A DNA stretch of 64,000 nucleotides, from IMG/VR virus record IMGVR_UViG_3300020451_000152, positions 10,263 through 74,262 of that record, one strand, 5' to 3'. The notes below the pieces were generated by a model. That model ran no database searches, was not told the DNA's origin, and worked only from the letters and a program-made list of their open reading frames with translations. Position 1 is the first letter of the stretch, and each line of letters starts with the position of its first letter. Both the position numbers and the translations under genes were made by a program. Positions 1 to 64,000 of the stretch are shown in pieces. The stretch comes from a virus.

Positions 1-711
1 ACCACCTGGCAATTTAACACCTTGGAACTTTATAAGATTTTGTCCCCATTGTTTTTTTGTTTTTGCTGTTAGATATTTTTTCAGGAAATGATCATTATAA
101 ACTGAACTGTAATTTGCTGGATCCATTATTCTATAACACTCTATTAGAATGTATGTATTTTCTGTTATGGATGCCCAATCACAATCTATGTATAATCTAT
201 TATTTCTTTTATTATATCTTATTTGTGGAGTTGTTGTTAGAAGGAAATTAATATCTTCAAGATATGTTTTAGTCATTGAATAATTTAGAAGACCATTATA
301 TCCTAAATTGAATGCAATATCATTAAGGAACAATTGGTATTTAATATTGTACATACCACTACTAATAGCATTATTATCAAATTGATGAATTCTTTCTATA
401 CCAATAACAGAGTCAGGTACAGTTATAAAATTAGAATTCTCTTCAAATGCATCAGTTCCTTGAGTTGTAGTTGTAATACCCACATCAAAACCACCACCTC
501 TTGCTCTACCAGATCGTATATCCTCAGTGGTAATTTTATACTTAAGTAATACCTTTTCAACTCCATCAAAATGTCTTTCATAAAACAATTGTAATGAATC
601 ATCTAATAAATCATCAAACTGTTCATCGGCAACATTGATCTCCAATATAGGAGCACCTAATTGCCTAAAAACATAATCTTGTAATGTTAGTCTACTATTT
701 GGTTTTGCCAT
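1..711 (-). CDS. gp13: Neck protein gp13 (5' part; runs off the window edge)
   Basis: Absent from the ORF track. Manual translation from the ATG at 711 gives MAKPNSRLTLQDYVFRQLGAPILEINVADEQFDDLLDDSLQLFYERHFDGVEK, the typical T4-like gp13 N-terminus (LGAP..INV...Q..D..D.A/S...Y..HFDG). The start overlaps the upstream stop (TAATG). Confidence 0.9.
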   Translation of the reverse strand, partial: MAKPNSRLTLQDYVFRQLGAPILEINVADEQFDDLLDDSLQLFYERHFDGVEKVLLKYKITTEDIRSGRARGGGFDVGITTTTQGTDAFEENSNFITVPDSVIGIERIHQFDNNAISSGMYNIKYQLFLNDIAFNLGYNGLLNYSMTKTYLEDINFLLTTTPQIRYNKRNNRLYIDCDWASITENTYILIECYRIMDPANYSSVYNDHFLKKYLTAKTKKQWGQNLIKFQGVKLPGG

Positions 712-3700
712 TAGAAGAATCCTCCATCGATAGAGTCAGACCATGTTGGAACTCCAGCAGCGTTCGTGGTCATAACATAGTTAGAAGTAGTTAGGAATCC
801 AACTGTACTTGCTGTACTTACTAATCTACCATCTGCTTCAAAGTAACCCATACCATTAGGACCACTGTATCCAATACCAGTGCTTCCTCCTTGATCTGAG
901 CGATAGTATAAACCGTTCTTAAATGTAGCGTAACCAACAACATTAAAGTTATCTTGGATTGTTACTTGACCTGATGCAGAATCAAGAACAAGTTCTCCAC
1001 TATTAGTTTCAATCTTAGTACTAGAACTACCTGCACCAATCTTGATATCAGATATAGTAGCAACTCCACTAATGACAGTTAAGTTGAGTGTACTGATACC
1101 AGTTACATTTAAGTTTCTACCTTGAACTTCATCATAGTAAACATCACCAATTACATTCAAGTTACCAGCAACAAATACATCTTGCTGGAAGGTTGCTATA
1201 CCAACAAAGGTAGAGAAACCAGCAAAGGTCATCTCAGTAGCAATACCAGTTTGAATCCTAGCGTTAGTAATAGCAAAGTTAGTTGCTAAACCAGCATTAA
1301 TCTTAGCGTCAAGTACATCTAGATTAGTAACATCAATTGTTGTAATTGTTGCTGCAGTACCTGTAAGAGATGTTACAACACCTACATCAATAAATGCGTT
1401 AGTTGTAATAGCAACTCTAGTCTTAAGAGTATCACTAACATACACGCCATAGTCTGTAGTTTCTAAGCGTTTTGTATTATCGTGGAAGAGCTCTACTCTA
1501 GAATCTGTTATAAAGTTGGCAAGATTCTCTCCATTTGTTTTTTGAAGAGAGATATAGTTATCAGATTGAATAATGAACTGTCCAGTTCCATCATCTCTGA
1601 TGTAACTATTATCACCCGTATGGTAGATTTTTAAATCTTGTCCATGACCAAATGTAAGATTAGCAGAGTCAGCAAAGTGACCATCAGTTGCAAATCCAAC
1701 TGTACCAGCAACACCTATGACAATATCGTCAACAAATGTAGATACACCTGTGACATTTAGGTTTGATGATATGTCTACATCTGCATTGATATCAAGATCG
1801 CCACCGTATGTTGAAACACCAGTTATATTAACACGCTCAAATTGAGCAGTATCTAAAACATCAAGTCTATCTCTAGGTGATGCAGTTCCGATACCCAACT
1901 TCTGATTGGCATCAAGACGCATACCTTCAACATTATCAGTGTTAAATCTGATAGTGCCATCACTACCAGAATCATCTAGAGCAATAGAGGTGTCATTTTT
2001 CTGGAACGCATCTAACTGAATAACTGTAGCAGTTAAGATACCTAAGATGTTTACATCACCAGTGATGTTAATATCACCAGCACCAGCAGGATCAATATTA
2101 ATATCTCCTGAAGTCGATTCAATACTGTTACCAGCAATTTGGATATTACCAAATGTACCACTGTTAGGAGTAATCGTACTGTTGTTACTACCATCAGTTA
2201 TTACTAGTGAAGATAGTGCTTGTAGACTTGTTACTTGTTGTGAGAATGATACTGTACCATTTTCTTGATCAACGAAGAACGCTTCACCAACTCTGAAGTC
2301 TCCTCTTTGGTCAATACTTACATAAGATACATCACCGTTATTAACTTCAGTAACTTCGTTCGCTTGTATCGCTAAGTTAGGATCGTTTGTAATATCTGCA
2401 CCAGCACCAACTTGGTTGAAGTTGAGTGCAAACATTCTTAACGAAACACCTTCACCATCAGCGATAACACCCTTTTGACCATACTCAACAGCACAACCAA
2501 CTGAACGCATGTCAGCACCGAACTGACTATAATCAGCAAGGATAACCTTTGTTGCAGTTCCAATTCCACCACCTGCTTGAGTGATGCGAATATCTTGATT
2601 GCGAACTATGTTATCAGTAGTTGTACTGATACCATTAGCACCGTTAAAGTTAAGTAGTAATCTAGTATCCTTATCACCTGTTAACTCAGCAGTAGGAGCA
2701 GTGAAGTTTGCTGTGTACTTAGCAACACCATACTCTACTCTGAAATCATCAATCCAACCTGTTACATTATTGCTTGCTCCATCAAAATCAGCACCAATTA
2801 CAAGACCTTTAGATGCACCATAATCTGTAGTGTCTGAAGTCTTGATACCTCTTTGTGTACCATCAACAAATAGTCTTGTGTTTGTACCACCTCTTGCAAT
2901 TGCATAGTGCTTCCAAACTCCAGTAGCAATACCAGCACCAGATCCAGTGATAGCAGTAGTTGTACCAACTCTTAGGTCAACTTCACCAGCAGCACGATAT
3001 GCAAGACTTAGACCGTTAGTATCAGATCCATTATCTCTTAAGTCAAAGAGAGTTGCACTAGAGAGTCCAGTTGTATTTGAGTATGCCCAGAATTCAACTG
3101 TGAAGTCTGTGTTAGTTCCAAATCCAAGATCTCCACTAGAAGGAACACTAATAGAATCATTAGTACCATCTAACTTAAGTGATGCAGTACCAAACTTCTT
3201 AACAGATGTGTCTAGTTGAGCACCATCATTAAATGTTACTGTCTTAGCGGTTCTAGCGTTAAGAACTTCAAATCCAGTTTGTTTGCCAGTTACCTCTAGG
3301 TATGTGCCATCATAGTTAGCAACAACTGCAGTACCTAAACCAGTAGTTCCATCAGTATCAAATAGAGTAACAGTGTTACCAACACCAACTGTGGTAATAC
3401 CAGTTAATCTTAATCTAGTCTTACCTGCAGAGTGAATACCAAGAGATCCAGATACACCTTTGATCGCTTCAGATGCAAAGTATGTAAATGCATTCAAGTA
3501 CTCTGAACGAGCACCGTTGGTTATTACAACACCCTGACTGTTTGGTACGATAAATGTAACCTCATTGAAGAGCATCGCTGCCTCAATGGATCCTGCTGCC
3601 ATTTCAGAACCATCTATGTATGCACCAGCACCAGCAATATATGATGATGGATTAGAATCAGCAGAATTATATCCATATGGATCAGTAGCAGTTACATTGC

Positions 3701-6700
3701 TACCTTTATTGAATACAGTTACACGCTGTACATAAGGTGATCTAGCAGTAACAGCAATACCAGGAGCAAACTTGAAAGCAAAACCTTCATTTGCTGATGT
3801 ATTGAAGTACATCTCAGCAATAGTTAAGTCTTCAACAACTGATCTGTCATTCAATAAGAATCCATCTTTCTGCTTAGTAGCAGTAGTTGGTTTAATTTTT
3901 GTCGCTCTAAGACCACTACCTTTAACAGTCAATCCAGCAGGAACTGTTAGTGGGAATACTTCTTCATATACACCACCACCAATGGTTAGAACTTCATTCT
4001 CTCCTATAATGTTTGGTGACTTACCAACATTAAGACTAAATGATGTACTGTTTATTACAGTAACAGCAGTTGTTACACCTGCAATAGGATCAGTTGCTCT
4101 TGGATAAGTATGGTTAGATCCATTATTATCTTTTGAACATGTGAATGTTAATGAATTATTATCAAGAGTGATAGTATCAGCAGTTGACAATCCATGAGCA
4201 GATCCAAATGATAATGTTAATTTACCTGTACCTTGTTCGTATACAGCACCGTTAGGCGTTTTTTCGTTTCCAGACTCAGCACCACTTTGTACATTGACAG
4301 CATTACTTGCTGCAGATACAAATGTATGATCGTAAATATTACTTATTCTTGACAGTGCATAAGCAACTGTTTTAAATGGTCTATCGTCAGTGCGTCCACG
4401 AGAAGGTGCATTGTCATCAACACCATGTTTATCAACAAACCATACATCTGTTGCTGCATTGATAGTAGCAATACCAATCTGTGCAGGTTCACGCCATGTT
4501 ATTGTTCCAGCATCATCAGTACTTAAAATATGCTGAGTATTGATACCAACGACTCCAGTAGAGTCATATAGAGAAGTTATATAACCAGCATTGATCTTAG
4601 CAGTTAATGCATCAAGGTCAGAAACATCAATTGTAGTTATAGATGCAGCAGTACCAACGATGTCTGTGATAATACCAGAGGTAATCTTGACATCCTTAAG
4701 ATCTGCAGTCTCAGTATCAAAGGTTGTGATAGTGGCATAAGTACCAACTATTGATGTTATAACACCAGCAGTGATCTTAGCATTAACAATATCTCCTTCT
4801 TGTACATCGAGAGTTGTAATAGTTGCTGCAGTACCGACAACATCAGTAACAGCGATTCCAGTAAAACTTAAGTTATCAGCACTAAGAGTTGTTATATGTG
4901 CTGTTGTGATAGTTGCGTAAGTACCAACCAATGATGTTACAACACCAGCAGTGATCTTAGCATTTACTATATCTCCTTCAGTCGCATCAATCGTTGTGAT
5001 TGTAGCAGCAGTACCAACAATGTCAGTAATGATACCTGAAGTAATCTTAACATCTTTAAGATCTGCAGTCTCAGTATCAAAGGTCGTAATGGTAGCATAT
5101 GTACCAACCAATGATGTAATGATACCAGTTGTAACCTTAACATCGTTAAGATCAGCAGTCTCAGTATCAAATACTGTTATAGTTGCATAAGTACCAACTT
5201 GAGATGTAATGATACCAGCAGTAATCTTAGCATCTAAAATATCAGCAGCATCTAAATGTGCTGTACCATCAATGTAAATATCTTTCCATTCTCTATCTGT
5301 AGTACCTAGATCGTGAGTGTCATCAGCAGCAGGATTGAATTTTTGGTTAACAGTCCAAGCACCTCTTGTTAGATCCCACTCAATAGTTTTATCAGTAGTA
5401 CCTTTTAAAGTAATACCACCACCAGAAGCGGAAGCATCTGAGGCAGATCCAGAAGTGGTTACACCAAGTTCAATGTTCTTATCATTGACCTGCATGATAG
5501 CACTTTGCAGGTATGATGTTGTTCCTTCAACATCAAGATTACCCTTTATTAAAGTGTTACCAGTAACAGTTAGTGCTCCACCAACTCTTGCATCTCTTGT
5601 AACATCTAAGTCAGTGATAGTAGAATATGTACTGACTAAAGAAGTAACAACTCCAGCAGTGATCTTGCCGTAAACGGCATCCATGTAATCAAAGTCTGCT
5701 TGAGTATAAGTAACACCAAAACCAGATAGAGATGTAACAACACCAACCGTGATATATGCGTTAGTTGTTAGACCAACTTCATTACGGAAATAAGTTGCAT
5801 CAAAGTCAGTTGCTAAACCAGCAACAATTTTTGCTTGCTCAATATCTGCGTTGATAAAATCAACATTAGTAATAGTAGCAGCAGTACCAACTGTATCAGT
5901 TACAGCAAGTCCAGTTATATTAGTTTGCTTCGCATCTAGGGTCTCAATATCAACCACACTGATAGTTGAATAAGTACCAACATAAGATGTTACAACACCT
6001 ACATCAATATAAGCATTTGTTATAATACCAACTTGATTGACTAAGTTAGTTACCGCTAAATCAGTAGCAAGACCAACTGTAATTTTAATATCTTCTACAT
6101 CTACATCAACAAAATCAGCTCTGGTAATTGTTGCTGCAGTACCAGTTTGATCTGTAATAATACCAGTTTGAATCTTGGCATATGTGATTGCTAGATCAGT
6201 TGCTAAACCAGCAGTGATCTTGATATCCTCAATACCAATATCATTAACATCTAATTGAGGTATAGTAGCAACACCAGTGATGTTGACATCACCATCTACA
6301 TCGAGCAACGCTGTAGGAGTTGTGGTTCCAATACCAACCCAACCGTCACTATTACCTGAAACCCACTTAACATCACCTGAACCAATTATTAACTGATCAT
6401 CTTGCTCTGGATATCTAACATCTTGTCCTTTACCAATGATAACATTGTTATTACCAGTGTTATTAGCACCAGCAGAATTACCAATGGCAACATTATCACT
6501 ACCCATTACATTGTAAAGGGCAAATGCACCAATAGCAATATTATTACTTTGGTTGGTTGATATACCAGCACCCCATAGTGCTTGTCTACCTATACCAATG
6601 TTCTGATCGTGATCTTCCTTACCACTATTTGTTGTGATACCAGCTCTTACTACTAAGAATCCATAGGTATCAGTTAATCCAATACTACCAGTTGATAGGT

Positions 6701-7940
6701 AGATAGCATCGTTTAGATCAGTTAATAAAGCAAAATTATCCTGCCCCTTAACTGTAAACTGTTGACCAATTAATTTTGCTAGATGAGCATTAGTACAAGT
6801 ACCAATGTTAAATGATAGGTTGCCAGTAACAGCATTATTAATTGTTCCTAAGTCACCAAGACTCTGGATAGCAATTGCAAAGTCACCACCTTCTAGGTTA
6901 GCAAAATTATCTGTAGTACCATATACTCTGTAAGCATATGGATCATTTGTTAGAGAACTAGTATCAGAGAATGAAATACTACTCGCATCACCAGTCTCAC
7001 CATAAGTAATGACAGATTGAGAACCTAAATCCTGTCCAACTTTATCACCAATATAGATGTTATGTGAACCTTCTGCTTCTTGTCCAGCAAAGTTACCTAA
7101 GAAAATATTAGATTCTGCTTTAGTTTGACCACCTTTTTGGAAGGCACTGTTACCAATAGCAATGTTTCTCTTAGTATCTGCTGCTAAACCAGCTTGATTA
7201 CCAGCGTAGTTACCAATGAACATACCCTGACGGTCATTACCATCAGTCTCTAATTTACCTGCTTCTCTACCAACTCTAATTAACTGAGTTCTGAAGTCAT
7301 AGTTGTTCTCAATAGTTGAGATACCACTAATAGTTAAGTTCTTAGTAGTCGTAGCATGACTTACATTAATCTGCTCAAACTGTGCAGATGTAGCATTCCA
7401 ATCATTATATGTACCAGCAACACCAGCAATAGCACTGACAAGACCAACTCTGTTTGTAAAGTATGGAGTATCAAGTGTTGATGTAATGCCAAGAGTGGCA
7501 ATAGTACCAATACCATTGATCTGAATATTTCTACCAGTTACCTCGTCATATGAAATATCTCCTGTTACATTTAACTGTCCACCTACTGTTAGGTCACCAG
7601 ATACAGTGGCTGCAGATCCAACAACTAAATCAGTTTGAACATTCCAAGATACAATTTGCCCTGAAGGGTTAAGAATAACCGCTTTAGATGCAGTTGGTTT
7701 ACCAAAGTCTGCAGGGTTATCGGGCAGCATTTGTGTATAGTACTCACCACCAATCGGTATGGGAGCTGCTGTATTACCCGAAGGGTCACCAATATATAAT
7801 TTCTTGTAAGACTTACCAGCACCTACATTTGTAACATCATAGGTGTAAACTAGTTCACCAAAAGATACACCAGTTCCAACTGGTGCTGCGGTTGGTGGAG
7901 AGGTTCCTTGCGTCCTCTTAATTAGAATAGTAGCAGACAT
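711..7940 (-). CDS. Large virion fibre/structural protein (2409 aa) with 30-aa tandem repeats, an adhesin-like segment and a LamG/concanavalin-A-like domain
   Basis: LamG signature (SLKLDGTND...DFTVEFWAY...WKHYAIAR...RLFVDG...GWIDDFRV), N.AIG..A repeats, GIGT motifs, C-terminal IDGGFF. Lies just upstream of gp13, as in cyanomyoviruses. Confidence 0.8.
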   Translation of the reverse strand: MSATILIKRTQGTSPPTAAPVGTGVSFGELVYTYDVTNVGAGKSYKKLYIGDPSGNTAAPIPIGGEYYTQMLPDNPADFGKPTASKAVILNPSGQIVSWNVQTDLVVGSAATVSGDLTVGGQLNVTGDISYDEVTGRNIQINGIGTIATLGITSTLDTPYFTNRVGLVSAIAGVAGTYNDWNATSAQFEQINVSHATTTKNLTISGISTIENNYDFRTQLIRVGREAGKLETDGNDRQGMFIGNYAGNQAGLAADTKRNIAIGNSAFQKGGQTKAESNIFLGNFAGQEAEGSHNIYIGDKVGQDLGSQSVITYGETGDASSISFSDTSSLTNDPYAYRVYGTTDNFANLEGGDFAIAIQSLGDLGTINNAVTGNLSFNIGTCTNAHLAKLIGQQFTVKGQDNFALLTDLNDAIYLSTGSIGLTDTYGFLVVRAGITTNSGKEDHDQNIGIGRQALWGAGISTNQSNNIAIGAFALYNVMGSDNVAIGNSAGANNTGNNNVIIGKGQDVRYPEQDDQLIIGSGDVKWVSGNSDGWVGIGTTTPTALLDVDGDVNITGVATIPQLDVNDIGIEDIKITAGLATDLAITYAKIQTGIITDQTGTAATITRADFVDVDVEDIKITVGLATDLAVTNLVNQVGIITNAYIDVGVVTSYVGTYSTISVVDIETLDAKQTNITGLAVTDTVGTAATITNVDFINADIEQAKIVAGLATDFDATYFRNEVGLTTNAYITVGVVTSLSGFGVTYTQADFDYMDAVYGKITAGVVTSLVSTYSTITDLDVTRDARVGGALTVTGNTLIKGNLDVEGTTSYLQSAIMQVNDKNIELGVTTSGSASDASASGGGITLKGTTDKTIEWDLTRGAWTVNQKFNPAADDTHDLGTTDREWKDIYIDGTAHLDAADILDAKITAGIITSQVGTYATITVFDTETADLNDVKVTTGIITSLVGTYATITTFDTETADLKDVKITSGIITDIVGTAATITTIDATEGDIVNAKITAGVVTSLVGTYATITTAHITTLSADNLSFTGIAVTDVVGTAATITTLDVQEGDIVNAKITAGVITSIVGTYATITTFDTETADLKDVKITSGIITDIVGTAASITTIDVSDLDALTAKINAGYITSLYDSTGVVGINTQHILSTDDAGTITWREPAQIGIATINAATDVWFVDKHGVDDNAPSRGRTDDRPFKTVAYALSRISNIYDHTFVSAASNAVNVQSGAESGNEKTPNGAVYEQGTGKLTLSFGSAHGLSTADTITLDNNSLTFTCSKDNNGSNHTYPRATDPIAGVTTAVTVINSTSFSLNVGKSPNIIGENEVLTIGGGVYEEVFPLTVPAGLTVKGSGLRATKIKPTTATKQKDGFLLNDRSVVEDLTIAEMYFNTSANEGFAFKFAPGIAVTARSPYVQRVTVFNKGSNVTATDPYGYNSADSNPSSYIAGAGAYIDGSEMAAGSIEAAMLFNEVTFIVPNSQGVVITNGARSEYLNAFTYFASEAIKGVSGSLGIHSAGKTRLRLTGITTVGVGNTVTLFDTDGTTGLGTAVVANYDGTYLEVTGKQTGFEVLNARTAKTVTFNDGAQLDTSVKKFGTASLKLDGTNDSISVPSSGDLGFGTNTDFTVEFWAYSNTTGLSSATLFDLRDNGSDTNGLSLAYRAAGEVDLRVGTTTAITGSGAGIATGVWKHYAIARGGTNTRLFVDGTQRGIKTSDTTDYGASKGLVIGADFDGASNNVTGWIDDFRVEYGVAKYTANFTAPTAELTGDKDTRLLLNFNGANGISTTTDNIVRNQDIRITQAGGGIGTATKVILADYSQFGADMRSVGCAVEYGQKGVIADGEGVSLRMFALNFNQVGAGADITNDPNLAIQANEVTEVNNGDVSYVSIDQRGDFRVGEAFFVDQENGTVSFSQQVTSLQALSSLVITDGSNNSTITPNSGTFGNIQIAGNSIESTSGDINIDPAGAGDINITGDVNILGILTATVIQLDAFQKNDTSIALDDSGSDGTIRFNTDNVEGMRLDANQKLGIGTASPRDRLDVLDTAQFERVNITGVSTYGGDLDINADVDISSNLNVTGVSTFVDDIVIGVAGTVGFATDGHFADSANLTFGHGQDLKIYHTGDNSYIRDDGTGQFIIQSDNYISLQKTNGENLANFITDSRVELFHDNTKRLETTDYGVYVSDTLKTRVAITTNAFIDVGVVTSLTGTAATITTIDVTNLDVLDAKINAGLATNFAITNARIQTGIATEMTFAGFSTFVGIATFQQDVFVAGNLNVIGDVYYDEVQGRNLNVTGISTLNLTVISGVATISDIKIGAGSSSTKIETNSGELVLDSASGQVTIQDNFNVVGYATFKNGLYYRSDQGGSTGIGYSGPNGMGYFEADGRLVSTASTVGFLTTSNYVMTTNAAGVPTWSDSIDGGFF
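4560..6260 (-). repeat. ~90-bp (30-aa) degenerate tandem repeats AKITAGVVTSLVGTYATITTxD inside the fibre gene
   Basis: Visible in the translation. DNA copies such as taagatctgcagtctcagtatcaaagg at ~4697 and ~5057 are 360 nt (4x90) apart; a variant lies 90 nt further on. Confidence 0.85.
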
Positions 7941-8156
7941 TTAGTATTCTCCTCCGTCAACAGTAGTGGTTGGCAGAGTGGTCTGTGTTACGAACTTAGC
8001 AGACGCTGAGTCGTAAACTAGAAAACTACCATTTGTTAAGGCATTAGCGTTTACATCGGATAGTAAAACTAGTTTACCTCCACCGCCTCCTCCTCCTAGT
8101 GATCCACTGGCAATAACCTTAACTTGGCTGCCAGTACCAATTCGTAATGATGGCAT
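7941..8156 (-). CDS. Small virion-associated hypothetical protein
   Basis: 71 aa with an LSDVN...GSFLVYDS...KFV fibre-type motif and C-terminal VDGGEY. Abuts both neighbours. Confidence 0.7.
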   Translation of the reverse strand: MPSLRIGTGSQVKVIASGSLGGGGGGGKLVLLSDVNANALTNGSFLVYDSASAKFVTQTTLPTTTVDGGEY

Positions 8157-8494
8157 TACCTTGTTACCCCTGCTCTAACATTGATCATTCCTTCAACGAC
8201 CTTTACTTTAGAACCAGTATTGTCTGTCAAAACAACATCATACAAATAGCGACCTGGTCTGATATCGGTTGTTATGCTTGATGCCATAGAGATTTGTATC
8301 TCTCCATCAGTGGCACTAGATATTGTCGAGGCAAACGCAACATAGCTGTTGCTACCTGCCCACTTCCGCAGTTGTGAATTTACTGAAAAACCCGACAGAT
8401 TTAGGGTAGTATTGTTATCGTTATCACCAAGAGCAAATAAATGTTCAAATTCAGTACCCGATTCTATCTGCAAGTTAGAGACAAAAACTGCCAT
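8156..8494 (-). CDS. Conserved cyanophage structural hypothetical protein (BppU N-terminal-like)
   Basis: 112 aa, NLSGF...SQLRK...G.I.ISM...T..I.PGRYLYDVVL...KVVEGMINV pattern. A late-promoter-like CTAAATA lies just upstream. Confidence 0.7.
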   Translation of the reverse strand: MAVFVSNLQIESGTEFEHLFALGDNDNNTTLNLSGFSVNSQLRKWAGSNSYVAFASTISSATDGEIQISMASSITTDIRPGRYLYDVVLTDNTGSKVKVVEGMINVRAGVTR

Positions 8495-8514
8495 CTTTAA
8501 TGCTGACTATTATC

Positions 8515-8670
8515 CTATAAGGTATTTAGTTTCTTTATCTCTACTAAAAGTGTATCCACCTTGTTTTCGAGTCTTTCTACACTAGCTTTTAGTATTTCTA
8601 TATCATTAACTTCAGAAGGTCCAGCATCACCATAGTGATATTTTAAAAATTCTGTGTGTCCGTCTCTCAT
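8515..8670 (-). CDS. Small coiled-coil hypothetical protein (51 aa)
   Basis: Manual translation MRDGHTEFLKYHYGDAGPSEVNDIEILKASVERLENKVDTLLVEIKKLNTL. Fills the gap, with an ATGA overlap to the upstream gene. Confidence 0.6.
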   Translation of the reverse strand: MRDGHTEFLKYHYGDAGPSEVNDIEILKASVERLENKVDTLLVEIKKLNTL

Positions 8671-8864
8671 AATTTCTCTACAATTTTTGCGAGCATACTC
8701 TTTATCTCAGAGATCTCTTCTTTCATACTATCTAGTTCAGCTCTCTCAAGTTGTTTTTTATTTTTTGCTTGCATGTAGGCAGTATAAGAGGAGCTATCGG
8801 TGTTTACGATAGCTCCTGATTTCTCGTCTCTATACAAGTGTGGGTGTCCTTCAACTCTCTGCAT
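8667..8864 (-). CDS. Conserved cyanophage hypothetical protein
   Basis: MQRVEGHPHLYRDEKSGAIVN... with a coiled-coil C-terminus. Translationally coupled to the upstream gene. Confidence 0.75.
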   Translation of the reverse strand: MQRVEGHPHLYRDEKSGAIVNTDSSSYTAYMQAKNKKQLERAELDSMKEEISEIKSMLAKIVEKL

Positions 8865-11800
8865 TATGCTAGTGCTAACGCCCTTACATTTTTAATGATA
8901 GGTATCTCTGCTTGATTAGTACCATTCATCACAACCTTAATAATAAATCCTGTGAAAGGTGCTAAATCGTTAGCAGTGTACTGATACTCATTCCATCTAG
9001 ATTCAGGGTTAATAAACTTATCTGGATTACCGTCAGGACCAGGTAGAGTAAGTCTTACCTTATCTCCAAACCCATCTCCATCAGTGTCTACCAAATTAAA
9101 GTAACCTGGGAAGAGATCAAATGATTGATCAACTTCACTAGAATCACCTCTGATCAAACTATACATTACTCTGAAATCAACAGATGCAGGTCTAAAGGCA
9201 TCAAAGATAACCTTTAATGAAGTTGCAGGTTGTTTGATTTTAATAATCTTAGACATGTAATATGAAGTATGTAAATCTCCATAGATAACATTTGCTCTAG
9301 GATCAATTGAGTAATCTGCAATAGGTTTGTTAAGTCTATTAGATGAGAATAACATCTTAGCAGTATCAAGGCATAACATTGGAGAACTCCAGAAGTTACC
9401 ACCATTAGACATTGCGATTCTAGTTGTTAGAGATTTATTTCTAAACAAACCAGTTAATTTACTTAACTCATTAACTTCAGATGCAACTATTCTTGTAGTG
9501 TCAAGTTTAGTTTCTTCATTAAGACCAACAGGAATAAATCCAAGATCGGTGAATGAGGTCTCAGAACCATCTACACTAGTTCCACTAACAGTTCTAATGT
9601 TCACAGTAGCACTGTCAGAAGCACCAGGTGTAGTTATATCATACAATGGGGTTATTGTATCATACTGGATGTTTTTGGACGCATGAGCAGCGATACCGCC
9701 ACCAAAGACTTCCTCACTGAATGAGAGTTGAGGTACACTGATACCAGAGATATCAACTGACCTACCTTCTCTATCAACTTTAATCAATAAATCATCCATA
9801 TTTTTCTCTTGAGATTCTACATCATGTTCAGTATTAATCTTGGTTAGAGAAACTCCACCAAACTCATACTTTTTGATAATAGAACCAGACGCATGGTTGA
9901 TTGACTGGGTATTATTAATACCTCTTACAATACCACCAAGAGTATTGATACCAACGCTAGTATAAGATATAATTTCATTATTAATCAAAGCGTATGCAGT
10001 ATTTGCTGCACTAACTAATACTCCTTCAAATACATCGAATCCTGTACTATCTCCAATAGAAATATTGGTAGTAGTAGAATTGACTAAAGTAGATAATGTT
10101 GATGGTAAAGTATTAGGTTCAACGCCACTAATTGCAACTTTGTTTCCTATACCATACATTCCGTGATTGAAGTAAGATACTCTTGCATACTCACCAGTGT
10201 AAACACTACCAGTAGCATCATATCTGTATACATCAGTTCCAGAATCAACAACTGTACCTGCCTCGTGGAAGTAAGTTAAATCACCACCAGCAGTAAACTC
10301 TTCTGCTTGAATACCAGTTAGATATAGAGTGTCAAGACCTGCAATAGAATTGATACCGATTCTGACTCCAGAACCACTACCACTCATATCAGCAGTTACG
10401 ACACCAACCATATCACCAACTTTATATCCATTACCAGCAACAGCAATTGTTGCAGCAGTAATTGTTGAGTTACCAGCACCAACTGTTACTCCTAACTTAA
10501 GTCCAGTTCCTTCACCAGTAATGTTGAAGGTTCTAACTTGTGCTATAGGTGTTCCATAATTAGATCCATTTGTGGTAATACCTACAACACCAGTTGCAGG
10601 ACCACCAGCATCTTCAATAAATCCATAACGGTAACTAGCAGTGCTATCTCCTACCTTTCTACCCTGAGTGAATACTGTTCCAATCAATCCAGCATTTGTT
10701 GTGGTTGTAAAACCAACAGCAGCTTTCTTGGGAAGTGCTTCAATAGGATTTTTATTCAAGGCATTGAGTACACCATTATTAGGTCTAATTGGTGGGTTCT
10801 GGAATGTAACAACACCATCAGTAGAACTAAATTTCGCTCTATAAATCTTGAATGTCATGTCTTCAAATTGACATGGTGTCCATTCACGACCATTCTGTGA
10901 CTTGTAAAGTGAACCAACTAAGAATTGGTTTGAATACACTCTTCCAGAAGCATTAGGTAGAGATTGTGCGTTGATGGCAGTTTGACCCATTTCAGCAGTA
11001 AAGATCTCATATCCATTTGCAGGAGCACCAACAACTAAAGCATAAGGTTTAGCAGGTTCCAACCAAATTGGAGCAGGGAATGTAAATCTAGTCGCTACAG
11101 ATGCATCAGTTGATACTTCTATATTTGCAGGATCTATCGATACATGTGCATCAGGCGTAAGGATTTCTCCTTTAGGGATGCCAAGTTCCATTGCTCTAAT
11201 TTGAGCAAAAGGAGCACGAGTAGGATCGTTATCTTTAGTAGCAAAGAAAACATCAACAGCAGTTACATAAGCACCATGTTCATCCACAACGAATGATTGT
11301 GCAAGAGGATCATCATCCTGACTTTCTACAACAGGTACTGGTACAGGTACTGGTACGGGAACAGGATTTGGAACAGGAACAATAACGGGCACAGGCACAT
11401 TATTTGTAACCTCAACAATCTCCGTAACAGTATTATCAATTATTGTAGTGTTCTCAATAATGACAGGAGGTGGTGGTGGAGGTGGTGGGGGCGGTCTTCG
11501 GTTAATAAAGGTCAGTCCGTAATCACGCTGTACTGTCGTAGTTTCTAGAGTTGTAACTCTAACATCAGTTTGTATTAGTCTTGTAGTTCCTACAGCAGTG
11601 TATATTGCAGATGCATTTGATATTAAACTACTACCTCTCAATCCAGTTGAGTTTGTATTACTAGATGTAATTCTAAATTCTCTTTCACCTGATCTAACTC
11701 TTGCCAATGGTATGGGTGATGAATTAGGATTTCTAATCCATACAGCTCCGTAGAGATCTCCCCAAGCATCAGTTCTTAAATCAAGATCTGAAATAGTTGC

Positions 11801-14800
11801 TTGAGCACCACTAGTCTCACCAGCAATAATAGTTCCTACAGGTAAATATCCAAAGAAGTCTCCTTGTGCAGCATTAGTTAATGCAGCAAGGTCAATATTG
11901 ATTGCAGTAGAACCTTGAGAATATGAATCAGGTAATGTCTCATCCCTGTTCAAAGGATTGGTTTCATAAGTTCTTGTTGGAGATGCAAATGGTCCTTCTT
12001 TATGATCTGGTCTGCAAAGTCTAAATCTATAAGTTTCTCCATTAACTAACGCTGTAATTGTTTCACCAACAGTGAAAGATCCTGTAACACCTTCTATTCC
12101 TATAACTTTAGGAATTACATCAACAGTGCTGATATCATCAAAGAATATAAAGTATCTTGCAAAAGGTCTTAGACCAGTACAATCATATTGAATATTTCTA
12201 GACCTAATAAATGGATCAAATGTTTCACTTGCGATGAATGTATTCTCAGAGCGAATATCATCTCTCTCAACACTAGATGACTCGTTGGTGCTTAGTGTCA
12301 TTTCATCGTCACCAAATCCACCATCAACATTTGTTAACGATAGTCTAGTATCATAAGAAGTTCTTCTAATAGTTTGAGTAAAGAGATTCTGTGTTCTTTC
12401 TGTATGAATCCAGTTATCACTAACAGGTGTAAGACTTAGATCACCGATAAACTTATGTACAAAGAATGGGTTTAGATTTTCAACTCTTGTAGCAAAGTTC
12501 TGCTGAACAAATAGATCATCCTCATAATCTAGTGTGATCATTCTACCAGTCTTTCTAGTATTAGAATCTAATAAATCAAAATCTTGTGATAAATCTAACT
12601 GTTCAGGTGGTAGATTAGTTGCAGGTAGCAACTGCATATCAATAGATTGTAAATCTCTAAGGGGTTTTAATTCTCCTCTTTCCTTATCAACATCAATAGG
12701 TGAAGATTCATCAACGAACATGGTTGATTTAAATGAATCTGCAAAGAAACCACTCTTAAATCTATCAAGTCCATCAGCATCTTTAACTTGTAAAGTAGCA
12801 ACTTTTTGTTCTAATAGAGATAGTGAAGTAACCTTTTCTAAGTTTTCTATTCTATCTTCAATCTTACCAATATCACGCATCGTATATCTACGATTGTCAA
12901 TCAAATAAACTCTAACATTTTCAATATCATAGAGATATGCTGGCATTACAATAGTTGCCAATGTCATACCTGTAGGACAATCTACTGGTGGTTTAGGATT
13001 AGCAGCAGGAGTTCCTTTTTCTACTATTAAAGCACCGCTTGTTTTTAATATTAATTTATCAATTCTACCCAAGTAATGTTTGAATCCAAATTCTGATGAT
13101 TCGTTAGGAGTTGCAATCCTTCTAGGAGCATCAGCAAATACTCTACTACCTTGATAGTAAGGAGAGAACGATGCTGAAGCAGGAGTAAAGACAGGAACTC
13201 TTGGTCTAAAATCTAGAGTGTCGCTAGATCTTGTTTGACCTTTACCAATTCTAGGAATATCATGACTAAACCTATCTGAATCATAACTGCTGACAGTAAA
13301 GAAATCTCCAGTATCTGTAGATGGAACTTCATACCTATCAAACACAACATATAATCTTTTAGATGGAATGTAACCATTATTAACTCTAACAATACTAGAG
13401 TAATCATAATATTGATCTTTTTGTCCTTTGTCTAAAAGATATAGATCTGTAAGATCTTTATATTTGCCAGGTACAAATGCTTGAAGTGTAGCAACAGCAT
13501 TTGACTCTTGGAAGTTTAAGGTTTCTAATAGATTGAATTTGTCTTCAGTTTTAAATACGACTTCTATTCTACTATTACCAGAGTCAATAGATACAACTCT
13601 TGCAACAGCGTTTGTATTAGCACCTATAATATCTTCACCAACAAGTGCTTCTGAGAATATACTATCAGTAGAAGTAAATACCAACCTATCTAAAACAGGA
13701 GCATTTTTATCTAATGATTCGTAGATAGAAATTACTTCATTGACATCAGGATAATTTAAACATATCTTTTGATCTTGTACTCTAGTACCATATAGTTGAC
13801 TATTAGTTAATCCATCATTTAAAGTTTGTCCAGCAGTTGTACCAGAACCTTCGTTATTTGAATATGTTACATCAATAGTTTCACTCTTTTGGAAGTTTTT
13901 AACTTTGTTCTTGATATTGCTCTTAGCAACAGTCACATTAACTTTAACATTGCTTTGAGAGAAAGTTAGACCATTGATAGTTAAAGTATTAGAAGTAATT
14001 ACTACTTGAGATGAATCAATCTGTGCAATAGTTTTGTTAGAATATTGTACTTGATATCTCTCTTGATCAAAGGCAACAAAAGTACAATCATCTATACCTA
14101 CTGATGCAATAGGTACTACAAGAACACCATTAGCATCAGTGGATTCTCCTGTTACTTGCTCAGATAAAAGAATTTCAGATCCAGTAAAATCAAGATCAGA
14201 AATATGTTTCTTTGGTAGAGGTAAAAATAAACCAGTGTTATCTTGAGAACCTAAATCCTGAACACCTATCCTAAATTGTCCTTCATAGGTACTACCAGGC
14301 AGTCCACCATCAAATAGGTTACTAACATCATTAATTGCCACAACGGTCATATCAGAACCATCTGTAGCAACTAGAGATACAACATTCTGTCTTACTAAAG
14401 CAGAACCCTGCAATTGATATCTAATAATATCACCAGGTTTAAATCTTTCAAAAGTTCTACCAGGACAACTTACTACACCACCAGTAGTAATTCTGACTGA
14501 ATCAGTAGGAGTAAATCCAAAAGGAACTTTATCAACTAATTTTTTATTGGCAGTGAATGAATTTCCAGACTGTGAAATCTTAGAGACATCATCAATATCA
14601 TAAGATTGAACTCTCTCAATAGTTCTACTAAGATTCTGTTTTCTACCATTAACAATTATTTGCTCACCTGCTTGGAAATTTCCAGATGTTTGAGTTACTG
14701 TTATTGAACTACTACCTGCACCACTAACAGCATACGCTGTAGCACCACTCTCATTACCTTCTATGAATGCAGAAACATTTACTTGATTTGCTGTTACATT

Positions 14801-16195
14801 ATCATTCAACTCCAATACAGTATATGTTTGAACATCAAATAAGAATAGATCAAAATCAGTAGATGCATTTTTATAACTATCATCTACTAAACCAAAGTTA
14901 TATACTTTTGCCTCTCCAATTTTTATTGAACCACTTGCACCATCTTGTCTTTCTAAATCAATAGTATTTCTAAATGTAGTAATACCAGCAACATTATTAA
15001 CTCTGATTTGATTTCCCATTCTAAAGGAAAATGTTTCTCTATTAAAATCAGATGTAGTTCTTGGTTTATCTACATCAATAGTTTGTCCTGCTGTAGTCCA
15101 TTCATAACCTTGAACATATGCTTTACCAGCAGATATTTTTACACACGCAAGATCATCATTGGGTGTATTACCTTCTTGAGTTACCTCATTATTATAGTAA
15201 ATTCCATCATTACCTTGTCTATCATTGAGACTATTTTTAACATCAATAAAGAATGGATTTAGTGTATAATCACCTGACTCATCAGAAGTCCTTTTAGCAA
15301 TGTAATCTCTAATTAAATTATAGTTTGTATCCTTATTAGTATGTGTTTCTACCTTACCTGCTCTGACCCTCATTATCTCAATGAAGTCAGTATCATTATA
15401 ATCAAATAAATTTTTCTTAGTTAACTTAAGTTCTATTTTAAGTCTATCAGCACCTGGTGCTGCAAAGTTAGAAAATCCTTTAGCATTATCATATAGATCA
15501 GGATCATCTTTTGCGTTAACAGCACTCTCTACTACCTGCAATCCAATCCTATAAAAAGGACCATTAGAATATTGTTCTAGTATAATTGTTTGTTGATTGA
15601 CCCTTACAAATGCCCCTCTTATAAAATAAACACCACTAGAAACACTCGCTGATGAACCAATAGTACAAGAGTCTAATGCAATTGTAGATGCAAATGTAGA
15701 ACCTGCATTTAAAGTTGTATTACCATATATGATTGGTTCTTCTAACAATAAAAGCTCTGAGTCTTGGAAGAATGAAAAATCTCCACTAGGACCACATTGC
15801 TGATACTTGACGAATAATGTAGGTACTCCTTCATTAGAATTACTAGAGGTTACATAGTCAACTACCTTTGCTGTAATCTGAGATGTTTCTCCTTTAATCC
15901 TTTTACCTATAAGTTGTTCTATATAAACTTCAACATCTGTTCCTAAATGTGTAGGATCTAATTTTACTGCAAAATATTGACCATCATAGGTAACACCACC
16001 AGGAACCACAACGGATCCCTCTTTAAACATATGACTACCAAACTGCTCAACCTGATTCTGCATGATAGACTGCAGAGTCGTAAGTTCACGAGCTTGAACA
16101 GGAAATCCTGGTTTGAACAGAACTCTATGGTAATTGTCGGTTCTGTCAAAGTCGTCGTAATAGGGACTTATATTCAGGTTAGTCTGTTGTGGCAT
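8864..16195 (-). CDS. VrlC-like / DUF4815 large virion structural protein
   Basis: N-terminus NLNISPYYDDFD...YHRVLFKPGFPVQARELTTLQS; internal NRRYTMRDIGKIEDRIENLE, DRFKSGFFADSF and DPLAQSF motifs. Follows gp8. Confidence 0.85.
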   Translation of the reverse strand: MPQQTNLNISPYYDDFDRTDNYHRVLFKPGFPVQARELTTLQSIMQNQVEQFGSHMFKEGSVVVPGGVTYDGQYFAVKLDPTHLGTDVEVYIEQLIGKRIKGETSQITAKVVDYVTSSNSNEGVPTLFVKYQQCGPSGDFSFFQDSELLLLEEPIIYGNTTLNAGSTFASTIALDSCTIGSSASVSSGVYFIRGAFVRVNQQTIILEQYSNGPFYRIGLQVVESAVNAKDDPDLYDNAKGFSNFAAPGADRLKIELKLTKKNLFDYNDTDFIEIMRVRAGKVETHTNKDTNYNLIRDYIAKRTSDESGDYTLNPFFIDVKNSLNDRQGNDGIYYNNEVTQEGNTPNDDLACVKISAGKAYVQGYEWTTAGQTIDVDKPRTTSDFNRETFSFRMGNQIRVNNVAGITTFRNTIDLERQDGASGSIKIGEAKVYNFGLVDDSYKNASTDFDLFLFDVQTYTVLELNDNVTANQVNVSAFIEGNESGATAYAVSGAGSSSITVTQTSGNFQAGEQIIVNGRKQNLSRTIERVQSYDIDDVSKISQSGNSFTANKKLVDKVPFGFTPTDSVRITTGGVVSCPGRTFERFKPGDIIRYQLQGSALVRQNVVSLVATDGSDMTVVAINDVSNLFDGGLPGSTYEGQFRIGVQDLGSQDNTGLFLPLPKKHISDLDFTGSEILLSEQVTGESTDANGVLVVPIASVGIDDCTFVAFDQERYQVQYSNKTIAQIDSSQVVITSNTLTINGLTFSQSNVKVNVTVAKSNIKNKVKNFQKSETIDVTYSNNEGSGTTAGQTLNDGLTNSQLYGTRVQDQKICLNYPDVNEVISIYESLDKNAPVLDRLVFTSTDSIFSEALVGEDIIGANTNAVARVVSIDSGNSRIEVVFKTEDKFNLLETLNFQESNAVATLQAFVPGKYKDLTDLYLLDKGQKDQYYDYSSIVRVNNGYIPSKRLYVVFDRYEVPSTDTGDFFTVSSYDSDRFSHDIPRIGKGQTRSSDTLDFRPRVPVFTPASASFSPYYQGSRVFADAPRRIATPNESSEFGFKHYLGRIDKLILKTSGALIVEKGTPAANPKPPVDCPTGMTLATIVMPAYLYDIENVRVYLIDNRRYTMRDIGKIEDRIENLEKVTSLSLLEQKVATLQVKDADGLDRFKSGFFADSFKSTMFVDESSPIDVDKERGELKPLRDLQSIDMQLLPATNLPPEQLDLSQDFDLLDSNTRKTGRMITLDYEDDLFVQQNFATRVENLNPFFVHKFIGDLSLTPVSDNWIHTERTQNLFTQTIRRTSYDTRLSLTNVDGGFGDDEMTLSTNESSSVERDDIRSENTFIASETFDPFIRSRNIQYDCTGLRPFARYFIFFDDISTVDVIPKVIGIEGVTGSFTVGETITALVNGETYRFRLCRPDHKEGPFASPTRTYETNPLNRDETLPDSYSQGSTAINIDLAALTNAAQGDFFGYLPVGTIIAGETSGAQATISDLDLRTDAWGDLYGAVWIRNPNSSPIPLARVRSGEREFRITSSNTNSTGLRGSSLISNASAIYTAVGTTRLIQTDVRVTTLETTTVQRDYGLTFINRRPPPPPPPPPPVIIENTTIIDNTVTEIVEVTNNVPVPVIVPVPNPVPVPVPVPVPVVESQDDDPLAQSFVVDEHGAYVTAVDVFFATKDNDPTRAPFAQIRAMELGIPKGEILTPDAHVSIDPANIEVSTDASVATRFTFPAPIWLEPAKPYALVVGAPANGYEIFTAEMGQTAINAQSLPNASGRVYSNQFLVGSLYKSQNGREWTPCQFEDMTFKIYRAKFSSTDGVVTFQNPPIRPNNGVLNALNKNPIEALPKKAAVGFTTTTNAGLIGTVFTQGRKVGDSTASYRYGFIEDAGGPATGVVGITTNGSNYGTPIAQVRTFNITGEGTGLKLGVTVGAGNSTITAATIAVAGNGYKVGDMVGVVTADMSGSGSGVRIGINSIAGLDTLYLTGIQAEEFTAGGDLTYFHEAGTVVDSGTDVYRYDATGSVYTGEYARVSYFNHGMYGIGNKVAISGVEPNTLPSTLSTLVNSTTTNISIGDSTGFDVFEGVLVSAANTAYALINNEIISYTSVGINTLGGIVRGINNTQSINHASGSIIKKYEFGGVSLTKINTEHDVESQEKNMDDLLIKVDREGRSVDISGISVPQLSFSEEVFGGGIAAHASKNIQYDTITPLYDITTPGASDSATVNIRTVSGTSVDGSETSFTDLGFIPVGLNEETKLDTTRIVASEVNELSKLTGLFRNKSLTTRIAMSNGGNFWSSPMLCLDTAKMLFSSNRLNKPIADYSIDPRANVIYGDLHTSYYMSKIIKIKQPATSLKVIFDAFRPASVDFRVMYSLIRGDSSEVDQSFDLFPGYFNLVDTDGDGFGDKVRLTLPGPDGNPDKFINPESRWNEYQYTANDLAPFTGFIIKVVMNGTNQAEIPIIKNVRALALA

Positions 16196-16198
16196 TTT

Positions 16199-17770
16199 TT
16201 AGAACTCTAATACGATCTTGATGTCTTCTTTTTGACGAACATTTCTTGTAATAGCAGGTCTATTATCAAGGTAGATGATCTCTCCACTTCTTTTATTTAT
16301 CTCAGCATTTGCAACACCGTTCGTGAATTGCACACCGAGATCAACAACCTTACCAGAAGGTGTTGTTGTAGATATACCACTAAAGGTTTGATCTACATTG
16401 ACACTGAATGAAGTACTAGTAACAGCGTCAGCAGTTGATTGGAATTCCAATACTGGTGCTTGACCAGCAACATTAACACTATCCGTATTATCAAAGGTAG
16501 ATTGGTTGAACACCAAACTTTGATCTTGGAAGTATTTAATCACCTTAGTATCAATATCATATGATGCAACATAACCTCTAGCAGTTCCAACGCCAGAAAT
16601 ATTTTGTGTAATTGCTGTGCCAACTCCTAATACCTGTGAAACATCTCCTGTAAACTTAAATGCTTTTAGAGCAGAGAATTCAGAAGTTTGTAAGAAGTTT
16701 GTACCAGCAGCACCAATAGCAGTTGGATTTCTAATCAATCCAACCTGTGCAAATATAGTATCACTTGCAAAATCATATGATGAAGCATCAAACCTAGTAT
16801 AAATCAGAACTTTATCAGTTCCTAATTCCTTATAAAGATCAAATCCATGACCCTTAGAAGGAGGAATAATAGGTGTTAATCTAGAAAACTTTGTGGCACT
16901 ACCATTAATAGAAGAAAGGTCAACTCTTCCATAACTATAACCTTTACCACCATTAGTTACTTGAGCAGAAATAACTTGACCATTTGTATTAGTCAAGATT
17001 CTAACTTTTCCTCCAGAACCATCACCAATAATATCAACTTCGATAGGACTAGATAAGAAACTATATCCAGTACCAGTTTCATCAATTGATACGACCTTAA
17101 TTTGATTGTTGTTAGTATCAGAATCACCATTGTCTCTAACAACTGAAATATCGTTATTAGTTGATGTGCTCCATTCATTAGGAACAGCAATATATTCCGT
17201 AGAGTCAAATTTGACGATATCTGCAGGAGGAACCGTGAACAAATATTTCCAAAGATAACCGTCACCACTAACACCAGCAGCAGATGGTTCTAGATCAGTG
17301 AATGTGGGTTCATCAAGAGATGCACTTGCAAGACTTGATATACCAGCAGATCCATTATTGATACAAATATAGATTCTATAGTCCCTATTCATCACATAGT
17401 AGTTTGACGAATAAAGTCTACTAGAGTTAGAAACTAGCGATCTGTTATTTGTATTATAATCATGTCGATACATGTCATAGGATGTACCCTTTGTCCATGT
17501 AATCTTTTTGACTAATCTTCTAACATCACCAGGAAAAACTTTACGACCAAAAAGCATAGTATCATACACATGGTTATTGTATTGAATACTATCCGTAGGT
17601 GATGGTGGTTGTAAAGTTGTACTATTCCATGTATCAGTCCGACCAAATCCAGCATATGTTGGGTTTGCTAGTCCTAAAAATGCATAGTAAGAATTATTTC
17701 CTGCCGTAACATCTTCCATGAAGTTATTGGCATTTATAATTCTAAATTGGTCGGTTATAATTGCTGCCAT
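16199..17770 (-). CDS. gp8: Baseplate wedge subunit gp8
   Basis: MAAIITDQFRI, W..GT.YDMYRHDY, YYVMN..Y.IYICI.N, GDGYLWKYLF, GHG.D...ELG, C-terminal QKEDIKIVLEF. Confidence 0.9.
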   Translation of the reverse strand: MAAIITDQFRIINANNFMEDVTAGNNSYYAFLGLANPTYAGFGRTDTWNSTTLQPPSPTDSIQYNNHVYDTMLFGRKVFPGDVRRLVKKITWTKGTSYDMYRHDYNTNNRSLVSNSSRLYSSNYYVMNRDYRIYICINNGSAGISSLASASLDEPTFTDLEPSAAGVSGDGYLWKYLFTVPPADIVKFDSTEYIAVPNEWSTSTNNDISVVRDNGDSDTNNNQIKVVSIDETGTGYSFLSSPIEVDIIGDGSGGKVRILTNTNGQVISAQVTNGGKGYSYGRVDLSSINGSATKFSRLTPIIPPSKGHGFDLYKELGTDKVLIYTRFDASSYDFASDTIFAQVGLIRNPTAIGAAGTNFLQTSEFSALKAFKFTGDVSQVLGVGTAITQNISGVGTARGYVASYDIDTKVIKYFQDQSLVFNQSTFDNTDSVNVAGQAPVLEFQSTADAVTSTSFSVNVDQTFSGISTTTPSGKVVDLGVQFTNGVANAEINKRSGEIIYLDNRPAITRNVRQKEDIKIVLEF

Positions 17771-17803
17771 TGCAATTTTTCTCTAAAGGTCTTACTATTT
17801 TGG

Positions 17804-17811
17804 TATTTATA
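17804..17811 (-). promoter_or_regulatory. T4-type late promoter TATAAATA upstream of gp8
   Basis: Exact consensus overlapping the gp7 stop. Related (C/A)TAAATA sites at 8523-8529, 35479-35485, 58710-58716 and 63993-63999 also precede gene starts. Confidence 0.75.
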
Positions 17812-20800
17812 ATGTTTTTCCAAGTGCTCCTGTATTACGAAGACCAGTATTGGTTCTCTTTACAACAGGATAGTTATCTAAATCAGGGTTATAATCTAAT
17901 CCCTTAACAGTTAGGGCAAGTGGGTATCCTACATTTCTAGTAGCACTAGAGAAGCGACCCCATGTAAATCTAGCAGCAGGGAAGGCAGTTGATCCAACAC
18001 CAACTAATCCTGTAACATCAGTACCAGAGTGGATATTACAAGTTATAACACCTGTTCTAGCACTTCCGTCCCAATGCAATCCATGTGCATAGTATATATT
18101 GTCAAGTTCAAAGGTACTAATACCAATTGAATCAGAATCATGAGAGTCAACACTGGTTATCACACCAGCAGCAGGATTGATACCAGATGCAAATAATTTG
18201 AATGGATATCCTTCTTGGAACTGCTGAACATACGCTGCATTTTGAGAGTTGACCAAAGCATTCATATCTAACTGGAATACTAGACCTAAATCAGTACCAA
18301 TACCAGCAGATGTTGTAATACCAGTAACAACACCAGTATAACCTTGAACATCTGTGTTCAATGGATCAATATCATTCCAAACTTCCCAGTTAACACCTGC
18401 TGTTGCTGTTGTTCCAATACCAACACCAAATACATAGAGTCCAAAATCACCAGTTAACTGACCATCAAGGTCTCTAAATCTTTCTACATGATCAACAAAT
18501 AATTCTGTTGCAGTAGCAGCATAACCAGAAAGAACATTGGCAGTAGGAACAATCTGTGCTTCTAAAGTATCTCTTGCTTTAGAAACTAGAGCACCACCAA
18601 ATATTTTATCTTCTTTTTGTTTATTCCATCTGAATGGTTTAAAGTTATCAGGGTTAACACCTGAACCTTGATAGAATGGAGTTTCTAAAACTGATGCACT
18701 TGTGATGTTAACGGCAATTCTTTCTTCTTGTTGTGCAAAGTTGGATGCATCAACAGCAACTCTATTCAATTCAAGTTCCTCACTCTTGAATAATTCTAGT
18801 GAGTCACCTATCTTAATAACTTCATTTACATCAAATAGTACACTATCATTACCTACTGTTCCTCTGTAGAAGAATATAAAGACATCATCCTCAACTGTAG
18901 GTGCAGTCTCAAAACTTACCGATGTACCACCATTGAAGGTATAGTGTACATTGGGTTCTTGAAGGATACCATTCACAAAAATCATAAGAACTGGTGCTAG
19001 ATCAATTTCTCTAGAATCAGGATCATTATTATCAATCTCAAAACTAACTAGTTGATCTTGATAGTAAAGAGGATATCTTAGTCTATCTCCATCTTGGAAA
19101 GGTTTGATATTATCAATGTAATCAATATTACCAAACTGCCACGCAGATATATCATCATTAAAGATATCAATAACTTCAATTTCAAATGGTTCAAAAAGAT
19201 CTCCTGCCTTTGGATCTGTAGATAGACCTGCTAACTCAAACTTATCACCTTTCTTAAATCCATAACCAAACTTAGTCATCTTCCAGATGTAAACTTGATT
19301 CAAGGAGAATTCTGGACTTGTTGACATACCAACATAGGTAGTTGATACACCAATAATATCTACTGTAATAGAAGCACCAACACCAGTAAGGGTAGTGCTA
19401 CCAATACCTTCTCTATATTTTCCAATAATGCTAAGATCGCTTCCATTAGGATCTCCAACATCTAAAGATGCCGTATCACTGTAATTTGTTCCACCAGAAC
19501 CAATATGATAAATTAATGTTCCACCAATACCAATAGTTGCAGTTATTGAAGCGTCAGTTCCAATACCACCATAATCATGTGTACATACTTCTAATTCTCC
19601 CATTAACTGATTATATCCAGAACCAAATGTTAGGTTATACCAAGGAGCAGCAGTACCACCAGTCACATAGTAGTGAGGTATAGTACTAACTCCAGCATTG
19701 ACTCTAAATGTCTTAGTAGAAACAATTCCTGTAATATCTAATTCTTCATCGTAATCTGGGAATATATTGGTTGTAATACCAATTCTAACTTCACCACCAC
19801 TTACATATTGATGTGCAACAGTCGATATACCAACACTAGTAGTAAACTTAGTAGAGTTGGTAACATTTCTAACTGTATAGAAATAACCTTGTACACCGCT
19901 AGGATAAGTTTTAGCACCATACACACAAGTTACTCCAATTCCACTCAACTTAAAGTTTGATGGATTTACTAATCCATGATTCTCAGCAGTAATTTGTAAG
20001 ACTCCTGATGTAGGATTGTACACTGCGTTTGTTGGAGTCAGAGCAGCACCAGACCAAGAATCAATGTAAATTGTACTTGATGCAGCACTGACAAATGTGT
20101 GAGCATAATTACCACCACGAACAACTGCTCCAGTTAAAGCACTTTGGAAACTATGGGCGTATCCACCACCAGTTATAACAGCGTTACTTGCTTCGTGTCC
20201 TGCCATAATATCATAACGATGCTCACTAGTATCAGTTGAAACACCAACTTGTAAAGTAACATATCCAGTCTGCTTTTTAATACCACCAGTAGTAGCACTA
20301 GAGAATATATGCTCGTATTGATCATTAGGTCCAGACTTTCCAACATCTACTGCAAATGTATCAACAGTAGTGCTTGCAATAGATACCCACTTAGCATGAA
20401 CTGGATCTGATACACGAGGATATGCATGAGCGATTCTATATCCATCTCTACTACACTTAAGTGATATTGCTCCAGTATCAAACTTAACTCTATCACTATT
20501 CATAAATCCATGACCAGCAACAGTAACTGTCATGATACCTACATTAGGATCATACACTGCATTAGTTGCTGTATGAGAAGTTGATCCAACAGAATGAATA
20601 CCAATAGGAGCATCAAACGCCTGATCTCTCTTCTGATCCATACTACCAACACCTGCTGCTTGGAAGGTATGAGTGTAAGGACCACCACCAACAATTTGTG
20701 ATCTTGTAATACCACTTGCTATACCAGAAGAGAATATATGATCTGATTTGTCAGGAGATACTCCAATATTTACTCTAAATGTATTTGTAGTAACATGTGA

Positions 20801-23800
20801 TACCTGTGTCCACTTACCACTATAAGGATCAGTCTCTCTAGGATATGCATGTGTTGTGCAGTAGTTATCTTTAGCACAAGTAAATGTAACCGAACCAGTC
20901 TCAAATCTAACCCAATCACCGTTACTTAGATTGTGATTAGCAGATGTAACAGTCATGATACCTACAGTACCATCATACTGTGTACCAGTCTCAGCAGTTA
21001 ATCCTGTATTTGGAACAAAGTGATGTGTAGAAATATTTGTAGAAGGTTGTGATGCTAAAACTTGGAATGAAATACTATCAGCAGTTGTTGAAGCAATTGA
21101 AACTGCAGTATTGTAACCAACAGTGTCAGTTGATCTTGGATAGTAATGTAGACTTTGATAAGTATCAAGACCACATCTAAATGCAAATGATTCAGGAGAT
21201 AATCTTATACTTACTCCAGTCATGAAGTTATGATCACCAATTGTCGCAGTTACTATACCAGCAGTAGGATCGTAGATAGCACTAGAAATACTAAATGGTT
21301 CTGCAGTAGACTTACCAACATCAACTGAGAAACTAGTTGTTGTAATGCCTGTTATAGGTAACCACTTACCACTGACAGGATCAGATGCTCTTGGATATGT
21401 CTTAGTTGATGTACCTCCATCCATATCACACTTAAATGATATTGAATCATTATCAAACTTGATCCAATCACCATCACCAAGTAATCTACCGCCAGGTACA
21501 ACTGTTACTGTCATGATACCTGCATTGGCATCATAAGTTGCACCATTGACAGTTTGCGTATCAATAATATTTCTAGGATAGGTGTGAGTTGATATGTAAC
21601 TATCTGTATTACATCTAAAGATCAAACCACCTTCTTTCAGTTTAATATTTGTGCCAGTTGCTAATCCATGCTGACCAATATTAAGATCAAGGAATCCAGT
21701 AGTAGGTGTATAAGTTGCAGTAGTAATACTGTAGTTAACAATAGGAGATGTTCCTACAGTTATAGCAATACCAGTAGCAGTAGTAGAAGCAACAGATATT
21801 GCAGTGTCAAATACAGGATCAGTAATTCTAGGGTAAGATTTAGTCTGACTATTACCATCCATATCACACTTGAAGAAGAGTGAATTATCTTTAATCTTGA
21901 TGCTAGTACCAGCAACAATATTATGATTAGGAATAGTCATTGTCATGATGCCAGCATTAGCATCATAGATTGCATTGGTAGGAGTAAATCCTACATTTGT
22001 TGTGATACCTACAAACACATCAAAAGTATCTGTAGTAACATTCCTTACCTCAAGGAACTTATTATCCGCAGGATCACCTGCTCTTGGATAAGTGTGATTT
22101 GTATATTGACCATCCATCTCACATGTAAATGTAAGACCGTCTGTAGTAATAGCAACTTGACTAGGATCAGTAAATCCATGTGCAGCATCTGTTATGATTG
22201 TAGCAATACCACTAATATGATCATATACGAATGATGTTATACCAAGAGTATTACCATATCCAGTACATGCAAATTCAAGTCCTTCTAACTTGACAGGATC
22301 ACCAATTAAGAAACCATGATCACAGTCTGTACTTATTTCAATAATACCATTAATATTATTGTATGTGGCAGTACTAATACCAATTTTATGTCCTGATGTA
22401 GGGACACCTACAATATCAATAATATTACCTGCAGAGTTTATAACAGGTCTTACTTTCGCACCTACAAATGGAGCATATCCTCTACCTGGCGTAGATGCCA
22501 CAGAAATTATAATACCACCCCTAGGCAATTGATTTTCGTTAATATCCCCTATGTCTATAATTGGATCCGTGAATCCAAAGGAACTAATACCAGTAAACTG
22601 CACACTAGCAATTCCAGCATTTTCAATTATCTTAAAGTTTGCATTAACATTATTTTCACTAAATGGTGCTTGGAAGATATTATTGATGAACAATACACCA
22701 TTACCACCAGTAGTACCAATACCAGTTACGGCAGCACCAATAGAGGTAAGTGGATAAGTTGTTTCTAACCCATCAAAACTTTCAGATAGATCATCAAACA
22801 GTTGGTTCTTACTATAGTCATTTCTTAAGAATGTTCTACCACCAAATGTTGCTCTAGCAAAAGGTAGATTATTAGGATTCAAAATACCAGTGTCACCACC
22901 AAGAGGTGCTTGAGTAAAATGAACCTGACTGTCTAGAATCTGGAATGATCCTCTAAAGAGTCTTACTGTCTCTCCAGCAGCGTGTGGAGTAGCAGCAGTA
23001 CCAACTGCTCCTCTTTCCACTTCAACGAGTGTCCAAGTACCAATACCAACAGCAGGACCAATAGTAGTTGTACCAAATCCAACAGTTTTTACTATGGAAT
23101 ATTCATCTTCAATCTTAAGAAGATCACCAGATGTAATAGATGAAATACCACTCAATACAAATGCAGTTACAAAACCAGCAACAGGGACATCCAATTCATA
23201 ACTTATAGATGTATATGATATTGGTTTTTGTACAAGACCACTTAGAGATAACATAGATTTAGAATCTCTCTTTCTCATAGAGATTCTATGCTGGTTACCT
23301 GCACCAGAATCAGGAACAAAGGTTACTGCAAATCCTGCTCTAGCATCACTTTCTGATAATGCTAATCTAAACTGTCTGTTATTATCTTTGATACAGTAAA
23401 CTGTTTCAGGAAGACGAGCAGTACCAACACCTGTATAGTATACAAGACCAGTTCCAGCAATACCAATAAGGTTAGAATCTGCCTTATAACTTAATTGCTC
23501 AAAGTTCATAAAGAAATGTTCTTGCTCAAATCTACCAAATCCGTAGTTGATCTGAGAAGGATCAGAAATATTTGTCTCACGAGCATAAACTGGTACGCCT
23601 TTATATGTAAGATCAAATGATTTAATATCTCTATTGTTAATACCTAAGTATGTGTTTTGTGAAACAGATTCATATACTTGACCATAATTTAATTCTCCAA
23701 CACCATCTAATGTACCATTAGGATCTTTCTCTTTATAAAGAATTTCATTATACGCTGTAATACTAACGATACCAGAAACAGAAGGATGGAACTCTAGGTT

Positions 23801-26800
23801 AAGGTGACCATCTGTTCTGTAGGTAGAACCAAATGTACCAACTCCAGTTGTACTTCCAATAGCAGCAACTGCATATTCTGATATGAAAGATTGACTCTTT
23901 TCGGGATCAGATAATAAGTATATTTGATGAATTGATTGTGTCTCACCTATTGCAACATGGACTGTTGATTTTACACTCAAATCTCTAATACTTGCTATAC
24001 CAACAATTGTTGATATACCTGCTTTTGCTTGACTAGTAACTTCTAATCTACCTGTTCTTTCAGTTCCATCGGGTGTGAATGGAATCTTAAATCTATAATT
24101 TGTGTTTACTCCAACAGCAGAAGGATCAATAGCAATGGTCTTAAATTTAACATTTACATTTCTTTGACGACCATTTTCAAAGTTAAGTTTAAGAACACCA
24201 CTATCAATCTCAGAACTAAATGTACCAATAAACTCAGGAGCAGATAATCCACTTAAATTTTGCTTAGTATTGAACGCTCCTAACTCAGTCAAATAAGTAT
24301 CGGTTCCATCATGCATTACTGCATATTCTAGATAATCAACTTGTTTTGTAGCAGATGAACCAGCACCAGGATTATCAATCGCTAAGAACTGCACAAGAGC
24401 AGCTTTCATGCTTGTAGTTGTTACACCTATAATATTTGTTGTACTACTAACTCCAAGTGTAGACGCAGCACCTGCCTGAACCAAACCACCATCTAATCTA
24501 ATATGTCCAAACGCAGTTGTCCCAACACCCACAGAATCGGCAAAATTAGTCTGTAATGATTTGACTTCATAGTCAGTATCGAATGGTTCATTAGGTCTGA
24601 ATATAAGTCTTGTTTTTGAGACACCAGCATCATACCGTGTATCAAATTCAGCATATCCTGTTCCTAAACCAACTTGATCAAAATTCTTAAGTTCTGCCTT
24701 CTGCATCAAGAATGTATCTTGATCTAGGGTAATAGAAATAAATTCATTTATTTGATAATGATTTTTTCTAGGATCTTCCGCTTTGAAAACAGTTTGGGTT
24801 AAGAATCTTTGGAAATACCTTCCTGCAGGATATTGAGCGACTACTCTAAAATCACTTAGATCATTAGACTCATTAGACACAAATTGAGAACTAATATCGT
24901 CAAGATTTAAAACACGGTTAGTTTTGTTTAAAATAAAGTCAGATAGTCTAGTATTTCTTAATTCTACAAATTTGGAGATATTTCCAACTGATAAGAAGTC
25001 TCTAGCAAGGTCATATGGATATATTGAGTCCAGTCTCATTGGATCTCCAATAAAGTCAAGAACTAGACCACCAGCATCTTCTGCAGGTTGTATAAAGTCA
25101 CCAGGTGTACCTTCTGTTACAATCTCAGTATTTGCAAAGTTTTTAAGTCCAGTTGGGTGTACTATATCATTAACATAGTTAATTAAGTCTTCATATGTCT
25201 TAGGACTCTCAATAGCATAAGACATGTTCTGATAGTAGTCATTATCAGGTAATACTTGATTGGTATCGTTAATAATACCAATATTGTCTCTCCAACCAAC
25301 TAAAGTCTTAACAGAAGAAGATAAATTAAAACTTCCATCAAATTCAGTAATTTGAACAACTCTTGCTTCAGATCCACTTAATTTACCACTCAATACATCA
25401 GTAACTTCAATTGGTTCAGCACCACTAACAACTATCCTTGCACTATTGCCATCAATAAAGTCTAATTGTATATCAGCGTCTGCTTTATTATTTTTCTTGA
25501 AAGGTTCATTAGTTATGAATGTAGAATCAATTTTTATTGCTTCAAATCTAGCAACAAAATCATTTTTAACTAATTGACCAAATCCAAATGATACTGTAGC
25601 ACCTGTGCCAGGATTTGTACTAATTCCATTTAAATCAAAGGTTACCTGCCTTGGGTTAACTGCATCATTATAATCTGTTACTGTGAATGGTGCAAATTTA
25701 TAATCACCCGAATTATATCCATCACCAGATCCAGCATCAAAAGTTATACCTTCAACTAAGACTGCATCACCAATAGCAAATGGTTCTTCATCATATCCCA
25801 AAACAGGAGTACTAATCTTACAAGTTAACACACCTACATCGGTCTGTACACTCATAATACTAATACCATTACTATTTCTTATTGGTGCAATGCCAAAATC
25901 ATTATTTGACAATCCAACAGGTGATACGGAAACTTTTGCACTTACAACAGCAGAATCACTTAACTCGCAAGTTATAAGACCGTTATCTAAGATCTCACCA
26001 GTTGCTTTATCGTACAATGCTAGAGATGGAGCATTAACATAGAATTTACCACCAAAGAGAACATTAACTTGACCAATAGTTGCAAAATTATCAATATCAA
26101 TTATTCTAGGAATAAATGCATCAGGTTTAAGAGTATTGTCTGAAGGATATCCATAAACATCTTCAGGAACACGCATTTCTTCCAATCTATTAATAATTGT
26201 TGATTCTGGTATTAATGTTGCGTTAATACCATTACCACTAATACTAGAAATGCCAGGTAACTTAGAATACCCAAAACCACCACTAACTAGGTTAACAGTA
26301 GAGATACCACCAGTTGCATTGCTTGATTGTGTGTCATATTCCAATATTTCACAATCAGAATTTTTATACTGTAAACTTTCTGGTGAAGATTTTAGATTAA
26401 AGGTAAATTCAGTATTTCCTATTGAAATAACACTATGAGTCCCATTATAGTTACTATCAACATATTTGATTTCACTTCCATTAATAACTGTTCTATCTGC
26501 AGTAGATAATCCGCTAGGACCAAAAACATTGTAATATAGAGTCTTAATATTATCAGAATAATTTAATTTTACTGTTGGATGACCATCAGAGTCAATTGCA
26601 GTGGATGCAATACCAACAGTTGCCAAAGTAGTGACTCCAACAACTTCAAATCCAAGACTTGTACCAGATCCAACAAATTCATTGAAGAAATTAGTGTCAT
26701 AGAAGAACTTCAAATCATATCCACTCATGGATGGATGACTCAAATCAAAATTAAGAGTATTATTCTTAAATGGTCTTATTTGAGGGTTAATTGGGTTGAT

Positions 26801-29800
26801 ACTCCAACCACCACTACCAGTGCTTGTAAAATCAATAACTTCTGGTTTTTTAGCAATTGCTTGTTTTAATGTATCTGCTATTTGTAATGTATCATCATCA
26901 ATTTTGATTACATAGTATTCTCTTTGCTCTACTCCACCTGGTAGATTACTTCCATAGTAGTAAACTCTATCACCAGTAATCAATCCATGATTTATTGAAG
27001 TAATTCTATTGGTACTAGTGTTAATACCAGATGCAGCAACATTTAATGGATTGACAATCAAATAGTCATCAAGTATCTTTAATGCAACAGAAGAAGTTGT
27101 TCCAATACCAGTTGTTAGACCAGGTTTTACAATTAGATCAATTCTGTCATCATCTTCTAATTCATGACTCTCTGATGTCTGGATAGTTCCAGTAATTCTT
27201 TGTGTTTTACCTGTAACTTGTGTATATTGTTTTTCTAGTAGATAATCATACGCATCACTACCACCACTGATAAAATGCAATTCATTTGATGATTTAGTGG
27301 TCTTTAGTCCAATAGTATCATCAGTTTTCCTTACAGCATAGACAGTAGATGGTAAAGTAAAGGTTCCAGCATATATTGCTGATGTGGCAACAGATATGTT
27401 TGTTCCACCTGAAGGAATACTAAACTCAAGTGTATCATTGGTTTTAAAACCATGATTCTCCAAAAATATTGATTGGGTAAGAATAGATCTATCAGCAGTA
27501 ACTCCAAGATACTGATATGCCTTTGTTATAGTCTGTCCTACAGTTGTACCAAATCCTACTGCCTCTGATGGGTTGAAAAATACCTTTTCATCGGGATCAG
27601 ACTCAAAATAATCAGTTCTAACTAAAACTTCGTACTGATCAGGAACAAAGGATACTCCAATACCTAATTGACCTGTAGTTGCAACTCCAACTGATCTACG
27701 AATTCGTAATACACCATCATCATGATATACATTAAGAACTTTAGCAGTTTCTGATCCAATACCAGCAGTTGTACCAAATCCAATAGTAGAACCTATGGAT
27801 ATTGATGCTGGAATAGATTGTACTCTAATATCAGTTACAACTCCAACAAATCCATCATCTAAAAGTTTTGTACTAAACTCAATTTGATTAATTATATGAC
27901 TACCATTCAATTTGTCAACTGCAGTTGATAAACCAGCAATAACAATATCATCTTTTAACTTAAGATCATGAGATGGTTGAATATATCCAGTTACCCTATC
28001 TGCTCTCCATTTAAATACAGTATTTTCATAATTTAAAAATTCTGTAGTAATTTTATTAATAGTTTTGCCAGATAATCTTTCAATATATGCACTTGCACCT
28101 GTACCACCAGTATCACTATTATCAAAGATAACATTTGATCCAACACTATAACCTGTACCTACTGATGCTATTCTTACACCTGTTATAGGACCAGTTTGAA
28201 GTTTATCAGGTCTTGCAACTTGAGAAACAAAATTATATGGTTGATATACAAAATCATAACCAGCACCCTCCCCAAACATCTTGTATGGGAATGTATTTCT
28301 TACTAATTTGGAATTTTCAAAATCAAATGTTGTTTGCTTGATTTTTTCACCAGCAACAGTATTAATTCTGATAGGACTTCCTCTAAATGTATCACCAATG
28401 TAGTATGGATACTGTGGATCATTATTTACATCTACAGAAGCATAATATGCATATATTCCATTAGGAAAATCAGGTGTTTTAGCAAATCTACCGTTATGTT
28501 CATCTAGATCACCAGAGGTATCATAATAATAGTCTTCAATAAATGATCCTGCAGGCCAATCTGCTGTAGAAGGTCTATTATAAACTCTAGTTGAATCTAA
28601 CTTATAAGATGTCAGTAATTTTCTTGATGAAGACTGAATATCATCAATATCATCAAAACCATATGGTCCGTAAATGGGTATACCATCATATGCCCATCCA
28701 ATAATAGGAGAATGACCACCACCATTGTCATTAAATGATTCTCTAATGGTTTTACCATATCCTATTGACTCAACCGCCAAACCATCTTCTACTGGACCTA
28801 GATATTCACCATTTGTAGTTCCTGAGGTGGCATACTGGTTAGTAGATAGTCTTCTAACTCTTGTAGAGAATGTAGCAGCATCACCAGGTGATTTAACACT
28901 AACAGTAGTCCCTCCTGCAGTATAACCAATACCTGAAGATATTACAATTACACTACCAATAGAATCTCCGTCCATAACAGCACGAAGTTCAGCACCAAAT
29001 GCAGTTCCTGCTCCAACTACAGATATATCTGGAGGTCCATCGTAATCTATACCACCACTTTGTACAAATGCGTCTAAAATTCTACCATTTATTATAGTTA
29101 AACCTATCTGACCAAATCTTCCAGATCTAATAGAAACTGAAGGTGCTTTTTCAAAATTAATTATATCTGAACCATAATTTAGACCTCTATCATACATGAT
29201 AGTGTCTGTAATAGTACCACGAACTATTGGTGTTACATTTAATGTTAATTGAGAGTCTAAATTAGTGATAACATTAAGATCAACTGTTACAGGAGGATAG
29301 AAGAAGTCCTGATAATCAGATCCTGAATCACCAAATCTTATATACTCTTTATTAGAGTAATTTGTAGTATTTGGAACTCTAGCAGTAGCGACACCTGACT
29401 CACACAGTCTAAATTTGTCAGTATCAATAGTTAATACCTGATATTGTGCGGTAGTTGATAATCCACTAATAACAGTTCCCCCAGTAGAAGAAATTCCGTA
29501 ATGAACTACTTCTCCATCTTTGAATCCGTGGTTATCAAACTGGATAAAATCTCGTGCTGTACTAATACCTGCAGGTAAGACTGATATCTTCCTGTTAGCA
29601 TATCCTTCTCCACCATCGAGAACAGTAACACGAGAAATTCTTCTCTTTGTTTCAAAATCCCTAAAAGCGTGAATTCCTGAATTTAGGTTAACAGCATCTG
29701 TGTTAAACCCAACAGTATTTACTCCAGCAACAGAGTCTGCTTTAGATCTGTATATTTGGAATATGGTAGAACTAGTGATACCAATATAATATGACTGATT

Positions 29801-32503
29801 TTCTACTAAACAAGTATCAATTCCAACATTAGCAGTAGTTGCTAAACCAACAGGATTATTATTATTTGGATTGTAGATTACTCTATCGCCAGTTTGATAA
29901 AAATGATTTTTGTTTAGAATAAATCTATTATCTACAGGATCAATCGTACCACCATCATAGAAGGACTTTGCATTGAATTCAAATGTTCTATAATTTAATT
30001 CAGTGACTGCTTGTGCTTTAGCACCTTTACCATTACCACCATGAATATCAACTGAGACTACTTTCTTAATTTCAAACTCTACTGGATCGATTTGAATACC
30101 AGTTATTGTACCAGCAATAGAAACTCTAGCAAAAGCAGTATTGACTCCAGTAGTATTATCCTCGATAGTTAGTAAGGGAGGATTTAATACATCATAGTTA
30201 GTACCTGAGTTAACTACATCTAATGCTTTTAGAGGTCCAAAAAAGATTGATTTGTCTGATTTATAATTACGAATCTCAACACCATTTATCAACATTCCAG
30301 TATTACCTGAAAGTGTCCTATCTGATGTTGTTCTTTGTTCTCTACCTACAGTAAGATCTTGCTCTAGAATATATTTCTTAAGTTTTCTACCTGGAAATAT
30401 AGATCTTCTTGCTTGTTCTACTGAAACAAAATCATGTGTACCACTAGTTTTAGGAGCAACAAATTCTTGAGCAATACCCGATGGAATAAATGATCTAGAT
30501 TGATATAACTTAATTTGGTTAGAAGGACTTAATACTTCAACAAAATAAGAGTTTCTATCTAATCCAGCAATAGGATCAGATCCAGATGAAGGGATATATA
30601 CAATTTCATCACCAGTTCTAAATGGTACAGGATTAGTAAATGATATGATTGTAAATTTATCAGTTAATGTGTTATACCCTTGGAAGTTGCCACCAGATAC
30701 TGTAGGATCTATTAATATAGAGTGAATTTTATCACTATCAATTTGATATGAAGGTAAAGAGTTTGCAGCAACATACGCTTCTGCCTTTGTACTCTCGGTT
30801 TTGTTCTTATCTACAATATATGTGTTACCAATATCAGTTAAGATTTGATTTTGACCACCAATGATGGGAACTATACTACTAGTTGCTTTACTTTGTACTC
30901 TTCTAACATCATAAGATAATCCTTCTACTGTAGTGAAGGTTCCAGAGACATTTATAGAATTATTTGGAATATTTACATAAGATACGGTTAAATTGGATGC
31001 TTGAACAGTTTCTGTATTTCTAACAAGCAATTCAATCGAATCGCCAATCTTTAAACTAGAATCATAGATGATACCAGTCAAAGTAAATGTAGATCCAGTT
31101 AAATCTGATATTTCATACCTAGCACTAGTGTTATAAATCCAAGAATTGAAGAATACCTGCTCATAAGTTTTTGTTAGTCTAGGATTAGTGATAAAGCGTC
31201 CTAAATTTTTAACTTTGATTCTAGATTCAGGATTTAGACCAAATAAATCTTGATTGCTGTCAAATTCTCTTAAAACAGCAGTAATTCTCATGTTGACCCT
31301 TTTAGTTAGGTCGTTATCTTCAAAACCATAAACTACAGTTGGAGTAAAGACATTTGTAGTCGAAGGAATGTCAATACTAGTGGTTGTAACACCAATAAAC
31401 TGGTTTACAGTCTTCTCAGAGTAATCTAATTTTTGATAATGACTATCTGATACTTGACCAACTTCAAAACTACCAGTTTGACCAAAACCAATTGTGGAAT
31501 CAACTGTTAATACAGTTGCACCTAGTCCAACTTGACCAATAACCTGAGTTCTACCTGGAACAATGAATGTTCCTTGAATTAAAGCTCTCTCATCATAACC
31601 AATGAACACAGAAAGACGATAATAGTTGTCTCTAATCTGTACAACCTCTGAAATAGGTCCACTGGCAGCATTTATGTTAGGATTATTGATTTCATTGTCT
31701 TGAAATAGAGTTTGACCAATTAATTTCTCTGGATCACCTGATACCAACTCAACAGCAAAAGATTCCCTTCTTAGATAGTTTGCATAGGAGGGTTTTATGA
31801 GGTATTTTTCAAGATCATTGATTTTTGGTTCAATACCAAATAATGCTTTGAATAAAATCTTGAAAGATTCGTCTGTACCCTTAGATTCGTATAAACTTCT
31901 TGCTTCTTTGACAAAATTAACAACATCTAACTCAGGACTTAATGGTACACCTTCTAAACCAGGTGTATACATCGATTTCAAGTTAGTGTATATCTCTGTT
32001 AGAAATAATGCACTTAAATTTTGTACCTTAGAGGACTCTGTATGCTCTCCAGCGACTGATTGAGACCATTCAAGATTACTAGGATCATTTATCTTGCGGT
32101 ATGTAGTAATACCACTAAAACCCCTAACACAACCAGTGAAGGAGTTTGTAGTAAGACCACTATATGTAATAATCTCGTCATCAACCTTCAGTAGACCCCA
32201 TTGATTAGGAAATCCTTTGGTACTAAATGTTCCAATACCTATTTCAGTCTCTGTTGCACTAATACTAGATGCTAAGGCAACTTCTCCATGTATAACATCT
32301 CTAGTTAAGTTGTCAATACGAATATATTTGTCAATATTCTCTGCTATATCTACAACACCACCCTGAAACTCTTGAGATATGTAATATTGCTCAAGAAAAT
32401 CTTCTAACAGAGGATTTTCTGTTAATGCAAATTCTGGAACTGTATCCGCAACTACCTGATGAGTCTTGACTCTCGAAGATAGGGGACTATAGGTTTCTAT
32501 CAT
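17807..32503 (-). CDS. gp7: Baseplate wedge initiator gp7 (giant, 4898 aa)
   Basis: YESKGTDESFKILFKALFG, HSPIIGWAYDGIPIYGPYG (YHYH-like), DNDYYQNMSYAIES and VHPTGLKNF motifs. Lies between gp6 and gp8. Confidence 0.85.
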   Translation of the reverse strand: MIETYSPLSSRVKTHQVVADTVPEFALTENPLLEDFLEQYYISQEFQGGVVDIAENIDKYIRIDNLTRDVIHGEVALASSISATETEIGIGTFSTKGFPNQWGLLKVDDEIITYSGLTTNSFTGCVRGFSGITTYRKINDPSNLEWSQSVAGEHTESSKVQNLSALFLTEIYTNLKSMYTPGLEGVPLSPELDVVNFVKEARSLYESKGTDESFKILFKALFGIEPKINDLEKYLIKPSYANYLRRESFAVELVSGDPEKLIGQTLFQDNEINNPNINAASGPISEVVQIRDNYYRLSVFIGYDERALIQGTFIVPGRTQVIGQVGLGATVLTVDSTIGFGQTGSFEVGQVSDSHYQKLDYSEKTVNQFIGVTTTSIDIPSTTNVFTPTVVYGFEDNDLTKRVNMRITAVLREFDSNQDLFGLNPESRIKVKNLGRFITNPRLTKTYEQVFFNSWIYNTSARYEISDLTGSTFTLTGIIYDSSLKIGDSIELLVRNTETVQASNLTVSYVNIPNNSINVSGTFTTVEGLSYDVRRVQSKATSSIVPIIGGQNQILTDIGNTYIVDKNKTESTKAEAYVAANSLPSYQIDSDKIHSILIDPTVSGGNFQGYNTLTDKFTIISFTNPVPFRTGDEIVYIPSSGSDPIAGLDRNSYFVEVLSPSNQIKLYQSRSFIPSGIAQEFVAPKTSGTHDFVSVEQARRSIFPGRKLKKYILEQDLTVGREQRTTSDRTLSGNTGMLINGVEIRNYKSDKSIFFGPLKALDVVNSGTNYDVLNPPLLTIEDNTTGVNTAFARVSIAGTITGIQIDPVEFEIKKVVSVDIHGGNGKGAKAQAVTELNYRTFEFNAKSFYDGGTIDPVDNRFILNKNHFYQTGDRVIYNPNNNNPVGLATTANVGIDTCLVENQSYYIGITSSTIFQIYRSKADSVAGVNTVGFNTDAVNLNSGIHAFRDFETKRRISRVTVLDGGEGYANRKISVLPAGISTARDFIQFDNHGFKDGEVVHYGISSTGGTVISGLSTTAQYQVLTIDTDKFRLCESGVATARVPNTTNYSNKEYIRFGDSGSDYQDFFYPPVTVDLNVITNLDSQLTLNVTPIVRGTITDTIMYDRGLNYGSDIINFEKAPSVSIRSGRFGQIGLTIINGRILDAFVQSGGIDYDGPPDISVVGAGTAFGAELRAVMDGDSIGSVIVISSGIGYTAGGTTVSVKSPGDAATFSTRVRRLSTNQYATSGTTNGEYLGPVEDGLAVESIGYGKTIRESFNDNGGGHSPIIGWAYDGIPIYGPYGFDDIDDIQSSSRKLLTSYKLDSTRVYNRPSTADWPAGSFIEDYYYDTSGDLDEHNGRFAKTPDFPNGIYAYYASVDVNNDPQYPYYIGDTFRGSPIRINTVAGEKIKQTTFDFENSKLVRNTFPYKMFGEGAGYDFVYQPYNFVSQVARPDKLQTGPITGVRIASVGTGYSVGSNVIFDNSDTGGTGASAYIERLSGKTINKITTEFLNYENTVFKWRADRVTGYIQPSHDLKLKDDIVIAGLSTAVDKLNGSHIINQIEFSTKLLDDGFVGVVTDIRVQSIPASISIGSTIGFGTTAGIGSETAKVLNVYHDDGVLRIRRSVGVATTGQLGIGVSFVPDQYEVLVRTDYFESDPDEKVFFNPSEAVGFGTTVGQTITKAYQYLGVTADRSILTQSIFLENHGFKTNDTLEFSIPSGGTNISVATSAIYAGTFTLPSTVYAVRKTDDTIGLKTTKSSNELHFISGGSDAYDYLLEKQYTQVTGKTQRITGTIQTSESHELEDDDRIDLIVKPGLTTGIGTTSSVALKILDDYLIVNPLNVAASGINTSTNRITSINHGLITGDRVYYYGSNLPGGVEQREYYVIKIDDDTLQIADTLKQAIAKKPEVIDFTSTGSGGWSINPINPQIRPFKNNTLNFDLSHPSMSGYDLKFFYDTNFFNEFVGSGTSLGFEVVGVTTLATVGIASTAIDSDGHPTVKLNYSDNIKTLYYNVFGPSGLSTADRTVINGSEIKYVDSNYNGTHSVISIGNTEFTFNLKSSPESLQYKNSDCEILEYDTQSSNATGGISTVNLVSGGFGYSKLPGISSISGNGINATLIPESTIINRLEEMRVPEDVYGYPSDNTLKPDAFIPRIIDIDNFATIGQVNVLFGGKFYVNAPSLALYDKATGEILDNGLITCELSDSAVVSAKVSVSPVGLSNNDFGIAPIRNSNGISIMSVQTDVGVLTCKISTPVLGYDEEPFAIGDAVLVEGITFDAGSGDGYNSGDYKFAPFTVTDYNDAVNPRQVTFDLNGISTNPGTGATVSFGFGQLVKNDFVARFEAIKIDSTFITNEPFKKNNKADADIQLDFIDGNSARIVVSGAEPIEVTDVLSGKLSGSEARVVQITEFDGSFNLSSSVKTLVGWRDNIGIINDTNQVLPDNDYYQNMSYAIESPKTYEDLINYVNDIVHPTGLKNFANTEIVTEGTPGDFIQPAEDAGGLVLDFIGDPMRLDSIYPYDLARDFLSVGNISKFVELRNTRLSDFILNKTNRVLNLDDISSQFVSNESNDLSDFRVVAQYPAGRYFQRFLTQTVFKAEDPRKNHYQINEFISITLDQDTFLMQKAELKNFDQVGLGTGYAEFDTRYDAGVSKTRLIFRPNEPFDTDYEVKSLQTNFADSVGVGTTAFGHIRLDGGLVQAGAASTLGVSSTTNIIGVTTTSMKAALVQFLAIDNPGAGSSATKQVDYLEYAVMHDGTDTYLTELGAFNTKQNLSGLSAPEFIGTFSSEIDSGVLKLNFENGRQRNVNVKFKTIAIDPSAVGVNTNYRFKIPFTPDGTERTGRLEVTSQAKAGISTIVGIASIRDLSVKSTVHVAIGETQSIHQIYLLSDPEKSQSFISEYAVAAIGSTTGVGTFGSTYRTDGHLNLEFHPSVSGIVSITAYNEILYKEKDPNGTLDGVGELNYGQVYESVSQNTYLGINNRDIKSFDLTYKGVPVYARETNISDPSQINYGFGRFEQEHFFMNFEQLSYKADSNLIGIAGTGLVYYTGVGTARLPETVYCIKDNNRQFRLALSESDARAGFAVTFVPDSGAGNQHRISMRKRDSKSMLSLSGLVQKPISYTSISYELDVPVAGFVTAFVLSGISSITSGDLLKIEDEYSIVKTVGFGTTTIGPAVGIGTWTLVEVERGAVGTAATPHAAGETVRLFRGSFQILDSQVHFTQAPLGGDTGILNPNNLPFARATFGGRTFLRNDYSKNQLFDDLSESFDGLETTYPLTSIGAAVTGIGTTGGNGVLFINNIFQAPFSENNVNANFKIIENAGIASVQFTGISSFGFTDPIIDIGDINENQLPRGGIIISVASTPGRGYAPFVGAKVRPVINSAGNIIDIVGVPTSGHKIGISTATYNNINGIIEISTDCDHGFLIGDPVKLEGLEFACTGYGNTLGITSFVYDHISGIATIITDAAHGFTDPSQVAITTDGLTFTCEMDGQYTNHTYPRAGDPADNKFLEVRNVTTDTFDVFVGITTNVGFTPTNAIYDANAGIMTMTIPNHNIVAGTSIKIKDNSLFFKCDMDGNSQTKSYPRITDPVFDTAISVASTTATGIAITVGTSPIVNYSITTATYTPTTGFLDLNIGQHGLATGTNIKLKEGGLIFRCNTDSYISTHTYPRNIIDTQTVNGATYDANAGIMTVTVVPGGRLLGDGDWIKFDNDSISFKCDMDGGTSTKTYPRASDPVSGKWLPITGITTTSFSVDVGKSTAEPFSISSAIYDPTAGIVTATIGDHNFMTGVSIRLSPESFAFRCGLDTYQSLHYYPRSTDTVGYNTAVSIASTTADSISFQVLASQPSTNISTHHFVPNTGLTAETGTQYDGTVGIMTVTSANHNLSNGDWVRFETGSVTFTCAKDNYCTTHAYPRETDPYSGKWTQVSHVTTNTFRVNIGVSPDKSDHIFSSGIASGITRSQIVGGGPYTHTFQAAGVGSMDQKRDQAFDAPIGIHSVGSTSHTATNAVYDPNVGIMTVTVAGHGFMNSDRVKFDTGAISLKCSRDGYRIAHAYPRVSDPVHAKWVSIASTTVDTFAVDVGKSGPNDQYEHIFSSATTGGIKKQTGYVTLQVGVSTDTSEHRYDIMAGHEASNAVITGGGYAHSFQSALTGAVVRGGNYAHTFVSAASSTIYIDSWSGAALTPTNAVYNPTSGVLQITAENHGLVNPSNFKLSGIGVTCVYGAKTYPSGVQGYFYTVRNVTNSTKFTTSVGISTVAHQYVSGGEVRIGITTNIFPDYDEELDITGIVSTKTFRVNAGVSTIPHYYVTGGTAAPWYNLTFGSGYNQLMGELEVCTHDYGGIGTDASITATIGIGGTLIYHIGSGGTNYSDTASLDVGDPNGSDLSIIGKYREGIGSTTLTGVGASITVDIIGVSTTYVGMSTSPEFSLNQVYIWKMTKFGYGFKKGDKFELAGLSTDPKAGDLFEPFEIEVIDIFNDDISAWQFGNIDYIDNIKPFQDGDRLRYPLYYQDQLVSFEIDNNDPDSREIDLAPVLMIFVNGILQEPNVHYTFNGGTSVSFETAPTVEDDVFIFFYRGTVGNDSVLFDVNEVIKIGDSLELFKSEELELNRVAVDASNFAQQEERIAVNITSASVLETPFYQGSGVNPDNFKPFRWNKQKEDKIFGGALVSKARDTLEAQIVPTANVLSGYAATATELFVDHVERFRDLDGQLTGDFGLYVFGVGIGTTATAGVNWEVWNDIDPLNTDVQGYTGVVTGITTSAGIGTDLGLVFQLDMNALVNSQNAAYVQQFQEGYPFKLFASGINPAAGVITSVDSHDSDSIGISTFELDNIYYAHGLHWDGSARTGVITCNIHSGTDVTGLVGVGSTAFPAARFTWGRFSSATRNVGYPLALTVKGLDYNPDLDNYPVVKRTNTGLRNTGALGKTL

Positions 32504-32506
32504 TCT

Positions 32507-34429
32507 TTATTTTCGCCTAGTGATGGTTCCGTTAGAGTAACTAGAGGTTACCTTGTATCCAATTCCAGATATTTGTTGTCCAGAAGAAATGGTGTCTCTC
32601 ACGATATTTATCTTAGTATTTGACATGTCTAATTGAAGGTATAAATCCTTCAATCCAATAATATCATTAGATTCTGGATAAACTTGTATTTCAATCAATC
32701 CAGATGCAAGAGAAGACTCCGTAATCTTGATTGTATTGATAATAATTTCACCTTTTACATAATCTACAGTACCAGCATTAGGAACAACAACCGTTGTTAG
32801 AGATTGTTCGATATCTGATAGTTGAACTACCGCAAGATTACCAGTTTTTAGGTCTTCATTAGGAATATCAGAGAAATAAAGTGTTTCGTTATTACCTTCA
32901 ACCTTAAATCCTGTACTTTTTATGTTTTTACCCCTAGGATCAACATGAAATTCATTTCCAAAGCATAATTCATACTGAGCATAGGCATTTAGTATTGGTT
33001 TTAGATCTCTCCTAATCGTTAATTTAGTAATATTAGATGTAATCGCAGAATTTGCATTATCAATGATAGATTGTGCTTCAGAATATTTAAATCTACCACC
33101 AAATGCGTTCAAATTAGTGTCAGTTCCATATGAAGTGATAGCATTGATAACTTGTGCCTTCAATCCTTCAGTATCACTGTAAACATTTGGATTATAATAT
33201 GCATTGACATTCAATTCAACATAAAGAATCTTAAGATCAACAATTCTTTGGTTTATTCCAGCAATTGCATAACTTTTTAGTCGTTCTAATATCAAAGACT
33301 TACTAAAGTCAGACAAATATGTAGCATTTCGAGGTTTGATGCTCAATACTACGGTTCCAAATTCAGGTGGATCCAATTCTTCACCACCAATAACAGAAAC
33401 AGACTCTGCATCAGGGAATATGCTCTGTATAATTGCTTCATAATCCTTTGTTGTAACCGCCCTGTACTGCGATGAATAGATTCTAGGTGCAATGTACTTA
33501 ATAGACTCTACATCTTCGATCTCACCGCCTCCTTTAGCGGATTGAACAGTAGATACTACAACAGTTGTAGAAGAATCTATAGAATTACCAGCATCATCTA
33601 CAGCATTACCACTATAGGCAAAGAATTTTCCGTCATTACCTTCTTTTCCATCAGTGATAATATAGGTTACTTCAATAACATCACCACTATCGAGTTTTTT
33701 ACCAAATAAACCATCACCAAACATCAATTCATATTGCTCATCCTTAACTTCTTGGATTAGGAATATGTTAGACTTCTCGTTAATGCCTGTAATGTTGTCT
33801 AAAAGTGAATATTCTAGTCCAGCACTCGCTCCTGCCTTAGTAACAAAGACTCTAATACTATCTGTATCAACAAATGAGTTCTGTAAGATAAATCTTTGAT
33901 CTCTTGTTCCATCTACATTGAAAGTTTTCTTTAATAATGTTCCCTGAAAGACATTTAGATTATTAAATGTAGCAGTTCTAGGAGGATTTATCGTAGTAGT
34001 GCTATTAGAATCAATAGGAGCAGGTACTGATACATCATCTGGGATAGAAAATGTAAAAGATGTATTATCCTGAGCACCAACACACACCAAACCCTTCTTC
34101 AAAGTGACAGTATTACTATTTCCGTTAAATTTAAAATCAAAATTTATGATTGCCTTAGACGATTTGCGTGATCTAGGGACATATCCTATGTTTCTTGCTA
34201 ATGAAACAACATTTTCTCTCAGTGTTGCTGAATCCAAGAAGGATTCATTGACCACCATGTTGCTATTGAACGCTGTAATATAAGTATTATACGCTAAAAT
34301 GTCGATCAATACCGACATGTTTGACCCTTCATAGTCAAAATCAGTAAAATTTGAATTCGCACGAAGATAATCTCTTATTTGAGACTTAATTTGATCAAAA
34401 TCTAAGTTTGTAAACTTCGTTACTGCCAT
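32507..34429 (-). CDS. gp6: Baseplate wedge subunit gp6
   Basis: LDFDQIK...FTDFDYEGSNMSVLIDILAYNT...ESFLDSATLRENVVSLARNIGYVPRS; RAVTTKDY. Confidence 0.95.
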   Translation of the reverse strand: MAVTKFTNLDFDQIKSQIRDYLRANSNFTDFDYEGSNMSVLIDILAYNTYITAFNSNMVVNESFLDSATLRENVVSLARNIGYVPRSRKSSKAIINFDFKFNGNSNTVTLKKGLVCVGAQDNTSFTFSIPDDVSVPAPIDSNSTTTINPPRTATFNNLNVFQGTLLKKTFNVDGTRDQRFILQNSFVDTDSIRVFVTKAGASAGLEYSLLDNITGINEKSNIFLIQEVKDEQYELMFGDGLFGKKLDSGDVIEVTYIITDGKEGNDGKFFAYSGNAVDDAGNSIDSSTTVVVSTVQSAKGGGEIEDVESIKYIAPRIYSSQYRAVTTKDYEAIIQSIFPDAESVSVIGGEELDPPEFGTVVLSIKPRNATYLSDFSKSLILERLKSYAIAGINQRIVDLKILYVELNVNAYYNPNVYSDTEGLKAQVINAITSYGTDTNLNAFGGRFKYSEAQSIIDNANSAITSNITKLTIRRDLKPILNAYAQYELCFGNEFHVDPRGKNIKSTGFKVEGNNETLYFSDIPNEDLKTGNLAVVQLSDIEQSLTTVVVPNAGTVDYVKGEIIINTIKITESSLASGLIEIQVYPESNDIIGLKDLYLQLDMSNTKINIVRDTISSGQQISGIGYKVTSSYSNGTITRRK

Positions 34430-34433
34430 GTTT

Positions 34434-34829
34434 TTACCTGGTTGCTTCTAATAAGAAGGAAAATTCTGTTATTGGTATCTCTTCACCTACAATATCAAAG
34501 GCAATTTTGATCTCAAATGCATTTTCATCGGGTCTGGGAACCGCTTGCACCTTAGTATTAGTCACTCTAGGTTCAAAAACCTTTAAAATATCAATAATTT
34601 GAGTTGCAATTATACTACCAGTTGCAACATCAACAAAACCAAATAGACTATTAGTGACATCTGACCCCAAATCGGAATAAAATCTTTCTTTTAGACCAGT
34701 CTGAACCAAATTACGCACACTACGAACAATCGCTCTCTCATTTTTTAGTACATTTAGGTCTCCTGTAACAGGATTTGGTACAAATGAAAGATCTATATCC
34801 TTATATGAGCGAGATTTTAAGGTCGTCAC
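34434..34829 (-). CDS. gp25: Baseplate wedge subunit gp25
   Basis: YKDIDLSF..NPVTGD...AI.RSVRNLV.T...ER...GS...FEPRV. GTG start, with TATAAATA upstream. Confidence 0.9.
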   Translation of the reverse strand: MTTLKSRSYKDIDLSFVPNPVTGDLNVLKNERAIVRSVRNLVQTGLKERFYSDLGSDVTNSLFGFVDVATGSIIATQIIDILKVFEPRVTNTKVQAVPRPDENAFEIKIAFDIVGEEIPITEFSFLLEATR

Positions 34830-34854
34830 CAGTATTAATAACAGGTATCAGGTT

Positions 34855-34862
34855 TATTTATA
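34855..34862 (-). promoter_or_regulatory. T4-type late promoter TATAAATA upstream of gp25
   Basis: Exact T4 late consensus on the minus strand, ~25 nt before the gp25 start. Confidence 0.8.
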
Positions 34863-34872
34863 CGCTATTTTC

Positions 34873-35250
34873 TCAATTCCATCTAGTGACAGTTAATTCA
34901 ATGCTATTATCATCCATCTCCCACTCCTCTACTACCTGCCATCCTTCTTCCTTCATAGTATTATGTACAGTCATTCTGGCATATTGTTGAGTTACCTTCT
35001 CAATAAATCTTTTTGGTGGTACAGGACTTTTCCAAGTCTGTATATCTGCTACTAATTCATACTCTGTACCATTCCAACGGAATCCAATATCATTACCTAT
35101 TGCTAGATCAACCTTTACCTTTTCATGTTGATGATCTATAGGGTTAATTAATAGTTGATCCTCCTGTACATCGTACTGAAGGATCTCTAGTGCTTCGATT
35201 AAAGCAGGTTTATTTGTTATCTTAGTCTTTATCTTACTGAAATGCGACAT
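34873..35250 (-). CDS. ycf35: DUF1257 / Ycf35-like protein
   Basis: MSHFSKIKT...L..AL..L...DIGFRWNG..YELVAD...W....F...VTQQYA...G.QV.E pattern. Likely start is Met3 of the tracked ORF. Confidence 0.85.
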   Translation of the reverse strand: MSHFSKIKTKITNKPALIEALEILQYDVQEDQLLINPIDHQHEKVKVDLAIGNDIGFRWNGTEYELVADIQTWKSPVPPKRFIEKVTQQYARMTVHNTMKEEGWQVVEEWEMDDNSIELTVTRWN

Positions 35251-35456
35251 TAGCAACCTTCTGAGTCGTGTACAAATTCTTCAACTGTTTCAGTCTCGTA
35301 AAAGGCAGGAGTAAAATCCCTAAACAATACATTACCAAGTTCATCTTCTACACCTTTAGTTATTTCTAAACATTGACTACCAGTTACACCAGATGTCTCT
35401 ACTGAGACTACACCATCTTGACGAATGGAATACTTGACTGTTTGTTGTTTTGACAT
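35250..35456 (-). CDS. DUF2997 family protein
   Basis: QTVKYSIRQDG.V...GVTGSQCLEITKGVEDELG.V.....TPAFY. Usual partner of DUF1257. Confidence 0.8.
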   Translation of the reverse strand: MSKQQTVKYSIRQDGVVSVETSGVTGSQCLEITKGVEDELGNVLFRDFTPAFYETETVEEFVHDSEGC

Positions 35457-35485
35457 AACTAAAAAAGTGGATGTGTGTTATTTAG

Positions 35486-35647
35486 TCACCAAGTTTTAGA
35501 GTGAGTGTTTACATCACCTTCAACATGGTTATGATCTATCTCATCTATGTGAGCGTGTTCTATATTGAAATGCTCTAAAGCATTTGCAATTCGTTCGAGT
35601 GCATCAGCAATGCGAACTATTTCAAGTGTTTGATAATCTCCACTCAT
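35486..35647 (-). CDS. Small His/acid-rich hypothetical protein (53 aa)
   Basis: Manual translation MSGDYQTLEIVRIADALERIANALEHFNIEHAHIDEIDHNHVEGDVNTHSKTW. ATGA overlap with the upstream ORF. Confidence 0.65.
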   Translation of the reverse strand: MSGDYQTLEIVRIADALERIANALEHFNIEHAHIDEIDHNHVEGDVNTHSKTW

Positions 35648-35853
35648 GAATTTGCTTCCTTCAATGCTTCAACTATAATTCTTTTAAGTTGATTTGCTTT
35701 TTTCTTACCAAGTCCTGCTCTTGTGTCTATCTTTACTTTGACCCAATAGAGTCCTATAAGAACAAGTACAAAAGGAATAGAATCTTCCCATGAGATTTCA
35801 TTCCATGCTTCCACGACATTCAACATTGCCATGTATTCACCTGGTCCAATCAT
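35644..35853 (-). CDS. Small membrane hypothetical protein
   Basis: One hydrophobic segment (IPFVLVLIGLYWV) followed by a basic tail. Confidence 0.65.
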   Translation of the reverse strand: MIGPGEYMAMLNVVEAWNEISWEDSIPFVLVLIGLYWVKVKIDTRAGLGKKKANQLKRIIVEALKEANS

Positions 35854-35993
35854 TTTCCTTGTCCTCTATAAGGTTTACGAGCCGAGTTTCGGGCGGTAGG
35901 GGAATTTTTTGTATTCTTAGAATTACCCTGTCTGGTCTTCTTTTGATGAGTTTGAATATGAGTCCCTGTTGGACTCGTGTACATTGTTGCCAT
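35850..35993 (-). CDS. Small basic conserved phage protein (47 aa)
   Basis: Manual translation MATMYTSPTGTHIQTHQKKTRQGNSKNTKNSPTARNSARKPYRGQGK. The KKTRQG...YRGQG(K/R) pattern is common in marine T4-like phages. Confidence 0.7.
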   Translation of the reverse strand: MATMYTSPTGTHIQTHQKKTRQGNSKNTKNSPTARNSARKPYRGQGK

Positions 35994-36147
35994 AAGTTTC
36001 GTGTGAAATAGAATCTGGGTGTGGATACCCTACCTCATAATAACATTGAGATAGTTCCACCATTTTATCCATAAAATCCTCTTCAGAGAGATCTGTGTAG
36101 ACCTCTCCGTCCTTGATAGTAATCTTATATAACTCGTTGCTTTTCAT
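35923..36147 (-). CDS. Hypothetical protein
   Basis: Acidic ORF, likely start MKSNELY. Its 3' end overlaps the next gene by ~70 nt. Confidence 0.5.
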   Translation of the reverse strand: MKSNELYKITIKDGEVYTDLSEEDFMDKMVELSQCYYEVGYPHPDSISHETYGNNVHESNRDSYSNSSKEDQTG

Positions 36148-36880
36148 GTCCCACTCTAATACGAGGGTCACACCAGATCTCGAATCCTGCTTCTAGAGCA
36201 TCGAGACAGAATGATACATCTTCTCCACACATATCTTGTACCTCTCCAGACTCAAAGACTTGCATCTTAGGTGCGAACCAAGGATACTTCATCTCTTCAT
36301 GTTCCCATACACCATTCTTGATGAGTACCCAACCAAATCCTGTATAGTCTACAGTAAAAGGTTTGCGTCTCTTAGACATAGTTTCTCCAGTCTCATGATT
36401 CATAACTCCACCGTTGTTACGGAAGTTATCCTCATCCAACCAGTGTGCTACAGAGGTAGTCTGACCATCTTCGGTCATATACCATCCTGCTGCGATATCC
36501 TGATCCATGAGAACGAGTTGAAGGAACTTCTCAGTGTTAAAGACAATATCACTATCGATCCATAACTGGTAGTCGTACTTAAGTTTACCATCCCAAGGAA
36601 TCTGGTCTGGTCCTCTTAGTACATTTGCTCCAAGACACTTACAACGAGCAAAGTTAACCATGCTGCTATAGTCTTGGGATATCTGAATACTAACTCCATG
36701 CTGAACTAAGTCAAAGCAGAGTTGTACAAAATTCTTTAAGAATACATATGAACACCCACGACCAGGCATGCAGAATACTAGGTTTTTACCCTTTAGCTTC
36801 TCCCATGCCAGATCATAGTCCCATTCTTGTTGTTGTTTCTTAGGCGGGTTTTTCGCCTTAACAGTAAATCCTTTAGCCAT
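36125..36880 (-). CDS. Glycosyltransferase-like (GT-A fold) conserved cyanophage protein
   Basis: WIDSDIVF (DxD), YTGFGWVLIK, GEDVSFC, IWCDPRIRVGHEK. Confidence 0.7.
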   Translation of the reverse strand: MAKGFTVKAKNPPKKQQQEWDYDLAWEKLKGKNLVFCMPGRGCSYVFLKNFVQLCFDLVQHGVSIQISQDYSSMVNFARCKCLGANVLRGPDQIPWDGKLKYDYQLWIDSDIVFNTEKFLQLVLMDQDIAAGWYMTEDGQTTSVAHWLDEDNFRNNGGVMNHETGETMSKRRKPFTVDYTGFGWVLIKNGVWEHEEMKYPWFAPKMQVFESGEVQDMCGEDVSFCLDALEAGFEIWCDPRIRVGHEKQRVI

Positions 36881-36902
36881 AATGTTTTACTAGGACATCA
36901 TT

Positions 36903-36931
36903 ATTATAACAGATTATATATGCCTAGTCAA
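36903..36931 (-). promoter_or_regulatory. sigma70-type promoter TTGACT-17-TATAAT
   Basis: TTGACT AGGCATATATAATCTGT TATAAT on the minus strand, just upstream of the GT-like gene. Confidence 0.75.
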
Positions 36932-37095
36932 TATGACGCTTCATCGTAGTCATCTTCGGTTAACTTCACAATAGTAAGTTCATCATATTTGTTAACTCGC
37001 TCTTTAAGTTTTTGTATTAACTGATCTTCATCTAGATTAATTAGATCACTAACTGGAGTGCTATCCTTATCGTAGACATGGAATGAAGTATTCAT
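36928..37095 (-). CDS. Small acidic hypothetical protein (55 aa)
   Basis: Manual translation MNTSFHVYDKDSTPVSDLINLDEDQLIQKLKERVNKYDELTIVKLTEDDYDEASY. ATGA overlap with the upstream gene. Confidence 0.65.
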   Translation of the reverse strand: MNTSFHVYDKDSTPVSDLINLDEDQLIQKLKERVNKYDELTIVKLTEDDYDEASY

Positions 37096-37559
37096 TTTAG
37101 TTTAAACGCTAGTGTGATTCTCATGGGGCATGCTTGGTGCGAGAATGAATATCCTTTGTGAGGAATATTGCCGTCAAAGACTATGAGACGGTTCTGTACA
37201 GGTGGAATAATAATTTGTTCACTACCTTGAAGTAGTTGTGTGAATCCACCCCATTCAGGCAAACAAGGTACAATGTATAATAACACGGTTTGCTCACAAT
37301 TATCTATATGAATAGTACCATCTCTACCTGGCCATTGTCCATTGAAGTATATCCTCTCTAATCTATTAGGTGTCTTAACAACTTTATCAATTTGCCCCTT
37401 TAAGTAACTATTATAATATTCTTGATCTGTAACATCATACTCTAAGAAATCTAAACCTGTACCATTGCTAGTTTGAATTCGCCATTGAACATCATTCGTA
37501 TCTTCTATTACTCTCTCTAAATCTTTCGTACTTAAGAAGTTGTCATATTGTTCAATCAT
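37092..37559 (-). CDS. 2OG-Fe(II) oxygenase
   Basis: HxD (IHID), WGG, NRLIVFDG.IPHKG and a distal Arg (MRITLAFK). Confidence 0.85.
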   Translation of the reverse strand: MIEQYDNFLSTKDLERVIEDTNDVQWRIQTSNGTGLDFLEYDVTDQEYYNSYLKGQIDKVVKTPNRLERIYFNGQWPGRDGTIHIDNCEQTVLLYIVPCLPEWGGFTQLLQGSEQIIIPPVQNRLIVFDGNIPHKGYSFSHQACPMRITLAFKLK

Positions 37560-37737
37560 CAGTCTCTAGATAAACACCATCACCTTGGAGTGATATAAAG
37601 ATATCGGTATCTTCGTACCAATTCATTTCATTAACTATTTGTTCTGGAATAGAAAGTATATATTCATCTGTTACTGAATCGACCCTGAGAGATATTTGTA
37701 TTTTGGAATATTTTTTCACTATATCGTGGACTGACAT
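37552..37737 (-). CDS. AbrB/MazE-like small DNA-binding protein
   Basis: YILSIPEQIVNEMNW.E.T.I.I......V.L swapped-hairpin pattern. Confidence 0.55.
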   Translation of the reverse strand: MSVHDIVKKYSKIQISLRVDSVTDEYILSIPEQIVNEMNWYEDTDIFISLQGDGVYLETDD

Positions 37738-37973
37738 TATGTTTTTATATATCAGAAATTTTTTTTATAGATTGATATCACTCTCTCGAATTGGGTCGTT
37801 TATAGCTTAAGAAGGTTCCTTCGTTTTAAACACGATATAACATAAGAACGAAAAACACTGTGGTTCGTTGATACTTAGTGCGTCTCACAGTTCTTATAAC
37901 ATAAGACTGCTAATCACATAATGCTCGGTGTTACTTAGAGTGTCATGATTACCTCTGTTGTTTGTTATACTTT

Positions 37974-38002
37974 ATTATAACATAATACTCACAGACTGTC
38001 AA
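37974..38002 (-). promoter_or_regulatory. Perfect sigma70 promoter TTGACA-17-TATAAT (with TG extension)
   Basis: TTGACA GTCTGTGAGTATTATGT TATAAT read on the minus strand. Confidence 0.85.
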
Positions 38003-38079
38003 CAACTGTGCAGGTCTTATGTATTAACAATTGCATAAGGATTTAAAGGACTGTGTGTTACAAACTGTGTGTCCCCTAC

Positions 38080-38108
38080 TTGACATTCTGCGATCCTCAT
38101 GTTACGCT
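38080..38108 (+). promoter_or_regulatory. Divergent plus-strand sigma70-like promoter TTGACA-17-TACGCT (TGn extended -10)
   Basis: Exact -35 and a 17-nt spacer; the -10 keeps T1, A2 and T6. No ORF follows on this strand. Confidence 0.5.
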
Positions 38109-38227
38109 CCCTTAACTAACAACATAATGACGCAATTAGACCCCTTAGAGTGTCATTTAGTGACCTTACAGTTAATAACAATAAACAACGCATATATGTT
38201 TATTTAAGTATTTAAAATAAATGCGTA

Positions 38228-38261
38228 GTTTTCCACAGATACTTATTACATTGTGGAAAAC
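38228..38261. repeat. 10-bp inverted repeat GTTTTCCACA-N14-TGTGGAAAAC (two DnaA-box-like 9-mers)
   Basis: Directly visible; next to an AT-rich tract at 38170-38222. Confidence 0.7.
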
Positions 38262-38295
38262 ACTTATTGTTACTTAGTGGGGCAATCTCTCAAAC

Positions 38296-38568
38296 TCATT
38301 GTGTATCAAGGGGTCTGTACATTTGAGACTTATATGCACTTAGTGTGGAATCTTCTGCGGTATTGTTGTTAACAACTAACTCGCAATCCTTCCATTGGTG
38401 AGTATACACTAGCATAGCAACTTTACAAGTTGGGAATAAACTATGCTCACAATGTGATGGTCTTTCACTAACACAAAAGGTTATGTAATCGTCTCCAACA
38501 AATTGTACATCACCTATAATATTATCATACTTGATTGTTACTCCGATTTGGAATTGTTCTCTCTGCAT
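38296..38568 (-). CDS. Hypothetical protein
   Basis: 90-aa ORF in the early island. Confidence 0.65.
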   Translation of the reverse strand: MQREQFQIGVTIKYDNIIGDVQFVGDDYITFCVSERPSHCEHSLFPTCKVAMLVYTHQWKDCELVVNNNTAEDSTLSAYKSQMYRPLDTQ

Positions 38569-38732
38569 GTTACTAACTGGTGTAAGGTAGATGATAATAA
38601 GTCTTCAACATGTGCAGGTAATGTTGTACCTTTTCCATTCCAAATTGTTTGGTATTGTAGTAAGATAGCGTGGGTAAATGACAATTGATTGTGTGATAAT
38701 TCAACTGTGTAATTAGATGTTTTAGATGTCAT
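38538..38732 (-). CDS. Hypothetical protein
   Basis: 64 aa; GGAG Shine-Dalgarno before the ATG. Confidence 0.6.
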   Translation of the reverse strand: MTSKTSNYTVELSHNQLSFTHAILLQYQTIWNGKGTTLPAHVEDLLSSTLHQLVTCRENNSKSE

Positions 38733-38893
38733 TTAGCACTCCTATTCTTATAGGTATCATAATCGTTAGGGGGCGAAATCGGGCGTGACTCGGTGTTACT
38801 AACTGGATCATAGATATGATCTGGAAAGTGTTTAAAATACTCTAGGATTTGATCATAGTTAGTAATAAGAACTCGATCAGGATTAGTGTTCAT
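38729..38893 (-). CDS. Hypothetical protein (54 aa)
   Basis: Manual translation MNTNPDRVLITNYDQILEYFKHFPDHIYDPVSNTESRPISPPNDYDTYKNRSAK. ATGA overlap with the next gene. Confidence 0.55.
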   Translation of the reverse strand: MNTNPDRVLITNYDQILEYFKHFPDHIYDPVSNTESRPISPPNDYDTYKNRSAK

Positions 38894-38929
38894 AGATTGT
38901 TAATTAGTTTAATTAATTAGTGTGTGATT

Positions 38930-38963
38930 GATAATAATAAAGAGGGGGCAATATGCCCCTCTA
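38930..38963 (-). terminator. Stem-loop / probable intrinsic terminator
   Basis: AGAGGGGCA-TAT-TGCCCC(C)TCT hairpin followed by TTATTATTAT on the minus strand, right after the stop at 38966. Confidence 0.6.
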
Positions 38964-38965
38964 AA

Positions 38966-39262
38966 TTAACTCTCTGATAATGATTTTAACTCTAGGTTAA
39001 TAACATCGAAGTCATTACTCATTATATCACATAGTTGGTTTAATTGCTTAACCCCACTAGCATATAAGTGAAACAATTGATCAACCTCGTCATCATCATC
39101 AACCATCACTATGTTACAATCTTCCTGCTCATATTTAGAAACAAAGTTAATAATAGATGCAGTAGATTTGTCATAGAAATCAACAAGAATCTCAGCACAA
39201 TAACCATCAAAAAAGTTAATGTCTTTTGATAATTTGTCGAGGGTTAAAGAGTTTCTAGGCAT
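38966..39262 (-). CDS. Hypothetical acidic protein
   Basis: 98 aa; GGAG Shine-Dalgarno upstream. Confidence 0.7.
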   Translation of the reverse strand: MPRNSLTLDKLSKDINFFDGYCAEILVDFYDKSTASIINFVSKYEQEDCNIVMVDDDDEVDQLFHLYASGVKQLNQLCDIMSNDFDVINLELKSLSES

Positions 39263-39266
39263 GTAA

Positions 39267-39377
39267 TTACTCTCCTACAAGTTCATTTAGTACTCGCAAT
39301 ACATCTTCACCAGTTTTACACTCATAGAAGAATGATTCAATGTCGATGTTAGCGAAAGGAACAGATTGTGCGAACAT
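39267..39377 (-). CDS. Small hypothetical protein (36 aa)
   Basis: Manual translation MFAQSVPFANIDIESFFYECKTGEDVLRVLNELVGE. Confidence 0.5.
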   Translation of the reverse strand: MFAQSVPFANIDIESFFYECKTGEDVLRVLNELVGE

Positions 39378-39482
39378 GATAATAAAATGAAACAACAAAA
39401 AAACTGGACTTACACTCAATGATTGTTGGCAATGCTAACTCCTTTGCGAAGTCTAATTATGCCCCATTGGATGCCAGAAGAG

Positions 39483-39800
39483 TTAGTTTAAACCTAACTC
39501 AAAACCATTTACGAAATCTTCAGTAAGGTTCTTGTAACCTACGAACCACTCAAATTGCTTTTGAAATACTCTAGCACCATAAGAAAACTCATCTAATAGT
39601 GCATTGAGTCTAGACTTAGTGGTGACTGACTGCCAACCGCCATCGAATAAAAGAATCGAATTGTCTTTAACTGTAGCAATGTGGTTACCATGAAGATAGA
39701 TCATTGAACCAGTCTCATCAGATTTTACCATAGTGTTGGATGATGAGAAGTTAGAACGGTTTCTAACTGCTGAATTCATTTGTCTTTCGATCTTTCTCAT
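39483..39800 (-). CDS. Conserved phage hypothetical protein
   Basis: MRKIERQM...IYLHGNHIA...DGGWQSVTTKSRLNALL...VFQKQFEWFV, a family seen among phage early genes. Directly behind a palindrome promoter. Confidence 0.8.
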   Translation of the reverse strand: MRKIERQMNSAVRNRSNFSSSNTMVKSDETGSMIYLHGNHIATVKDNSILLFDGGWQSVTTKSRLNALLDEFSYGARVFQKQFEWFVGYKNLTEDFVNGFELGLN

Positions 39801-39831
39801 AGAGTTGTGAATGATGTTTGTTTATACTATT

Positions 39832-39889
39832 ATTATAGTGGGTTTTGGGGGTCAGTGGGGTGAGTGTGTACCACTTTGTCCACTGGCAC
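39832..39889 (-). promoter_or_regulatory. Early promoter cassette 1: palindrome GTGCCAGT-N6-AGTGGTAC + 30 nt + TATAAT
   Basis: Box 39868-39889; -10 at 39832-39837. Confidence 0.85.
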
Positions 39890-39890
39890 A

Positions 39891-40205
39891 CTAGACCCCT
39901 TGGTCTAGCAATAAATCTTTAAGATAGTCCTCGGCACACTCTTGTGCTTCGTAGATATCATAAAATTGACCTAAGTGCACACTGTCACCAGTTAAGCAAC
40001 CGTTATAAGTGTAGTTCATTGTCTGAACTACAAAACGATCTGCACCATAGTGGTAGATCGCTAGATTTGGATCTAGATCATTATTTCTAGTATATTTGTC
40101 AAACATATTTGAAGAGAATGTTTTCTCATACTCAAAATTGAGATAGTCATCAGTTAAATCGATTGACTGAGAGAAGAGAGATTTAGTTGTATTTGAATTG
40201 TTCAT
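39891..40205 (-). CDS. Hypothetical protein (start revised to MNNSNTT)
   Basis: The tracked N-terminal extension runs across the promoter. The ATG at 40205 is 6 nt after TATAAT. Confidence 0.65.
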   Translation of the reverse strand: MNNSNTTKSLFSQSIDLTDDYLNFEYEKTFSSNMFDKYTRNNDLDPNLAIYHYGADRFVVQTMNYTYNGCLTGDSVHLGQFYDIYEAQECAEDYLKDLLLDQGV

Positions 40206-40211
40206 ATCTCT

Positions 40212-40270
40212 ATTATACACACAAAAGGGGTCAGTTTGGGGGATTTGTGTGCCACTTTGTGCACTGTCAC
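40212..40270 (-). promoter_or_regulatory. Early promoter cassette 2: GTGACAGT-N6-AGTGGCAC + 31 nt + TATAAT
   Basis: Box 40249-40270; -10 at 40212-40217. Confidence 0.85.
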
Positions 40271-40506
40271 CAACAGGGGTCATCTTCCTCCTCAAATGAT
40301 ATAGGATTAAAAGAATCAAACTCTAGTTTGTATCCTATAACTTTTGCATCTTCATATAGTTGGGTGTTCTTATCATAGTATGAAACATTACTATCAAGAT
40401 ATTCCTGGATATGTTTGCATAGTTGATAGGGGTTAATCTTATGATCATCGTTATCATTATTATCTAATGATATTCTTACATTAAGATTAACAAAATTGTT
40501 ACTCAT
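40267..40506 (-). CDS. Hypothetical protein
   Basis: Likely start MSNNFVNL, with GGGAGG upstream. Confidence 0.6.
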   Translation of the reverse strand: MSNNFVNLNVRISLDNNDNDDHKINPYQLCKHIQEYLDSNVSYYDKNTQLYEDAKVIGYKLEFDSFNPISFEEEDDPCW

Positions 40507-40660
40507 TAACAGCAACCTCCCACATATCACAATAAACTGTTAACCAGTTTCTTTGATCTTCTGTTAGAGTATCATCAGTGCATAGTAAATCATCAGCACT
40601 AATAAACTCTTTATTTTCTAAAGTGCACCAGTCTGATAACACTTCAGTCATAAATTCCAT
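40499..40660 (-). CDS. Small acidic hypothetical protein (53 aa)
   Basis: Manual translation MEFMTEVLSDWCTLENKEFISADDLLCTDDTLTEDQRNWLTVYCDMWEVAVNE; fills the gap. Confidence 0.55.
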   Translation of the reverse strand: MEFMTEVLSDWCTLENKEFISADDLLCTDDTLTEDQRNWLTVYCDMWEVAVNE

Positions 40661-40665
40661 TTTGC

Positions 40666-40848
40666 TCATTGACATAAATCCTCAAATCGTTTGGTGGTTT
40701 CTATCTCAATATCAGGGATAGTGCCTGTTTTTGAATTTTGTTCAAGTGCATATAACTGGTCATCGGTTAAATTGTTCTTGTTTCTATATTCTATCCATAC
40801 TTCATCATAGATTGTTTCTAATAGTGTTTCATGATGTAGAACTGACAT
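40666..40848 (-). CDS. Hypothetical protein
   Basis: 60 aa; GGAGG Shine-Dalgarno. Confidence 0.65.
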   Translation of the reverse strand: MSVLHHETLLETIYDEVWIEYRNKNNLTDDQLYALEQNSKTGTIPDIEIETTKRFEDLCQ

Positions 40849-41064
40849 TTATGCAACCTCCATAGTTCGATAGTCATTGACAACAGTTTTTTTACCATAG
40901 TTATCAATCAGAATTGTTCGATTAGTCTTAGGGGTGTAACCATGTTTGTCAGTTTCCCCTATGATGTAATTTACTAAAACTAAATGCTCTGTTTTGTAAC
41001 CAGTTTCATCAGTCATAATAACAACATCACCAACACCGATCTCTTTAGGTGAATTGTATTTCAT
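40849..41064 (-). CDS. Hypothetical protein
   Basis: 71 aa; GGAGG Shine-Dalgarno; coupled to its neighbours. Confidence 0.65.
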   Translation of the reverse strand: MKYNSPKEIGVGDVVIMTDETGYKTEHLVLVNYIIGETDKHGYTPKTNRTILIDNYGKKTVVNDYRTMEVA

Positions 41065-41282
41065 TATGCAACCTCCCTGATATATCCATTTTCTGATTTT
41101 ATGAACTGGTCTAGCATAGGAATATGTAGATCTGGATCATCAAAATCGATCTTAGCACATCCATCAACACCCCACTCTGCTAACTCTTGAACGAACTCAT
41201 CCCAATTAGCACAACAGCATGCCATATTTTGAAAATTGTCAACTTCGAGGATTCTGTTGATGATTGTTTGAGTTTTTGTCAT
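41064..41282 (-). CDS. Hypothetical protein (start revised to MTKTQT)
   Basis: The tracked extension spans the promoter at 41310-41367. Confidence 0.65.
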   Translation of the reverse strand: MTKTQTIINRILEVDNFQNMACCCANWDEFVQELAEWGVDGCAKIDFDDPDLHIPMLDQFIKSENGYIREVA

Positions 41283-41309
41283 AGTTTCTGAATTTCTTTG
41301 TATACTATT

Positions 41310-41367
41310 ATTATAGTGTATTTTGTGACCTATGCGAGGGATGTTGTGACACATATTTAACTGTCCT
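41310..41367 (-). promoter_or_regulatory. Early promoter cassette 3: AGGACAGT-N6-TGTGTCAC + 30 nt + TATAAT
   Basis: Box 41346-41367; -10 at 41310-41315. Confidence 0.8.
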
Positions 41368-41626
41368 AAAAGAATGATGGTGTTTTAGGTGTTACTGGTA
41401 ATTCTACCTTAGTAAATAATCTGTTCATGATATCTCTAACTCTCTCTCTGTCTAGTGAATCACCATTGCCCCATGTATAATCGGTTACATGATCTGATGC
41501 ACACATATCTAAGTGCATTAAAGTAGCGTATGCAATTTGTTCTTTAGTTCTCTGGTTCTCAGGGTAGATGCCATCTTTACCATAGAATGAAAGTACATAG
41601 TCAAGAAATTCTGCAAAGTTGTTCAT
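41366..41626 (-). CDS. Conserved phage hypothetical protein
   Basis: F.DYVLSFYG..GIY ... GDSLDRERVRDI pattern; AAGGAG Shine-Dalgarno. Confidence 0.75.
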   Translation of the reverse strand: MNNFAEFLDYVLSFYGKDGIYPENQRTKEQIAYATLMHLDMCASDHVTDYTWGNGDSLDRERVRDIMNRLFTKVELPVTPKTPSFF

Positions 41627-41650
41627 GTTTCTCCTTTGTTTGTTATCTTA

Positions 41651-41708
41651 ATTATAAAGGACTATGTACTAAATTAGTGCTATGATGTGACACTTTGATG
41701 ACTGGCAC
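41651..41708 (-). promoter_or_regulatory. Early promoter cassette 4: GTGCCAGT-N6-AGTGTCAC + 30 nt + TATAAT
   Basis: Box 41687-41708; -10 at 41651-41656. Confidence 0.85.
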
Positions 41709-41853
41709 TAGATGCTGCTATTTTATCAAGTTTGGTGATAATATCCTCTAGATCATCAAGTTCAACTTCAGTCAAATCTATTGCCATTTGTTCAATACAC
41801 CATAGCAAGAGATCCGCTTGATTTCGATCAACAGTGATTTCTGTTTGTGACAT
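41680..41853 (-). CDS. Hypothetical protein (start revised to MSQTEI)
   Basis: Follows the promoter at 41887-41915; AGGT upstream of the ATG. Confidence 0.6.
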   Translation of the reverse strand: MSQTEITVDRNQADLLLWCIEQMAIDLTEVELDDLEDIITKLDKIAASSASHQSVTS

Positions 41854-41886
41854 TTGGTGATTTACCTGATTTTTGATTGAGTTTGT

Positions 41887-41915
41887 ATTATACATCATAA
41901 GAACTCAAATATCAA
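41887..41915 (-). promoter_or_regulatory. sigma70-type promoter TTGATA-17-TATAAT
   Basis: Read directly. An imperfect palindrome TGTAA-N11-TTACA lies just upstream (~41925-41945). Confidence 0.6.
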
Positions 41916-42018
41916 GTAGTCCAGTGTAACATTTAATTGTTTACATTGAACTTCAAAATGTTCAAGTGATTCGATGTTAGTTTCTAGATCAAAATGATCT
42001 GTTTGAATAATAAATTCA

Positions 42019-42255
42019 CTAGGCATGATTAGACCAGTAAATTGCATTAACCTCGGCAATGTTTAGATAATCTTTATCATGATAGGTCATTACATCAACA
42101 TCTTCATAATCAAAAATGAACTCTTCACAAAAATGCTCAACAGATGCAAGTTTTTGATGTTCAATACATCTTAGCATTTCACCTATTTGATAATCATCCA
42201 TGTCACATTCATCGATGCAAAATGCAATGTTTTTCTCTAATTGTGTTGTGTTCAT
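42019..42255 (-). CDS. Hypothetical acidic protein
   Basis: Likely start MNTTQLE, with an ATGA overlap. Confidence 0.6.
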   Translation of the reverse strand: MNTTQLEKNIAFCIDECDMDDYQIGEMLRCIEHQKLASVEHFCEEFIFDYEDVDVMTYHDKDYLNIAEVNAIYWSNHA

Positions 42256-42611
42256 TGATTTGCAAGACATAAAAGTTTACCTAGTAAGAGTGAATTAGTA
42301 CGACAAGTTTCATCATCTTTGTATTCTTTTTTAATCTCATTGAATACAAGTTCAATTAACTTTTCATACTCATCAATCTGTAGATCAGTGGAATCATCAA
42401 AGATTTGCTGACTCCATGCGAACTGAGTTTGTTGATCAGTTGGTTTCATTAGTTCCTCAATTACTACTTTATCAATATACTCGTTATCGGGTGAGTATTC
42501 AACCCCTCTTGTGTCAGTTTGTTGACTGTCATCAGGTGGCATCCAAATTCCCTCTCCTGTCATATAATAACCTGCATCTATCATTTCTTGATACGATGAT
42601 ACTTTAGTCAT
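42252..42611 (-). CDS. Hypothetical protein
   Basis: 119 aa; SYQEMIDAGYYMTGEGIWMP N-terminus. Confidence 0.65.
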   Translation of the reverse strand: MTKVSSYQEMIDAGYYMTGEGIWMPPDDSQQTDTRGVEYSPDNEYIDKVVIEELMKPTDQQTQFAWSQQIFDDSTDLQIDEYEKLIELVFNEIKKEYKDDETCRTNSLLLGKLLCLANQ

Positions 42612-42615
42612 GATT

Positions 42616-42747
42616 TTAGTAGGTTAGTTTATCAAAGAATGTTTCAATCTCTTTAGGTAGATCATCAATCATACCGTTATCTCTCAAGAGATCATATAAT
42701 TTAATGAGTTGATATTGCTCATCAAATGTAATTTCAAATGTGTTCAT
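42616..42747 (-). CDS. Small hypothetical protein (43 aa)
   Basis: Manual translation MNTFEITFDEQYQLIKLYDLLRDNGMIDDLPKEIETFFDKLTY; AAGGAG Shine-Dalgarno; TAATG overlap. Confidence 0.6.
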   Translation of the reverse strand: MNTFEITFDEQYQLIKLYDLLRDNGMIDDLPKEIETFFDKLTY

Positions 42748-42974
42748 TATGCTCCTTTAAATGATATTGAGTTTGAGTAATTTAGTTTATTAAATATACA
42801 CGATTGATGTATATTAAAGAGTAAATCGAAGTTAACTCCCTCCCAATCTGTCCACTCTGAAACATAATCAGTGACATCAAAATCACCTGTTCCGTTAACA
42901 TTTAGTGGGCATGATTTGAAATCATTGTTATCATCAACCCAGAATAATCTACCGAATTGTTCACTACTATACAT
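42747..42974 (-). CDS. Hypothetical protein
   Basis: Likely start MYSSEQFG, with GGAGG upstream. Confidence 0.6.
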   Translation of the reverse strand: MYSSEQFGRLFWVDDNNDFKSCPLNVNGTGDFDVTDYVSEWTDWEGVNFDLLFNIHQSCIFNKLNYSNSISFKGA

Positions 42975-42976
42975 GA

Positions 42977-43123
42977 TTAATTGTCCCTCCAAGGTGAATT
43001 AAAGTATGCTTTATTTACAGTATAAATTGTGAAGATTGCAACAACAATACCAGCGAAACCAAGTAGTAAAATTGGGGATTTGGGGATGTCATACTGAGGA
43101 ATAGAGGTGAGTAAAATGTTCAT
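42977..43123 (-). CDS. Small single-pass membrane protein (48 aa)
   Basis: Manual translation MNILLTSIPQYDIPKSPILLLGFAGIVVAIFTIYTVNKAYFNSPWRDN. Confidence 0.55.
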   Translation of the reverse strand: MNILLTSIPQYDIPKSPILLLGFAGIVVAIFTIYTVNKAYFNSPWRDN

Positions 43124-43159
43124 TGAATGTTAATTAAGGTTTGCAATTAGTGGTGATGA

Positions 43160-43570
43160 TTATCTCAAATAGAGATAACCACCTGCCCAATCTGTAAAGT
43201 TTGGATCATGTAATTTAGCACGATCATTAATAACTCTCATGTCAAATCGTACATACTTTGTGTGAGGTGATTTCCATGATGCTGGTTTGTAAACTTGACC
43301 AGTCTCTTTATTAACAAATGCGTGTACACTACCATCACGATACTCATTTCTATTTTGAAATGTATCAAAATCTTGCTGAATGATTTTGTAGTATTTTCTA
43401 CCTGACTCAACTTTGAATCTCATCAAGTTTTCACGATCTGTGTAACCTTGACGAGTATGATACAGTCTATAATTTTCTGTAATGGTCGCAGCATATCTTT
43501 CTGTCCATTCTTGTACTCTTGTTGTGAGTGTTTTTGTTTCATACTCGGCACTTGTAAGAGTTGTAGTCAT
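43160..43570 (-). CDS. Conserved phage hypothetical protein
   Basis: GRKYYKII...SVHAFV...G.VYKPASWKSP motif family. Directly behind a palindrome promoter. Confidence 0.8.
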   Translation of the reverse strand: MTTTLTSAEYETKTLTTRVQEWTERYAATITENYRLYHTRQGYTDRENLMRFKVESGRKYYKIIQQDFDTFQNRNEYRDGSVHAFVNKETGQVYKPASWKSPHTKYVRFDMRVINDRAKLHDPNFTDWAGGYLYLR

Positions 43571-43596
43571 GTAGTTCTCTGTTTGTTTATACTACT

Positions 43597-43654
43597 ATTA
43601 TACATCCCCTAGAGCATCAGTGAGTGCGTTTTGTACCACTTTGTTAGTTGGCAC
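43597..43654 (-). promoter_or_regulatory. Early promoter cassette 5: GTGCCAAC-N6-AGTGGTAC + 30 nt + TATAAT
   Basis: Box 43633-43654; -10 at 43597-43602. Embedded in the methyltransferase 3' end. Confidence 0.85.
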
Positions 43655-44572
43655 ACGCTCATCGATTAGTGTAGAATATTCTTCATGCAGTTCACATCCT
43701 ATGTAATGCCTACCCAAATCTTTAGCAACCATCGCAGTGGTTCCCGATCCTATGAACGGATCTAATATAATATCACCTTTTTTGCTCCCTGCCTTAATGC
43801 AAGGTATAATTAAATCAGGTGGATATACTGCAAAATGTGCACCTTTATAAGGTTTGTTTGTTATTGACCAAACAGACCGCTTGTTTTTTGTAGGATAAGA
43901 CTTGGATAACCCACTATGAGGAACCAGACCAGTGCCAGGATTATGGTACTTACCTTTAGTGCGGTCTCTTGTACCCCAGTCTTTTGCTGGTTCTTTGATT
44001 GCTTCATTGTCATAATAGTATTTTTTGTTTTTACTTAGTAGGAACAAATATTCATGTGATTTAGTACATCTATCTCTAACAGATTCTGGCATAGGATTAG
44101 GTTTATGCCAAATAATATCTTGCCTTAAATACCATCCATCTTGCCTTAATGCAAATGCTAACATCCAAGGGATGCCGATTAAATCTTTCTCTTTTAATCC
44201 ATCTAATTTATTACCTCTACGAGCACATTTATCTGGTAGATCTTGTTTAGTATTAGAAACAGTTTGTTTAACTAATGCTTGACCTTTTCCTGGTCTATAG
44301 TTATAATAACTATCACCAATATTCACCCATAATGTACCATCATCAGTTAAACAGTTTCTAACTTCTCTGAATATATCTACTAGATTAGATATATATTTTT
44401 CTGGTGTATCTTCCTGACCTATTTGTTTATCTTCACCACCATAATCTCTTAGTCCGTAGTATGGTGGTGATGTAATACACATCCTAGGTTTATCACATAT
44501 ACCAGTAGTAATGTGTCCTTTTAAAATGTCAAGAGTGTGACGACAATCACCATATAATATAGTATCTTTCAT
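43598..44572 (-). CDS. Beta-class N4/N6 DNA methyltransferase
   Basis: Motif IV TSPPY near the N-terminus; IIWHKPNPMPES; HFAVYP; motif I LDPFIGSGTT; IGCEL. Confidence 0.92.
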   Translation of the reverse strand: MKDTILYGDCRHTLDILKGHITTGICDKPRMCITSPPYYGLRDYGGEDKQIGQEDTPEKYISNLVDIFREVRNCLTDDGTLWVNIGDSYYNYRPGKGQALVKQTVSNTKQDLPDKCARRGNKLDGLKEKDLIGIPWMLAFALRQDGWYLRQDIIWHKPNPMPESVRDRCTKSHEYLFLLSKNKKYYYDNEAIKEPAKDWGTRDRTKGKYHNPGTGLVPHSGLSKSYPTKNKRSVWSITNKPYKGAHFAVYPPDLIIPCIKAGSKKGDIILDPFIGSGTTAMVAKDLGRHYIGCELHEEYSTLIDERVPTNKVVQNALTDALGDV

Positions 44573-44721
44573 CAGTTAAGATTCACTCTCTTGATATCTA
44601 CATCACCATATTGTTCTCTTACTGTTCTCTCAGCAGCAGCATAATTTGTTGCTGGAACTTCAACATCAATTAAACCCATATCGTTACGATAAAATGTAAC
44701 TGTAGCAGTACGATAAGACAT
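44572..44721 (-). CDS. Small hypothetical protein (49 aa)
   Basis: Manual translation MSYRTATVTFYRNDMGLIDVEVPATNYAAAERTVREQYGDVDIKRVNLN. Confidence 0.65.
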   Translation of the reverse strand: MSYRTATVTFYRNDMGLIDVEVPATNYAAAERTVREQYGDVDIKRVNLN

Positions 44722-44723
44722 AG

Positions 44724-44900
44724 TTAGTTAGAAACAGGGGGAACAGTTGTTAAACATTTAATTACTTCAATCTCAGTACCACCAAGATTAGTTTGAATTA
44801 AATTCTTTGCAGCATTTGGTGTGCTTGCAGTAACTTCTTCAGTAAAATGTTTTCTACCATTTGGAAGTTTACGATAGGTTACTTGTTGAACATAAGACAT
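44724..44900 (-). CDS. Small hypothetical protein (58 aa), probable paralogue of the neighbouring 49-aa gene
   Basis: Manual translation MSYVQQVTYRKLPNGRKHFTEEVTASTPNAAKNLIQTNLGGTEIEVIKCLTTVPPVSN; AAGGAG Shine-Dalgarno. Confidence 0.65.
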   Translation of the reverse strand: MSYVQQVTYRKLPNGRKHFTEEVTASTPNAAKNLIQTNLGGTEIEVIKCLTTVPPVSN

Positions 44901-44926
44901 AGTTAGATTCTCCTTTAATGTAATAT

Positions 44927-46099
44927 TTATCGGGTTACAGTTGATATTGCTGGTAACCCTTGATTGAAAATAGTATCAACAACTGCTTCAACTTTTCTTG
45001 CAGTGCTAATACCAACTTTTGAATAAACTGGTACACATACCATACCATAGACCTTATCAGCATTGCCTGTACGGATAACTCTACCTATTGTTTGACTGAT
45101 ACCTATGTAATCCATAGATCTCATAAACAACACTGCTTCAAGTCCATTGACATTGATACCTTCTGATAGTATGCTATGATGCAATACAACAAACTTTGTA
45201 TTGTCAGCACCCCATGTATTCAATGTTTTAAAGAATACATCACGAGATACTTTCTTACCATTGATGACTGCACCAGTTTTGGATGTAATATACATCCAAG
45301 AATAACCTCTATTTGATAACTCAATACAAAAATCTGATTGAGATACTAATTGAGTAATTTGTTTTGTAGATTTAGCACATATTAGTACTTTATCTTTTTC
45401 TAAATTATCAATTGCCTCTAGCATATTGTCAGATTCTACCTCTGCATAGATCTCATCTTTTTTCATTAGATCTCTTTTGTATACTTCAACTTTTGGTGGT
45501 AGAATGTAACCCTGCTCAACTAATTGAGGTGCTGGTACATTACAAATAACATCACCAAAAATATCAGTGTCATTCATACCTATTTTGAATGGACTCAAAC
45601 TATGCTTAGGTGTAGCAGTAAAGAAGTATGATCTCTTAGCATATATTGAAAGATGCTCAACTGCTTCAATAAAGTTTTTTTGTACACTATTGTGTGCTTC
45701 ATCAAAGTATATTGTATCAACTTCAATATCAAGTGATTCAGATACTCTATGCAATGAATGATATGTTGTGAATATCAATAGATTATTTCTGCTATTGTTA
45801 TACCAGTGCTCCAATTCATCAGTTTTTGTTGTACTATTATACTTTGTATCACCACTATGTACATGAATAACTTCTGCATCAATAAACTGTAGAAATTCTT
45901 CACATAATTGATGTGCTAATAGTATACGAGGTGCAACAACTACTACAGTATGTGCAAACTTCTCATTTCTAGCAAATAGTCTTTTAGTATCTTCAATCAT
46001 ACACATTGTTTTACCACCACCTGTAGGAATGATAACCTTACCTTTAGGTGTGTTTGACATTGAGTCTAGAGCGTCAATTTGATGTGGTCTTAGTTGCAT
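44927..46099 (-). CDS. SF2 DEAD/DEAH-box (ResIII-like) helicase
   Basis: Q-motif LRPHQ, Walker A PTGGGKT, DEAH, TAT, LSEGIN, QTIGRVIR. Start taken as MQLRPHQ. Confidence 0.9.
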   Translation of the reverse strand: MQLRPHQIDALDSMSNTPKGKVIIPTGGGKTMCMIEDTKRLFARNEKFAHTVVVVAPRILLAHQLCEEFLQFIDAEVIHVHSGDTKYNSTTKTDELEHWYNNSRNNLLIFTTYHSLHRVSESLDIEVDTIYFDEAHNSVQKNFIEAVEHLSIYAKRSYFFTATPKHSLSPFKIGMNDTDIFGDVICNVPAPQLVEQGYILPPKVEVYKRDLMKKDEIYAEVESDNMLEAIDNLEKDKVLICAKSTKQITQLVSQSDFCIELSNRGYSWMYITSKTGAVINGKKVSRDVFFKTLNTWGADNTKFVVLHHSILSEGINVNGLEAVLFMRSMDYIGISQTIGRVIRTGNADKVYGMVCVPVYSKVGISTARKVEAVVDTIFNQGLPAISTVTR

Positions 46100-46119
46100 A
46101 ATGAATTTCAATTACCTTA

Positions 46120-46176
46120 ATTATAGCATAAAAAAAGACCCCCGAAGGGGTCTTGTGACAGTTATTTGATTGCCAC
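46120..46176 (-). promoter_or_regulatory. Early promoter cassette 6: GTGGCAAT-N6-ACTGTCAC + 29 nt + TATAAT
   Basis: Box 46155-46176; -10 at 46120-46125. A terminator hairpin occupies the spacer. Confidence 0.8.
46130..46154 (-). terminator. Rho-independent terminator with UUCG tetraloop
   Basis: AAGACCCC-TTCG-GGGGTCTT-TTTTT on the minus strand, just after the stop at 46162. Confidence 0.9.
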
Positions 46177-46461
46177 TCTCTCTGGAACTTTAACATCTAG
46201 ATTTTGTAGGAAATTAACTACAAATGCTTCCAGATAGATCAAAGGGAGTATAACAAAATCAATACCTCTAAGTTTTGTGAATTTAGAGTAATCAACTGTT
46301 TTAACTTCTTCATTGACATTTAGTGTCAATGTTTCTGCTTTAACTTCTTCAGTCACAATTGGTTTAGCAACTGGAGTATTTAGAGTTTTAGTAACAGTTG
46401 TTTTACGAGTGCGTCTTTTGCGAGGAGTTGTAACTTTCTTCGCTGTAGATGCAGTTGGCAT
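46162..46461 (-). CDS. Small protein with an Arg/Lys-rich N-terminus and a hydrophobic C-terminal segment (99 aa)
   Basis: MPTASTAKKVTTPRKRRTRKTT...FVILPLIYLEAFVVNFL. Start revised to the ATG at 46461. Confidence 0.7.
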   Translation of the reverse strand: MPTASTAKKVTTPRKRRTRKTTVTKTLNTPVAKPIVTEEVKAETLTLNVNEEVKTVDYSKFTKLRGIDFVILPLIYLEAFVVNFLQNLDVKVPERVAIK

Positions 46462-46483
46462 AGAATAATAATGCAATGGATGG

Positions 46484-46840
46484 GCGAAACATTAAGGGTA
46501 ATGTAATTTTAATTCAACATCATGTCTCTACTTCTTGTTTGAGAGGAGTGGGGCAATGATCTGGGTTTCACCCAGTTGCCCAAATTTACCTACTGGGAAT
46601 CGCTTACACCTGTACCCCCAAACTTAATCGGGGCAGTAGAACCACATATCCAAATGGGACTTACAACTTCAAAACTGTCTTTTCAGATGTCCGAGGACAT
46701 CAGCAGTACTAGAGGTCTCCAAACATAAAGAGCAGTTATCCACAGCGTGATCAAAGATCATCTGAATTGTTGCTCACCCCTGCCTAGCGTTTGCCCATTC
46801 TCAAAACTGTTAGAGTAGTTGAACCCTTAACTGTTTCGCT
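46484..46840 (-). ncRNA. Putative large structured non-coding RNA (~357 nt)
   Basis: ORF-free and richer in GC than its flanks. The 5' GCGAAACAGTTAAGGGT pairs with the 3' ACCCTTAATGTTTCGC (16 bp, one bulge). At least 8 further nested stems are visible. The predicted TSS of the promoter at 46846-46903 coincides with the 5' end of the closing stem. Confidence 0.75.
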
Positions 46841-46845
46841 CTTCT

Positions 46846-46903
46846 ATTATAACGCATCTAGGTCACTGTGCAATCGTCGTTGTGACACTTTATCAACTGG
46901 TTC
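46846..46903 (-). promoter_or_regulatory. Early promoter cassette 7: GAACCAGT-N6-AGTGTCAC + 30 nt + TATAAT (drives the RNA)
   Basis: Box 46882-46903; -10 at 46846-46851. Confidence 0.8.
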
Positions 46904-47023
46904 TTCAATGAATGTTCTTTCTTTACCATCTTCAGTGAGAATAACCCTAGATCTTTCTGTACTACCTGCCTCCCTTACATATATTGTAATGCCACCATCG
47001 GGTGATTCATAAATTTTTGGCAT
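46847..47023 (-). CDS. Small hypothetical protein (58 aa)
   Basis: Manual translation MPKIYESPDGGITIYVREAGSTERSRVILTEDGKERTFIEEPVDKVSQRRLHSDLDAL. The IYESPDGG.T.Y.R motif is common in marine phages. TAATG overlap. Confidence 0.65.
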   Translation of the reverse strand: MPKIYESPDGGITIYVREAGSTERSRVILTEDGKERTFIEEPVDKVSQRRLHSDLDAL

Positions 47024-47235
47024 TAGTAAAACCTCGGTGCAGTTGGATAATTTCTTAATTCTAATTCAATTTCATCAAATATTCTATTGAGTGATCTTGC
47101 ATAATCTCTATATGCACTACCAACATAAATTTGACCTGCTACAACTGAAAATGTAGCAATGCCCCAGAATAGATAGTAAAATTTACTTTTTACTTGTGCT
47201 CTTAGTTTTTCTTTAACTTGCATGATTGTCTCCAT
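47023..47235 (-). CDS. Small membrane hypothetical protein
   Basis: FYYLFWGIATFSVVAGQIYVG transmembrane segment. TTTACA-17-TATAAT promoter upstream (~47243-47271). Confidence 0.65.
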   Translation of the reverse strand: METIMQVKEKLRAQVKSKFYYLFWGIATFSVVAGQIYVGSAYRDYARSLNRIFDEIELELRNYPTAPRFY

Positions 47236-47279
47236 CCCCGATATTATACCATTTTATGAGATGGATGTAAACCCTATCG

Positions 47280-47996
47280 TTATTTGTTGTAATTAATATT
47301 GTAGATATGGAACATCATACCATGATAACCAGAATTATACTTTTTACCACTACCTTTCATTTGTAGATGAAATAGTTTTCTACCATCCTCTAATCTAAAC
47401 TCTAGTGTAGTATTATTTAATGTCCATCTACCCTTCTCAACTTGTTTCTCCATCATATTTACTGCTACCATCCTGAGTAAATCAGATCCTTTAGTATGCC
47501 ATATAATAGTATCAACTGCATCACCTTCAAATCCTCTTCTAACAATAACATCAAATATTGAACACTTGTTTTTATTCATCCATGTTACAAATGAACTGCA
47601 AACTTTCTTCTCTATATTATTTTTATACACCCTATTTTGATGTATCTCTTTTTCACTAAGATTTAAATCAGGATGTCTCTCTTGTACAATAGATTTTAAT
47701 TCTGGATTAGGATAACCAAAGAACATTCTAAGGAATGACTCACTATGTCCTTTAATCTTAAAGTGTTTGATAAACTTCTCAGTTGATAGTAATGCTACTT
47801 GAGTATGATTCTTTGATATACTCTTGATAGAATATTTTCTCTTACTAGTCTCTTCATACATATCTACCTTAGTTTGTGGTCTCCCATCAACTTTATGCTC
47901 ACCACCAAATAATTGGTCGAATAGAGCAGCAAGTTTATGTTCAAACTCATGCCCTGCTTTCTTTGCTTTTTTACCAGCAGTTATAGATGCAGTCAT
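47280..47996 (-). CDS. Putative PD-(D/E)XK type II restriction-like endonuclease (MspI/HinP1I-like)
   Basis: AKKAGHEFE...TKVD...YSIK catalytic-type pattern and a C-terminal LQMKGSG resembling the QRKGG motif of HinP1I/MspI. Start revised to MTASIT because the tracked ATG lies inside the -10 box. Confidence 0.55.
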   Translation of the reverse strand: MTASITAGKKAKKAGHEFEHKLAALFDQLFGGEHKVDGRPQTKVDMYEETSKRKYSIKSISKNHTQVALLSTEKFIKHFKIKGHSESFLRMFFGYPNPELKSIVQERHPDLNLSEKEIHQNRVYKNNIEKKVCSSFVTWMNKNKCSIFDVIVRRGFEGDAVDTIIWHTKGSDLLRMVAVNMMEKQVEKGRWTLNNTTLEFRLEDGRKLFHLQMKGSGKKYNSGYHGMMFHIYNINYNK

Positions 47997-48018
47997 TTCA
48001 GATCGTTTAGGTATCTTC

Positions 48019-48076
48019 ATTATATTCTATTAGTATTGAATAAACAATGGATGTGTGACAGTTATTTGATTGACCT
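48019..48076 (-). promoter_or_regulatory. Early promoter cassette 8: AGGTCAAT-N6-ACTGTCAC + 30 nt + TATAAT
   Basis: Box 48055-48076; -10 at 48019-48024. Confidence 0.8.
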
Positions 48077-49420
48077 TATATCAAATGTTAGTTCACCATG
48101 TACCTCATTTAAATCTACATGAGGTGCTAATAATGGGAACTTGTCAGCATAATCAGCACCCATACCATAAGACCACTCTACAAAATCTTTATAATTACCT
48201 GCAAAGTTAGGTAGGTCATGTCCAATATAATCATGTATTTTACCATAGATAAAATCTTGAGTCAATTTAGGGTCATTTGCAATAATATTATAAAAGTCAT
48301 CGGTAAAGTTTTGATCTTTATTTAATATACTGAAATTCATAATTTCTTTAGTGTTTAATAAATTCTTAGAATCTTTAACAATATTTCTCCAGAATGGTGA
48401 ATCATACTTAGAACCAAAATGATATATCCATGCCATATTTTTATACCAGTCATCAACAACTGTTTCATAATACCAGTCATTCAAATGATTAACTAGATCT
48501 TGATCATGAGGATTCCCAGTAAGTGCATAATCACATATTTGATTTGAAATATAATCATAATACATACCTGCCAAAGATTCTAATGGATCAATAAATCCAA
48601 TAGCATTGCCATTACGAATATATCTACCACTATGATGCACCATATACTTTGATAGTCTAGGTGTCCATTTAAATTTCTTGTATGGATAACCTAGTGCTTC
48701 AGGTATTATAGTTCTAAAATCTTTTAATGCCTCCTCCTCAGTTGTAATATTATCATTATAAGCATATCCAAATGTTCTCCTTGATTGTAATGGTATTCCA
48801 AACATCCACCCATTTTGATGAGCATATGATATAGTACAACCCCAATCTGCTGTTTCAGGTAATCTTAATGCTAATACACTATTTACAGTTACTAATATAG
48901 AATCCAAATAATTATTATCATTCAGCAGTGATTTACCACCAGTACAATCAATAACAAAATCAAATCTTTGTTGATATAATTCTGACTTAGATGATGATAG
49001 ATATACACCATCATGAGTAAACTTAATATCTTTTATACTCTCATCCCTTAGTGTCAAATTAGGTGTAAATTTTGGTAGGTAATCTAAAAAGAATTCACTA
49101 AAATATTTTGTATCAAAGTGCATACCCACTGAGTGTGGGTCTAACCATCTAACAAAATTGTGTTTTTTACCCCATCCAATAAACTTATTACCAAACTTAA
49201 CTGTAGTATCAAAATATTTCTTAAAATGAGGTACTGCTAGTGTTGTAGTATGTGCTATTTGTGATGGTAGGTCAGGTGTAGTTGACTCACCTATACCAAA
49301 TATATTGACATCGGAGTCATATATCCATGTCAATTCTGTATCAATATCTCTCTCATCAATTAACCTTAATAGACAATTGATGCCAACAACACCTGCACCT
49401 ATTACTGCTATCTTTTTCAT
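48062..49420 (-). CDS. Flavin-dependent tryptophan-halogenase family protein (PrnA-like)
   Basis: GAGVVG FAD motif, GIGEST, TVKFGNKFIGW (catalytic Lys position), FVIDCTG, GWMFGIPL, FIDPLES, SPFW. Confidence 0.85.
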   Translation of the reverse strand: MKKIAVIGAGVVGINCLLRLIDERDIDTELTWIYDSDVNIFGIGESTTPDLPSQIAHTTTLAVPHFKKYFDTTVKFGNKFIGWGKKHNFVRWLDPHSVGMHFDTKYFSEFFLDYLPKFTPNLTLRDESIKDIKFTHDGVYLSSSKSELYQQRFDFVIDCTGGKSLLNDNNYLDSILVTVNSVLALRLPETADWGCTISYAHQNGWMFGIPLQSRRTFGYAYNDNITTEEEALKDFRTIIPEALGYPYKKFKWTPRLSKYMVHHSGRYIRNGNAIGFIDPLESLAGMYYDYISNQICDYALTGNPHDQDLVNHLNDWYYETVVDDWYKNMAWIYHFGSKYDSPFWRNIVKDSKNLLNTKEIMNFSILNKDQNFTDDFYNIIANDPKLTQDFIYGKIHDYIGHDLPNFAGNYKDFVEWSYGMGADYADKFPLLAPHVDLNEVHGELTFDIRSIK

Positions 49421-49421
49421 A

Positions 49422-50807
49422 CTAATATGTTTTATATCCTATGGTTCCAAATTCCTCTGGTGAATAGCAATGATCTAACATATTAAAACGATCTGCATAT
49501 GGAGCACCTAGTCCAGTTGCTAATTCAGAAAATAATGTACGATCATTCATTATCACAAATGGCACAACTCTTTGTCTACCACCTATATCTTCAACATCAT
49601 TATCAATGTGAATGAGTTTTTTATAATCCTCATCAGTCCATTCATCATTCAACACTTCATCTAACCAAGGTTTTCCTGGAAAAAATGCAGGATGTAAATA
49701 TCTCTCTTGAGATAAGAACTTTCTTGCTTCTACTTTAATATCTTTCCAAAATTTTGTATCAAATCTTGAACCATACATGTACATGAATGATAGGTGTGAT
49801 TGATAATCCATTGCCAATAGTTCATAATATGTCTCTTCAACATGTTCTTTAATTTTCTCTATCCCCGATCCATCTTTATGAATGAAATGAGTGTACATTG
49901 CAATTGACTCACACATAACATGAACGCACTCATGATGACATGCAGTTAGTGGCATAATATCAATCAATGACGACCCATTTCTAATATATCTACCAGTAGT
50001 GGGACAAATAACATAATTAGATACTTTAGGAACCCAATTTCTTTTCTTAAACTTCCATGTACTCACATCATCATCAGGAAATGCTTCCTGAATATCTTTC
50101 ATAATTTCTTCATCAGTTGTATCTTTACGATGTATTGAATCATACATGTAAATCCATAACTGTTTACTCTTAAGAGGAATACCAGTCATGTGACCATATT
50201 TACCTGCATATTCAATACAATAATCCCAGTGACCTGCTTCTGGTTTTTCTAGAATGATAGCAGTATTTACTGGTCTAAGACTAGGATCACCATAAGCATT
50301 ACTATCAAAGAGTGGATTTTTCTCTGTACAATCAATAACATAATCATAATTAACACCATTGATAATTGCAGCATCAGGATTAATTAAAACAGAATCAATT
50401 TTTTCCTCTATAATCTTTACACCATCACCAAAACATTTACCACCATCTTTTACCATTGCAGTTCTAAACATTTCAATATCAAAGAACTTTGCAGTTTGTG
50501 AATGAAATGATAATTGAAAATTCTTATCACTTTGACCCCATCCAATATATTTGTACCCATGACAATCTTTAGCATCAGCATATTTTTCCATCCACCTTTT
50601 AGTCACATTTGACAATACTTGTAGACCATCAAAAAATGCAGGATTTGTACCTGACATCATTTCAGGGTAAACTTTATCAGGATCATGTATTAATACATAC
50701 TCATCATCTTTAAACATAGAGTATAAATTATATTTTGTGAGTTGTAACGATGCTAACTGTACAAAACCTGCTGCACTAGCACCCACCACTGCAATTTTTC
50801 TTGTCAT
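49422..50807 (-). CDS. Divergent tryptophan-halogenase-like paralogue
   Basis: Same layout (KIAVVG, YIGWG, YVIDCT, GIPL, RYIRNG, RFDTKFW) but with degenerate motifs. Confidence 0.7.
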   Translation of the reverse strand: MTRKIAVVGASAAGFVQLASLQLTKYNLYSMFKDDEYVLIHDPDKVYPEMMSGTNPAFFDGLQVLSNVTKRWMEKYADAKDCHGYKYIGWGQSDKNFQLSFHSQTAKFFDIEMFRTAMVKDGGKCFGDGVKIIEEKIDSVLINPDAAIINGVNYDYVIDCTEKNPLFDSNAYGDPSLRPVNTAIILEKPEAGHWDYCIEYAGKYGHMTGIPLKSKQLWIYMYDSIHRKDTTDEEIMKDIQEAFPDDDVSTWKFKKRNWVPKVSNYVICPTTGRYIRNGSSLIDIMPLTACHHECVHVMCESIAMYTHFIHKDGSGIEKIKEHVEETYYELLAMDYQSHLSFMYMYGSRFDTKFWKDIKVEARKFLSQERYLHPAFFPGKPWLDEVLNDEWTDEDYKKLIHIDNDVEDIGGRQRVVPFVIMNDRTLFSELATGLGAPYADRFNMLDHCYSPEEFGTIGYKTY

Positions 50808-51358
50808 TTTGAATAATTTATACTTGGGGTATTTAGATAGTTGATATTTAATAGTAACCTTCTATCTGTAGTTGGTGGTGAACCAGCATGTAATACATTT
50901 GAAGGGAACATAATTAATCTACCTTGTTTAGGTGTTACTGAGTCAAGTATATTATGGTTGTGATCAAACATAAATGTGTTACCAGTAGCATCATGTGGAT
51001 AGTATATAAAACTATATGCTTTATTATTAGTATTATCTATATGTGGAATATAATGCTCTGGTTTATCTGGAACTGGTGTCTGTAATATTGCTCTAGTTCT
51101 ATAATGATATCCTTGAGGACATAATTCATCTTTAATTTTAGATAGTAACCCACATATTAAATTGTGTAGTAAATGGTCATTAACATTCTGCTCTTTATCA
51201 TATACTGCATGTACAAATTGTGAATAACCTTTATTATTCTCATCCATGTATGGTTGATAACACCAATGTGTCTCAGGACTCATTATAAAATCCCTGATAA
51301 CAGATTGATATGTTGGTGTTATAAAATCATCAAATACTTTAAACTTAAGAGGGGTCAT
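50804..51358 (-). CDS. 2OG-Fe(II) oxygenase
   Basis: PHID, VTPKQGRLIMF, LHAG..P...R...NIN. Start revised to MTPLKFKVFDDF. Confidence 0.85.
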   Translation of the reverse strand: MTPLKFKVFDDFITPTYQSVIRDFIMSPETHWCYQPYMDENNKGYSQFVHAVYDKEQNVNDHLLHNLICGLLSKIKDELCPQGYHYRTRAILQTPVPDKPEHYIPHIDNTNNKAYSFIYYPHDATGNTFMFDHNHNILDSVTPKQGRLIMFPSNVLHAGSPPTTDRRLLLNINYLNTPSINYSK

Positions 51359-51617
51359 CCTTTTTATATAATGAATTGATAGGTATGATCTTATCGTCAA
51401 GTAAGAAATCAAAATTACGATCAGGATCTTCAAAGTTCTCTTCTACATTATCAATGAATCCTTTTAAGTCTCTAATTAATTCCCAACATGAGTCTACCTC
51501 AAGTCTCTCCTCAGGTGATAGATCATCAAATCTACCCATACGAGCATAATAATTATATTTGGCAGTAATGTACTCCCTGACTTTAATAAAGTCTTTAAAT
51601 GTTGCTACTGCTGCCAT
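51345..51617 (-). CDS. Hypothetical protein
   Basis: 90-aa ORF overlapping both neighbours slightly. Confidence 0.65.
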   Translation of the reverse strand: MAAVATFKDFIKVREYITAKYNYYARMGRFDDLSPEERLEVDSCWELIRDLKGFIDNVEENFEDPDRNFDFLLDDKIIPINSLYKKDDPS

Positions 51618-52771
51618 TGTTTTACTACTGTAATGTTTGCTTTTCTAAAATCGTCATCGACAAACTTTAGTGCTGTACCGTTATATGATACCACATAACC
51701 CTCTGGTTGTGAAGGTCTATTGTCAACAAATGTCTTGATATCAGTAACCTTATTAAGTTGATTGATAATCATTTTCTTTGCTAAACGAATTGATAGATAT
51801 GATGCAACGGTAAAATATATATCCATTTCATACTTAGCAATGAACGCAATACCCATACTCTTCATATGCTCATATCTTTTCTTACCCTTTTCTGATTTCT
51901 TACTAGCAATCTCCTCATCCATCTTAGTTGAGTAGAACTTAGCAAACTGTTGAGCAACATTTCTAACACTACCTAATCCTTTACCTGATCTGATAACCTG
52001 ATTAAAGAACTGTTTGAATAATGTTGCCATCACAAATTTAGACTCACCATACTCTTGAATGATATCAAGAAACTTAGATGAACGCTTGAGTGATCCTTGT
52101 GCTTTGTTGATGATAGCAGTATACTTTGCTGAATCTCTAACATCAAAGTTTGACATACCAGTATAAACAGAACTAGCAACCCATACATCTTTAGTGCTAT
52201 TGTATTGTGGTGCTTTATTATATACTGCAGTAGATCCAGCGATAGTATCACCTTGATATACTGTATGGAATACTATACCTAACTCAGATGGTATAACTTG
52301 CTCACCTAATGGTGTGTTTGCCTGTATAGCATATCTTAGAGCGTTAGGTTGAAATGTAACATATTGAGTATCACCTATACTACCCCATGAACAATCACCT
52401 TGAGTGAATAATAAATCACCTTGAATAATACCTTTAATATTAAGTTGAGGAAGATATTTAAGACAAGTCTTTAGTTTATCTCTCAATATATTTGACTGAT
52501 AGTATCGATCAATATCTGTATCATCATAACATACTTTAGGTGTAACTTTATTGAATACAGATTTAGTACCAACAAAGAATCTACCAGTAACAGGATCAGT
52601 GCCACATACAATTGCTGGTGCACCATCCCATTTAGTACTGATAGTTAGAGTGCTCTTTCTACCTGATAAAACATAACCAAATTGTCTTAGTAAATCTACA
52701 ACCTCAATACCACCAGCAGTGCCAGTGTTAAGAATATTATCTTCGAGGTGCTCTAGGTGTGTGTTTTTCAT
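51605..52771 (-). CDS. Conserved T4-like cyanophage protein (DUF6267-like)
   Basis: MKNTHLEHLED, TKWDGAPAIVCG.DP..G.FFVGTKSVFNK, QGDLLF, FQPN, GIVFHT.Y.G, PEGYV, LKFVD. Start revised to 52771. Confidence 0.75.
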   Translation of the reverse strand: MKNTHLEHLEDNILNTGTAGGIEVVDLLRQFGYVLSGRKSTLTISTKWDGAPAIVCGTDPVTGRFFVGTKSVFNKVTPKVCYDDTDIDRYYQSNILRDKLKTCLKYLPQLNIKGIIQGDLLFTQGDCSWGSIGDTQYVTFQPNALRYAIQANTPLGEQVIPSELGIVFHTVYQGDTIAGSTAVYNKAPQYNSTKDVWVASSVYTGMSNFDVRDSAKYTAIINKAQGSLKRSSKFLDIIQEYGESKFVMATLFKQFFNQVIRSGKGLGSVRNVAQQFAKFYSTKMDEEIASKKSEKGKKRYEHMKSMGIAFIAKYEMDIYFTVASYLSIRLAKKMIINQLNKVTDIKTFVDNRPSQPEGYVVSYNGTALKFVDDDFRKANITVVKQWQQ

Positions 52772-52777
52772 ACCCTT

Positions 52778-52834
52778 ATTATAGTGCATGACAGGGTTTT
52801 TGGGGGGTTTTGTGGACAGTTTGTAATGTGTCAC
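52778..52834 (-). promoter_or_regulatory. Early promoter cassette 9: GTGACACA-N6-ACTGTCCA + 29 nt + TATAAT
   Basis: Box 52813-52834; -10 at 52778-52783; ATG 6 nt downstream. Confidence 0.8.
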
Positions 52835-53382
52835 CGAAATGCTTTCCCTGCTAAGTGTGCAACCATAGATCTCCTGATACCACGAGTAACAGGTGTAATC
52901 CTATGCAAACAAAAACTAGGAAATACAATCAATGTACCCTTATCTCTAGGTAAATCATCAAACAACTCTGTGTGATGTATTTGTAGATCACCACCATCAT
53001 ATTCATTACCATTACTAAGTTGTAATGAGAATCCAATCTTTCTTTGTGGTGCATCATCACTCAAATCATTATCTACATGCCAATTATAATGACAACCATC
53101 ATCTTCATATCTTATATATTGTAAATTCTCAAATCCTTCAGCATCAAAATGATACCATCTACTATTAATCTCTCTAGCAATATCACCAATACGATTATAA
53201 ATCCACTCTACATCTTTATCAAATGCTATAAATGAGTTCCAAGATTTACGAATAGGATTAATAGAACTGACATCAATTCCTGACATTTTGACACCAATAT
53301 CCTCACCAATTTGTGTTATTTTATCACACTCTTCATTGGTAAAAGCATTTGGTATGCAATGTGGATCTAATCTTGGATTCAT
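52831..53382 (-). CDS. 2OG-Fe(II) oxygenase, prolyl-4-hydroxylase/PKHD-like
   Basis: FT.EEC..I, WHVD, RKIGFSLQL, YDGGDL, VFPSF.LHRITPVTRG.RRS.V. Confidence 0.9.
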   Translation of the reverse strand: MNPRLDPHCIPNAFTNEECDKITQIGEDIGVKMSGIDVSSINPIRKSWNSFIAFDKDVEWIYNRIGDIAREINSRWYHFDAEGFENLQYIRYEDDGCHYNWHVDNDLSDDAPQRKIGFSLQLSNGNEYDGGDLQIHHTELFDDLPRDKGTLIVFPSFCLHRITPVTRGIRRSMVAHLAGKAFR

Positions 53383-53975
53383 TTAAATGGTGGTCCCACT
53401 AACCATACTACTAAACTTCTTCTAACACCTCTAGTCACTGGTGTGACCTGATGTAAAACATAACTTGGAAATACAACTGTTAAACCTTTTTCTTTAGGTG
53501 CAGTTGCTAACCTAGTTCCATGCAATTGGAAATCTCCACCATCATACTCTGTTGGATCTGACAATTGAATTGTCAACGACAACTTACGAGGTGGTGCATC
53601 ACCTTTGACCGCACCATCTGTGTGCCATCCATAGAATGAACCTGAGGAATCATACTTAGTGAACTGTAGGTCTTCATTAAACCCACTTATTTCAAATCTC
53701 CAGTGCAATCCATTCAGATTTCTAGATATACTCGCAATTCTATCATACACCCACTTAGTGTTATCAGTCAACTTTATCCAACTGTTTTGTGATTGTCTTA
53801 TATTATTTCTTACCTTAGACTCTGATGAACTACTACCAACAGTAGAATCTATTAATTGTTGTGACTCACCTAGTCTGATGATCTCATCGCACTCTTGTGG
53901 AGTAAACCCACCTTCCCAAGTAGCAAAGTCAGACTCATCGTATGTAGGATGAGGTAATATAGGATAATATGACAT
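53379..53975 (-). CDS. 2OG-Fe(II) oxygenase, prolyl-4-hydroxylase/PKHD-like (paralogue)
   Basis: FTPQECDEII, WHTD, RKLSLTIQLS, YDGGDF, VFPSY.LHQVTPVTRGVRRSLVVW..GP. Confidence 0.9.
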   Translation of the reverse strand: MSYYPILPHPTYDESDFATWEGGFTPQECDEIIRLGESQQLIDSTVGSSSSESKVRNNIRQSQNSWIKLTDNTKWVYDRIASISRNLNGLHWRFEISGFNEDLQFTKYDSSGSFYGWHTDGAVKGDAPPRKLSLTIQLSDPTEYDGGDFQLHGTRLATAPKEKGLTVVFPSYVLHQVTPVTRGVRRSLVVWLVGPPFK

Positions 53976-53981
53976 AATAAT

Positions 53982-55901
53982 TTAGTAAACGACTCGAATG
54001 TCACCTCCATTAGGTATGACTTGATAAGGAGTACCAGCGACTGCTCTTCCACCAGGTGCAGCACCAGGCATGCCCCAGTCACCACCAGCAACGCCAGGTT
54101 GACCAGGTGTGCCAGGTGTTCCTGGTTGTCCATCACCGCCTGGTGTGCCAGGTGTGCCAGGTGTTCCTGGTGTTCCGTCATCACCAGGTGTGCCAGGTGT
54201 TCCGTCTGATCCAGGTGTGCCTGGTGTGCCAGGTGTTCCACCGCTACCGTCTCCACCACCACTGCCAGGTGTTCCTGGTGTGCCAGGTGTTCCTGGTGTA
54301 CCATCTGATGCAGCACTACATCCAGCACTACCGCCAGGTGTACCAGAACTGCCAGGTGTACCACTTGAACCACCACCGCCAGGTGTTCCACCCTGACCAG
54401 GTGTTCCCGAAGTGCCAGGTGTGCCAGGTGTTCCCGAAGATCCTCCTCCGCCTGGTGTTCCCGAAGATCCAGGTGTGCCTGGTGTTCCGTCAGTTCCTGC
54501 TCCGCCTGGTGTACCAGAGGTGCCTGGTGTTCCTCCTGAAGATGATAGAGCATTTGTTTTATTGTTCCATCCTCTACCCTCAGATCCAGATCCACCGTAT
54601 CCTTTTACTCCCTTGACTCCATTATAACCACCATATCCTTTATTTCCACCTTGTCCACCATATCCTTTTGAACCTCCACCACCGCCAAAACCTTTTGAAC
54701 CGCCTTGACCTTTCGATCCACCAGAACCACCTGATCCTCCTGAACCACCGCCTCCACCTGAACCACCCGAACCTCCAGATCCTCCAGAACCTGGTCCTCC
54801 TCCAAAACATGCTACTTTATACTGTGATGTGTTTACTTGTTGTGCTGTATTTCTACTAGTTACCGTTACTTGTTCGGTAACAGTTGATCTGGATCTTCCT
54901 TGACCCCACCATCCTCTTCTACTCCTCCTAGTTTGTGCATTTGATGACTGTGATGTTGATACCTGTTGGAAGGCATATGTAAAGGACTGAGTTGTCCTTT
55001 GCATGCCAGGTGACCCATAGGATCCAGGTGAACCAGGCGATCCATCTGATCCACTAGAACCAGATCCACCGCCACTACCAGGTGACCCATCCGATCCATC
55101 ATTACCAGGTGAACCGTCTGAACCAGGTGAACCAGGCGATCCATCTGATCCATCTACTCCATCTACTCCATCAGAACCAGGAGATGTATTGGCAGAACCA
55201 TTAACTCCGTCAACTCCATCAACTCCATCAGATCCACCGCCACCACCTGCCCATATTCTAGAATCACCACCTTCACACTCAACAAATACAACACGACTTG
55301 ATGGTGCACCTGGATTTGTTATATTAATGGCATTACCACCTGCCTGTTGCTTTGCACCACCTGACGCAAAAATACCATCACCACTTGGTGTGTTATGTAC
55401 ATATAAACTTAGATTAGATGATGAAGAACTACCTATTGATAGTGCTGGTGTTGATGTAGAATTAGATATCATTCTACCTCTAATTCTCAAATATTTTGTA
55501 ATATTCTTATTAAGATTAGAGTTCCAATTAACATTAGCGGATGTTGTTGGAGATGATAATGTACCAGCATCAAAATATTCTTCTTCTGTATTTGGTTGCT
55601 GCTCAATAACATAATCTTTGATGACATTTCTTATATCATCAGGAGATAATTGTCCACTAGTAGGAACTCCTACATTCTCAGTAGAATCTAATAGGTATGG
55701 TTTATGTGGTGCTCCAGATGATGTAGGTAAAGATGCAAATTGATATGGTGCATCAAGATCTGTCTGTCTGTACATTTCAGATGCAGAAATTGGTGCATTA
55801 GTATTACCTATTGCTGTTCTTATATCTCCAAAAGATATCTGTGTTCCAGTACCACCAGTGAGAAGTATCTGAGTAGTATTTGACCAGTCATTTGCTGCCA
55901 T
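53982..55901 (-). CDS. Gly-X-X repeat (collagen-like / gp38-adhesin-like) virion protein
   Basis: N-terminal ISFGDIR...PISASEMYR fibre-tip-type domain; IWAGGGGG and GGDWG..G motifs like glycine-rich adhesins; long GTP/GSP/GSD/GGS triplet runs. Confidence 0.75.
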   Translation of the reverse strand: MAANDWSNTTQILLTGGTGTQISFGDIRTAIGNTNAPISASEMYRQTDLDAPYQFASLPTSSGAPHKPYLLDSTENVGVPTSGQLSPDDIRNVIKDYVIEQQPNTEEEYFDAGTLSSPTTSANVNWNSNLNKNITKYLRIRGRMISNSTSTPALSIGSSSSSNLSLYVHNTPSGDGIFASGGAKQQAGGNAINITNPGAPSSRVVFVECEGGDSRIWAGGGGGSDGVDGVDGVNGSANTSPGSDGVDGVDGSDGSPGSPGSDGSPGNDGSDGSPGSGGGSGSSGSDGSPGSPGSYGSPGMQRTTQSFTYAFQQVSTSQSSNAQTRRSRRGWWGQGRSRSTVTEQVTVTSRNTAQQVNTSQYKVACFGGGPGSGGSGGSGGSGGGGGSGGSGGSGGSKGQGGSKGFGGGGGSKGYGGQGGNKGYGGYNGVKGVKGYGGSGSEGRGWNNKTNALSSSGGTPGTSGTPGGAGTDGTPGTPGSSGTPGGGGSSGTPGTPGTSGTPGQGGTPGGGGSSGTPGSSGTPGGSAGCSAASDGTPGTPGTPGTPGSGGGDGSGGTPGTPGTPGSDGTPGTPGDDGTPGTPGTPGTPGGDGQPGTPGTPGQPGVAGGDWGMPGAAPGGRAVAGTPYQVIPNGGDIRVVY

Positions 55902-55912
55902 GCTGTATTACC

Positions 55913-58681
55913 TCAGGATAGTGTTCCTAATGAGATGGATCCGACTCCTATTACATTTAGTTTAGCAGTAGTACCATCAATAATAAATTCAACTCCAGTC
56001 GTAGCACTACCTACTAATGATCTCCATATACTATCAGATCCGTAAATCTGAAGTTGATTTGTTTGTTGGAAATAACACTGGTTAGAAGTACCCCAACCTG
56101 TAGTAAAGTTTGGTGGATTAACAGGTGATACACCACCACCTCCAGGTAAAGTATCTCTGTACTTTTCAAAACTACCTGATATTTGTTGGTCAATCACTCT
56201 TCCTTTAAATCCTCTTTCCATGAAGAAATCAAATCCAGGATCAGTTGCAAGACCAACAGGATCACCGTCTTCAAATCTTACAGTAAATCTTTTATTAGCA
56301 CCATCATACCACATGCTACCTGCAAAGTCACCATCAGCAACATCAACAACAGCAGGGTTATCTGGTATGCCACCACCAGGAGTATAATTTCTTGGTAAGA
56401 TAAATGCCTCTCCAGCATATCTCATATCTAACGAACCACCTGGATCACCACTGTTAATACCAATCCTACATGTAGTTGTACCAGCAACACCAACAGTTCC
56501 ACCTACCCCTGTATGATTATTCCAGAATGTTGTAGGTTTATAGACTTCAAATGTACCACCATTATTAGAAGAATTTATAGTTGTCGTAGTTCCGATACCT
56601 ACGCTACCCTCAAATATTGCTTGAGAGTTTGATAATACACCTGCATCTCTAATTAAACCAACATGTAATAAATCAGTTGCAGTTCTTTGACCTGAAGTGG
56701 ATCCAATACCTATACCCTTACCACCACTACCATCTGTTTGTACAAATATCTCAGCACCATTACCAATTTGTAAACCTTGACTAACTGTTGTTGTTATACC
56801 TGAAGCACCAATACCCATGCCCAAGTAACTAGCAAACATTCTTGTGTCTGTACCGTCACCAATTACTAAATTATTAACTGTGGTAACACCTTGGTAGGCA
56901 ATCAAGTTGTTAGCAGTAATTAAACCTGTTAATCCATTCAGATTTACATTTCCTACATCAACTGTTCCAATACCACTAACAGTTAAGTTTCCACCAACAT
57001 CAAGAGAATTTGTTGTAATAATACCTGCAATCTTAGCGTTGCTAACTTCAACCTTACTACCAAAGAATCCATCAGTACATGATGAATATCCAGATGCAGT
57101 AATATCTGCAATACCTCTCAATGATCCTGAGAATGTAGCACCACCAGCAACTACAATACCACCGCCAACATCTACTATTCCACCGTTAGCATTAATTCTA
57201 CCAACTGTAAGAGCAGCACCAGGTAGATTAATACCACCCAATCCCAAACTACCACCAGTAGTGAGATTTATATCTCCACCAAGTGTAGCACCACCACCTA
57301 CAACTAATCCACCACCTGTTCCAGTAAGACCACCATTAGCTACGACTCCACCACCTGTAAATATTCCTGATCCACTTGATATGATAGATCCACATGTAAA
57401 TGCACCACCTACAGTCATACCTTGAGCAGTATTCAACTCATCACAAGTTATATCTCCATCAAATATCATGTCACCTGCACCAGTGACAGTACCAGTTAAT
57501 GAAGTGATACCAGCAACAGATAATCCAGCACCAACATTTATTGTATTAACATCAATATCTCCACCAATATCCAAATTACCAACAATACTTCCACCAATAG
57601 CAATACTACCACTAAGAATTATATCTCCATCAGATACTCTAACAGTACCAATAAATCCTGCTGCCTGTCCTGAAGCTGATGATGTTGCACCAACACCTAA
57701 AAACTCACCTACCAATAAATCCTGTCCTATTGTACTGATACCATTACCATTAATAAAGGCAGGTGCTAATCCTGTTGTTCGTAATTCTTCTACCTGAATG
57801 GAAGGATCACCCAATAAACTATATGCAGTTTGAGCACCAACAGCAGTAGATGCTGTTCCACTAAATGTTGTAGCAGTAATTATTCCTGCCTCTGCAACCA
57901 CTCCACCACTAATTTTTAATGTGCTGAAACTTGTAATACCTGTAAATGTTCCTCCTACACCAGTAATATAATTAACATCAATATTAGGCGTGTCAGTTAA
58001 ACCAGCAGCAACATTTGCTAATGCTGCGTTAGTAACCGTACCAATAAATTGAGGTGCTTCTATCTGTGAAGTTGCAGTGATAGTAGAGAATGTACCAACA
58101 TCACCAACAATAGTGCCTTGACCACTTCCAGTAACATTGACAGCAGTTATATTCTTTCCTACTAATCCTTCAAATGTTCCAACGCCACTGTTGGCATCCA
58201 TGTATATCTCATAACCTACAGCAAAATCTGATCCTCCCCTTGGAATCTCTGTTCCTATACCTACATCTTTAAGGGCATATATCGTATTACCACTACCAGG
58301 ATTATTCCATACAGATGCTGGTAGTCCTGTTAATCCTGCACCATTACCACTAAATGACTGTGCAACCACATTACCATCAGCATCAACAGTAAATCCAGTA
58401 GTTCCAATACCAACTTGAAATACTGCTTCAGGAACTGTAGTTCCAATACCCACTGAGGATCCAACAGAAACATTTAAGTTATCTCTTATACTTGTCACAC
58501 CAGTGACAGTTAAATCATGCAACTCTGAGTGATTATCAACAATTACATTACCTCGAACATCGAGTTGTTGCCTGGGTATGGTACTACCAATACCCACCAG
58601 ACCATTATTAGATATCAGGTCATCAGTATCAACCTGAATACCATCTCTAAAATTGATGACAGTTTTATAATTGCTAGGCAT
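55913..58681 (-). CDS. Glycine-rich tail fibre protein
   Basis: Repeated VGIG(T/S)T.P...L.V.G motifs, F.G.G..LT, Gly-rich beta-helix-like centre. Late promoter ATAAATA upstream. Confidence 0.75.
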   Translation of the reverse strand: MPSNYKTVINFRDGIQVDTDDLISNNGLVGIGSTIPRQQLDVRGNVIVDNHSELHDLTVTGVTSIRDNLNVSVGSSVGIGTTVPEAVFQVGIGTTGFTVDADGNVVAQSFSGNGAGLTGLPASVWNNPGSGNTIYALKDVGIGTEIPRGGSDFAVGYEIYMDANSGVGTFEGLVGKNITAVNVTGSGQGTIVGDVGTFSTITATSQIEAPQFIGTVTNAALANVAAGLTDTPNIDVNYITGVGGTFTGITSFSTLKISGGVVAEAGIITATTFSGTASTAVGAQTAYSLLGDPSIQVEELRTTGLAPAFINGNGISTIGQDLLVGEFLGVGATSSASGQAAGFIGTVRVSDGDIILSGSIAIGGSIVGNLDIGGDIDVNTINVGAGLSVAGITSLTGTVTGAGDMIFDGDITCDELNTAQGMTVGGAFTCGSIISSGSGIFTGGGVVANGGLTGTGGGLVVGGGATLGGDINLTTGGSLGLGGINLPGAALTVGRINANGGIVDVGGGIVVAGGATFSGSLRGIADITASGYSSCTDGFFGSKVEVSNAKIAGIITTNSLDVGGNLTVSGIGTVDVGNVNLNGLTGLITANNLIAYQGVTTVNNLVIGDGTDTRMFASYLGMGIGASGITTTVSQGLQIGNGAEIFVQTDGSGGKGIGIGSTSGQRTATDLLHVGLIRDAGVLSNSQAIFEGSVGIGTTTTINSSNNGGTFEVYKPTTFWNNHTGVGGTVGVAGTTTCRIGINSGDPGGSLDMRYAGEAFILPRNYTPGGGIPDNPAVVDVADGDFAGSMWYDGANKRFTVRFEDGDPVGLATDPGFDFFMERGFKGRVIDQQISGSFEKYRDTLPGGGGVSPVNPPNFTTGWGTSNQCYFQQTNQLQIYGSDSIWRSLVGSATTGVEFIIDGTTAKLNVIGVGSISLGTLS

Positions 58682-58708
58682 TATCTTTTAGTGGGCAAGA
58701 CCTTTTAC

Positions 58709-61700
58709 TTATTTATCTTTGATGTCATCGACCTGTTGTGACAAGTCTTTGACTGCCTCTATTAATAGAGGAATTAATTTATTATAGTGGACACCCTTAG
58801 TGCCGTCAGGTTTAGTAGATACTGCTTCAGGAAGAACCTTCTCTACATCTTGAGCAATGACACCAATGTCATGCCCTTGGTAGTTCTTGTTACCTTCCTT
58901 CCAATCATATTCAGTACCACGAATACTAACAAGTTTCTCAAGAGGATTATCTAATGTAGATATATTCTCTTTTAATGTAGCATCAGATGATTGACCATAG
59001 AATGCGATAATATCATCACAACAATGAATAGGACCACCACAGAATGTAACACCAGCACCACTGAAGAATACATCACCACTAAAGGTAGTGAATCCAGTAA
59101 TGTTAGTTTGTTGGTTAAAGAATACTGGTGCATCATATGCAGTATCAGTTGCAATAGCAACCTTAAATCCTGGTGCTGCATTAAGAACTAGATCACCAGT
59201 ATTAAACTTGGTAGTAATCTCAGTCTTATTAGTTCCAACACCAACCTCAACATTATTAATCTTTGCACCGTTAGGGAATGAACCAGTAAAGTCAATAGTA
59301 CCAGCAAGTTCAATACTACCACTAGATACAACCTTACCTGTGAAGTTTACATCATTTGTAAATGTAACAGGACCATCAAACTGTGACAAGATATTTTGTT
59401 GAGCACCACCCTCAACATTGATTCTTTGTTTAACTGTGATTTCATCAACAACTATAGAGTTAGCAGATGGATCTTCACCAGTGATAGTAGGAATAGGAAT
59501 ATCAAATGATTTTTCCTGTCCAGTAGCAGAGTTAATCTTCTTGTTACCAATGAAGAAATCACCTCTGTTGTTTAGTCCAGTGTAAACAACTGAACCACCA
59601 CTTCTATTTTGTGCTTGAGATAGATACTCTTCAATCTCATTCAATGATCTATTCTGTACCTGTGGTAGTGATGTTGAATAGTTACCAGGACCATAACCAA
59701 GATATTCAAATGTGTGACCTGATGCACGAAGGATAGAAGGTCTTCTTGTTTCTACTGGGAGAACATTAACTTTCTTAAGTAGAGAATCAATAGGATGTGT
59801 TTTAGGTACTGTACCCATTTGTCCACGGAGAACCGTGAGTGAGTCATTACCAGCACCAGATAGTCCTGTTGATGATACTCTTACAATTTCCTCACCAATT
59901 TCCAAGTAATCTCCTAATTGGAATCTATTAGCAGTACCAATACCACTTGAATGTTGTACTGGAATTGATGTAGCAGTATTTGTGATATCTGTCTTAAGAC
60001 CAACAGAGTCACCACCATAGAAGTTAAAGAATCTAGATCCAATAGCTTCGTTGACATTAACCTTCTGATTGTTATCGGAGAAGGCATGTCTTAGTAATCT
60101 AAAGTTACTGGTAACTGCTGGATCAGTAACAGTTCTAGAAGTAAATGATGTAACACCACTCAATATATTATTAATGTAGTAATCACCAACCTTTTCATCG
60201 TTGGCATTTATTAATGTGAACTGACCACCCTGTCTAAATCCATGAGCACCACTTGTAACAAATGTAGTAATACCTGTTGTGCTATCAAACTCAGTAGAAG
60301 CAATAGCAACAGAAGGTCCGACTCTGAAAATAAACTGACCTGCCATTATGGTAGGTGATGTAGTTTGTATACCAATACTAAATGATGTCTCATCAACAAC
60401 AGATAATATTCTATAGTATCCATCATCTGTCTTACCTAAACCAGTTACTTGAATAGCATCGTTAACATTGTTTATGATACCTGTAGTTGGTACTCCAATT
60501 GATGCACCATCAAAATTCTCAGGGAATAATGTTTCACCACCTTGATATCCTGAACCAAAACTCTGTATATCAAGACCAGTGATTTGAGTAGATCCAACAC
60601 CTACAGTTACAATAGCAGTTGCACCCTTCCAATTCTGACTACCATCTAGCAATCTAACATTATATTTGGTAGTAACAGCAAATCCAGTTCCACTACTAAA
60701 TGGTGATAGATTTTCATAATCAATGAATCCATTAAATGTGTGTTGACCAGTCAATTGAACTGTAGCTACACCTGCAGATACAGGAGTAACACTAGACACA
60801 CCAAATCCTACACCAAATTTAGTTGAGAATTTATTAAGTGATTCTCTAGTAACAGAGTTAAGTAAACTATTTGTCTCAACCCTACCAACTGGATCTCTTC
60901 TTGCAAATGATACAGAAGGTGGTGGGTTCTTTCTAATATTATCTCTATCTAACTGTGGATAGAAGTCAGTAACCTGCTGACTATACTTCTGATCTGTAAA
61001 TTCTGTTGGTGGTGCGTAGTCAGATGCTATGACTTCTAATAAGTAAACACCATCACTCTCATCTTTAACCCAATCAGATAGAACTGTAGATCTATAGATA
61101 TCAAAATTACCTTTATTATTATTAACACTGAACCTAGGTAGATCAATAGTTCTATTTGAGTTCTGTTCTACAAAATTACCAGTATTCTTTTTATCACCCT
61201 CAGTATCAGTATTAGCATACTGGAACTCCATATTATTAGGAACAGCAGTTACAGTATAGTAACCATTATATCCTTTATTATCAACAGCTAAAGTATTATT
61301 AGAGTCTTGGATATTTTGAGTGTAGACAATATCACCAACTTTAACATTATGAGGTAATTCTGCCCTCACAGTTACGGTATCAGATACTTCACTACATGTA
61401 GCAATGAATCCATATGATCTCTTGAACTTTGTATCTTGTGCTGTAATAGATGTAGCAGTAATATCAGATGTCTTTGCAAAACCAGTAGAACCTGTATTTT
61501 GAATAATAAATCCATCAACAGGATTTCTAGAGTTCACTGCCTCTTTTGGTATTACATATCTAACTTTATATAATTTGTTCTCGATACCTCTAGTATCATC
61601 ATATCTCTTGAAGTATGAAGCATCTGTCTCTACTAATGACTTGATATAGTCATTATTAACTATATTATTGAACAGATCAGAGTCAGTTTCAGTTAAAATA

Positions 61701-63961
61701 TACCAGTTATTTTGATTATTATCATACTGAACTGGGTGACCAGCAGTATTTGATGACTTATCACTCACTCTACTCTCAAGTCTTAGACTATCACCACCAT
61801 ATAATGCAATAGGAATATTATTAACAGCATTAGAGAATGTCTTAGCAACTTTAATAGCAGTTGGACTGACTACAATAGCATAGTATACAGTATTAGGAAG
61901 TAAACCCTCAGGCAAATCACCTGTATCACTTAATATACGAATAGTCTCTCCATTAATAATACCAATATCCTGAACTGTTAGTTCAAAATTAGTATTTGGT
62001 AGTCCTAATGTTGAGAACTTAGTACCTTGATGTAAATTAGTTCCTGTATTAGCAGTTTGTATACCACCAGTTACATTCTCAGGCATATAAACTGGTGATC
62101 CAAACTCAGTACCACCAATTGATACATATAATTTTTCATTTAAATTAGAACCAATTCTAAATCCCTGAGTTAATTCTAATGGTGCTACATCTTCTCTAGT
62201 AAATCCAGAAAGATATAAATGTGATGATATACCTGCTTGTTGTGTCTTAGCAATATCTAATTGGAACCAAGTAATATTATCTAAGTCTTCACTATATTGT
62301 GACACCCACTCAGGTGATACAACATGTGTAATATATCCTTCATCGTCTCTTGGGAAAGCAGAGTCTCTAAATCCATCAGTGACTAGAGATAACTGTCCAA
62401 AGTTAGAGTTGGAGTTAGTAATTGAAGCATCAGCACCACTCTCACCTACAAAATGTGCATTATAACCAATAGCAAACACAGAAACTATCTGTAGAACAGC
62501 ATCTTTTACAATCTTAACATGACTTTGTTCCCATCCCTTCCTATAAATTGCACTACTATCTAAATGATATACAGTACTAGGGTCAGTAGAACTAGATTCT
62601 GCTGCTAACGCTGCACCTTTAACTGTTTGATATGCAATAGATTCGTATAGTCTTGTCTCTTTATTAAATTTAACAAATGCTCTATCATCCTTCTGTAGTG
62701 ATATACCAGTGAACTGGGCAACAACCATTGATCTAAATCCATCTGCCTTAGATCCATCTGCCTTCATACCATTCATACCATAGACTGATCTTAAAGAACA
62801 GTTAAAGATATATGGTGATGCACCTTTTACTGTATCAGATTCAATGGTAACTCTAGCAGCACTAATATTAGTTGGTTTAGCAGGTAGGTTGCTTGGGAAA
62901 TTAGTAATTACATAGGTAAACTCTGTATCAGACACAATACTTTGTACTGTTGTAGAGACATTGTATGTTGCAACATTGACACCACTTATCTTAACAGGAG
63001 TTCCAGCAGTAAATCCATGCTCTCCCTGTGTAGTAACTGTTACTTGTGATGTAGGAGTCAATCCATCACCAGCAATAATTGATGTAACAACTAGTGGGTC
63101 AGTACCTAGAGCACCAACAATTTCATATTCCTCTCTAACCTTATCAAAATCACCCTCAAAGTTTGGCCACTCATAGTTAACTGCACGACCAGTTGGTTCC
63201 TGATAGGCATAACTTAACTTATAGTAGTACATGCTAAGGTCAGTATTATCATACCCCTTAACATCATTAACACCATCAGCATACTCAAAACAAGTCAACT
63301 TGTGGTGAGAGAATGTTGGTTTAGACTGATTCTGTACTGTAAACTGTTGATGATCAGTATATACTAATCCATCTAGAAGTCCATCAAACATTGAGAACTG
63401 CCAGAAATAACAGTTACCAGTGATTCTGAACAAAGCAGATTCAGGGACAGTATCATCTGTAGGGTTAGGAACATACTTAGGTCGTATCTTTGTCTTTCTT
63501 AAATCTAATCCAACAATAGATGTACCACGAGGTATAATTACACCACCATTAACAGAGTTAAACTTATAAAGTATATTATCTTCTACAGTTAAATCAAATT
63601 CACTAGTCAATGATAGACTAAGAGTTGAAGTGGCAAGAGTCTCTGCTCCTGCAGGAGATACTACTACTGCTCTTGTAGCATCTGTTGGGTCTACCTTAAT
63701 ACCAAAACCAGGTCTATTATCAACAGTATGCTCACCTGGATATATTAGAATAGTTGTTTTATCTGATTCATCGTTATCATTACCAGATTGATATGAAAAT
63801 CTAGCAGATTCTAACAGTGCTCTCTGTATCGTCTTAAACGGTTTGGTAAGAGAGTTACCTTGATTTGTAATACTATCGGTAGAGTCCAAGTCATTTGGAT
63901 TAACATAGAGAATTCTACCCTCAGTATTCTTTATAAAATTCTCTAACTTATTTAAAGGCAT
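58709..63961 (-). CDS. Tail fibre/tailspike with C-terminal peptidase S74 intramolecular chaperone
   Basis: MPLNKLENFIKN..GRILYVNPND N-terminus, PFKTIQRAL; C-terminal SSDATLKENI...IRG.EYDWK...IGVIAQDVEKVLPEAV...V.YNKLIPLLIEAVKDL. Confidence 0.88.
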   Translation of the reverse strand: MPLNKLENFIKNTEGRILYVNPNDLDSTDSITNQGNSLTKPFKTIQRALLESARFSYQSGNDNDESDKTTILIYPGEHTVDNRPGFGIKVDPTDATRAVVVSPAGAETLATSTLSLSLTSEFDLTVEDNILYKFNSVNGGVIIPRGTSIVGLDLRKTKIRPKYVPNPTDDTVPESALFRITGNCYFWQFSMFDGLLDGLVYTDHQQFTVQNQSKPTFSHHKLTCFEYADGVNDVKGYDNTDLSMYYYKLSYAYQEPTGRAVNYEWPNFEGDFDKVREEYEIVGALGTDPLVVTSIIAGDGLTPTSQVTVTTQGEHGFTAGTPVKISGVNVATYNVSTTVQSIVSDTEFTYVITNFPSNLPAKPTNISAARVTIESDTVKGASPYIFNCSLRSVYGMNGMKADGSKADGFRSMVVAQFTGISLQKDDRAFVKFNKETRLYESIAYQTVKGAALAAESSSTDPSTVYHLDSSAIYRKGWEQSHVKIVKDAVLQIVSVFAIGYNAHFVGESGADASITNSNSNFGQLSLVTDGFRDSAFPRDDEGYITHVVSPEWVSQYSEDLDNITWFQLDIAKTQQAGISSHLYLSGFTREDVAPLELTQGFRIGSNLNEKLYVSIGGTEFGSPVYMPENVTGGIQTANTGTNLHQGTKFSTLGLPNTNFELTVQDIGIINGETIRILSDTGDLPEGLLPNTVYYAIVVSPTAIKVAKTFSNAVNNIPIALYGGDSLRLESRVSDKSSNTAGHPVQYDNNQNNWYILTETDSDLFNNIVNNDYIKSLVETDASYFKRYDDTRGIENKLYKVRYVIPKEAVNSRNPVDGFIIQNTGSTGFAKTSDITATSITAQDTKFKRSYGFIATCSEVSDTVTVRAELPHNVKVGDIVYTQNIQDSNNTLAVDNKGYNGYYTVTAVPNNMEFQYANTDTEGDKKNTGNFVEQNSNRTIDLPRFSVNNNKGNFDIYRSTVLSDWVKDESDGVYLLEVIASDYAPPTEFTDQKYSQQVTDFYPQLDRDNIRKNPPPSVSFARRDPVGRVETNSLLNSVTRESLNKFSTKFGVGFGVSSVTPVSAGVATVQLTGQHTFNGFIDYENLSPFSSGTGFAVTTKYNVRLLDGSQNWKGATAIVTVGVGSTQITGLDIQSFGSGYQGGETLFPENFDGASIGVPTTGIINNVNDAIQVTGLGKTDDGYYRILSVVDETSFSIGIQTTSPTIMAGQFIFRVGPSVAIASTEFDSTTGITTFVTSGAHGFRQGGQFTLINANDEKVGDYYINNILSGVTSFTSRTVTDPAVTSNFRLLRHAFSDNNQKVNVNEAIGSRFFNFYGGDSVGLKTDITNTATSIPVQHSSGIGTANRFQLGDYLEIGEEIVRVSSTGLSGAGNDSLTVLRGQMGTVPKTHPIDSLLKKVNVLPVETRRPSILRASGHTFEYLGYGPGNYSTSLPQVQNRSLNEIEEYLSQAQNRSGGSVVYTGLNNRGDFFIGNKKINSATGQEKSFDIPIPTITGEDPSANSIVVDEITVKQRINVEGGAQQNILSQFDGPVTFTNDVNFTGKVVSSGSIELAGTIDFTGSFPNGAKINNVEVGVGTNKTEITTKFNTGDLVLNAAPGFKVAIATDTAYDAPVFFNQQTNITGFTTFSGDVFFSGAGVTFCGGPIHCCDDIIAFYGQSSDATLKENISTLDNPLEKLVSIRGTEYDWKEGNKNYQGHDIGVIAQDVEKVLPEAVSTKPDGTKGVHYNKLIPLLIEAVKDLSQQVDDIKDK

Positions 63962-64000
63962 CTCTCTATAATAAGATACATTGTGCTGATGTTATTTAGT

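Follow-up and report, generated by a model that had tools for sequence, protein, structure and literature searches.

Locus and Transcript Boundaries

A gene-free 357-nt tract in the DNA of an ocean cyanobacterial virus lies, as a folded RNA on the minus strand, at the head of an early message, which raises the question of whether this RNA is one unit and what it does there. The window is the whole 64,000-nt stretch analyzed, taken from IMG/VR record IMGVR_UViG_3300020451_000152. The original prediction treated the tract as a single, self-contained noncoding RNA served by a dedicated Arg-rich protein. The features that delimit the transcription unit are as follows.

46846-46851, minus strand: -10 hexamer TATAAT of an early-type promoter, assigned from sequence
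46162-46461, minus strand: ORF for a 99-aa protein with an Arg-rich motif (ARM) at its N-terminus, a T/K/P-rich linker, and a hydrophobic C-terminal helix
46135-46154, minus strand: intrinsic terminator (8-bp stem, UUCG loop, U7), from a terminator scan
46120-46128, minus strand: next promoter, TGCTATAAT, directly after the terminator, assigned from sequence
46154-46172 and 48054-48072, no strand assigned: 19-nt perfect direct repeat, copies 1900 bp apart

The locus sits in a hypervariable region adjoining helicase and methyltransferase genes. The 19-nt repeats flank a cassette that comprises a nuclease-like gene, two small ORFs, the RNA, and the Arg-rich gene. The -10 hexamer overlaps the stop codon of an upstream 58-aa ORF, and the first base of the closing helix, 46839, follows it by 6 nt, as expected from the predicted transcription start. 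Related phages were searched for hexamers with at least five of six matches to TATAAT. Such a hexamer ends 16-26 nt before GGUU in 67 of 122 distinct core contexts, with a peak at 19-21; in 35 of 49 stalk contexts it ends 20-45 nt before UACUCU, clustering at 22, 28, and 31. The fixed distance indicates that the helices begin at about +1, and stalk W, described below, begins at the transcription start. The UUCG terminator of the original prediction was also recovered by the scan.

No terminator lies between the RNA and the Arg-rich ORF in the window; the RNA is therefore the 5′ leader of the mRNA for that ORF rather than a separate transcript. ORFs of 30-73 aa overlap the region, but its helices covary and its hairpins vary in length, which argues that it is noncoding. 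These data show that the region is a structured 5′ leader of an early transcript in a P-SSM2-like T4-type cyanophage.

Three Nested RNA Modules

Sequence comparison across related phages indicates that the leader is not a single unit but three nested RNA modules, a stalk (W), module B, and a core, each conserved separately. In the window, B and the core both sit in the tip of W.

46806-46839, minus strand: stalk W, 5′ arm, with the closing helix (46824-46839), helix 2 (46818-46823), and helix 3 (46811-46815)
46484-46537, minus strand: stalk W, 3′ arm, with helix 3 (46526-46530), helix 2 (46513-46518), and the closing helix (46484-46498)
46799-46805 with 46538-46544, minus strand: cargo-closing helix UUUGAGA/UCUCAAA, here enclosing B and the core
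46655-46797, minus strand: module B, "GGCA ... UGUAAGUCC" type, containing a sub-hairpin (46686-46701) that varies
46545-46650, minus strand: core, about 110 nt, a three-way junction matched by covariance model R1
46643-46645 with 46548-46550, minus strand: core P1b, GUG/CAC
46634-46640 with 46589-46595, minus strand: core P3
46630-46633 with 46616-46619, minus strand: core P4
46596-46610, minus strand: 15-nt bulge hairpin GGUGUAAGCGAUUCC, invariant in all copies seen
46551-46581, minus strand: core P5 hairpin GGGCA...UGCCC with loop GUGAAAC
Core junction J3/5, minus strand: UAAAUUU

Each stem of the original drawing can be read from the sequence, and in related phages compensatory changes preserve the main ones. 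The shorter minus-strand helices include GAGCA/UGCUC around a UGAUC-UUU-GAUCA hairpin, the hairpin GAUGUC-CUCG-GACAUC, and CUACUG/CAGUAG around a CCCC/GGGGG pairing. The minimum free energy fold recovers the closing stem and the nesting at -106.9 kcal/mol. Two of 100 shuffled controls fold as well; with z = -2.04, the margin is modest when taken by itself. That the structure is held beyond chance follows from covariation, which is present in W, B, and the core, and not from fold energy. Strand-specific G-U pairs (UG in 74 of 93 and GU in all 93 distinct core copies), together with co-orientation with genes, indicate that selection acts on RNA and not DNA.

The closing helix of W pairs 46824-46839 with 46484-46498/9, helix 2 is UUCAAC/GUUGAA, and helix 3 is CUCUA/UAGAG. 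In the 3′ arm, a conserved ACAUGAU loop lies between helices 3 and 2, and the 13-nt bulge UUAAAAUUACAUUA between helix 2 and the closing helix. Among 51 distinct copies, helix 2 occurs as 19 different strand pairs with 5.9 of 6 positions paired. Compensatory switches are found in helix 2 (UUCAAC/GUUGAA versus UUCAUC/GAUGAA), in helix 3 (CUCUA/UAGAG versus CUCUG/CAGAG), and elsewhere in W (GCGAAAC/GUUUCGC versus GAGAAAC/GUUUCUC, and UUAAGGG/CCCUUAA versus UUGAGGG/CCCUCAA). The 17-nt anchor AAGAAGYAGAGACAUGA matched 85 IMG/VR contigs, and the 5′ arm is also present in about 56 of the matches seen. In other phages W encloses a small hairpin, module B by itself, or the core by itself, and six or more kinds of cargo are found overall. 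The cargo-closing helix encloses the core alone at three loci (L093, L282, L297) and B alone at four (L296, L319, L262, L246). One hairpin serves as stalk cargo at L310 and as an insert in the P4 loop of the core at L047 and L109.

Module B, followed through an 18-nt anchor in 42 IMG/VR contigs, usually stands after the core or alone, and an alignment of 23 distinct copies contains several compensatory switches. ACAGUUUUGA occurs twice in the region, as originally noted. A target-site duplication was rejected as its source, since the second copy is constant in module B wherever B occurs. These comparisons show that W, B, and the core evolve and move independently, contrary to the initial view of one 357-nt RNA; they are found apart and recombined elsewhere.

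Well over 100 marine viral contigs carry the core, and the window copy scores 126.8 bits (E = 1e-30) under model R1. The alignment comprises 97 copies, and across 93 distinct copies 19 of 32 pairs are altered on both sides. Pairing holds in 95.5% of cells, compared with 40-57% when the partners are slid. The alignments thus show a core in which the helices covary while the 15-nt bulge hairpin, the UAAAUUU junction, and the GUGAAAC loop stay fixed. GGUGUAAGCGAUUCC also stays the same in copies sampled by way of other modules, or by way of J3/5 plus the P5 loop; the sole variation beside it is an adjoining C-to-U change, for which the P3 partner is altered to match. P4 accepts inserts, such that the spacing from GGUU to an invariant 16-mer ranges from 28 to 245 nt. 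The sequences after core P1 differ widely, and the genes downstream belong to many unrelated families. A recent origin and spread of the element could account in part for the extreme constancy of its sequence.

P-SSM2 (NC_006883.2) carries one core copy, at 56699-56826 in an unannotated gap, and each of three long viral records also carries one. A multicopy repeat, considered because many contigs end at the core, was rejected on this single copy per genome examined. More likely, the breaks arose in assembly, where several strains have the conserved core in common.

Expression and Transcript Ends

Contigs from four metatranscriptome runs span the RNA; such contigs report presence rather than ends, levels, or depth ranking and may include DNA. 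They traverse the core with no consistent break. Contig ends at 46481-46484, the foot of the stalk, occur in two runs from a single study and hint weakly at an end there; a gap in the RNA contigs at 46041-46275 carries no meaning. At several loci, a stretch of 5-8 U follows the last module, and the upstream sequence of the next gene comes after it, as in a stand-alone RNA gene. Within the window, a related module with a U7 run lies at 39404-39477, right behind a stop codon.

The Arg-Rich Protein

The 99-aa ORF begins 22 nt past the stalk, and its reported features were borne out. PRKRRTRK occupies residues 13-20, residues 1-30 contain nine K/R and no D/E, and the mean Kyte-Doolittle hydropathy across residues 67-85 is 2.0. 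Pfam and PHROG searches with the protein returned no family, and none of 104 related protein clusters has an informative name or Pfam family.

In 19 of 52 contexts anchored on the protein, one of the listed RNA modules is found no more than 450 nt upstream, compared with 2 of 49 contexts for the downstream side; the Arg-rich gene is thus a frequent, nonrandom first ORF behind structured leaders. It is not, however, the dedicated partner first proposed. P-SSM2, whose genome is complete, carries the core but no homologue of the Arg-rich protein, and the gene stands behind only 6 of 42 stalk copies. The protein is therefore not an obligate partner of the leader.

Searches for Known Relatives

Rfam 15 at gathering thresholds gave no matches in the 64-kb window and none in 139 kb from 15 related loci. 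With E relaxed to 10, positions 46100-46950 returned only noise, outside the core. These negatives cover manA, wcaG, PhotoRC-II, tmRNA, RNase P, 6S, group I and II introns, OLE, GOLLD, ROOL, and the known ribozymes and riboswitches. ARAGORN found no tRNA or tmRNA in the window or in 50 related loci. T-arm-like strings do occur in a few related loci. The description of a phage-encoded, promoter-driven, multistem RNA outside these families is therefore upheld, and a full-text literature search found no account of W, B, or core RNAs.

Origin from, or mimicry of, a host RNA was rejected; the exact 16-mer occurs at chance level in many cellular genomes, and the model fits 1 of 80 loci. That locus is a 1.9-kb contig in an archaeal metagenome-assembled genome and is probably mis-binned. 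An antisense target was rejected as well, because neither a further copy of the invariant 19-mer nor its complement, at up to three mismatches, turned up in P-SSM2 or three viral records. The 15-mer with up to one mismatch occurs at control level in 301 sampled cyanobacterial genomes. Short seed pairing may still occur.

Proposed Function and Alternatives

Our preferred reading, which is tentative and argues by analogy, is that W is a 5′-terminal stabilizing or processing stalk that presents stable, factor-binding RNA domains. W has at least 20 quasi-continuous base pairs and conserved asymmetric loops, and in this respect would resemble the RNase III stems that bracket rRNA or the T7 R sites; the RNase III comparison takes helix length as its basis. 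The stalk would shield the 5′ end, present its cargo, and perhaps free that cargo after double-strand cleavage. Cargo domains would then accumulate early in infection as stable RNAs that act as decoys, sponges, or recruiters, the invariant unpaired bases of each binding a conserved factor from host or phage. The gene for the Arg-rich protein would be one among several that can take first place behind such leaders; the protein may bind the leader, which would not depend on it. A purely cis role is equally compatible with the window, because no terminator splits the RNA from the ORF.

One such cis role is antitermination of the lambda nut/N or HK022 put kind, in which polymerase would be modified at a promoter-proximal RNA to pass early terminators, with the Arg-rich protein as an optional participant. 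The RNA starts at an early promoter, a strong terminator lies downstream, and the first ORF is N-like in its N-terminal ARM, its length of about 100 aa, and its mostly low-complexity sequence. The order promoter, RNA, ARM gene recurs at the frequency given above (19 of 52 versus 2 of 49 contexts), core P5 is capped by a conserved GAAA-containing loop, and module B holds UGCUCUUUA, which matches the E. coli rrn boxA over its first nine bases. That string, however, is partly paired in a covarying helix, and no hairpin was recognized as a canonical boxB. The window has 3 occurrences of GCTCTTTA against 1.9 expected, which is no enrichment and weighs against the boxA reading, and the motif does not recur in the other gene-strand leaders there. 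The hydrophobic C-terminus is unlike N, and the leaders that lack an ARM gene, in P-SSM2 and behind most stalks, count against this mechanism, which we consider rather unlikely. Somewhat less probable still is a plain mRNA stabilizer or punctuation element acting against host RNase E, RNase J, and exonucleases through structures at the 5′ end, and elsewhere at the 3′ end, of phage messages, with modules recently spread by recombination. 5′ stem-loop stabilizers need helices close to the transcript start, and here the helices start within a few bases of the predicted one; the module with U7 behind a stop codon at 39404-39477 and the unrelated families of downstream genes also fit. Protection, however, requires no invariant unpaired bases, whereas here the stems vary and 15-20 unpaired bases never do, and a 110-nt three-way junction that takes inserts at one loop only exceeds a clamp.

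The constancy of those bases could instead mark a riboswitch aptamer for a general metabolic signal that tunes early expression. The core has covarying stems with invariant junction and bulge bases, its size and three-way junction are suitable, and it lies in the 5′-UTR right before ORFs in many phages. Against this, the diverse sequences after P1 show nothing that is conserved as an expression platform, genes of unrelated kinds lie downstream, and in the window and elsewhere P1 is extended into a long, rigid stalk that locks the closing helix of the core. Re-pairing of GGGCA with an upstream UGCCC was rejected as a switch because it is not conserved, being lost where P5 covaries to GGACU or GGUCU. 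An aptamer of this kind is quite improbable. A new self-cleaving or catalytic RNA that processes early transcripts would share the invariant unpaired bases and compact multihelix fold, and a variable peripheral insert and a phage setting with unrelated neighboring genes are found in several small ribozyme classes; with no Rfam ribozyme family matched, RNA contigs that cross the core without a consistent break, and one copy per genome, we judge it very improbable. The hypervariable setting beside helicase and methyltransferase genes, the frequent contig breaks, and the flanking 19-nt repeats would suit a recombination hotspot or replication origin acting as DNA. We give this almost no credence, as the many conserved G-U pairs become A-C mismatches on the opposite strand, the orientation is fixed relative to genes and promoters, and the element is present in RNA libraries.

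Returning to the stalk that presents factor-binding domains, a bolder version is a natural cyanophage "scaffold and cargo" system, in which a 5′ stalk would express interchangeable RNA domains shuffled like gene cassettes. The core, with its invariant 15-nt bulge hairpin, would then be a new class of functional RNA, either catalytic or a tight-binding aptamer whose target would be a host factor, for example RNA polymerase, the ribosome, an RNase, or a defense sensor. This version is tentative as well and on balance improbable.

T4-like cyanophages kill a large share of oceanic Prochlorococcus and Synechococcus, and their early program is poorly known; to our knowledge, the regulators of T4 are absent from them. 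The leader RNAs are an abundant, strongly constrained family at the very start of early transcripts, and the presence of the core in a culturable isolate, P-SSM2, makes it directly testable. We know of no natural bacterial or phage RNAs described as having whole folded domains that sit inside scaffolds and are exchanged among them. Should the domains bind host factors or catalyze a reaction, they would form a new class of functional RNA and would also give a natural precedent for the RNA scaffolds of synthetic biology.

Comparison with Known Systems

GOLLD, ROOL, and OLE are long multidomain noncoding RNAs, some of them phage-borne, and all have Rfam models. GOLLD has a variable half able to embed other RNAs, and OLE works with small membrane proteins. 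The leader RNA differs in being shorter (110-360 nt), in starting at the +1 of an mRNA, in its separately mobile modules, and in matching no Rfam model. The likeness first drawn to OLE and OapA extends to an RNA beside a small hydrophobic protein but not to homology. The OLE consensus RNA is absent by Rfam, and in place of an obligate adjacent gene for a conserved membrane protein of a recognized family, the neighboring protein here belongs to no recognized family and is dispensable.

With the lambda pL-nutL-N and HK022 put leaders, the shared features are a structured RNA close to an early promoter, an ARM protein of about 100 aa encoded behind it, and terminators downstream; in the window, a small gene for an N-terminal-ARM protein likewise lies just 3′ of the RNA on the same early transcript. 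No boxA plus boxB unit was recognized in the leader, and the ARM protein is absent from P-SSM2. RNase III stalks are known from the stems flanking rRNA operons, T7 R1.1-type sites, and the hairpin of the lambda N leader, where they enclose a functional RNA or lie at the ends of mRNAs. W shares with them long-range, irregular helices of at least 20 bp, asymmetric internal loops, and covarying stems with little sequence conservation; it differs in its own conserved loops, UA opposite ACAUGAY and the 13-nt bulge.

Among cyanophage RNAs, manA (RF01745), wcaG (RF01761), and PhotoRC-II (RF01717) are structured motifs that are almost confined to marine metagenomes and T4-like cyanophages; they are intergenic or in 5′-UTRs, were discovered via covariation, and have no proven function (Weinberg et al. 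2010, PMC2864571). The leader RNA is likewise structured, carried by cyanophages, intergenic or in 5′-UTRs, and recognized by covariation. It has a different architecture, no match to these motifs at E up to 10, and no link to gene function, and its whole modules are nested and swapped in a way that has no described counterpart among them (PMC2864571).

PeSLs combine a terminator stem-loop with an early promoter in hyperplastic regions and mediate modular gene shuffling (Arbiol et al. 2010, PMC2839356; Comeau et al. 2014, PMC4122927); the 2014 paper does not mention cyanophages (PMC4122927). The cassette border at 46120-46154 has the same composite form, a terminator stem-loop followed by a sigma-70-like early promoter, and 19-nt repeats surround the cassette. 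This likeness concerns the cassette borders and excludes the RNA itself. PeSLs are simple hairpins and promoters that act at the DNA level, whereas W, B, and the core are large multihelix RNAs with invariant loops.

Layout and Fold of the Leader RNA

The minus strand of the window carries the following elements, in the order of transcription.

46846-46851, minus strand: TATAAT, overlapping the stop of a 58-aa ORF
46824-46839 with 46484-46498, minus strand: 16-bp closing helix of the stalk W, beginning 6 bases past TATAAT, its partner 340 nt downstream
46818-23 with 46513-18 and 46811-15 with 46526-30, minus strand: two short W helices inside the closing helix
46799-805 with 46538-44, minus strand: 7-bp helix inside the short W helices
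46655-46797, minus strand: multi-hairpin block of 143 nt (module B), enclosed by the outer helix
46545-46650, minus strand: core block of 106 nt, next after module B and also enclosed by the outer helix
46461-46162, minus strand: 99-aa ORF encoding an arginine-rich-motif (ARM) protein, starting 22 bases past the outer helix
46135-46154, minus strand: UUCG-loop terminator that ends the ARM ORF, with the next promoter, TGCTATAAT, directly after

A computed fold of the leader RNA recovers the outer helix and the nesting. The folding energy is better than that of shuffled controls, as the original prediction of a noncoding RNA implied, though by only two standard deviations, and would not by itself make the case for an RNA. 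Searches of Rfam 15 returned no family, in agreement with the earlier failure to match the RNA to a known class, and no tRNA or tmRNA was found. The RNA was not found in cellular sequence where tested, no antisense partner was detected in phage genomes, and the literature searched holds no description of these RNA families. No alternative pairing is conserved.

The Core Domain

In a blastn comparison with phage records, a 112-nt piece (46539-46650) matches Prochlorococcus phages P-SSM2 and P-SSM5 at 91% identity, within an unannotated 366-nt gap, and also matches single-virus amplified genomes. A core 16-mer occurs in more than 117 IMG/VR contigs, which is a lower bound. By a covariance model trained on 26 copies, the window, the complete P-SSM2 genome, and each of two long viral records contain a single copy. 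The core closes with a helix interrupted by an AUAU-type internal loop. Helices P1b, P3, and P5 meet in a three-way junction, and P3 bears another junction from which P4 and a small bulge hairpin extend. Across 93 distinct copies, standard pairs fill 95.5% of pair cells, as compared to 40–57% when partners are slid by 1–3 columns. Both sides change at 19 of the 32 pairs (332 cells), so that the homologues do covary, as expected of a structured RNA. P3, for example, occurs as CUACUG/CAGUAG, CCAUAG/CUAUGG, CCUAUG/CAUAGG, and CUCUAG/CUAGAG. Many G-U pairs form on the minus (gene) strand, indicating that the structure is a feature of the gene-strand transcript.

P4 tolerates inserts, with 28 to 245 nt separating GGUU from the invariant 16-mer. 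The 15 bases of the bulge hairpin, GGUGUAAGCGAUUCC, are constant in all core copies, likewise in those recognized by the J3/5 junction plus the loop pattern, and the exact 16-mer is present in 18 of 19 copies fetched via other modules. The sole change nearby, in copies reached through other anchors, is a C-to-U substitution of the next base, accompanied by a matching change of its partner in P3. Such constancy marks a specific tertiary fold or a surface for binding, as opposed to a simple clamp.

Stalk, Module B, and Further Modules

A 17-nt W anchor matched 85 contigs, and the outer helices are present in ~56 of the anchor hits. W helix 2 is formed by 19 different strand pairs, in which 5.9 of 6 positions pair, and the closing helix shows compensatory switches. 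The cargo varies between phages, as listed here (L numbers denote related viral loci).

45-nt hairpin: commonest cargo; other hairpins also occur
GGCA...AUAAGUCC module
Core alone: L093, L282, L297
Core with P4 insert: L063, L291
B alone: L296, L319, L262, L246
B plus core: this window only

One same hairpin serves as stalk cargo in L310 and as P4 insert in L047 and L109. Module B lies 5′ of the core in the window and 3′ of it in L080, L002, L018, and L056; its helices covary. Its 18-mer is present in 42 contigs, and most newly found B contigs contain no core inside the fetched flanks. Because B and W are modules in their own right, the leader is not the single self-contained 357-nt RNA originally proposed. 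Nor is the ACAGUUUUGA repeat noted there a duplication scar; one copy lies in the stalk, and the second is a constant element of module B.

Other phages chain more conserved modules 3′ of the core.

Pseudoknot-like module with GGCGAUAGGAAAC: downstream of core
GUGGUAUG...GGUGAAGCACCUCUUGAGCAUACCAC module: downstream of core
GGCA...UGUAAGUCC modules: downstream of core
GAGAUGGAUGUGCC...ACAUCC module: 3′ of core, 20–40 nt before start codons

None of the further downstream modules has an Rfam match. Compensatory changes are visible in at least four of the conserved RNA modules 3′ of the core (e.g., L014, L015, L080, L093). An H-type pseudoknot-like module changes from AACCC...GGUAGUUUC...GGGUU...GAAACUACC to UAGUC...GGUGGUUUC...GACUA...GAAACCACC, and a GUGGUAUG...CAUACCAC module tolerates inserts. 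A second GGCA...UGUAAGUCC RNA in the window (39404-39477, minus strand) directly follows a stop codon and precedes U7; it may be a large structured terminator or 3′-end protector. T-arm-like strings (GGUUCAAUUCC in a hairpin) occur in noncoding modules of L006 and L051, ~200 nt past the core, and of L076 and L034. ARAGORN calls no tRNA at these strings, and the modules are possibly tRNA-derived or tRNA-mimicking.

Transcript Start and Genomic Context

A TATAAT-like hexamer (at least 5 of 6) is found in 67 of 122 distinct core contexts, ending 16–26 nt before GGUU with a peak at 19–21, that is, 6–8 nt before the first paired base. Stalk contexts contain it in 35 of 49 cases, at sharp distances specific to subtype. 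These set distances place the start of the RNAs at about +1 of early-type transcripts, in line with the start predicted at the closing helix. A palindrome-like GUGUCAC...GUGAC lies upstream of TATAAT (46855-46900, minus strand) and of other early promoters of the window; in stalk-bearing relatives, it is replaced by another conserved box, TAAAGTGTCC, which follows a run of Gs. Either element could be bound by an early-promoter factor. Contigs on the RNA were present in four marine metatranscriptome runs; in two runs of one study contigs end at the stalk foot (46481-46484), and another contig bridges into the ORF. Such contigs give neither levels nor ends, and DNA can be present in RNA libraries, so they indicate presence and provide a weak hint only.

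RNA modules are co-oriented with the genes on either side. Genes for a superfamily-2 helicase and for a DNA methyltransferase are often among these neighbors, and the genes behind leaders belong to many unrelated families. The ARM protein has the predicted character, with nine K/R and no acidic residues among its first 30, a linker rich in T, K, and P, and a run of 19 residues whose mean hydropathy is 2.0. Of its 104 related clusters, none has an informative name or a Pfam family; the protein itself matches no PHROG, and its ARM head is fused to at least three different tails. The expected synteny of RNA and gene holds in part. A listed RNA module lies within 450 nt upstream in 19 of 52 distinct protein-anchored contexts versus 2 of 49 downstream over the same span, and variant stalks or hairpin leaders of a simpler kind are seen in many of the remaining contexts. 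However, the ARM gene follows only 6 of 42 stalks, and P-SSM2 has no homologue at E up to 1. The ARM gene is thus a favored first gene and not the dedicated partner first envisaged.

A perfect 19-nt direct repeat (46154-46172 and 48054-48072, exactly 1900 bp apart) spans the last codons, stop, and pre-terminator bases of two unrelated genes, ARM and a halogenase 1.9 kb upstream. Between the copies lies a five-part cassette of a nuclease-like gene, two small ORFs, the RNA, and the ARM gene. The 246-aa product (47280-48020, minus strand) has no Pfam family, and its single PHROG match, 25220, is of unknown function; its gene accompanies the RNA cassette in L027, L059, L066, L073, and L086. The repeat pair looks like a recombination joint. 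Together with a terminator-plus-promoter composite at 46120-46154, it shows the pattern of the PeSL-mediated module shuffling described in T4-type phages (PMC2839356; PMC4122927). Such shuffling may be the route by which whole units move.

Proposed Role

The RNA is 5′-terminal, modular, and strongly constrained. With at least 20 quasi-continuous pairs from +1, W would shield the 5′ end; its pairs resemble the double-stranded processing stems that flank rRNAs and the early messages of T7 or lambda. Cargo placed in W would have its closing helix locked, which is easier to reconcile with a constitutively folded domain than with a switch and makes a riboswitch improbable. The unpaired bases that never vary are consistent with a binding surface. 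These considerations lead us to favor, tentatively, a stabilizing or processing stalk that displays stable factor-binding RNA domains and perhaps also releases them. A plain stabilizer would draw on the same shielding stem and leave the constancy of GGUGUAAGCGAUUCC aside; we consider it unlikely. A ribozyme is slightly less probable than a riboswitch, and a DNA element, at odds with the G-U pairing, is very improbable.

The chief rival, somewhat ahead of a plain stabilizer though still doubtful, is an antitermination leader of the N/nut or put type. The order of promoter, RNA, ARM gene, and terminator suits it, as does UGCUCUUUA in B (46726-46734, minus strand), which is identical to the start of E. 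coli rrn boxA; CUCUUUR is retained in most B variants even as the flanks vary. However, UGCUCUUUA is partly paired in B and shows no enrichment in the rest of the window, and P-SSM2 lacks the ARM protein. Structured RNA motifs in cyanophage leaders are a known kind; what is new is the scaffold-and-cargo nesting of RNA modules.

Follow-up and report, generated by a model that had tools for sequence, protein, structure and literature searches.

How does a phage gene come to encode four long, separate runs of Gly-X-Y triplets, and what would the folded product look like? We encountered this question in a stretch of 64,000 nucleotides (hereafter the window) from an uncultured ocean T4-like phage (IMG/VR record IMGVR_UViG_3300020451_000152, positions 10,263 to 74,262), in which an open reading frame on the minus strand at 53982-55901 encodes a protein of 639 aa. 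An earlier note, made from the sequence alone, had read the product as an adhesin-like protein whose chain goes out and back twice to form a four-helix polyproline-II (PPII) rod rather than a collagen trimer. Our results confirm the observation and support much of this interpretation, although several of its details are weaker than proposed. The parts of the locus, all on the minus strand, are as follows.

53982..55901 (-), whole gene of the 639-aa Gly-rich adhesin, stop codon included
55245..55901 (-), N-terminal domain, aa 1-219, predicted gp38-like attachment domain plus beta-solenoid, ending in VECEG...RIWAGGGGG
54999..55244 (-), segment 1, aa 220-301, 6 + 20 Gly-X-Y triplets (GVD/GSD/GSP), acidic, inferred outward strand
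54801..54998 (-), distal insert, aa 302-367, predicted long two-stranded beta-hairpin with net charge +8; the tip RRSRRGWWGQGR lies at nt 54885-54932, and C365 (nt 54807-54809) sits at its base
54585..54800 (-), segment 2, aa 368-439, 24 triplets (GSG/GxK), Gly in two of three positions, basic, inferred returning strand
54534..54584 (-), proximal linker between segments 2 and 3, aa 440-456 (GRGWNN...SSSG), constant length in all homologues
54327..54533 (-), segment 3, aa 457-525, 23 triplets (GTP/GSS), inferred outward strand
54303..54326 (-), distal turn between segments 3 and 4, aa 526-533 (AGCSAASD), with C528 (nt 54318-54320)
54078..54302 (-), segment 4, aa 534-608, 25 triplets (GTP/GDD), ending in GGDWG, inferred returning strand
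53985..54077 (-), C-terminal strands, aa 609-639 (GRAVAG..YQVIPNGGDIRVVY), which complete the N-terminal beta-solenoid in the model
53379..53975 (-), 2OG-Fe(II) oxygenase A, 198 aa, P4Hc/PKHD-type, starting 6 nt after the adhesin stop
52831..53382 (-), 2OG-Fe(II) oxygenase B, 183 aa, a paralogue of A (44% identity) whose start overlaps the end of A
55913..58681 (-), upstream 922-aa tail-fibre protein, the presumed carrier of the adhesin (gp37 position), ending 11 nt before the adhesin start

The repeat itself is not in doubt. Gly stands at every third residue without a break in the four stretches, except that the 6 and 20 triplets of segment 1 (aa 220-237 and 242-301) are split by a four-residue NTSP break, and the boundaries lie within a few bases of those in the earlier note. 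With 26% Gly overall, runs of 20 or more in-phase Gly cannot arise by chance. The compositions are also as the note described: segment 1 is GS[D/P]/GVD with a net charge of -11, segment 2 is GSG/GxK with a net charge of +6 and Gly also in Y in 16 of 24 triplets, segment 3 is GTP/GSS with a net charge of -1, and segment 4 is GTP/GxD with a net charge of -6. The insert between segments 1 and 2 holds the motif TRRSRRGWWGQGRSRS at aa 324-339. However, where the note counted two Cys there are three, namely, C209 in the invariant VECEG of the N-terminal domain, C365 in VACF, and C528 in AGCSA. The gene is conserved as an intact reading frame in 64 distinct homologues.

Is the protein a gp38-type adhesin? 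Its genomic context supports this view. The gene sits directly behind two tail-fibre genes, the nearer of which encodes the 922-aa protein, a phrog_3269 tail protein whose N-terminus is shared with cyanophage tail-fibre proteins, and the same gene order was seen in eight related loci (L001-L008) and in the cultured Synechococcus phage S-SRM01. BLASTP of the 922-aa fibre against S16 gp37, however, gave only low-complexity matches. At the sequence level, the relationship is remote. The protein has no hit to PF05268 even at E 10, and of 49 compact relatives only 4 hit that family weakly (best E 1.5e-4), but a comparison (hhalign) of the profile of the compact relatives with S16 gp38 gave 77% probability (E 2e-5) over gp38 residues 34-158, and a profile alignment to 6f45_D paired GGaaGRAi.G with gp38 GGAAGRAVVG. 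Searches of a phage collection, by megablast with the locus and by tblastn with the whole protein or its N-domain, found nothing, and only one compact relative (P0008) reached a cultured phage, S-SRM01. A sequence search of the PDB returned collagens, but the top hits, 8zxl and 9ius, proved to be human collagen fibril models, such that the match is compositional only.

The predicted structure was more informative. In an AlphaFold (AF2) model of the protein, pLDDT was mostly 75-95 in the N-terminal domain and 85-93 in the C-terminal part, which has strands at 621-638. While Foldseek against the PDB gave no significant hit (the best was PP01 gp38 at E 0.73), an exhaustive search (VIA) of 48,161 representative chains placed S16 gp38 (6f45_D) at Z 11.5, with 211 of 248 residues aligned over model residues 12-636, and PP01 gp38 (9v85_C) at Z 11.1, far above the next hit at 6.4. 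In the model, the first 220 aa and the last 30 aa belong to a single gp38-like attachment and beta-solenoid domain, and everything between them is an excursion made of the four segments. Furthermore, the proximal linker between segments 2 and 3, in which a 14-aa landmark spacing is invariant and pLDDT is 61-83, corresponds in position to the part of gp38 between PPII helices 2 and 3 that adds a layer to the beta-solenoid, the last layer of which comes from the C-terminus (10.1101/2023.11.25.568672).

If the chain goes out and back, the segments should change length together, which is the test that the earlier note had proposed. The result was clear. Among the 64 distinct homologues we found 25 length combinations, with segment 2 spanning 50-83 aa and keeping fixed offsets to the others in 62 of 64. 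Segment 4 minus segment 2 was +1 in 53 homologues and -2 in 9, segment 3 minus segment 4 was 8 in 52 and 14 in 10, the slopes were about 1, r was at least 0.95, and all steps were multiples of 3. In these 62 the lengths co-varied exactly over at least 14 length classes, and on a tree of the N-domain there were at least 14 changes of segment 3 and segment 4 length, always together. In the two exceptions (homologues L066 and L042), segment 2 alone is shortened. Given that the turn between segments 3 and 4 is only 8 aa, that the linker between segments 2 and 3 has constant length, and that the termini share one domain in the model, we infer that the chain runs out and back twice.

Our best explanation, to which we assign a probability of roughly 0.6, is that the gene encodes a distant and remodelled relative of the gp38 tail-fibre tip adhesin of T2/S16-type phages, placed at the end of the fibre encoded just upstream. 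We infer that the four segments are polyproline-II/polyglycine-II helices that pack side by side in antiparallel register, and that segment 2, which has Gly in two of every three positions, is the strand with the most neighbors; Gly content rises with the number of neighboring helices (10.1101/2023.11.25.568672). In gp38 and in compact cyanophage relatives, the equivalent strands are about 5-6 triplets long; here they would be stretched 4-5 fold into a rod of about 20 nm (15-25 nm across the family). By analogy with gp38 the protein is most simply a monomer, although the choice between monomer and trimer is not settled. Yet the rod itself is modelled with low confidence. In the models of both this protein and the shortest homologue (L063), only the proximal 10-25 residues of each segment reach a pLDDT of 70-90, while the middle and distal parts remain at 35-45, so that no model shows the long rod and the antiparallel packing is inferred from topology and length coupling rather than seen. 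In addition, no PPII bundle with helices longer than about a dozen residues is known, and one Gly face per strand in segments 1, 3, and 4 may be too little for a stable four-strand bundle without partners. A test for register between Pro and non-Pro triplets of segments 3 and 4 gave no signal in either orientation, and a match seen by eye in the window protein does not generalize. Nor is the pairing of acidic segment 1 with basic segment 2, as the note envisaged, a conserved property. Charge profiles gave a mean r of -0.27 in antiparallel alignment against -0.03 in parallel, which is suggestive in this subfamily, but the signal is weak or absent in the short-rod subfamilies.

The distal end of the inferred rod carries the insert between segments 1 and 2. 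The insert is predicted as a long beta-hairpin both here (strands 300-323 and 341-364) and in L063 (277-302 and 314-339), with the Arg/Trp motif at its tip. The predicted basic hairpin is 60-74 aa long, or roughly 8 nm, the Trp is invariant, the Arg clusters are conserved, and some subfamilies carry symmetric Cys pairs across the hairpin. The short turn between segments 3 and 4 would lie at the same end and is probably tied to the hairpin base by a C365-C528 disulfide, as the note suggested, but this rests on the near-invariance of the two residues, whose equivalents are present in all 64 metagenomic homologues, and on one homologue (P0005) in which they are lost together. With respect to function, the rod may act as a rigid spacer or needle whose length is tuned to the host envelope, presenting a conserved cationic and aromatic tip to an anionic surface component such as LPS or the outer membrane. 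This remains an inference, and we have no evidence that the protein is in the virion.

The genes that follow the adhesin offer a further clue. An orthologue of oxygenase A follows the adhesin gene directly in 61 of 61 loci, while the second copy, oxygenase B, is present in only 7 of the 61. Both proteins exceed the PF13640 cutoff of 27 bits (53.5 for A and 51.2 for B), and their Fe(II) and 2OG motifs are intact (H118-T-D, H175, and R185-R-S in A; H102-V-D, H160, and R170-R-S in B). All 36 prolines of the segments lie in X-Pro-Gly. The oxygenase most likely hydroxylates the Y-position prolines and so stiffens the PPII strands, but this is inferred from association only, and while a prolyl hydroxylase is the probable reading, it is unproven. 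PDB sequence hits include PiuC/PKHD hydroxylases and the PBCV-1 prolyl 4-hydroxylase 5c5t (E 7e-7), but the proteins match PKHD/PiuC-type hydroxylases of unknown substrate better than proven collagen P4Hs, the nearest named families (PKHD/YbiX/PiuC-type) fall below cutoff, and cyanophages carry many such oxygenases.

Other architectures could be reconciled with parts of this evidence. The one we take most seriously, though we consider it unlikely, is an oligomeric folded rod in which a homotrimer or other oligomer forms four parallel collagen-type triple helices that fold back beside each other, or in which 12 strands form one polyglycine-II lattice. The fibre that carries the protein is presumably trimeric, long Gly-X-Y runs with Pro in Y and a P4H-like partner are hallmarks of collagen, one Gly face per strand suits a triple helix, and the length coupling demands side-by-side packing only, not a monomer. 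Nevertheless, the homologous domain of gp38 is a monomer on a trimeric tip (PMC12032242), an 8-residue turn would have to reverse three chains at once, segment 2 with its abundant Gly in Y and a single Pro is a poor triple-helix former by established collagen stability rules, and the four segments have four different compositions, as expected for four different environments. Prediction of a complex of three copies of the whole rod of L063 (aa 216-506, 28-row alignment) gave an ESMFold2 ipSAE of 0.00 in two runs, which we use neither for nor against a trimer.

A serial collagen-like fibre, with four triple helices laid end to end and interrupted by small globular domains, is much harder to sustain. 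The sequence does resemble collagen, with an NCBIfam Scl2/SclB hit and a PF01391 score of 23.6 bits that is below the cutoff of 27.2 here but rises to 55 bits in P0005, and collagen-like tail fibres are common in phages. But this arrangement gives no reason for four segments to keep fixed length offsets through at least 14 length changes, the single gp38-like domain formed by the termini in the model forces an even number of passes, and C365 and C528, which are conserved together, would lie more than 20 nm apart. We also regard as improbable a compact sandwich, in which each segment zigzags into several short PPII strands joined at Gly-rich patches, as the unbroken Gly-X-X sequence of snow-flea antifreeze protein does. 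In its favor, strands in known PPII bundles are short, as they are in the compact relatives, and GGG/GGS patches occur every few triplets within segments 3 and 4. However, these patches are not conserved in position among homologues, runs of six or more consecutive GTP triplets offer no turn sites, and length classes differ by single triplets in all four segments at once (50, 53, 59, 62, 65, 68, 71, 77, 80, and 83), whereas a meander would be expected to change by whole strands or hairpins.

We found no published description of such a protein. If the rod is real, it is a new structural solution, that is, a thin, rigid, single-chain spacer built only from PPII helices with a length that can be set in steps of about 0.9 nm, which is of direct interest to protein designers working on PPII bundles. 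For phage biology, it would add a third style of T4-like fibre tip beside the T4 gp37 tip and the T2/S16 gp38 cap, and rod length classes may track differences in envelope thickness among marine picocyanobacteria or other hosts. A bolder view, which we hold only tentatively, is that a single chain builds the antiparallel rod, that evolution adjusts it one helical turn at a time in all four strands at once, that a dedicated phage prolyl hydroxylase stiffens it, and that the phage uses it as a needle to push the conserved Arg/Trp hairpin through the outer layers of the host. This would give the abundant "auxiliary" oxygenases of cyanophages, which have been read as metabolic genes or as secondary-metabolite enzymes (PMC2938197), a first natural substrate.

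How does the protein compare with known systems? With the gp38 adhesins of T2/T6/S16/PP01-type phages (PDB 6F45, 9V85; PF05268) it shares the gene position behind the distal tail-fibre gene, the predicted N-terminal attachment domain and beta-solenoid completed by the C-terminus (GGxAGRAVxG motif), and, by inference, Gly-rich strands that leave and return to the solenoid with the linker between strands 2 and 3 on the proximal side. In gp38, five Gly-rich motifs form ten short PGII helices; here there are four strands, each 50-83 aa long instead of about 6-10, with Pro in the Y position of three of them, one large and conserved predicted basic beta-hairpin in place of four hypervariable 4-residue loops, and an oxygenase partner. 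The compact cyanophage proteins, represented by S-SRM01 gp053 (YP_010670028), which is annotated "adhesin tip complex," and by about 70 metagenomic cluster representatives, have a homologous N-domain (E down to 1e-15), the same position behind the fibre genes, and the same landmarks in the same order (GGGGG(G), a Trp-rich insert, GRG[WY]NN, a Cys turn, GGDWG, and a C-terminal G.NY.V.G motif). Their four strands, however, are only about 5-6 triplets long, they are rich in Cys (6-14) and poor in Pro, and no oxygenase follows directly in S-SRM01 or in the loci L010-L012.

Known glycine-rich PPII helical bundles likewise have Gly at every third residue and, as is only inferred here, successive strands that are joined by short turns and are therefore antiparallel, stabilizing disulfides at the turns, and an expectation that the most Gly-rich strand has the most neighbors (10.1101/2023.11.25.568672), but they contain 6-14 short helices, whereas this would be four helices that are each 5-8 times longer, an unprecedented aspect ratio, with a length adjusted in evolution one helical turn at a time. 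Collagen and the bacterial and viral collagen-like proteins with prolyl 4-hydroxylases (animal collagen, Scl2, BclA, PBCV-1 P4H 5C5T, and mimivirus collagen hydroxylase) share the long unbroken Gly-X-Y runs, the X-Pro-Gly sites, and a P4H-superfamily 2OG-Fe(II) oxygenase encoded next to the candidate substrate. Yet the length coupling, the short reversing turns, and the placement of both termini in one predicted domain argue against a simple parallel triple helix in series, Pro is never in X, and segment 2 is nearly free of Pro and rich in Gly at Y. Finally, the dioxygenase/halogenase gene arrays of cyanophages (Syn9 gp38-gp54; Iyer et al. 2010, PMC2938197) also cluster P4H/PKHD-type 2OG-Fe(II) oxygenases and Trp-halogenase-like genes in a T4-like cyanophage. 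Secondary-metabolite synthesis was proposed for those arrays, whereas here one oxygenase family is fixed directly behind one fibre-tip gene in 61 of 61 loci, which points to the presumed virion protein as the substrate.

The sequence under study belongs to a 74-kb IMG/VR virus contig that is estimated to be about 35% complete, and its genes resemble those of T4-like cyanomyoviruses at 35-45% protein identity. The gene of interest lies in a tightly packed row on the minus strand, which runs in the following order:

58709-63961, minus strand: 1750-aa tail fiber with a C-terminal Peptidase_S74 intramolecular chaperone domain (aa 1659-1714)
55913-58681, minus strand: 922-aa tail-fiber protein
53982-55901, minus strand: 639-aa glycine-rich protein, starting 11 nt after the preceding gene
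53379-53975, minus strand: 2OG-Fe(II) oxygenase, after a 6-nt gap
52831-53382, minus strand: second 2OG-Fe(II) oxygenase, a paralog of the first, with overlapping stop and start
51605-52834, minus strand: DUF6267 protein (373 bits), again with overlapping stop and start
48062-50807, minus strand: two tandem FAD-dependent Trp-halogenase-like genes, a few kb downstream in the same row

Given its terminal domain, the 1750-aa fiber is probably cleaved at its C terminus after trimerization. The DUF6267 protein keeps its place in the homologous loci L001-L008 and is widespread in cyanophages (471 phage records), although it has no known function.

In the 639-aa protein, Gly occupies every third residue without interruption over aa 220-237 plus 242-301, 368-439, 457-525, and 534-608, which correspond to 26, 24, 23, and 25 triplets. 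These four segments lie where the earlier note had placed four Gly-X-X runs, and their compositions are also as it described. An insert between segments 1 and 2 (aa 302-367) carries an Arg/Trp motif. However, the protein contains three cysteines (209, 365, and 528), not two as the note had stated.

A search with the nonrepetitive N-terminal 220 aa recovered close homologs of 550-673 aa, along with about 70 cluster representatives of a wider family of 350-700 aa. The wider family is Gly-rich and Cys-rich, with only short runs of 5-7 triplets. Two of the public protein clusters, P0002 and P0006, end in peptides that are typical of translated sequencing-adapter sequence (…LLYTSDAADA and …SYTHLRAHET); they are truncated at contig ends and are not short natural forms. 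A profile of the compact relatives aligned to S16 gp38 over the attachment and beta-solenoid domains and the first glycine motif (hhalign 77%, E 2e-5), while hmmsearch against the PDB also picked 6f45_D and paired the C-terminal GGxAGRAxxG motifs. In addition, an AlphaFold2 model built from a 60-row alignment was confident for aa 1-235 and 590-639. When this model was aligned to 48,161 representative PDB chains, gp38 of S16 (Z 11.5, 211 of 248 residues, model 12-636) and of PP01 (Z 11.1) stood far above the next hit at 6.4. Finally, a cultured relative, Synechococcus phage S-SRM01 gp053, is annotated as "adhesin tip complex," lies behind that phage's fiber genes, and shows the same landmarks in the same order: GGGGGG, a Trp-rich insert, GRGYNN, a Cys-containing turn, and GGDWG. 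The protein is thus a remote gp38-type adhesin.

The earlier note had proposed that the chain runs out and back twice, forming a four-helix PPII rod rather than a collagen trimer, and that homologs should be compared for coordinated changes in length. We collected 8 loci from IMG/VR and 70 from metagenomes, which yielded 64 distinct full-length proteins, and measured distances between conserved landmarks: GGGGG, the Cys before segment 2, [GA]RG[WF], the Cys of the turn between segments 3 and 4, and GG[DN]WG. Segment 2 ranged from 50 to 83 aa. In the main subfamily, the classes 50, 53, 59, 62, 65, 68, 71, 77, 80, and 83 all had segment 3 = segment 2 + 9, segment 4 = segment 2 + 1, and segment 1 = segment 2 + 5 or 6. 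A second subfamily, which has a 74-aa insert, kept offsets of +12, -2, and -3 over four classes. Overall, segment 4 minus segment 2 was +1 in 53 and -2 in 9 of the 64 proteins, every step was a whole number of triplets, slopes were about 1, and r was at least 0.95. On a tree of the N-domains, the lengths of segments 3 and 4 changed at least 14 times, always together, while the insert and the linker between segments 2 and 3 stayed constant. Only two homologs, from loci L066 and L042, broke the rule. In these (adhesin ORFs at 4001-5581 of L066 and 120-2003 of L042), a highly repetitive segment 2 alone is 21 aa or 9 aa shorter than in near-identical relatives (L062 and L039), which could reflect assembly collapse of the GGS repeat or a recent variant in which the mismatch is tolerated.

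Such coupling has no explanation if the segments are collagen helices in series or flexible linkers, but it is what side-by-side, in-register packing predicts. Because the N and C termini belong to one domain in the model, we infer that the chain must make an even number of passes and that, with a turn of only 8 residues between segments 3 and 4, neighboring strands must be antiparallel. Yet, the middle and distal parts of the segments had pLDDT values of 35-45 in both AlphaFold2 models, such that neither model shows the rod. Our results support the architecture proposed in the earlier note, although the physical rod and its oligomeric state remain to be shown, and we lean toward a monomer only by analogy with gp38 (PMC12032242).

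At the distal end, both AlphaFold2 runs predict the insert as a two-stranded hairpin of about 24 residues per strand. Across the family, the strands vary, but the tip keeps an invariant Trp flanked by Arg clusters (RRxRRGWWGxGR, RRKRYGGWPRSRR, and RRREWWSRYP). Several subfamilies carry extra Cys pairs that are placed symmetrically on the two arms of the insert, as expected for cross-strand disulfides; examples from L050, L053, L070, L077, L019, and L006-type loci include C-x8-WW-x6-C around the tip and QWCW...ECQPC near the base. Furthermore, C365 at the hairpin base and C528 in the turn between segments 3 and 4 are present in all 64 proteins and are both missing in the homolog P0005, which is consistent with a distal disulfide. 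The invariant Trp also makes the tip a candidate substrate for the viral halogenases. The tandem halogenase-like genes described above are found likewise in loci L001-L007, and in S-SRM01 a "tryptophan halogenase" gene sits between the fiber gene and the adhesin-tip gene.

Both oxygenases retain the HxD...H and RxS motifs and score 51-53 bits on PF13640. Their neighbors by sequence in the PDB are PKHD/PiuC hydroxylases and the prolyl 4-hydroxylases of PBCV-1 and Bacillus anthracis, and they are 44% identical to each other. All 36 prolines of the segments occupy the Y position, which is the X-Pro-Gly site used by collagen P4Hs. In 61 of 61 homologous loci with enough downstream sequence, an orthologous oxygenase gene begins within a few bases of the adhesin stop, and seven loci have two. 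In contrast, it is lacking beside the compact, Pro-poor relatives in S-SRM01 and in loci L010-L012. Prolyl hydroxylation of the adhesin is therefore the most likely role of these enzymes, although this is unproven. The oxygenase and halogenase arrays of cyanophages had previously been read as secondary-metabolite genes (Iyer et al., PMC2938197).

We found no publication describing this architecture. The published topology of gp38 is the same as the one inferred here: a solenoid layer is contributed by the linker between PPII helices 2 and 3, the last layer comes from the C terminus, and helices with more neighbors are richer in Gly (10.1101/2023.11.25.568672). Segment 2, which has Gly in two of three positions, fits the best-buried strand. 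Unlike the loops of gp38, the tip is conserved, and we infer that it more likely contacts a conserved anionic or membrane component than a variable protein receptor. A conserved 4-residue break (aa 238-241, 55179-55190) is present in all homologs after exactly six triplets of segment 1. Because six triplets is the whole length of strand 1 in compact relatives, the break may mark where the ancestral base ends and the extension begins. In S-SRM01 gp053 the strands are only 5-6 triplets long, whereas the clade examined here has stretched the four strands 4-5 fold.
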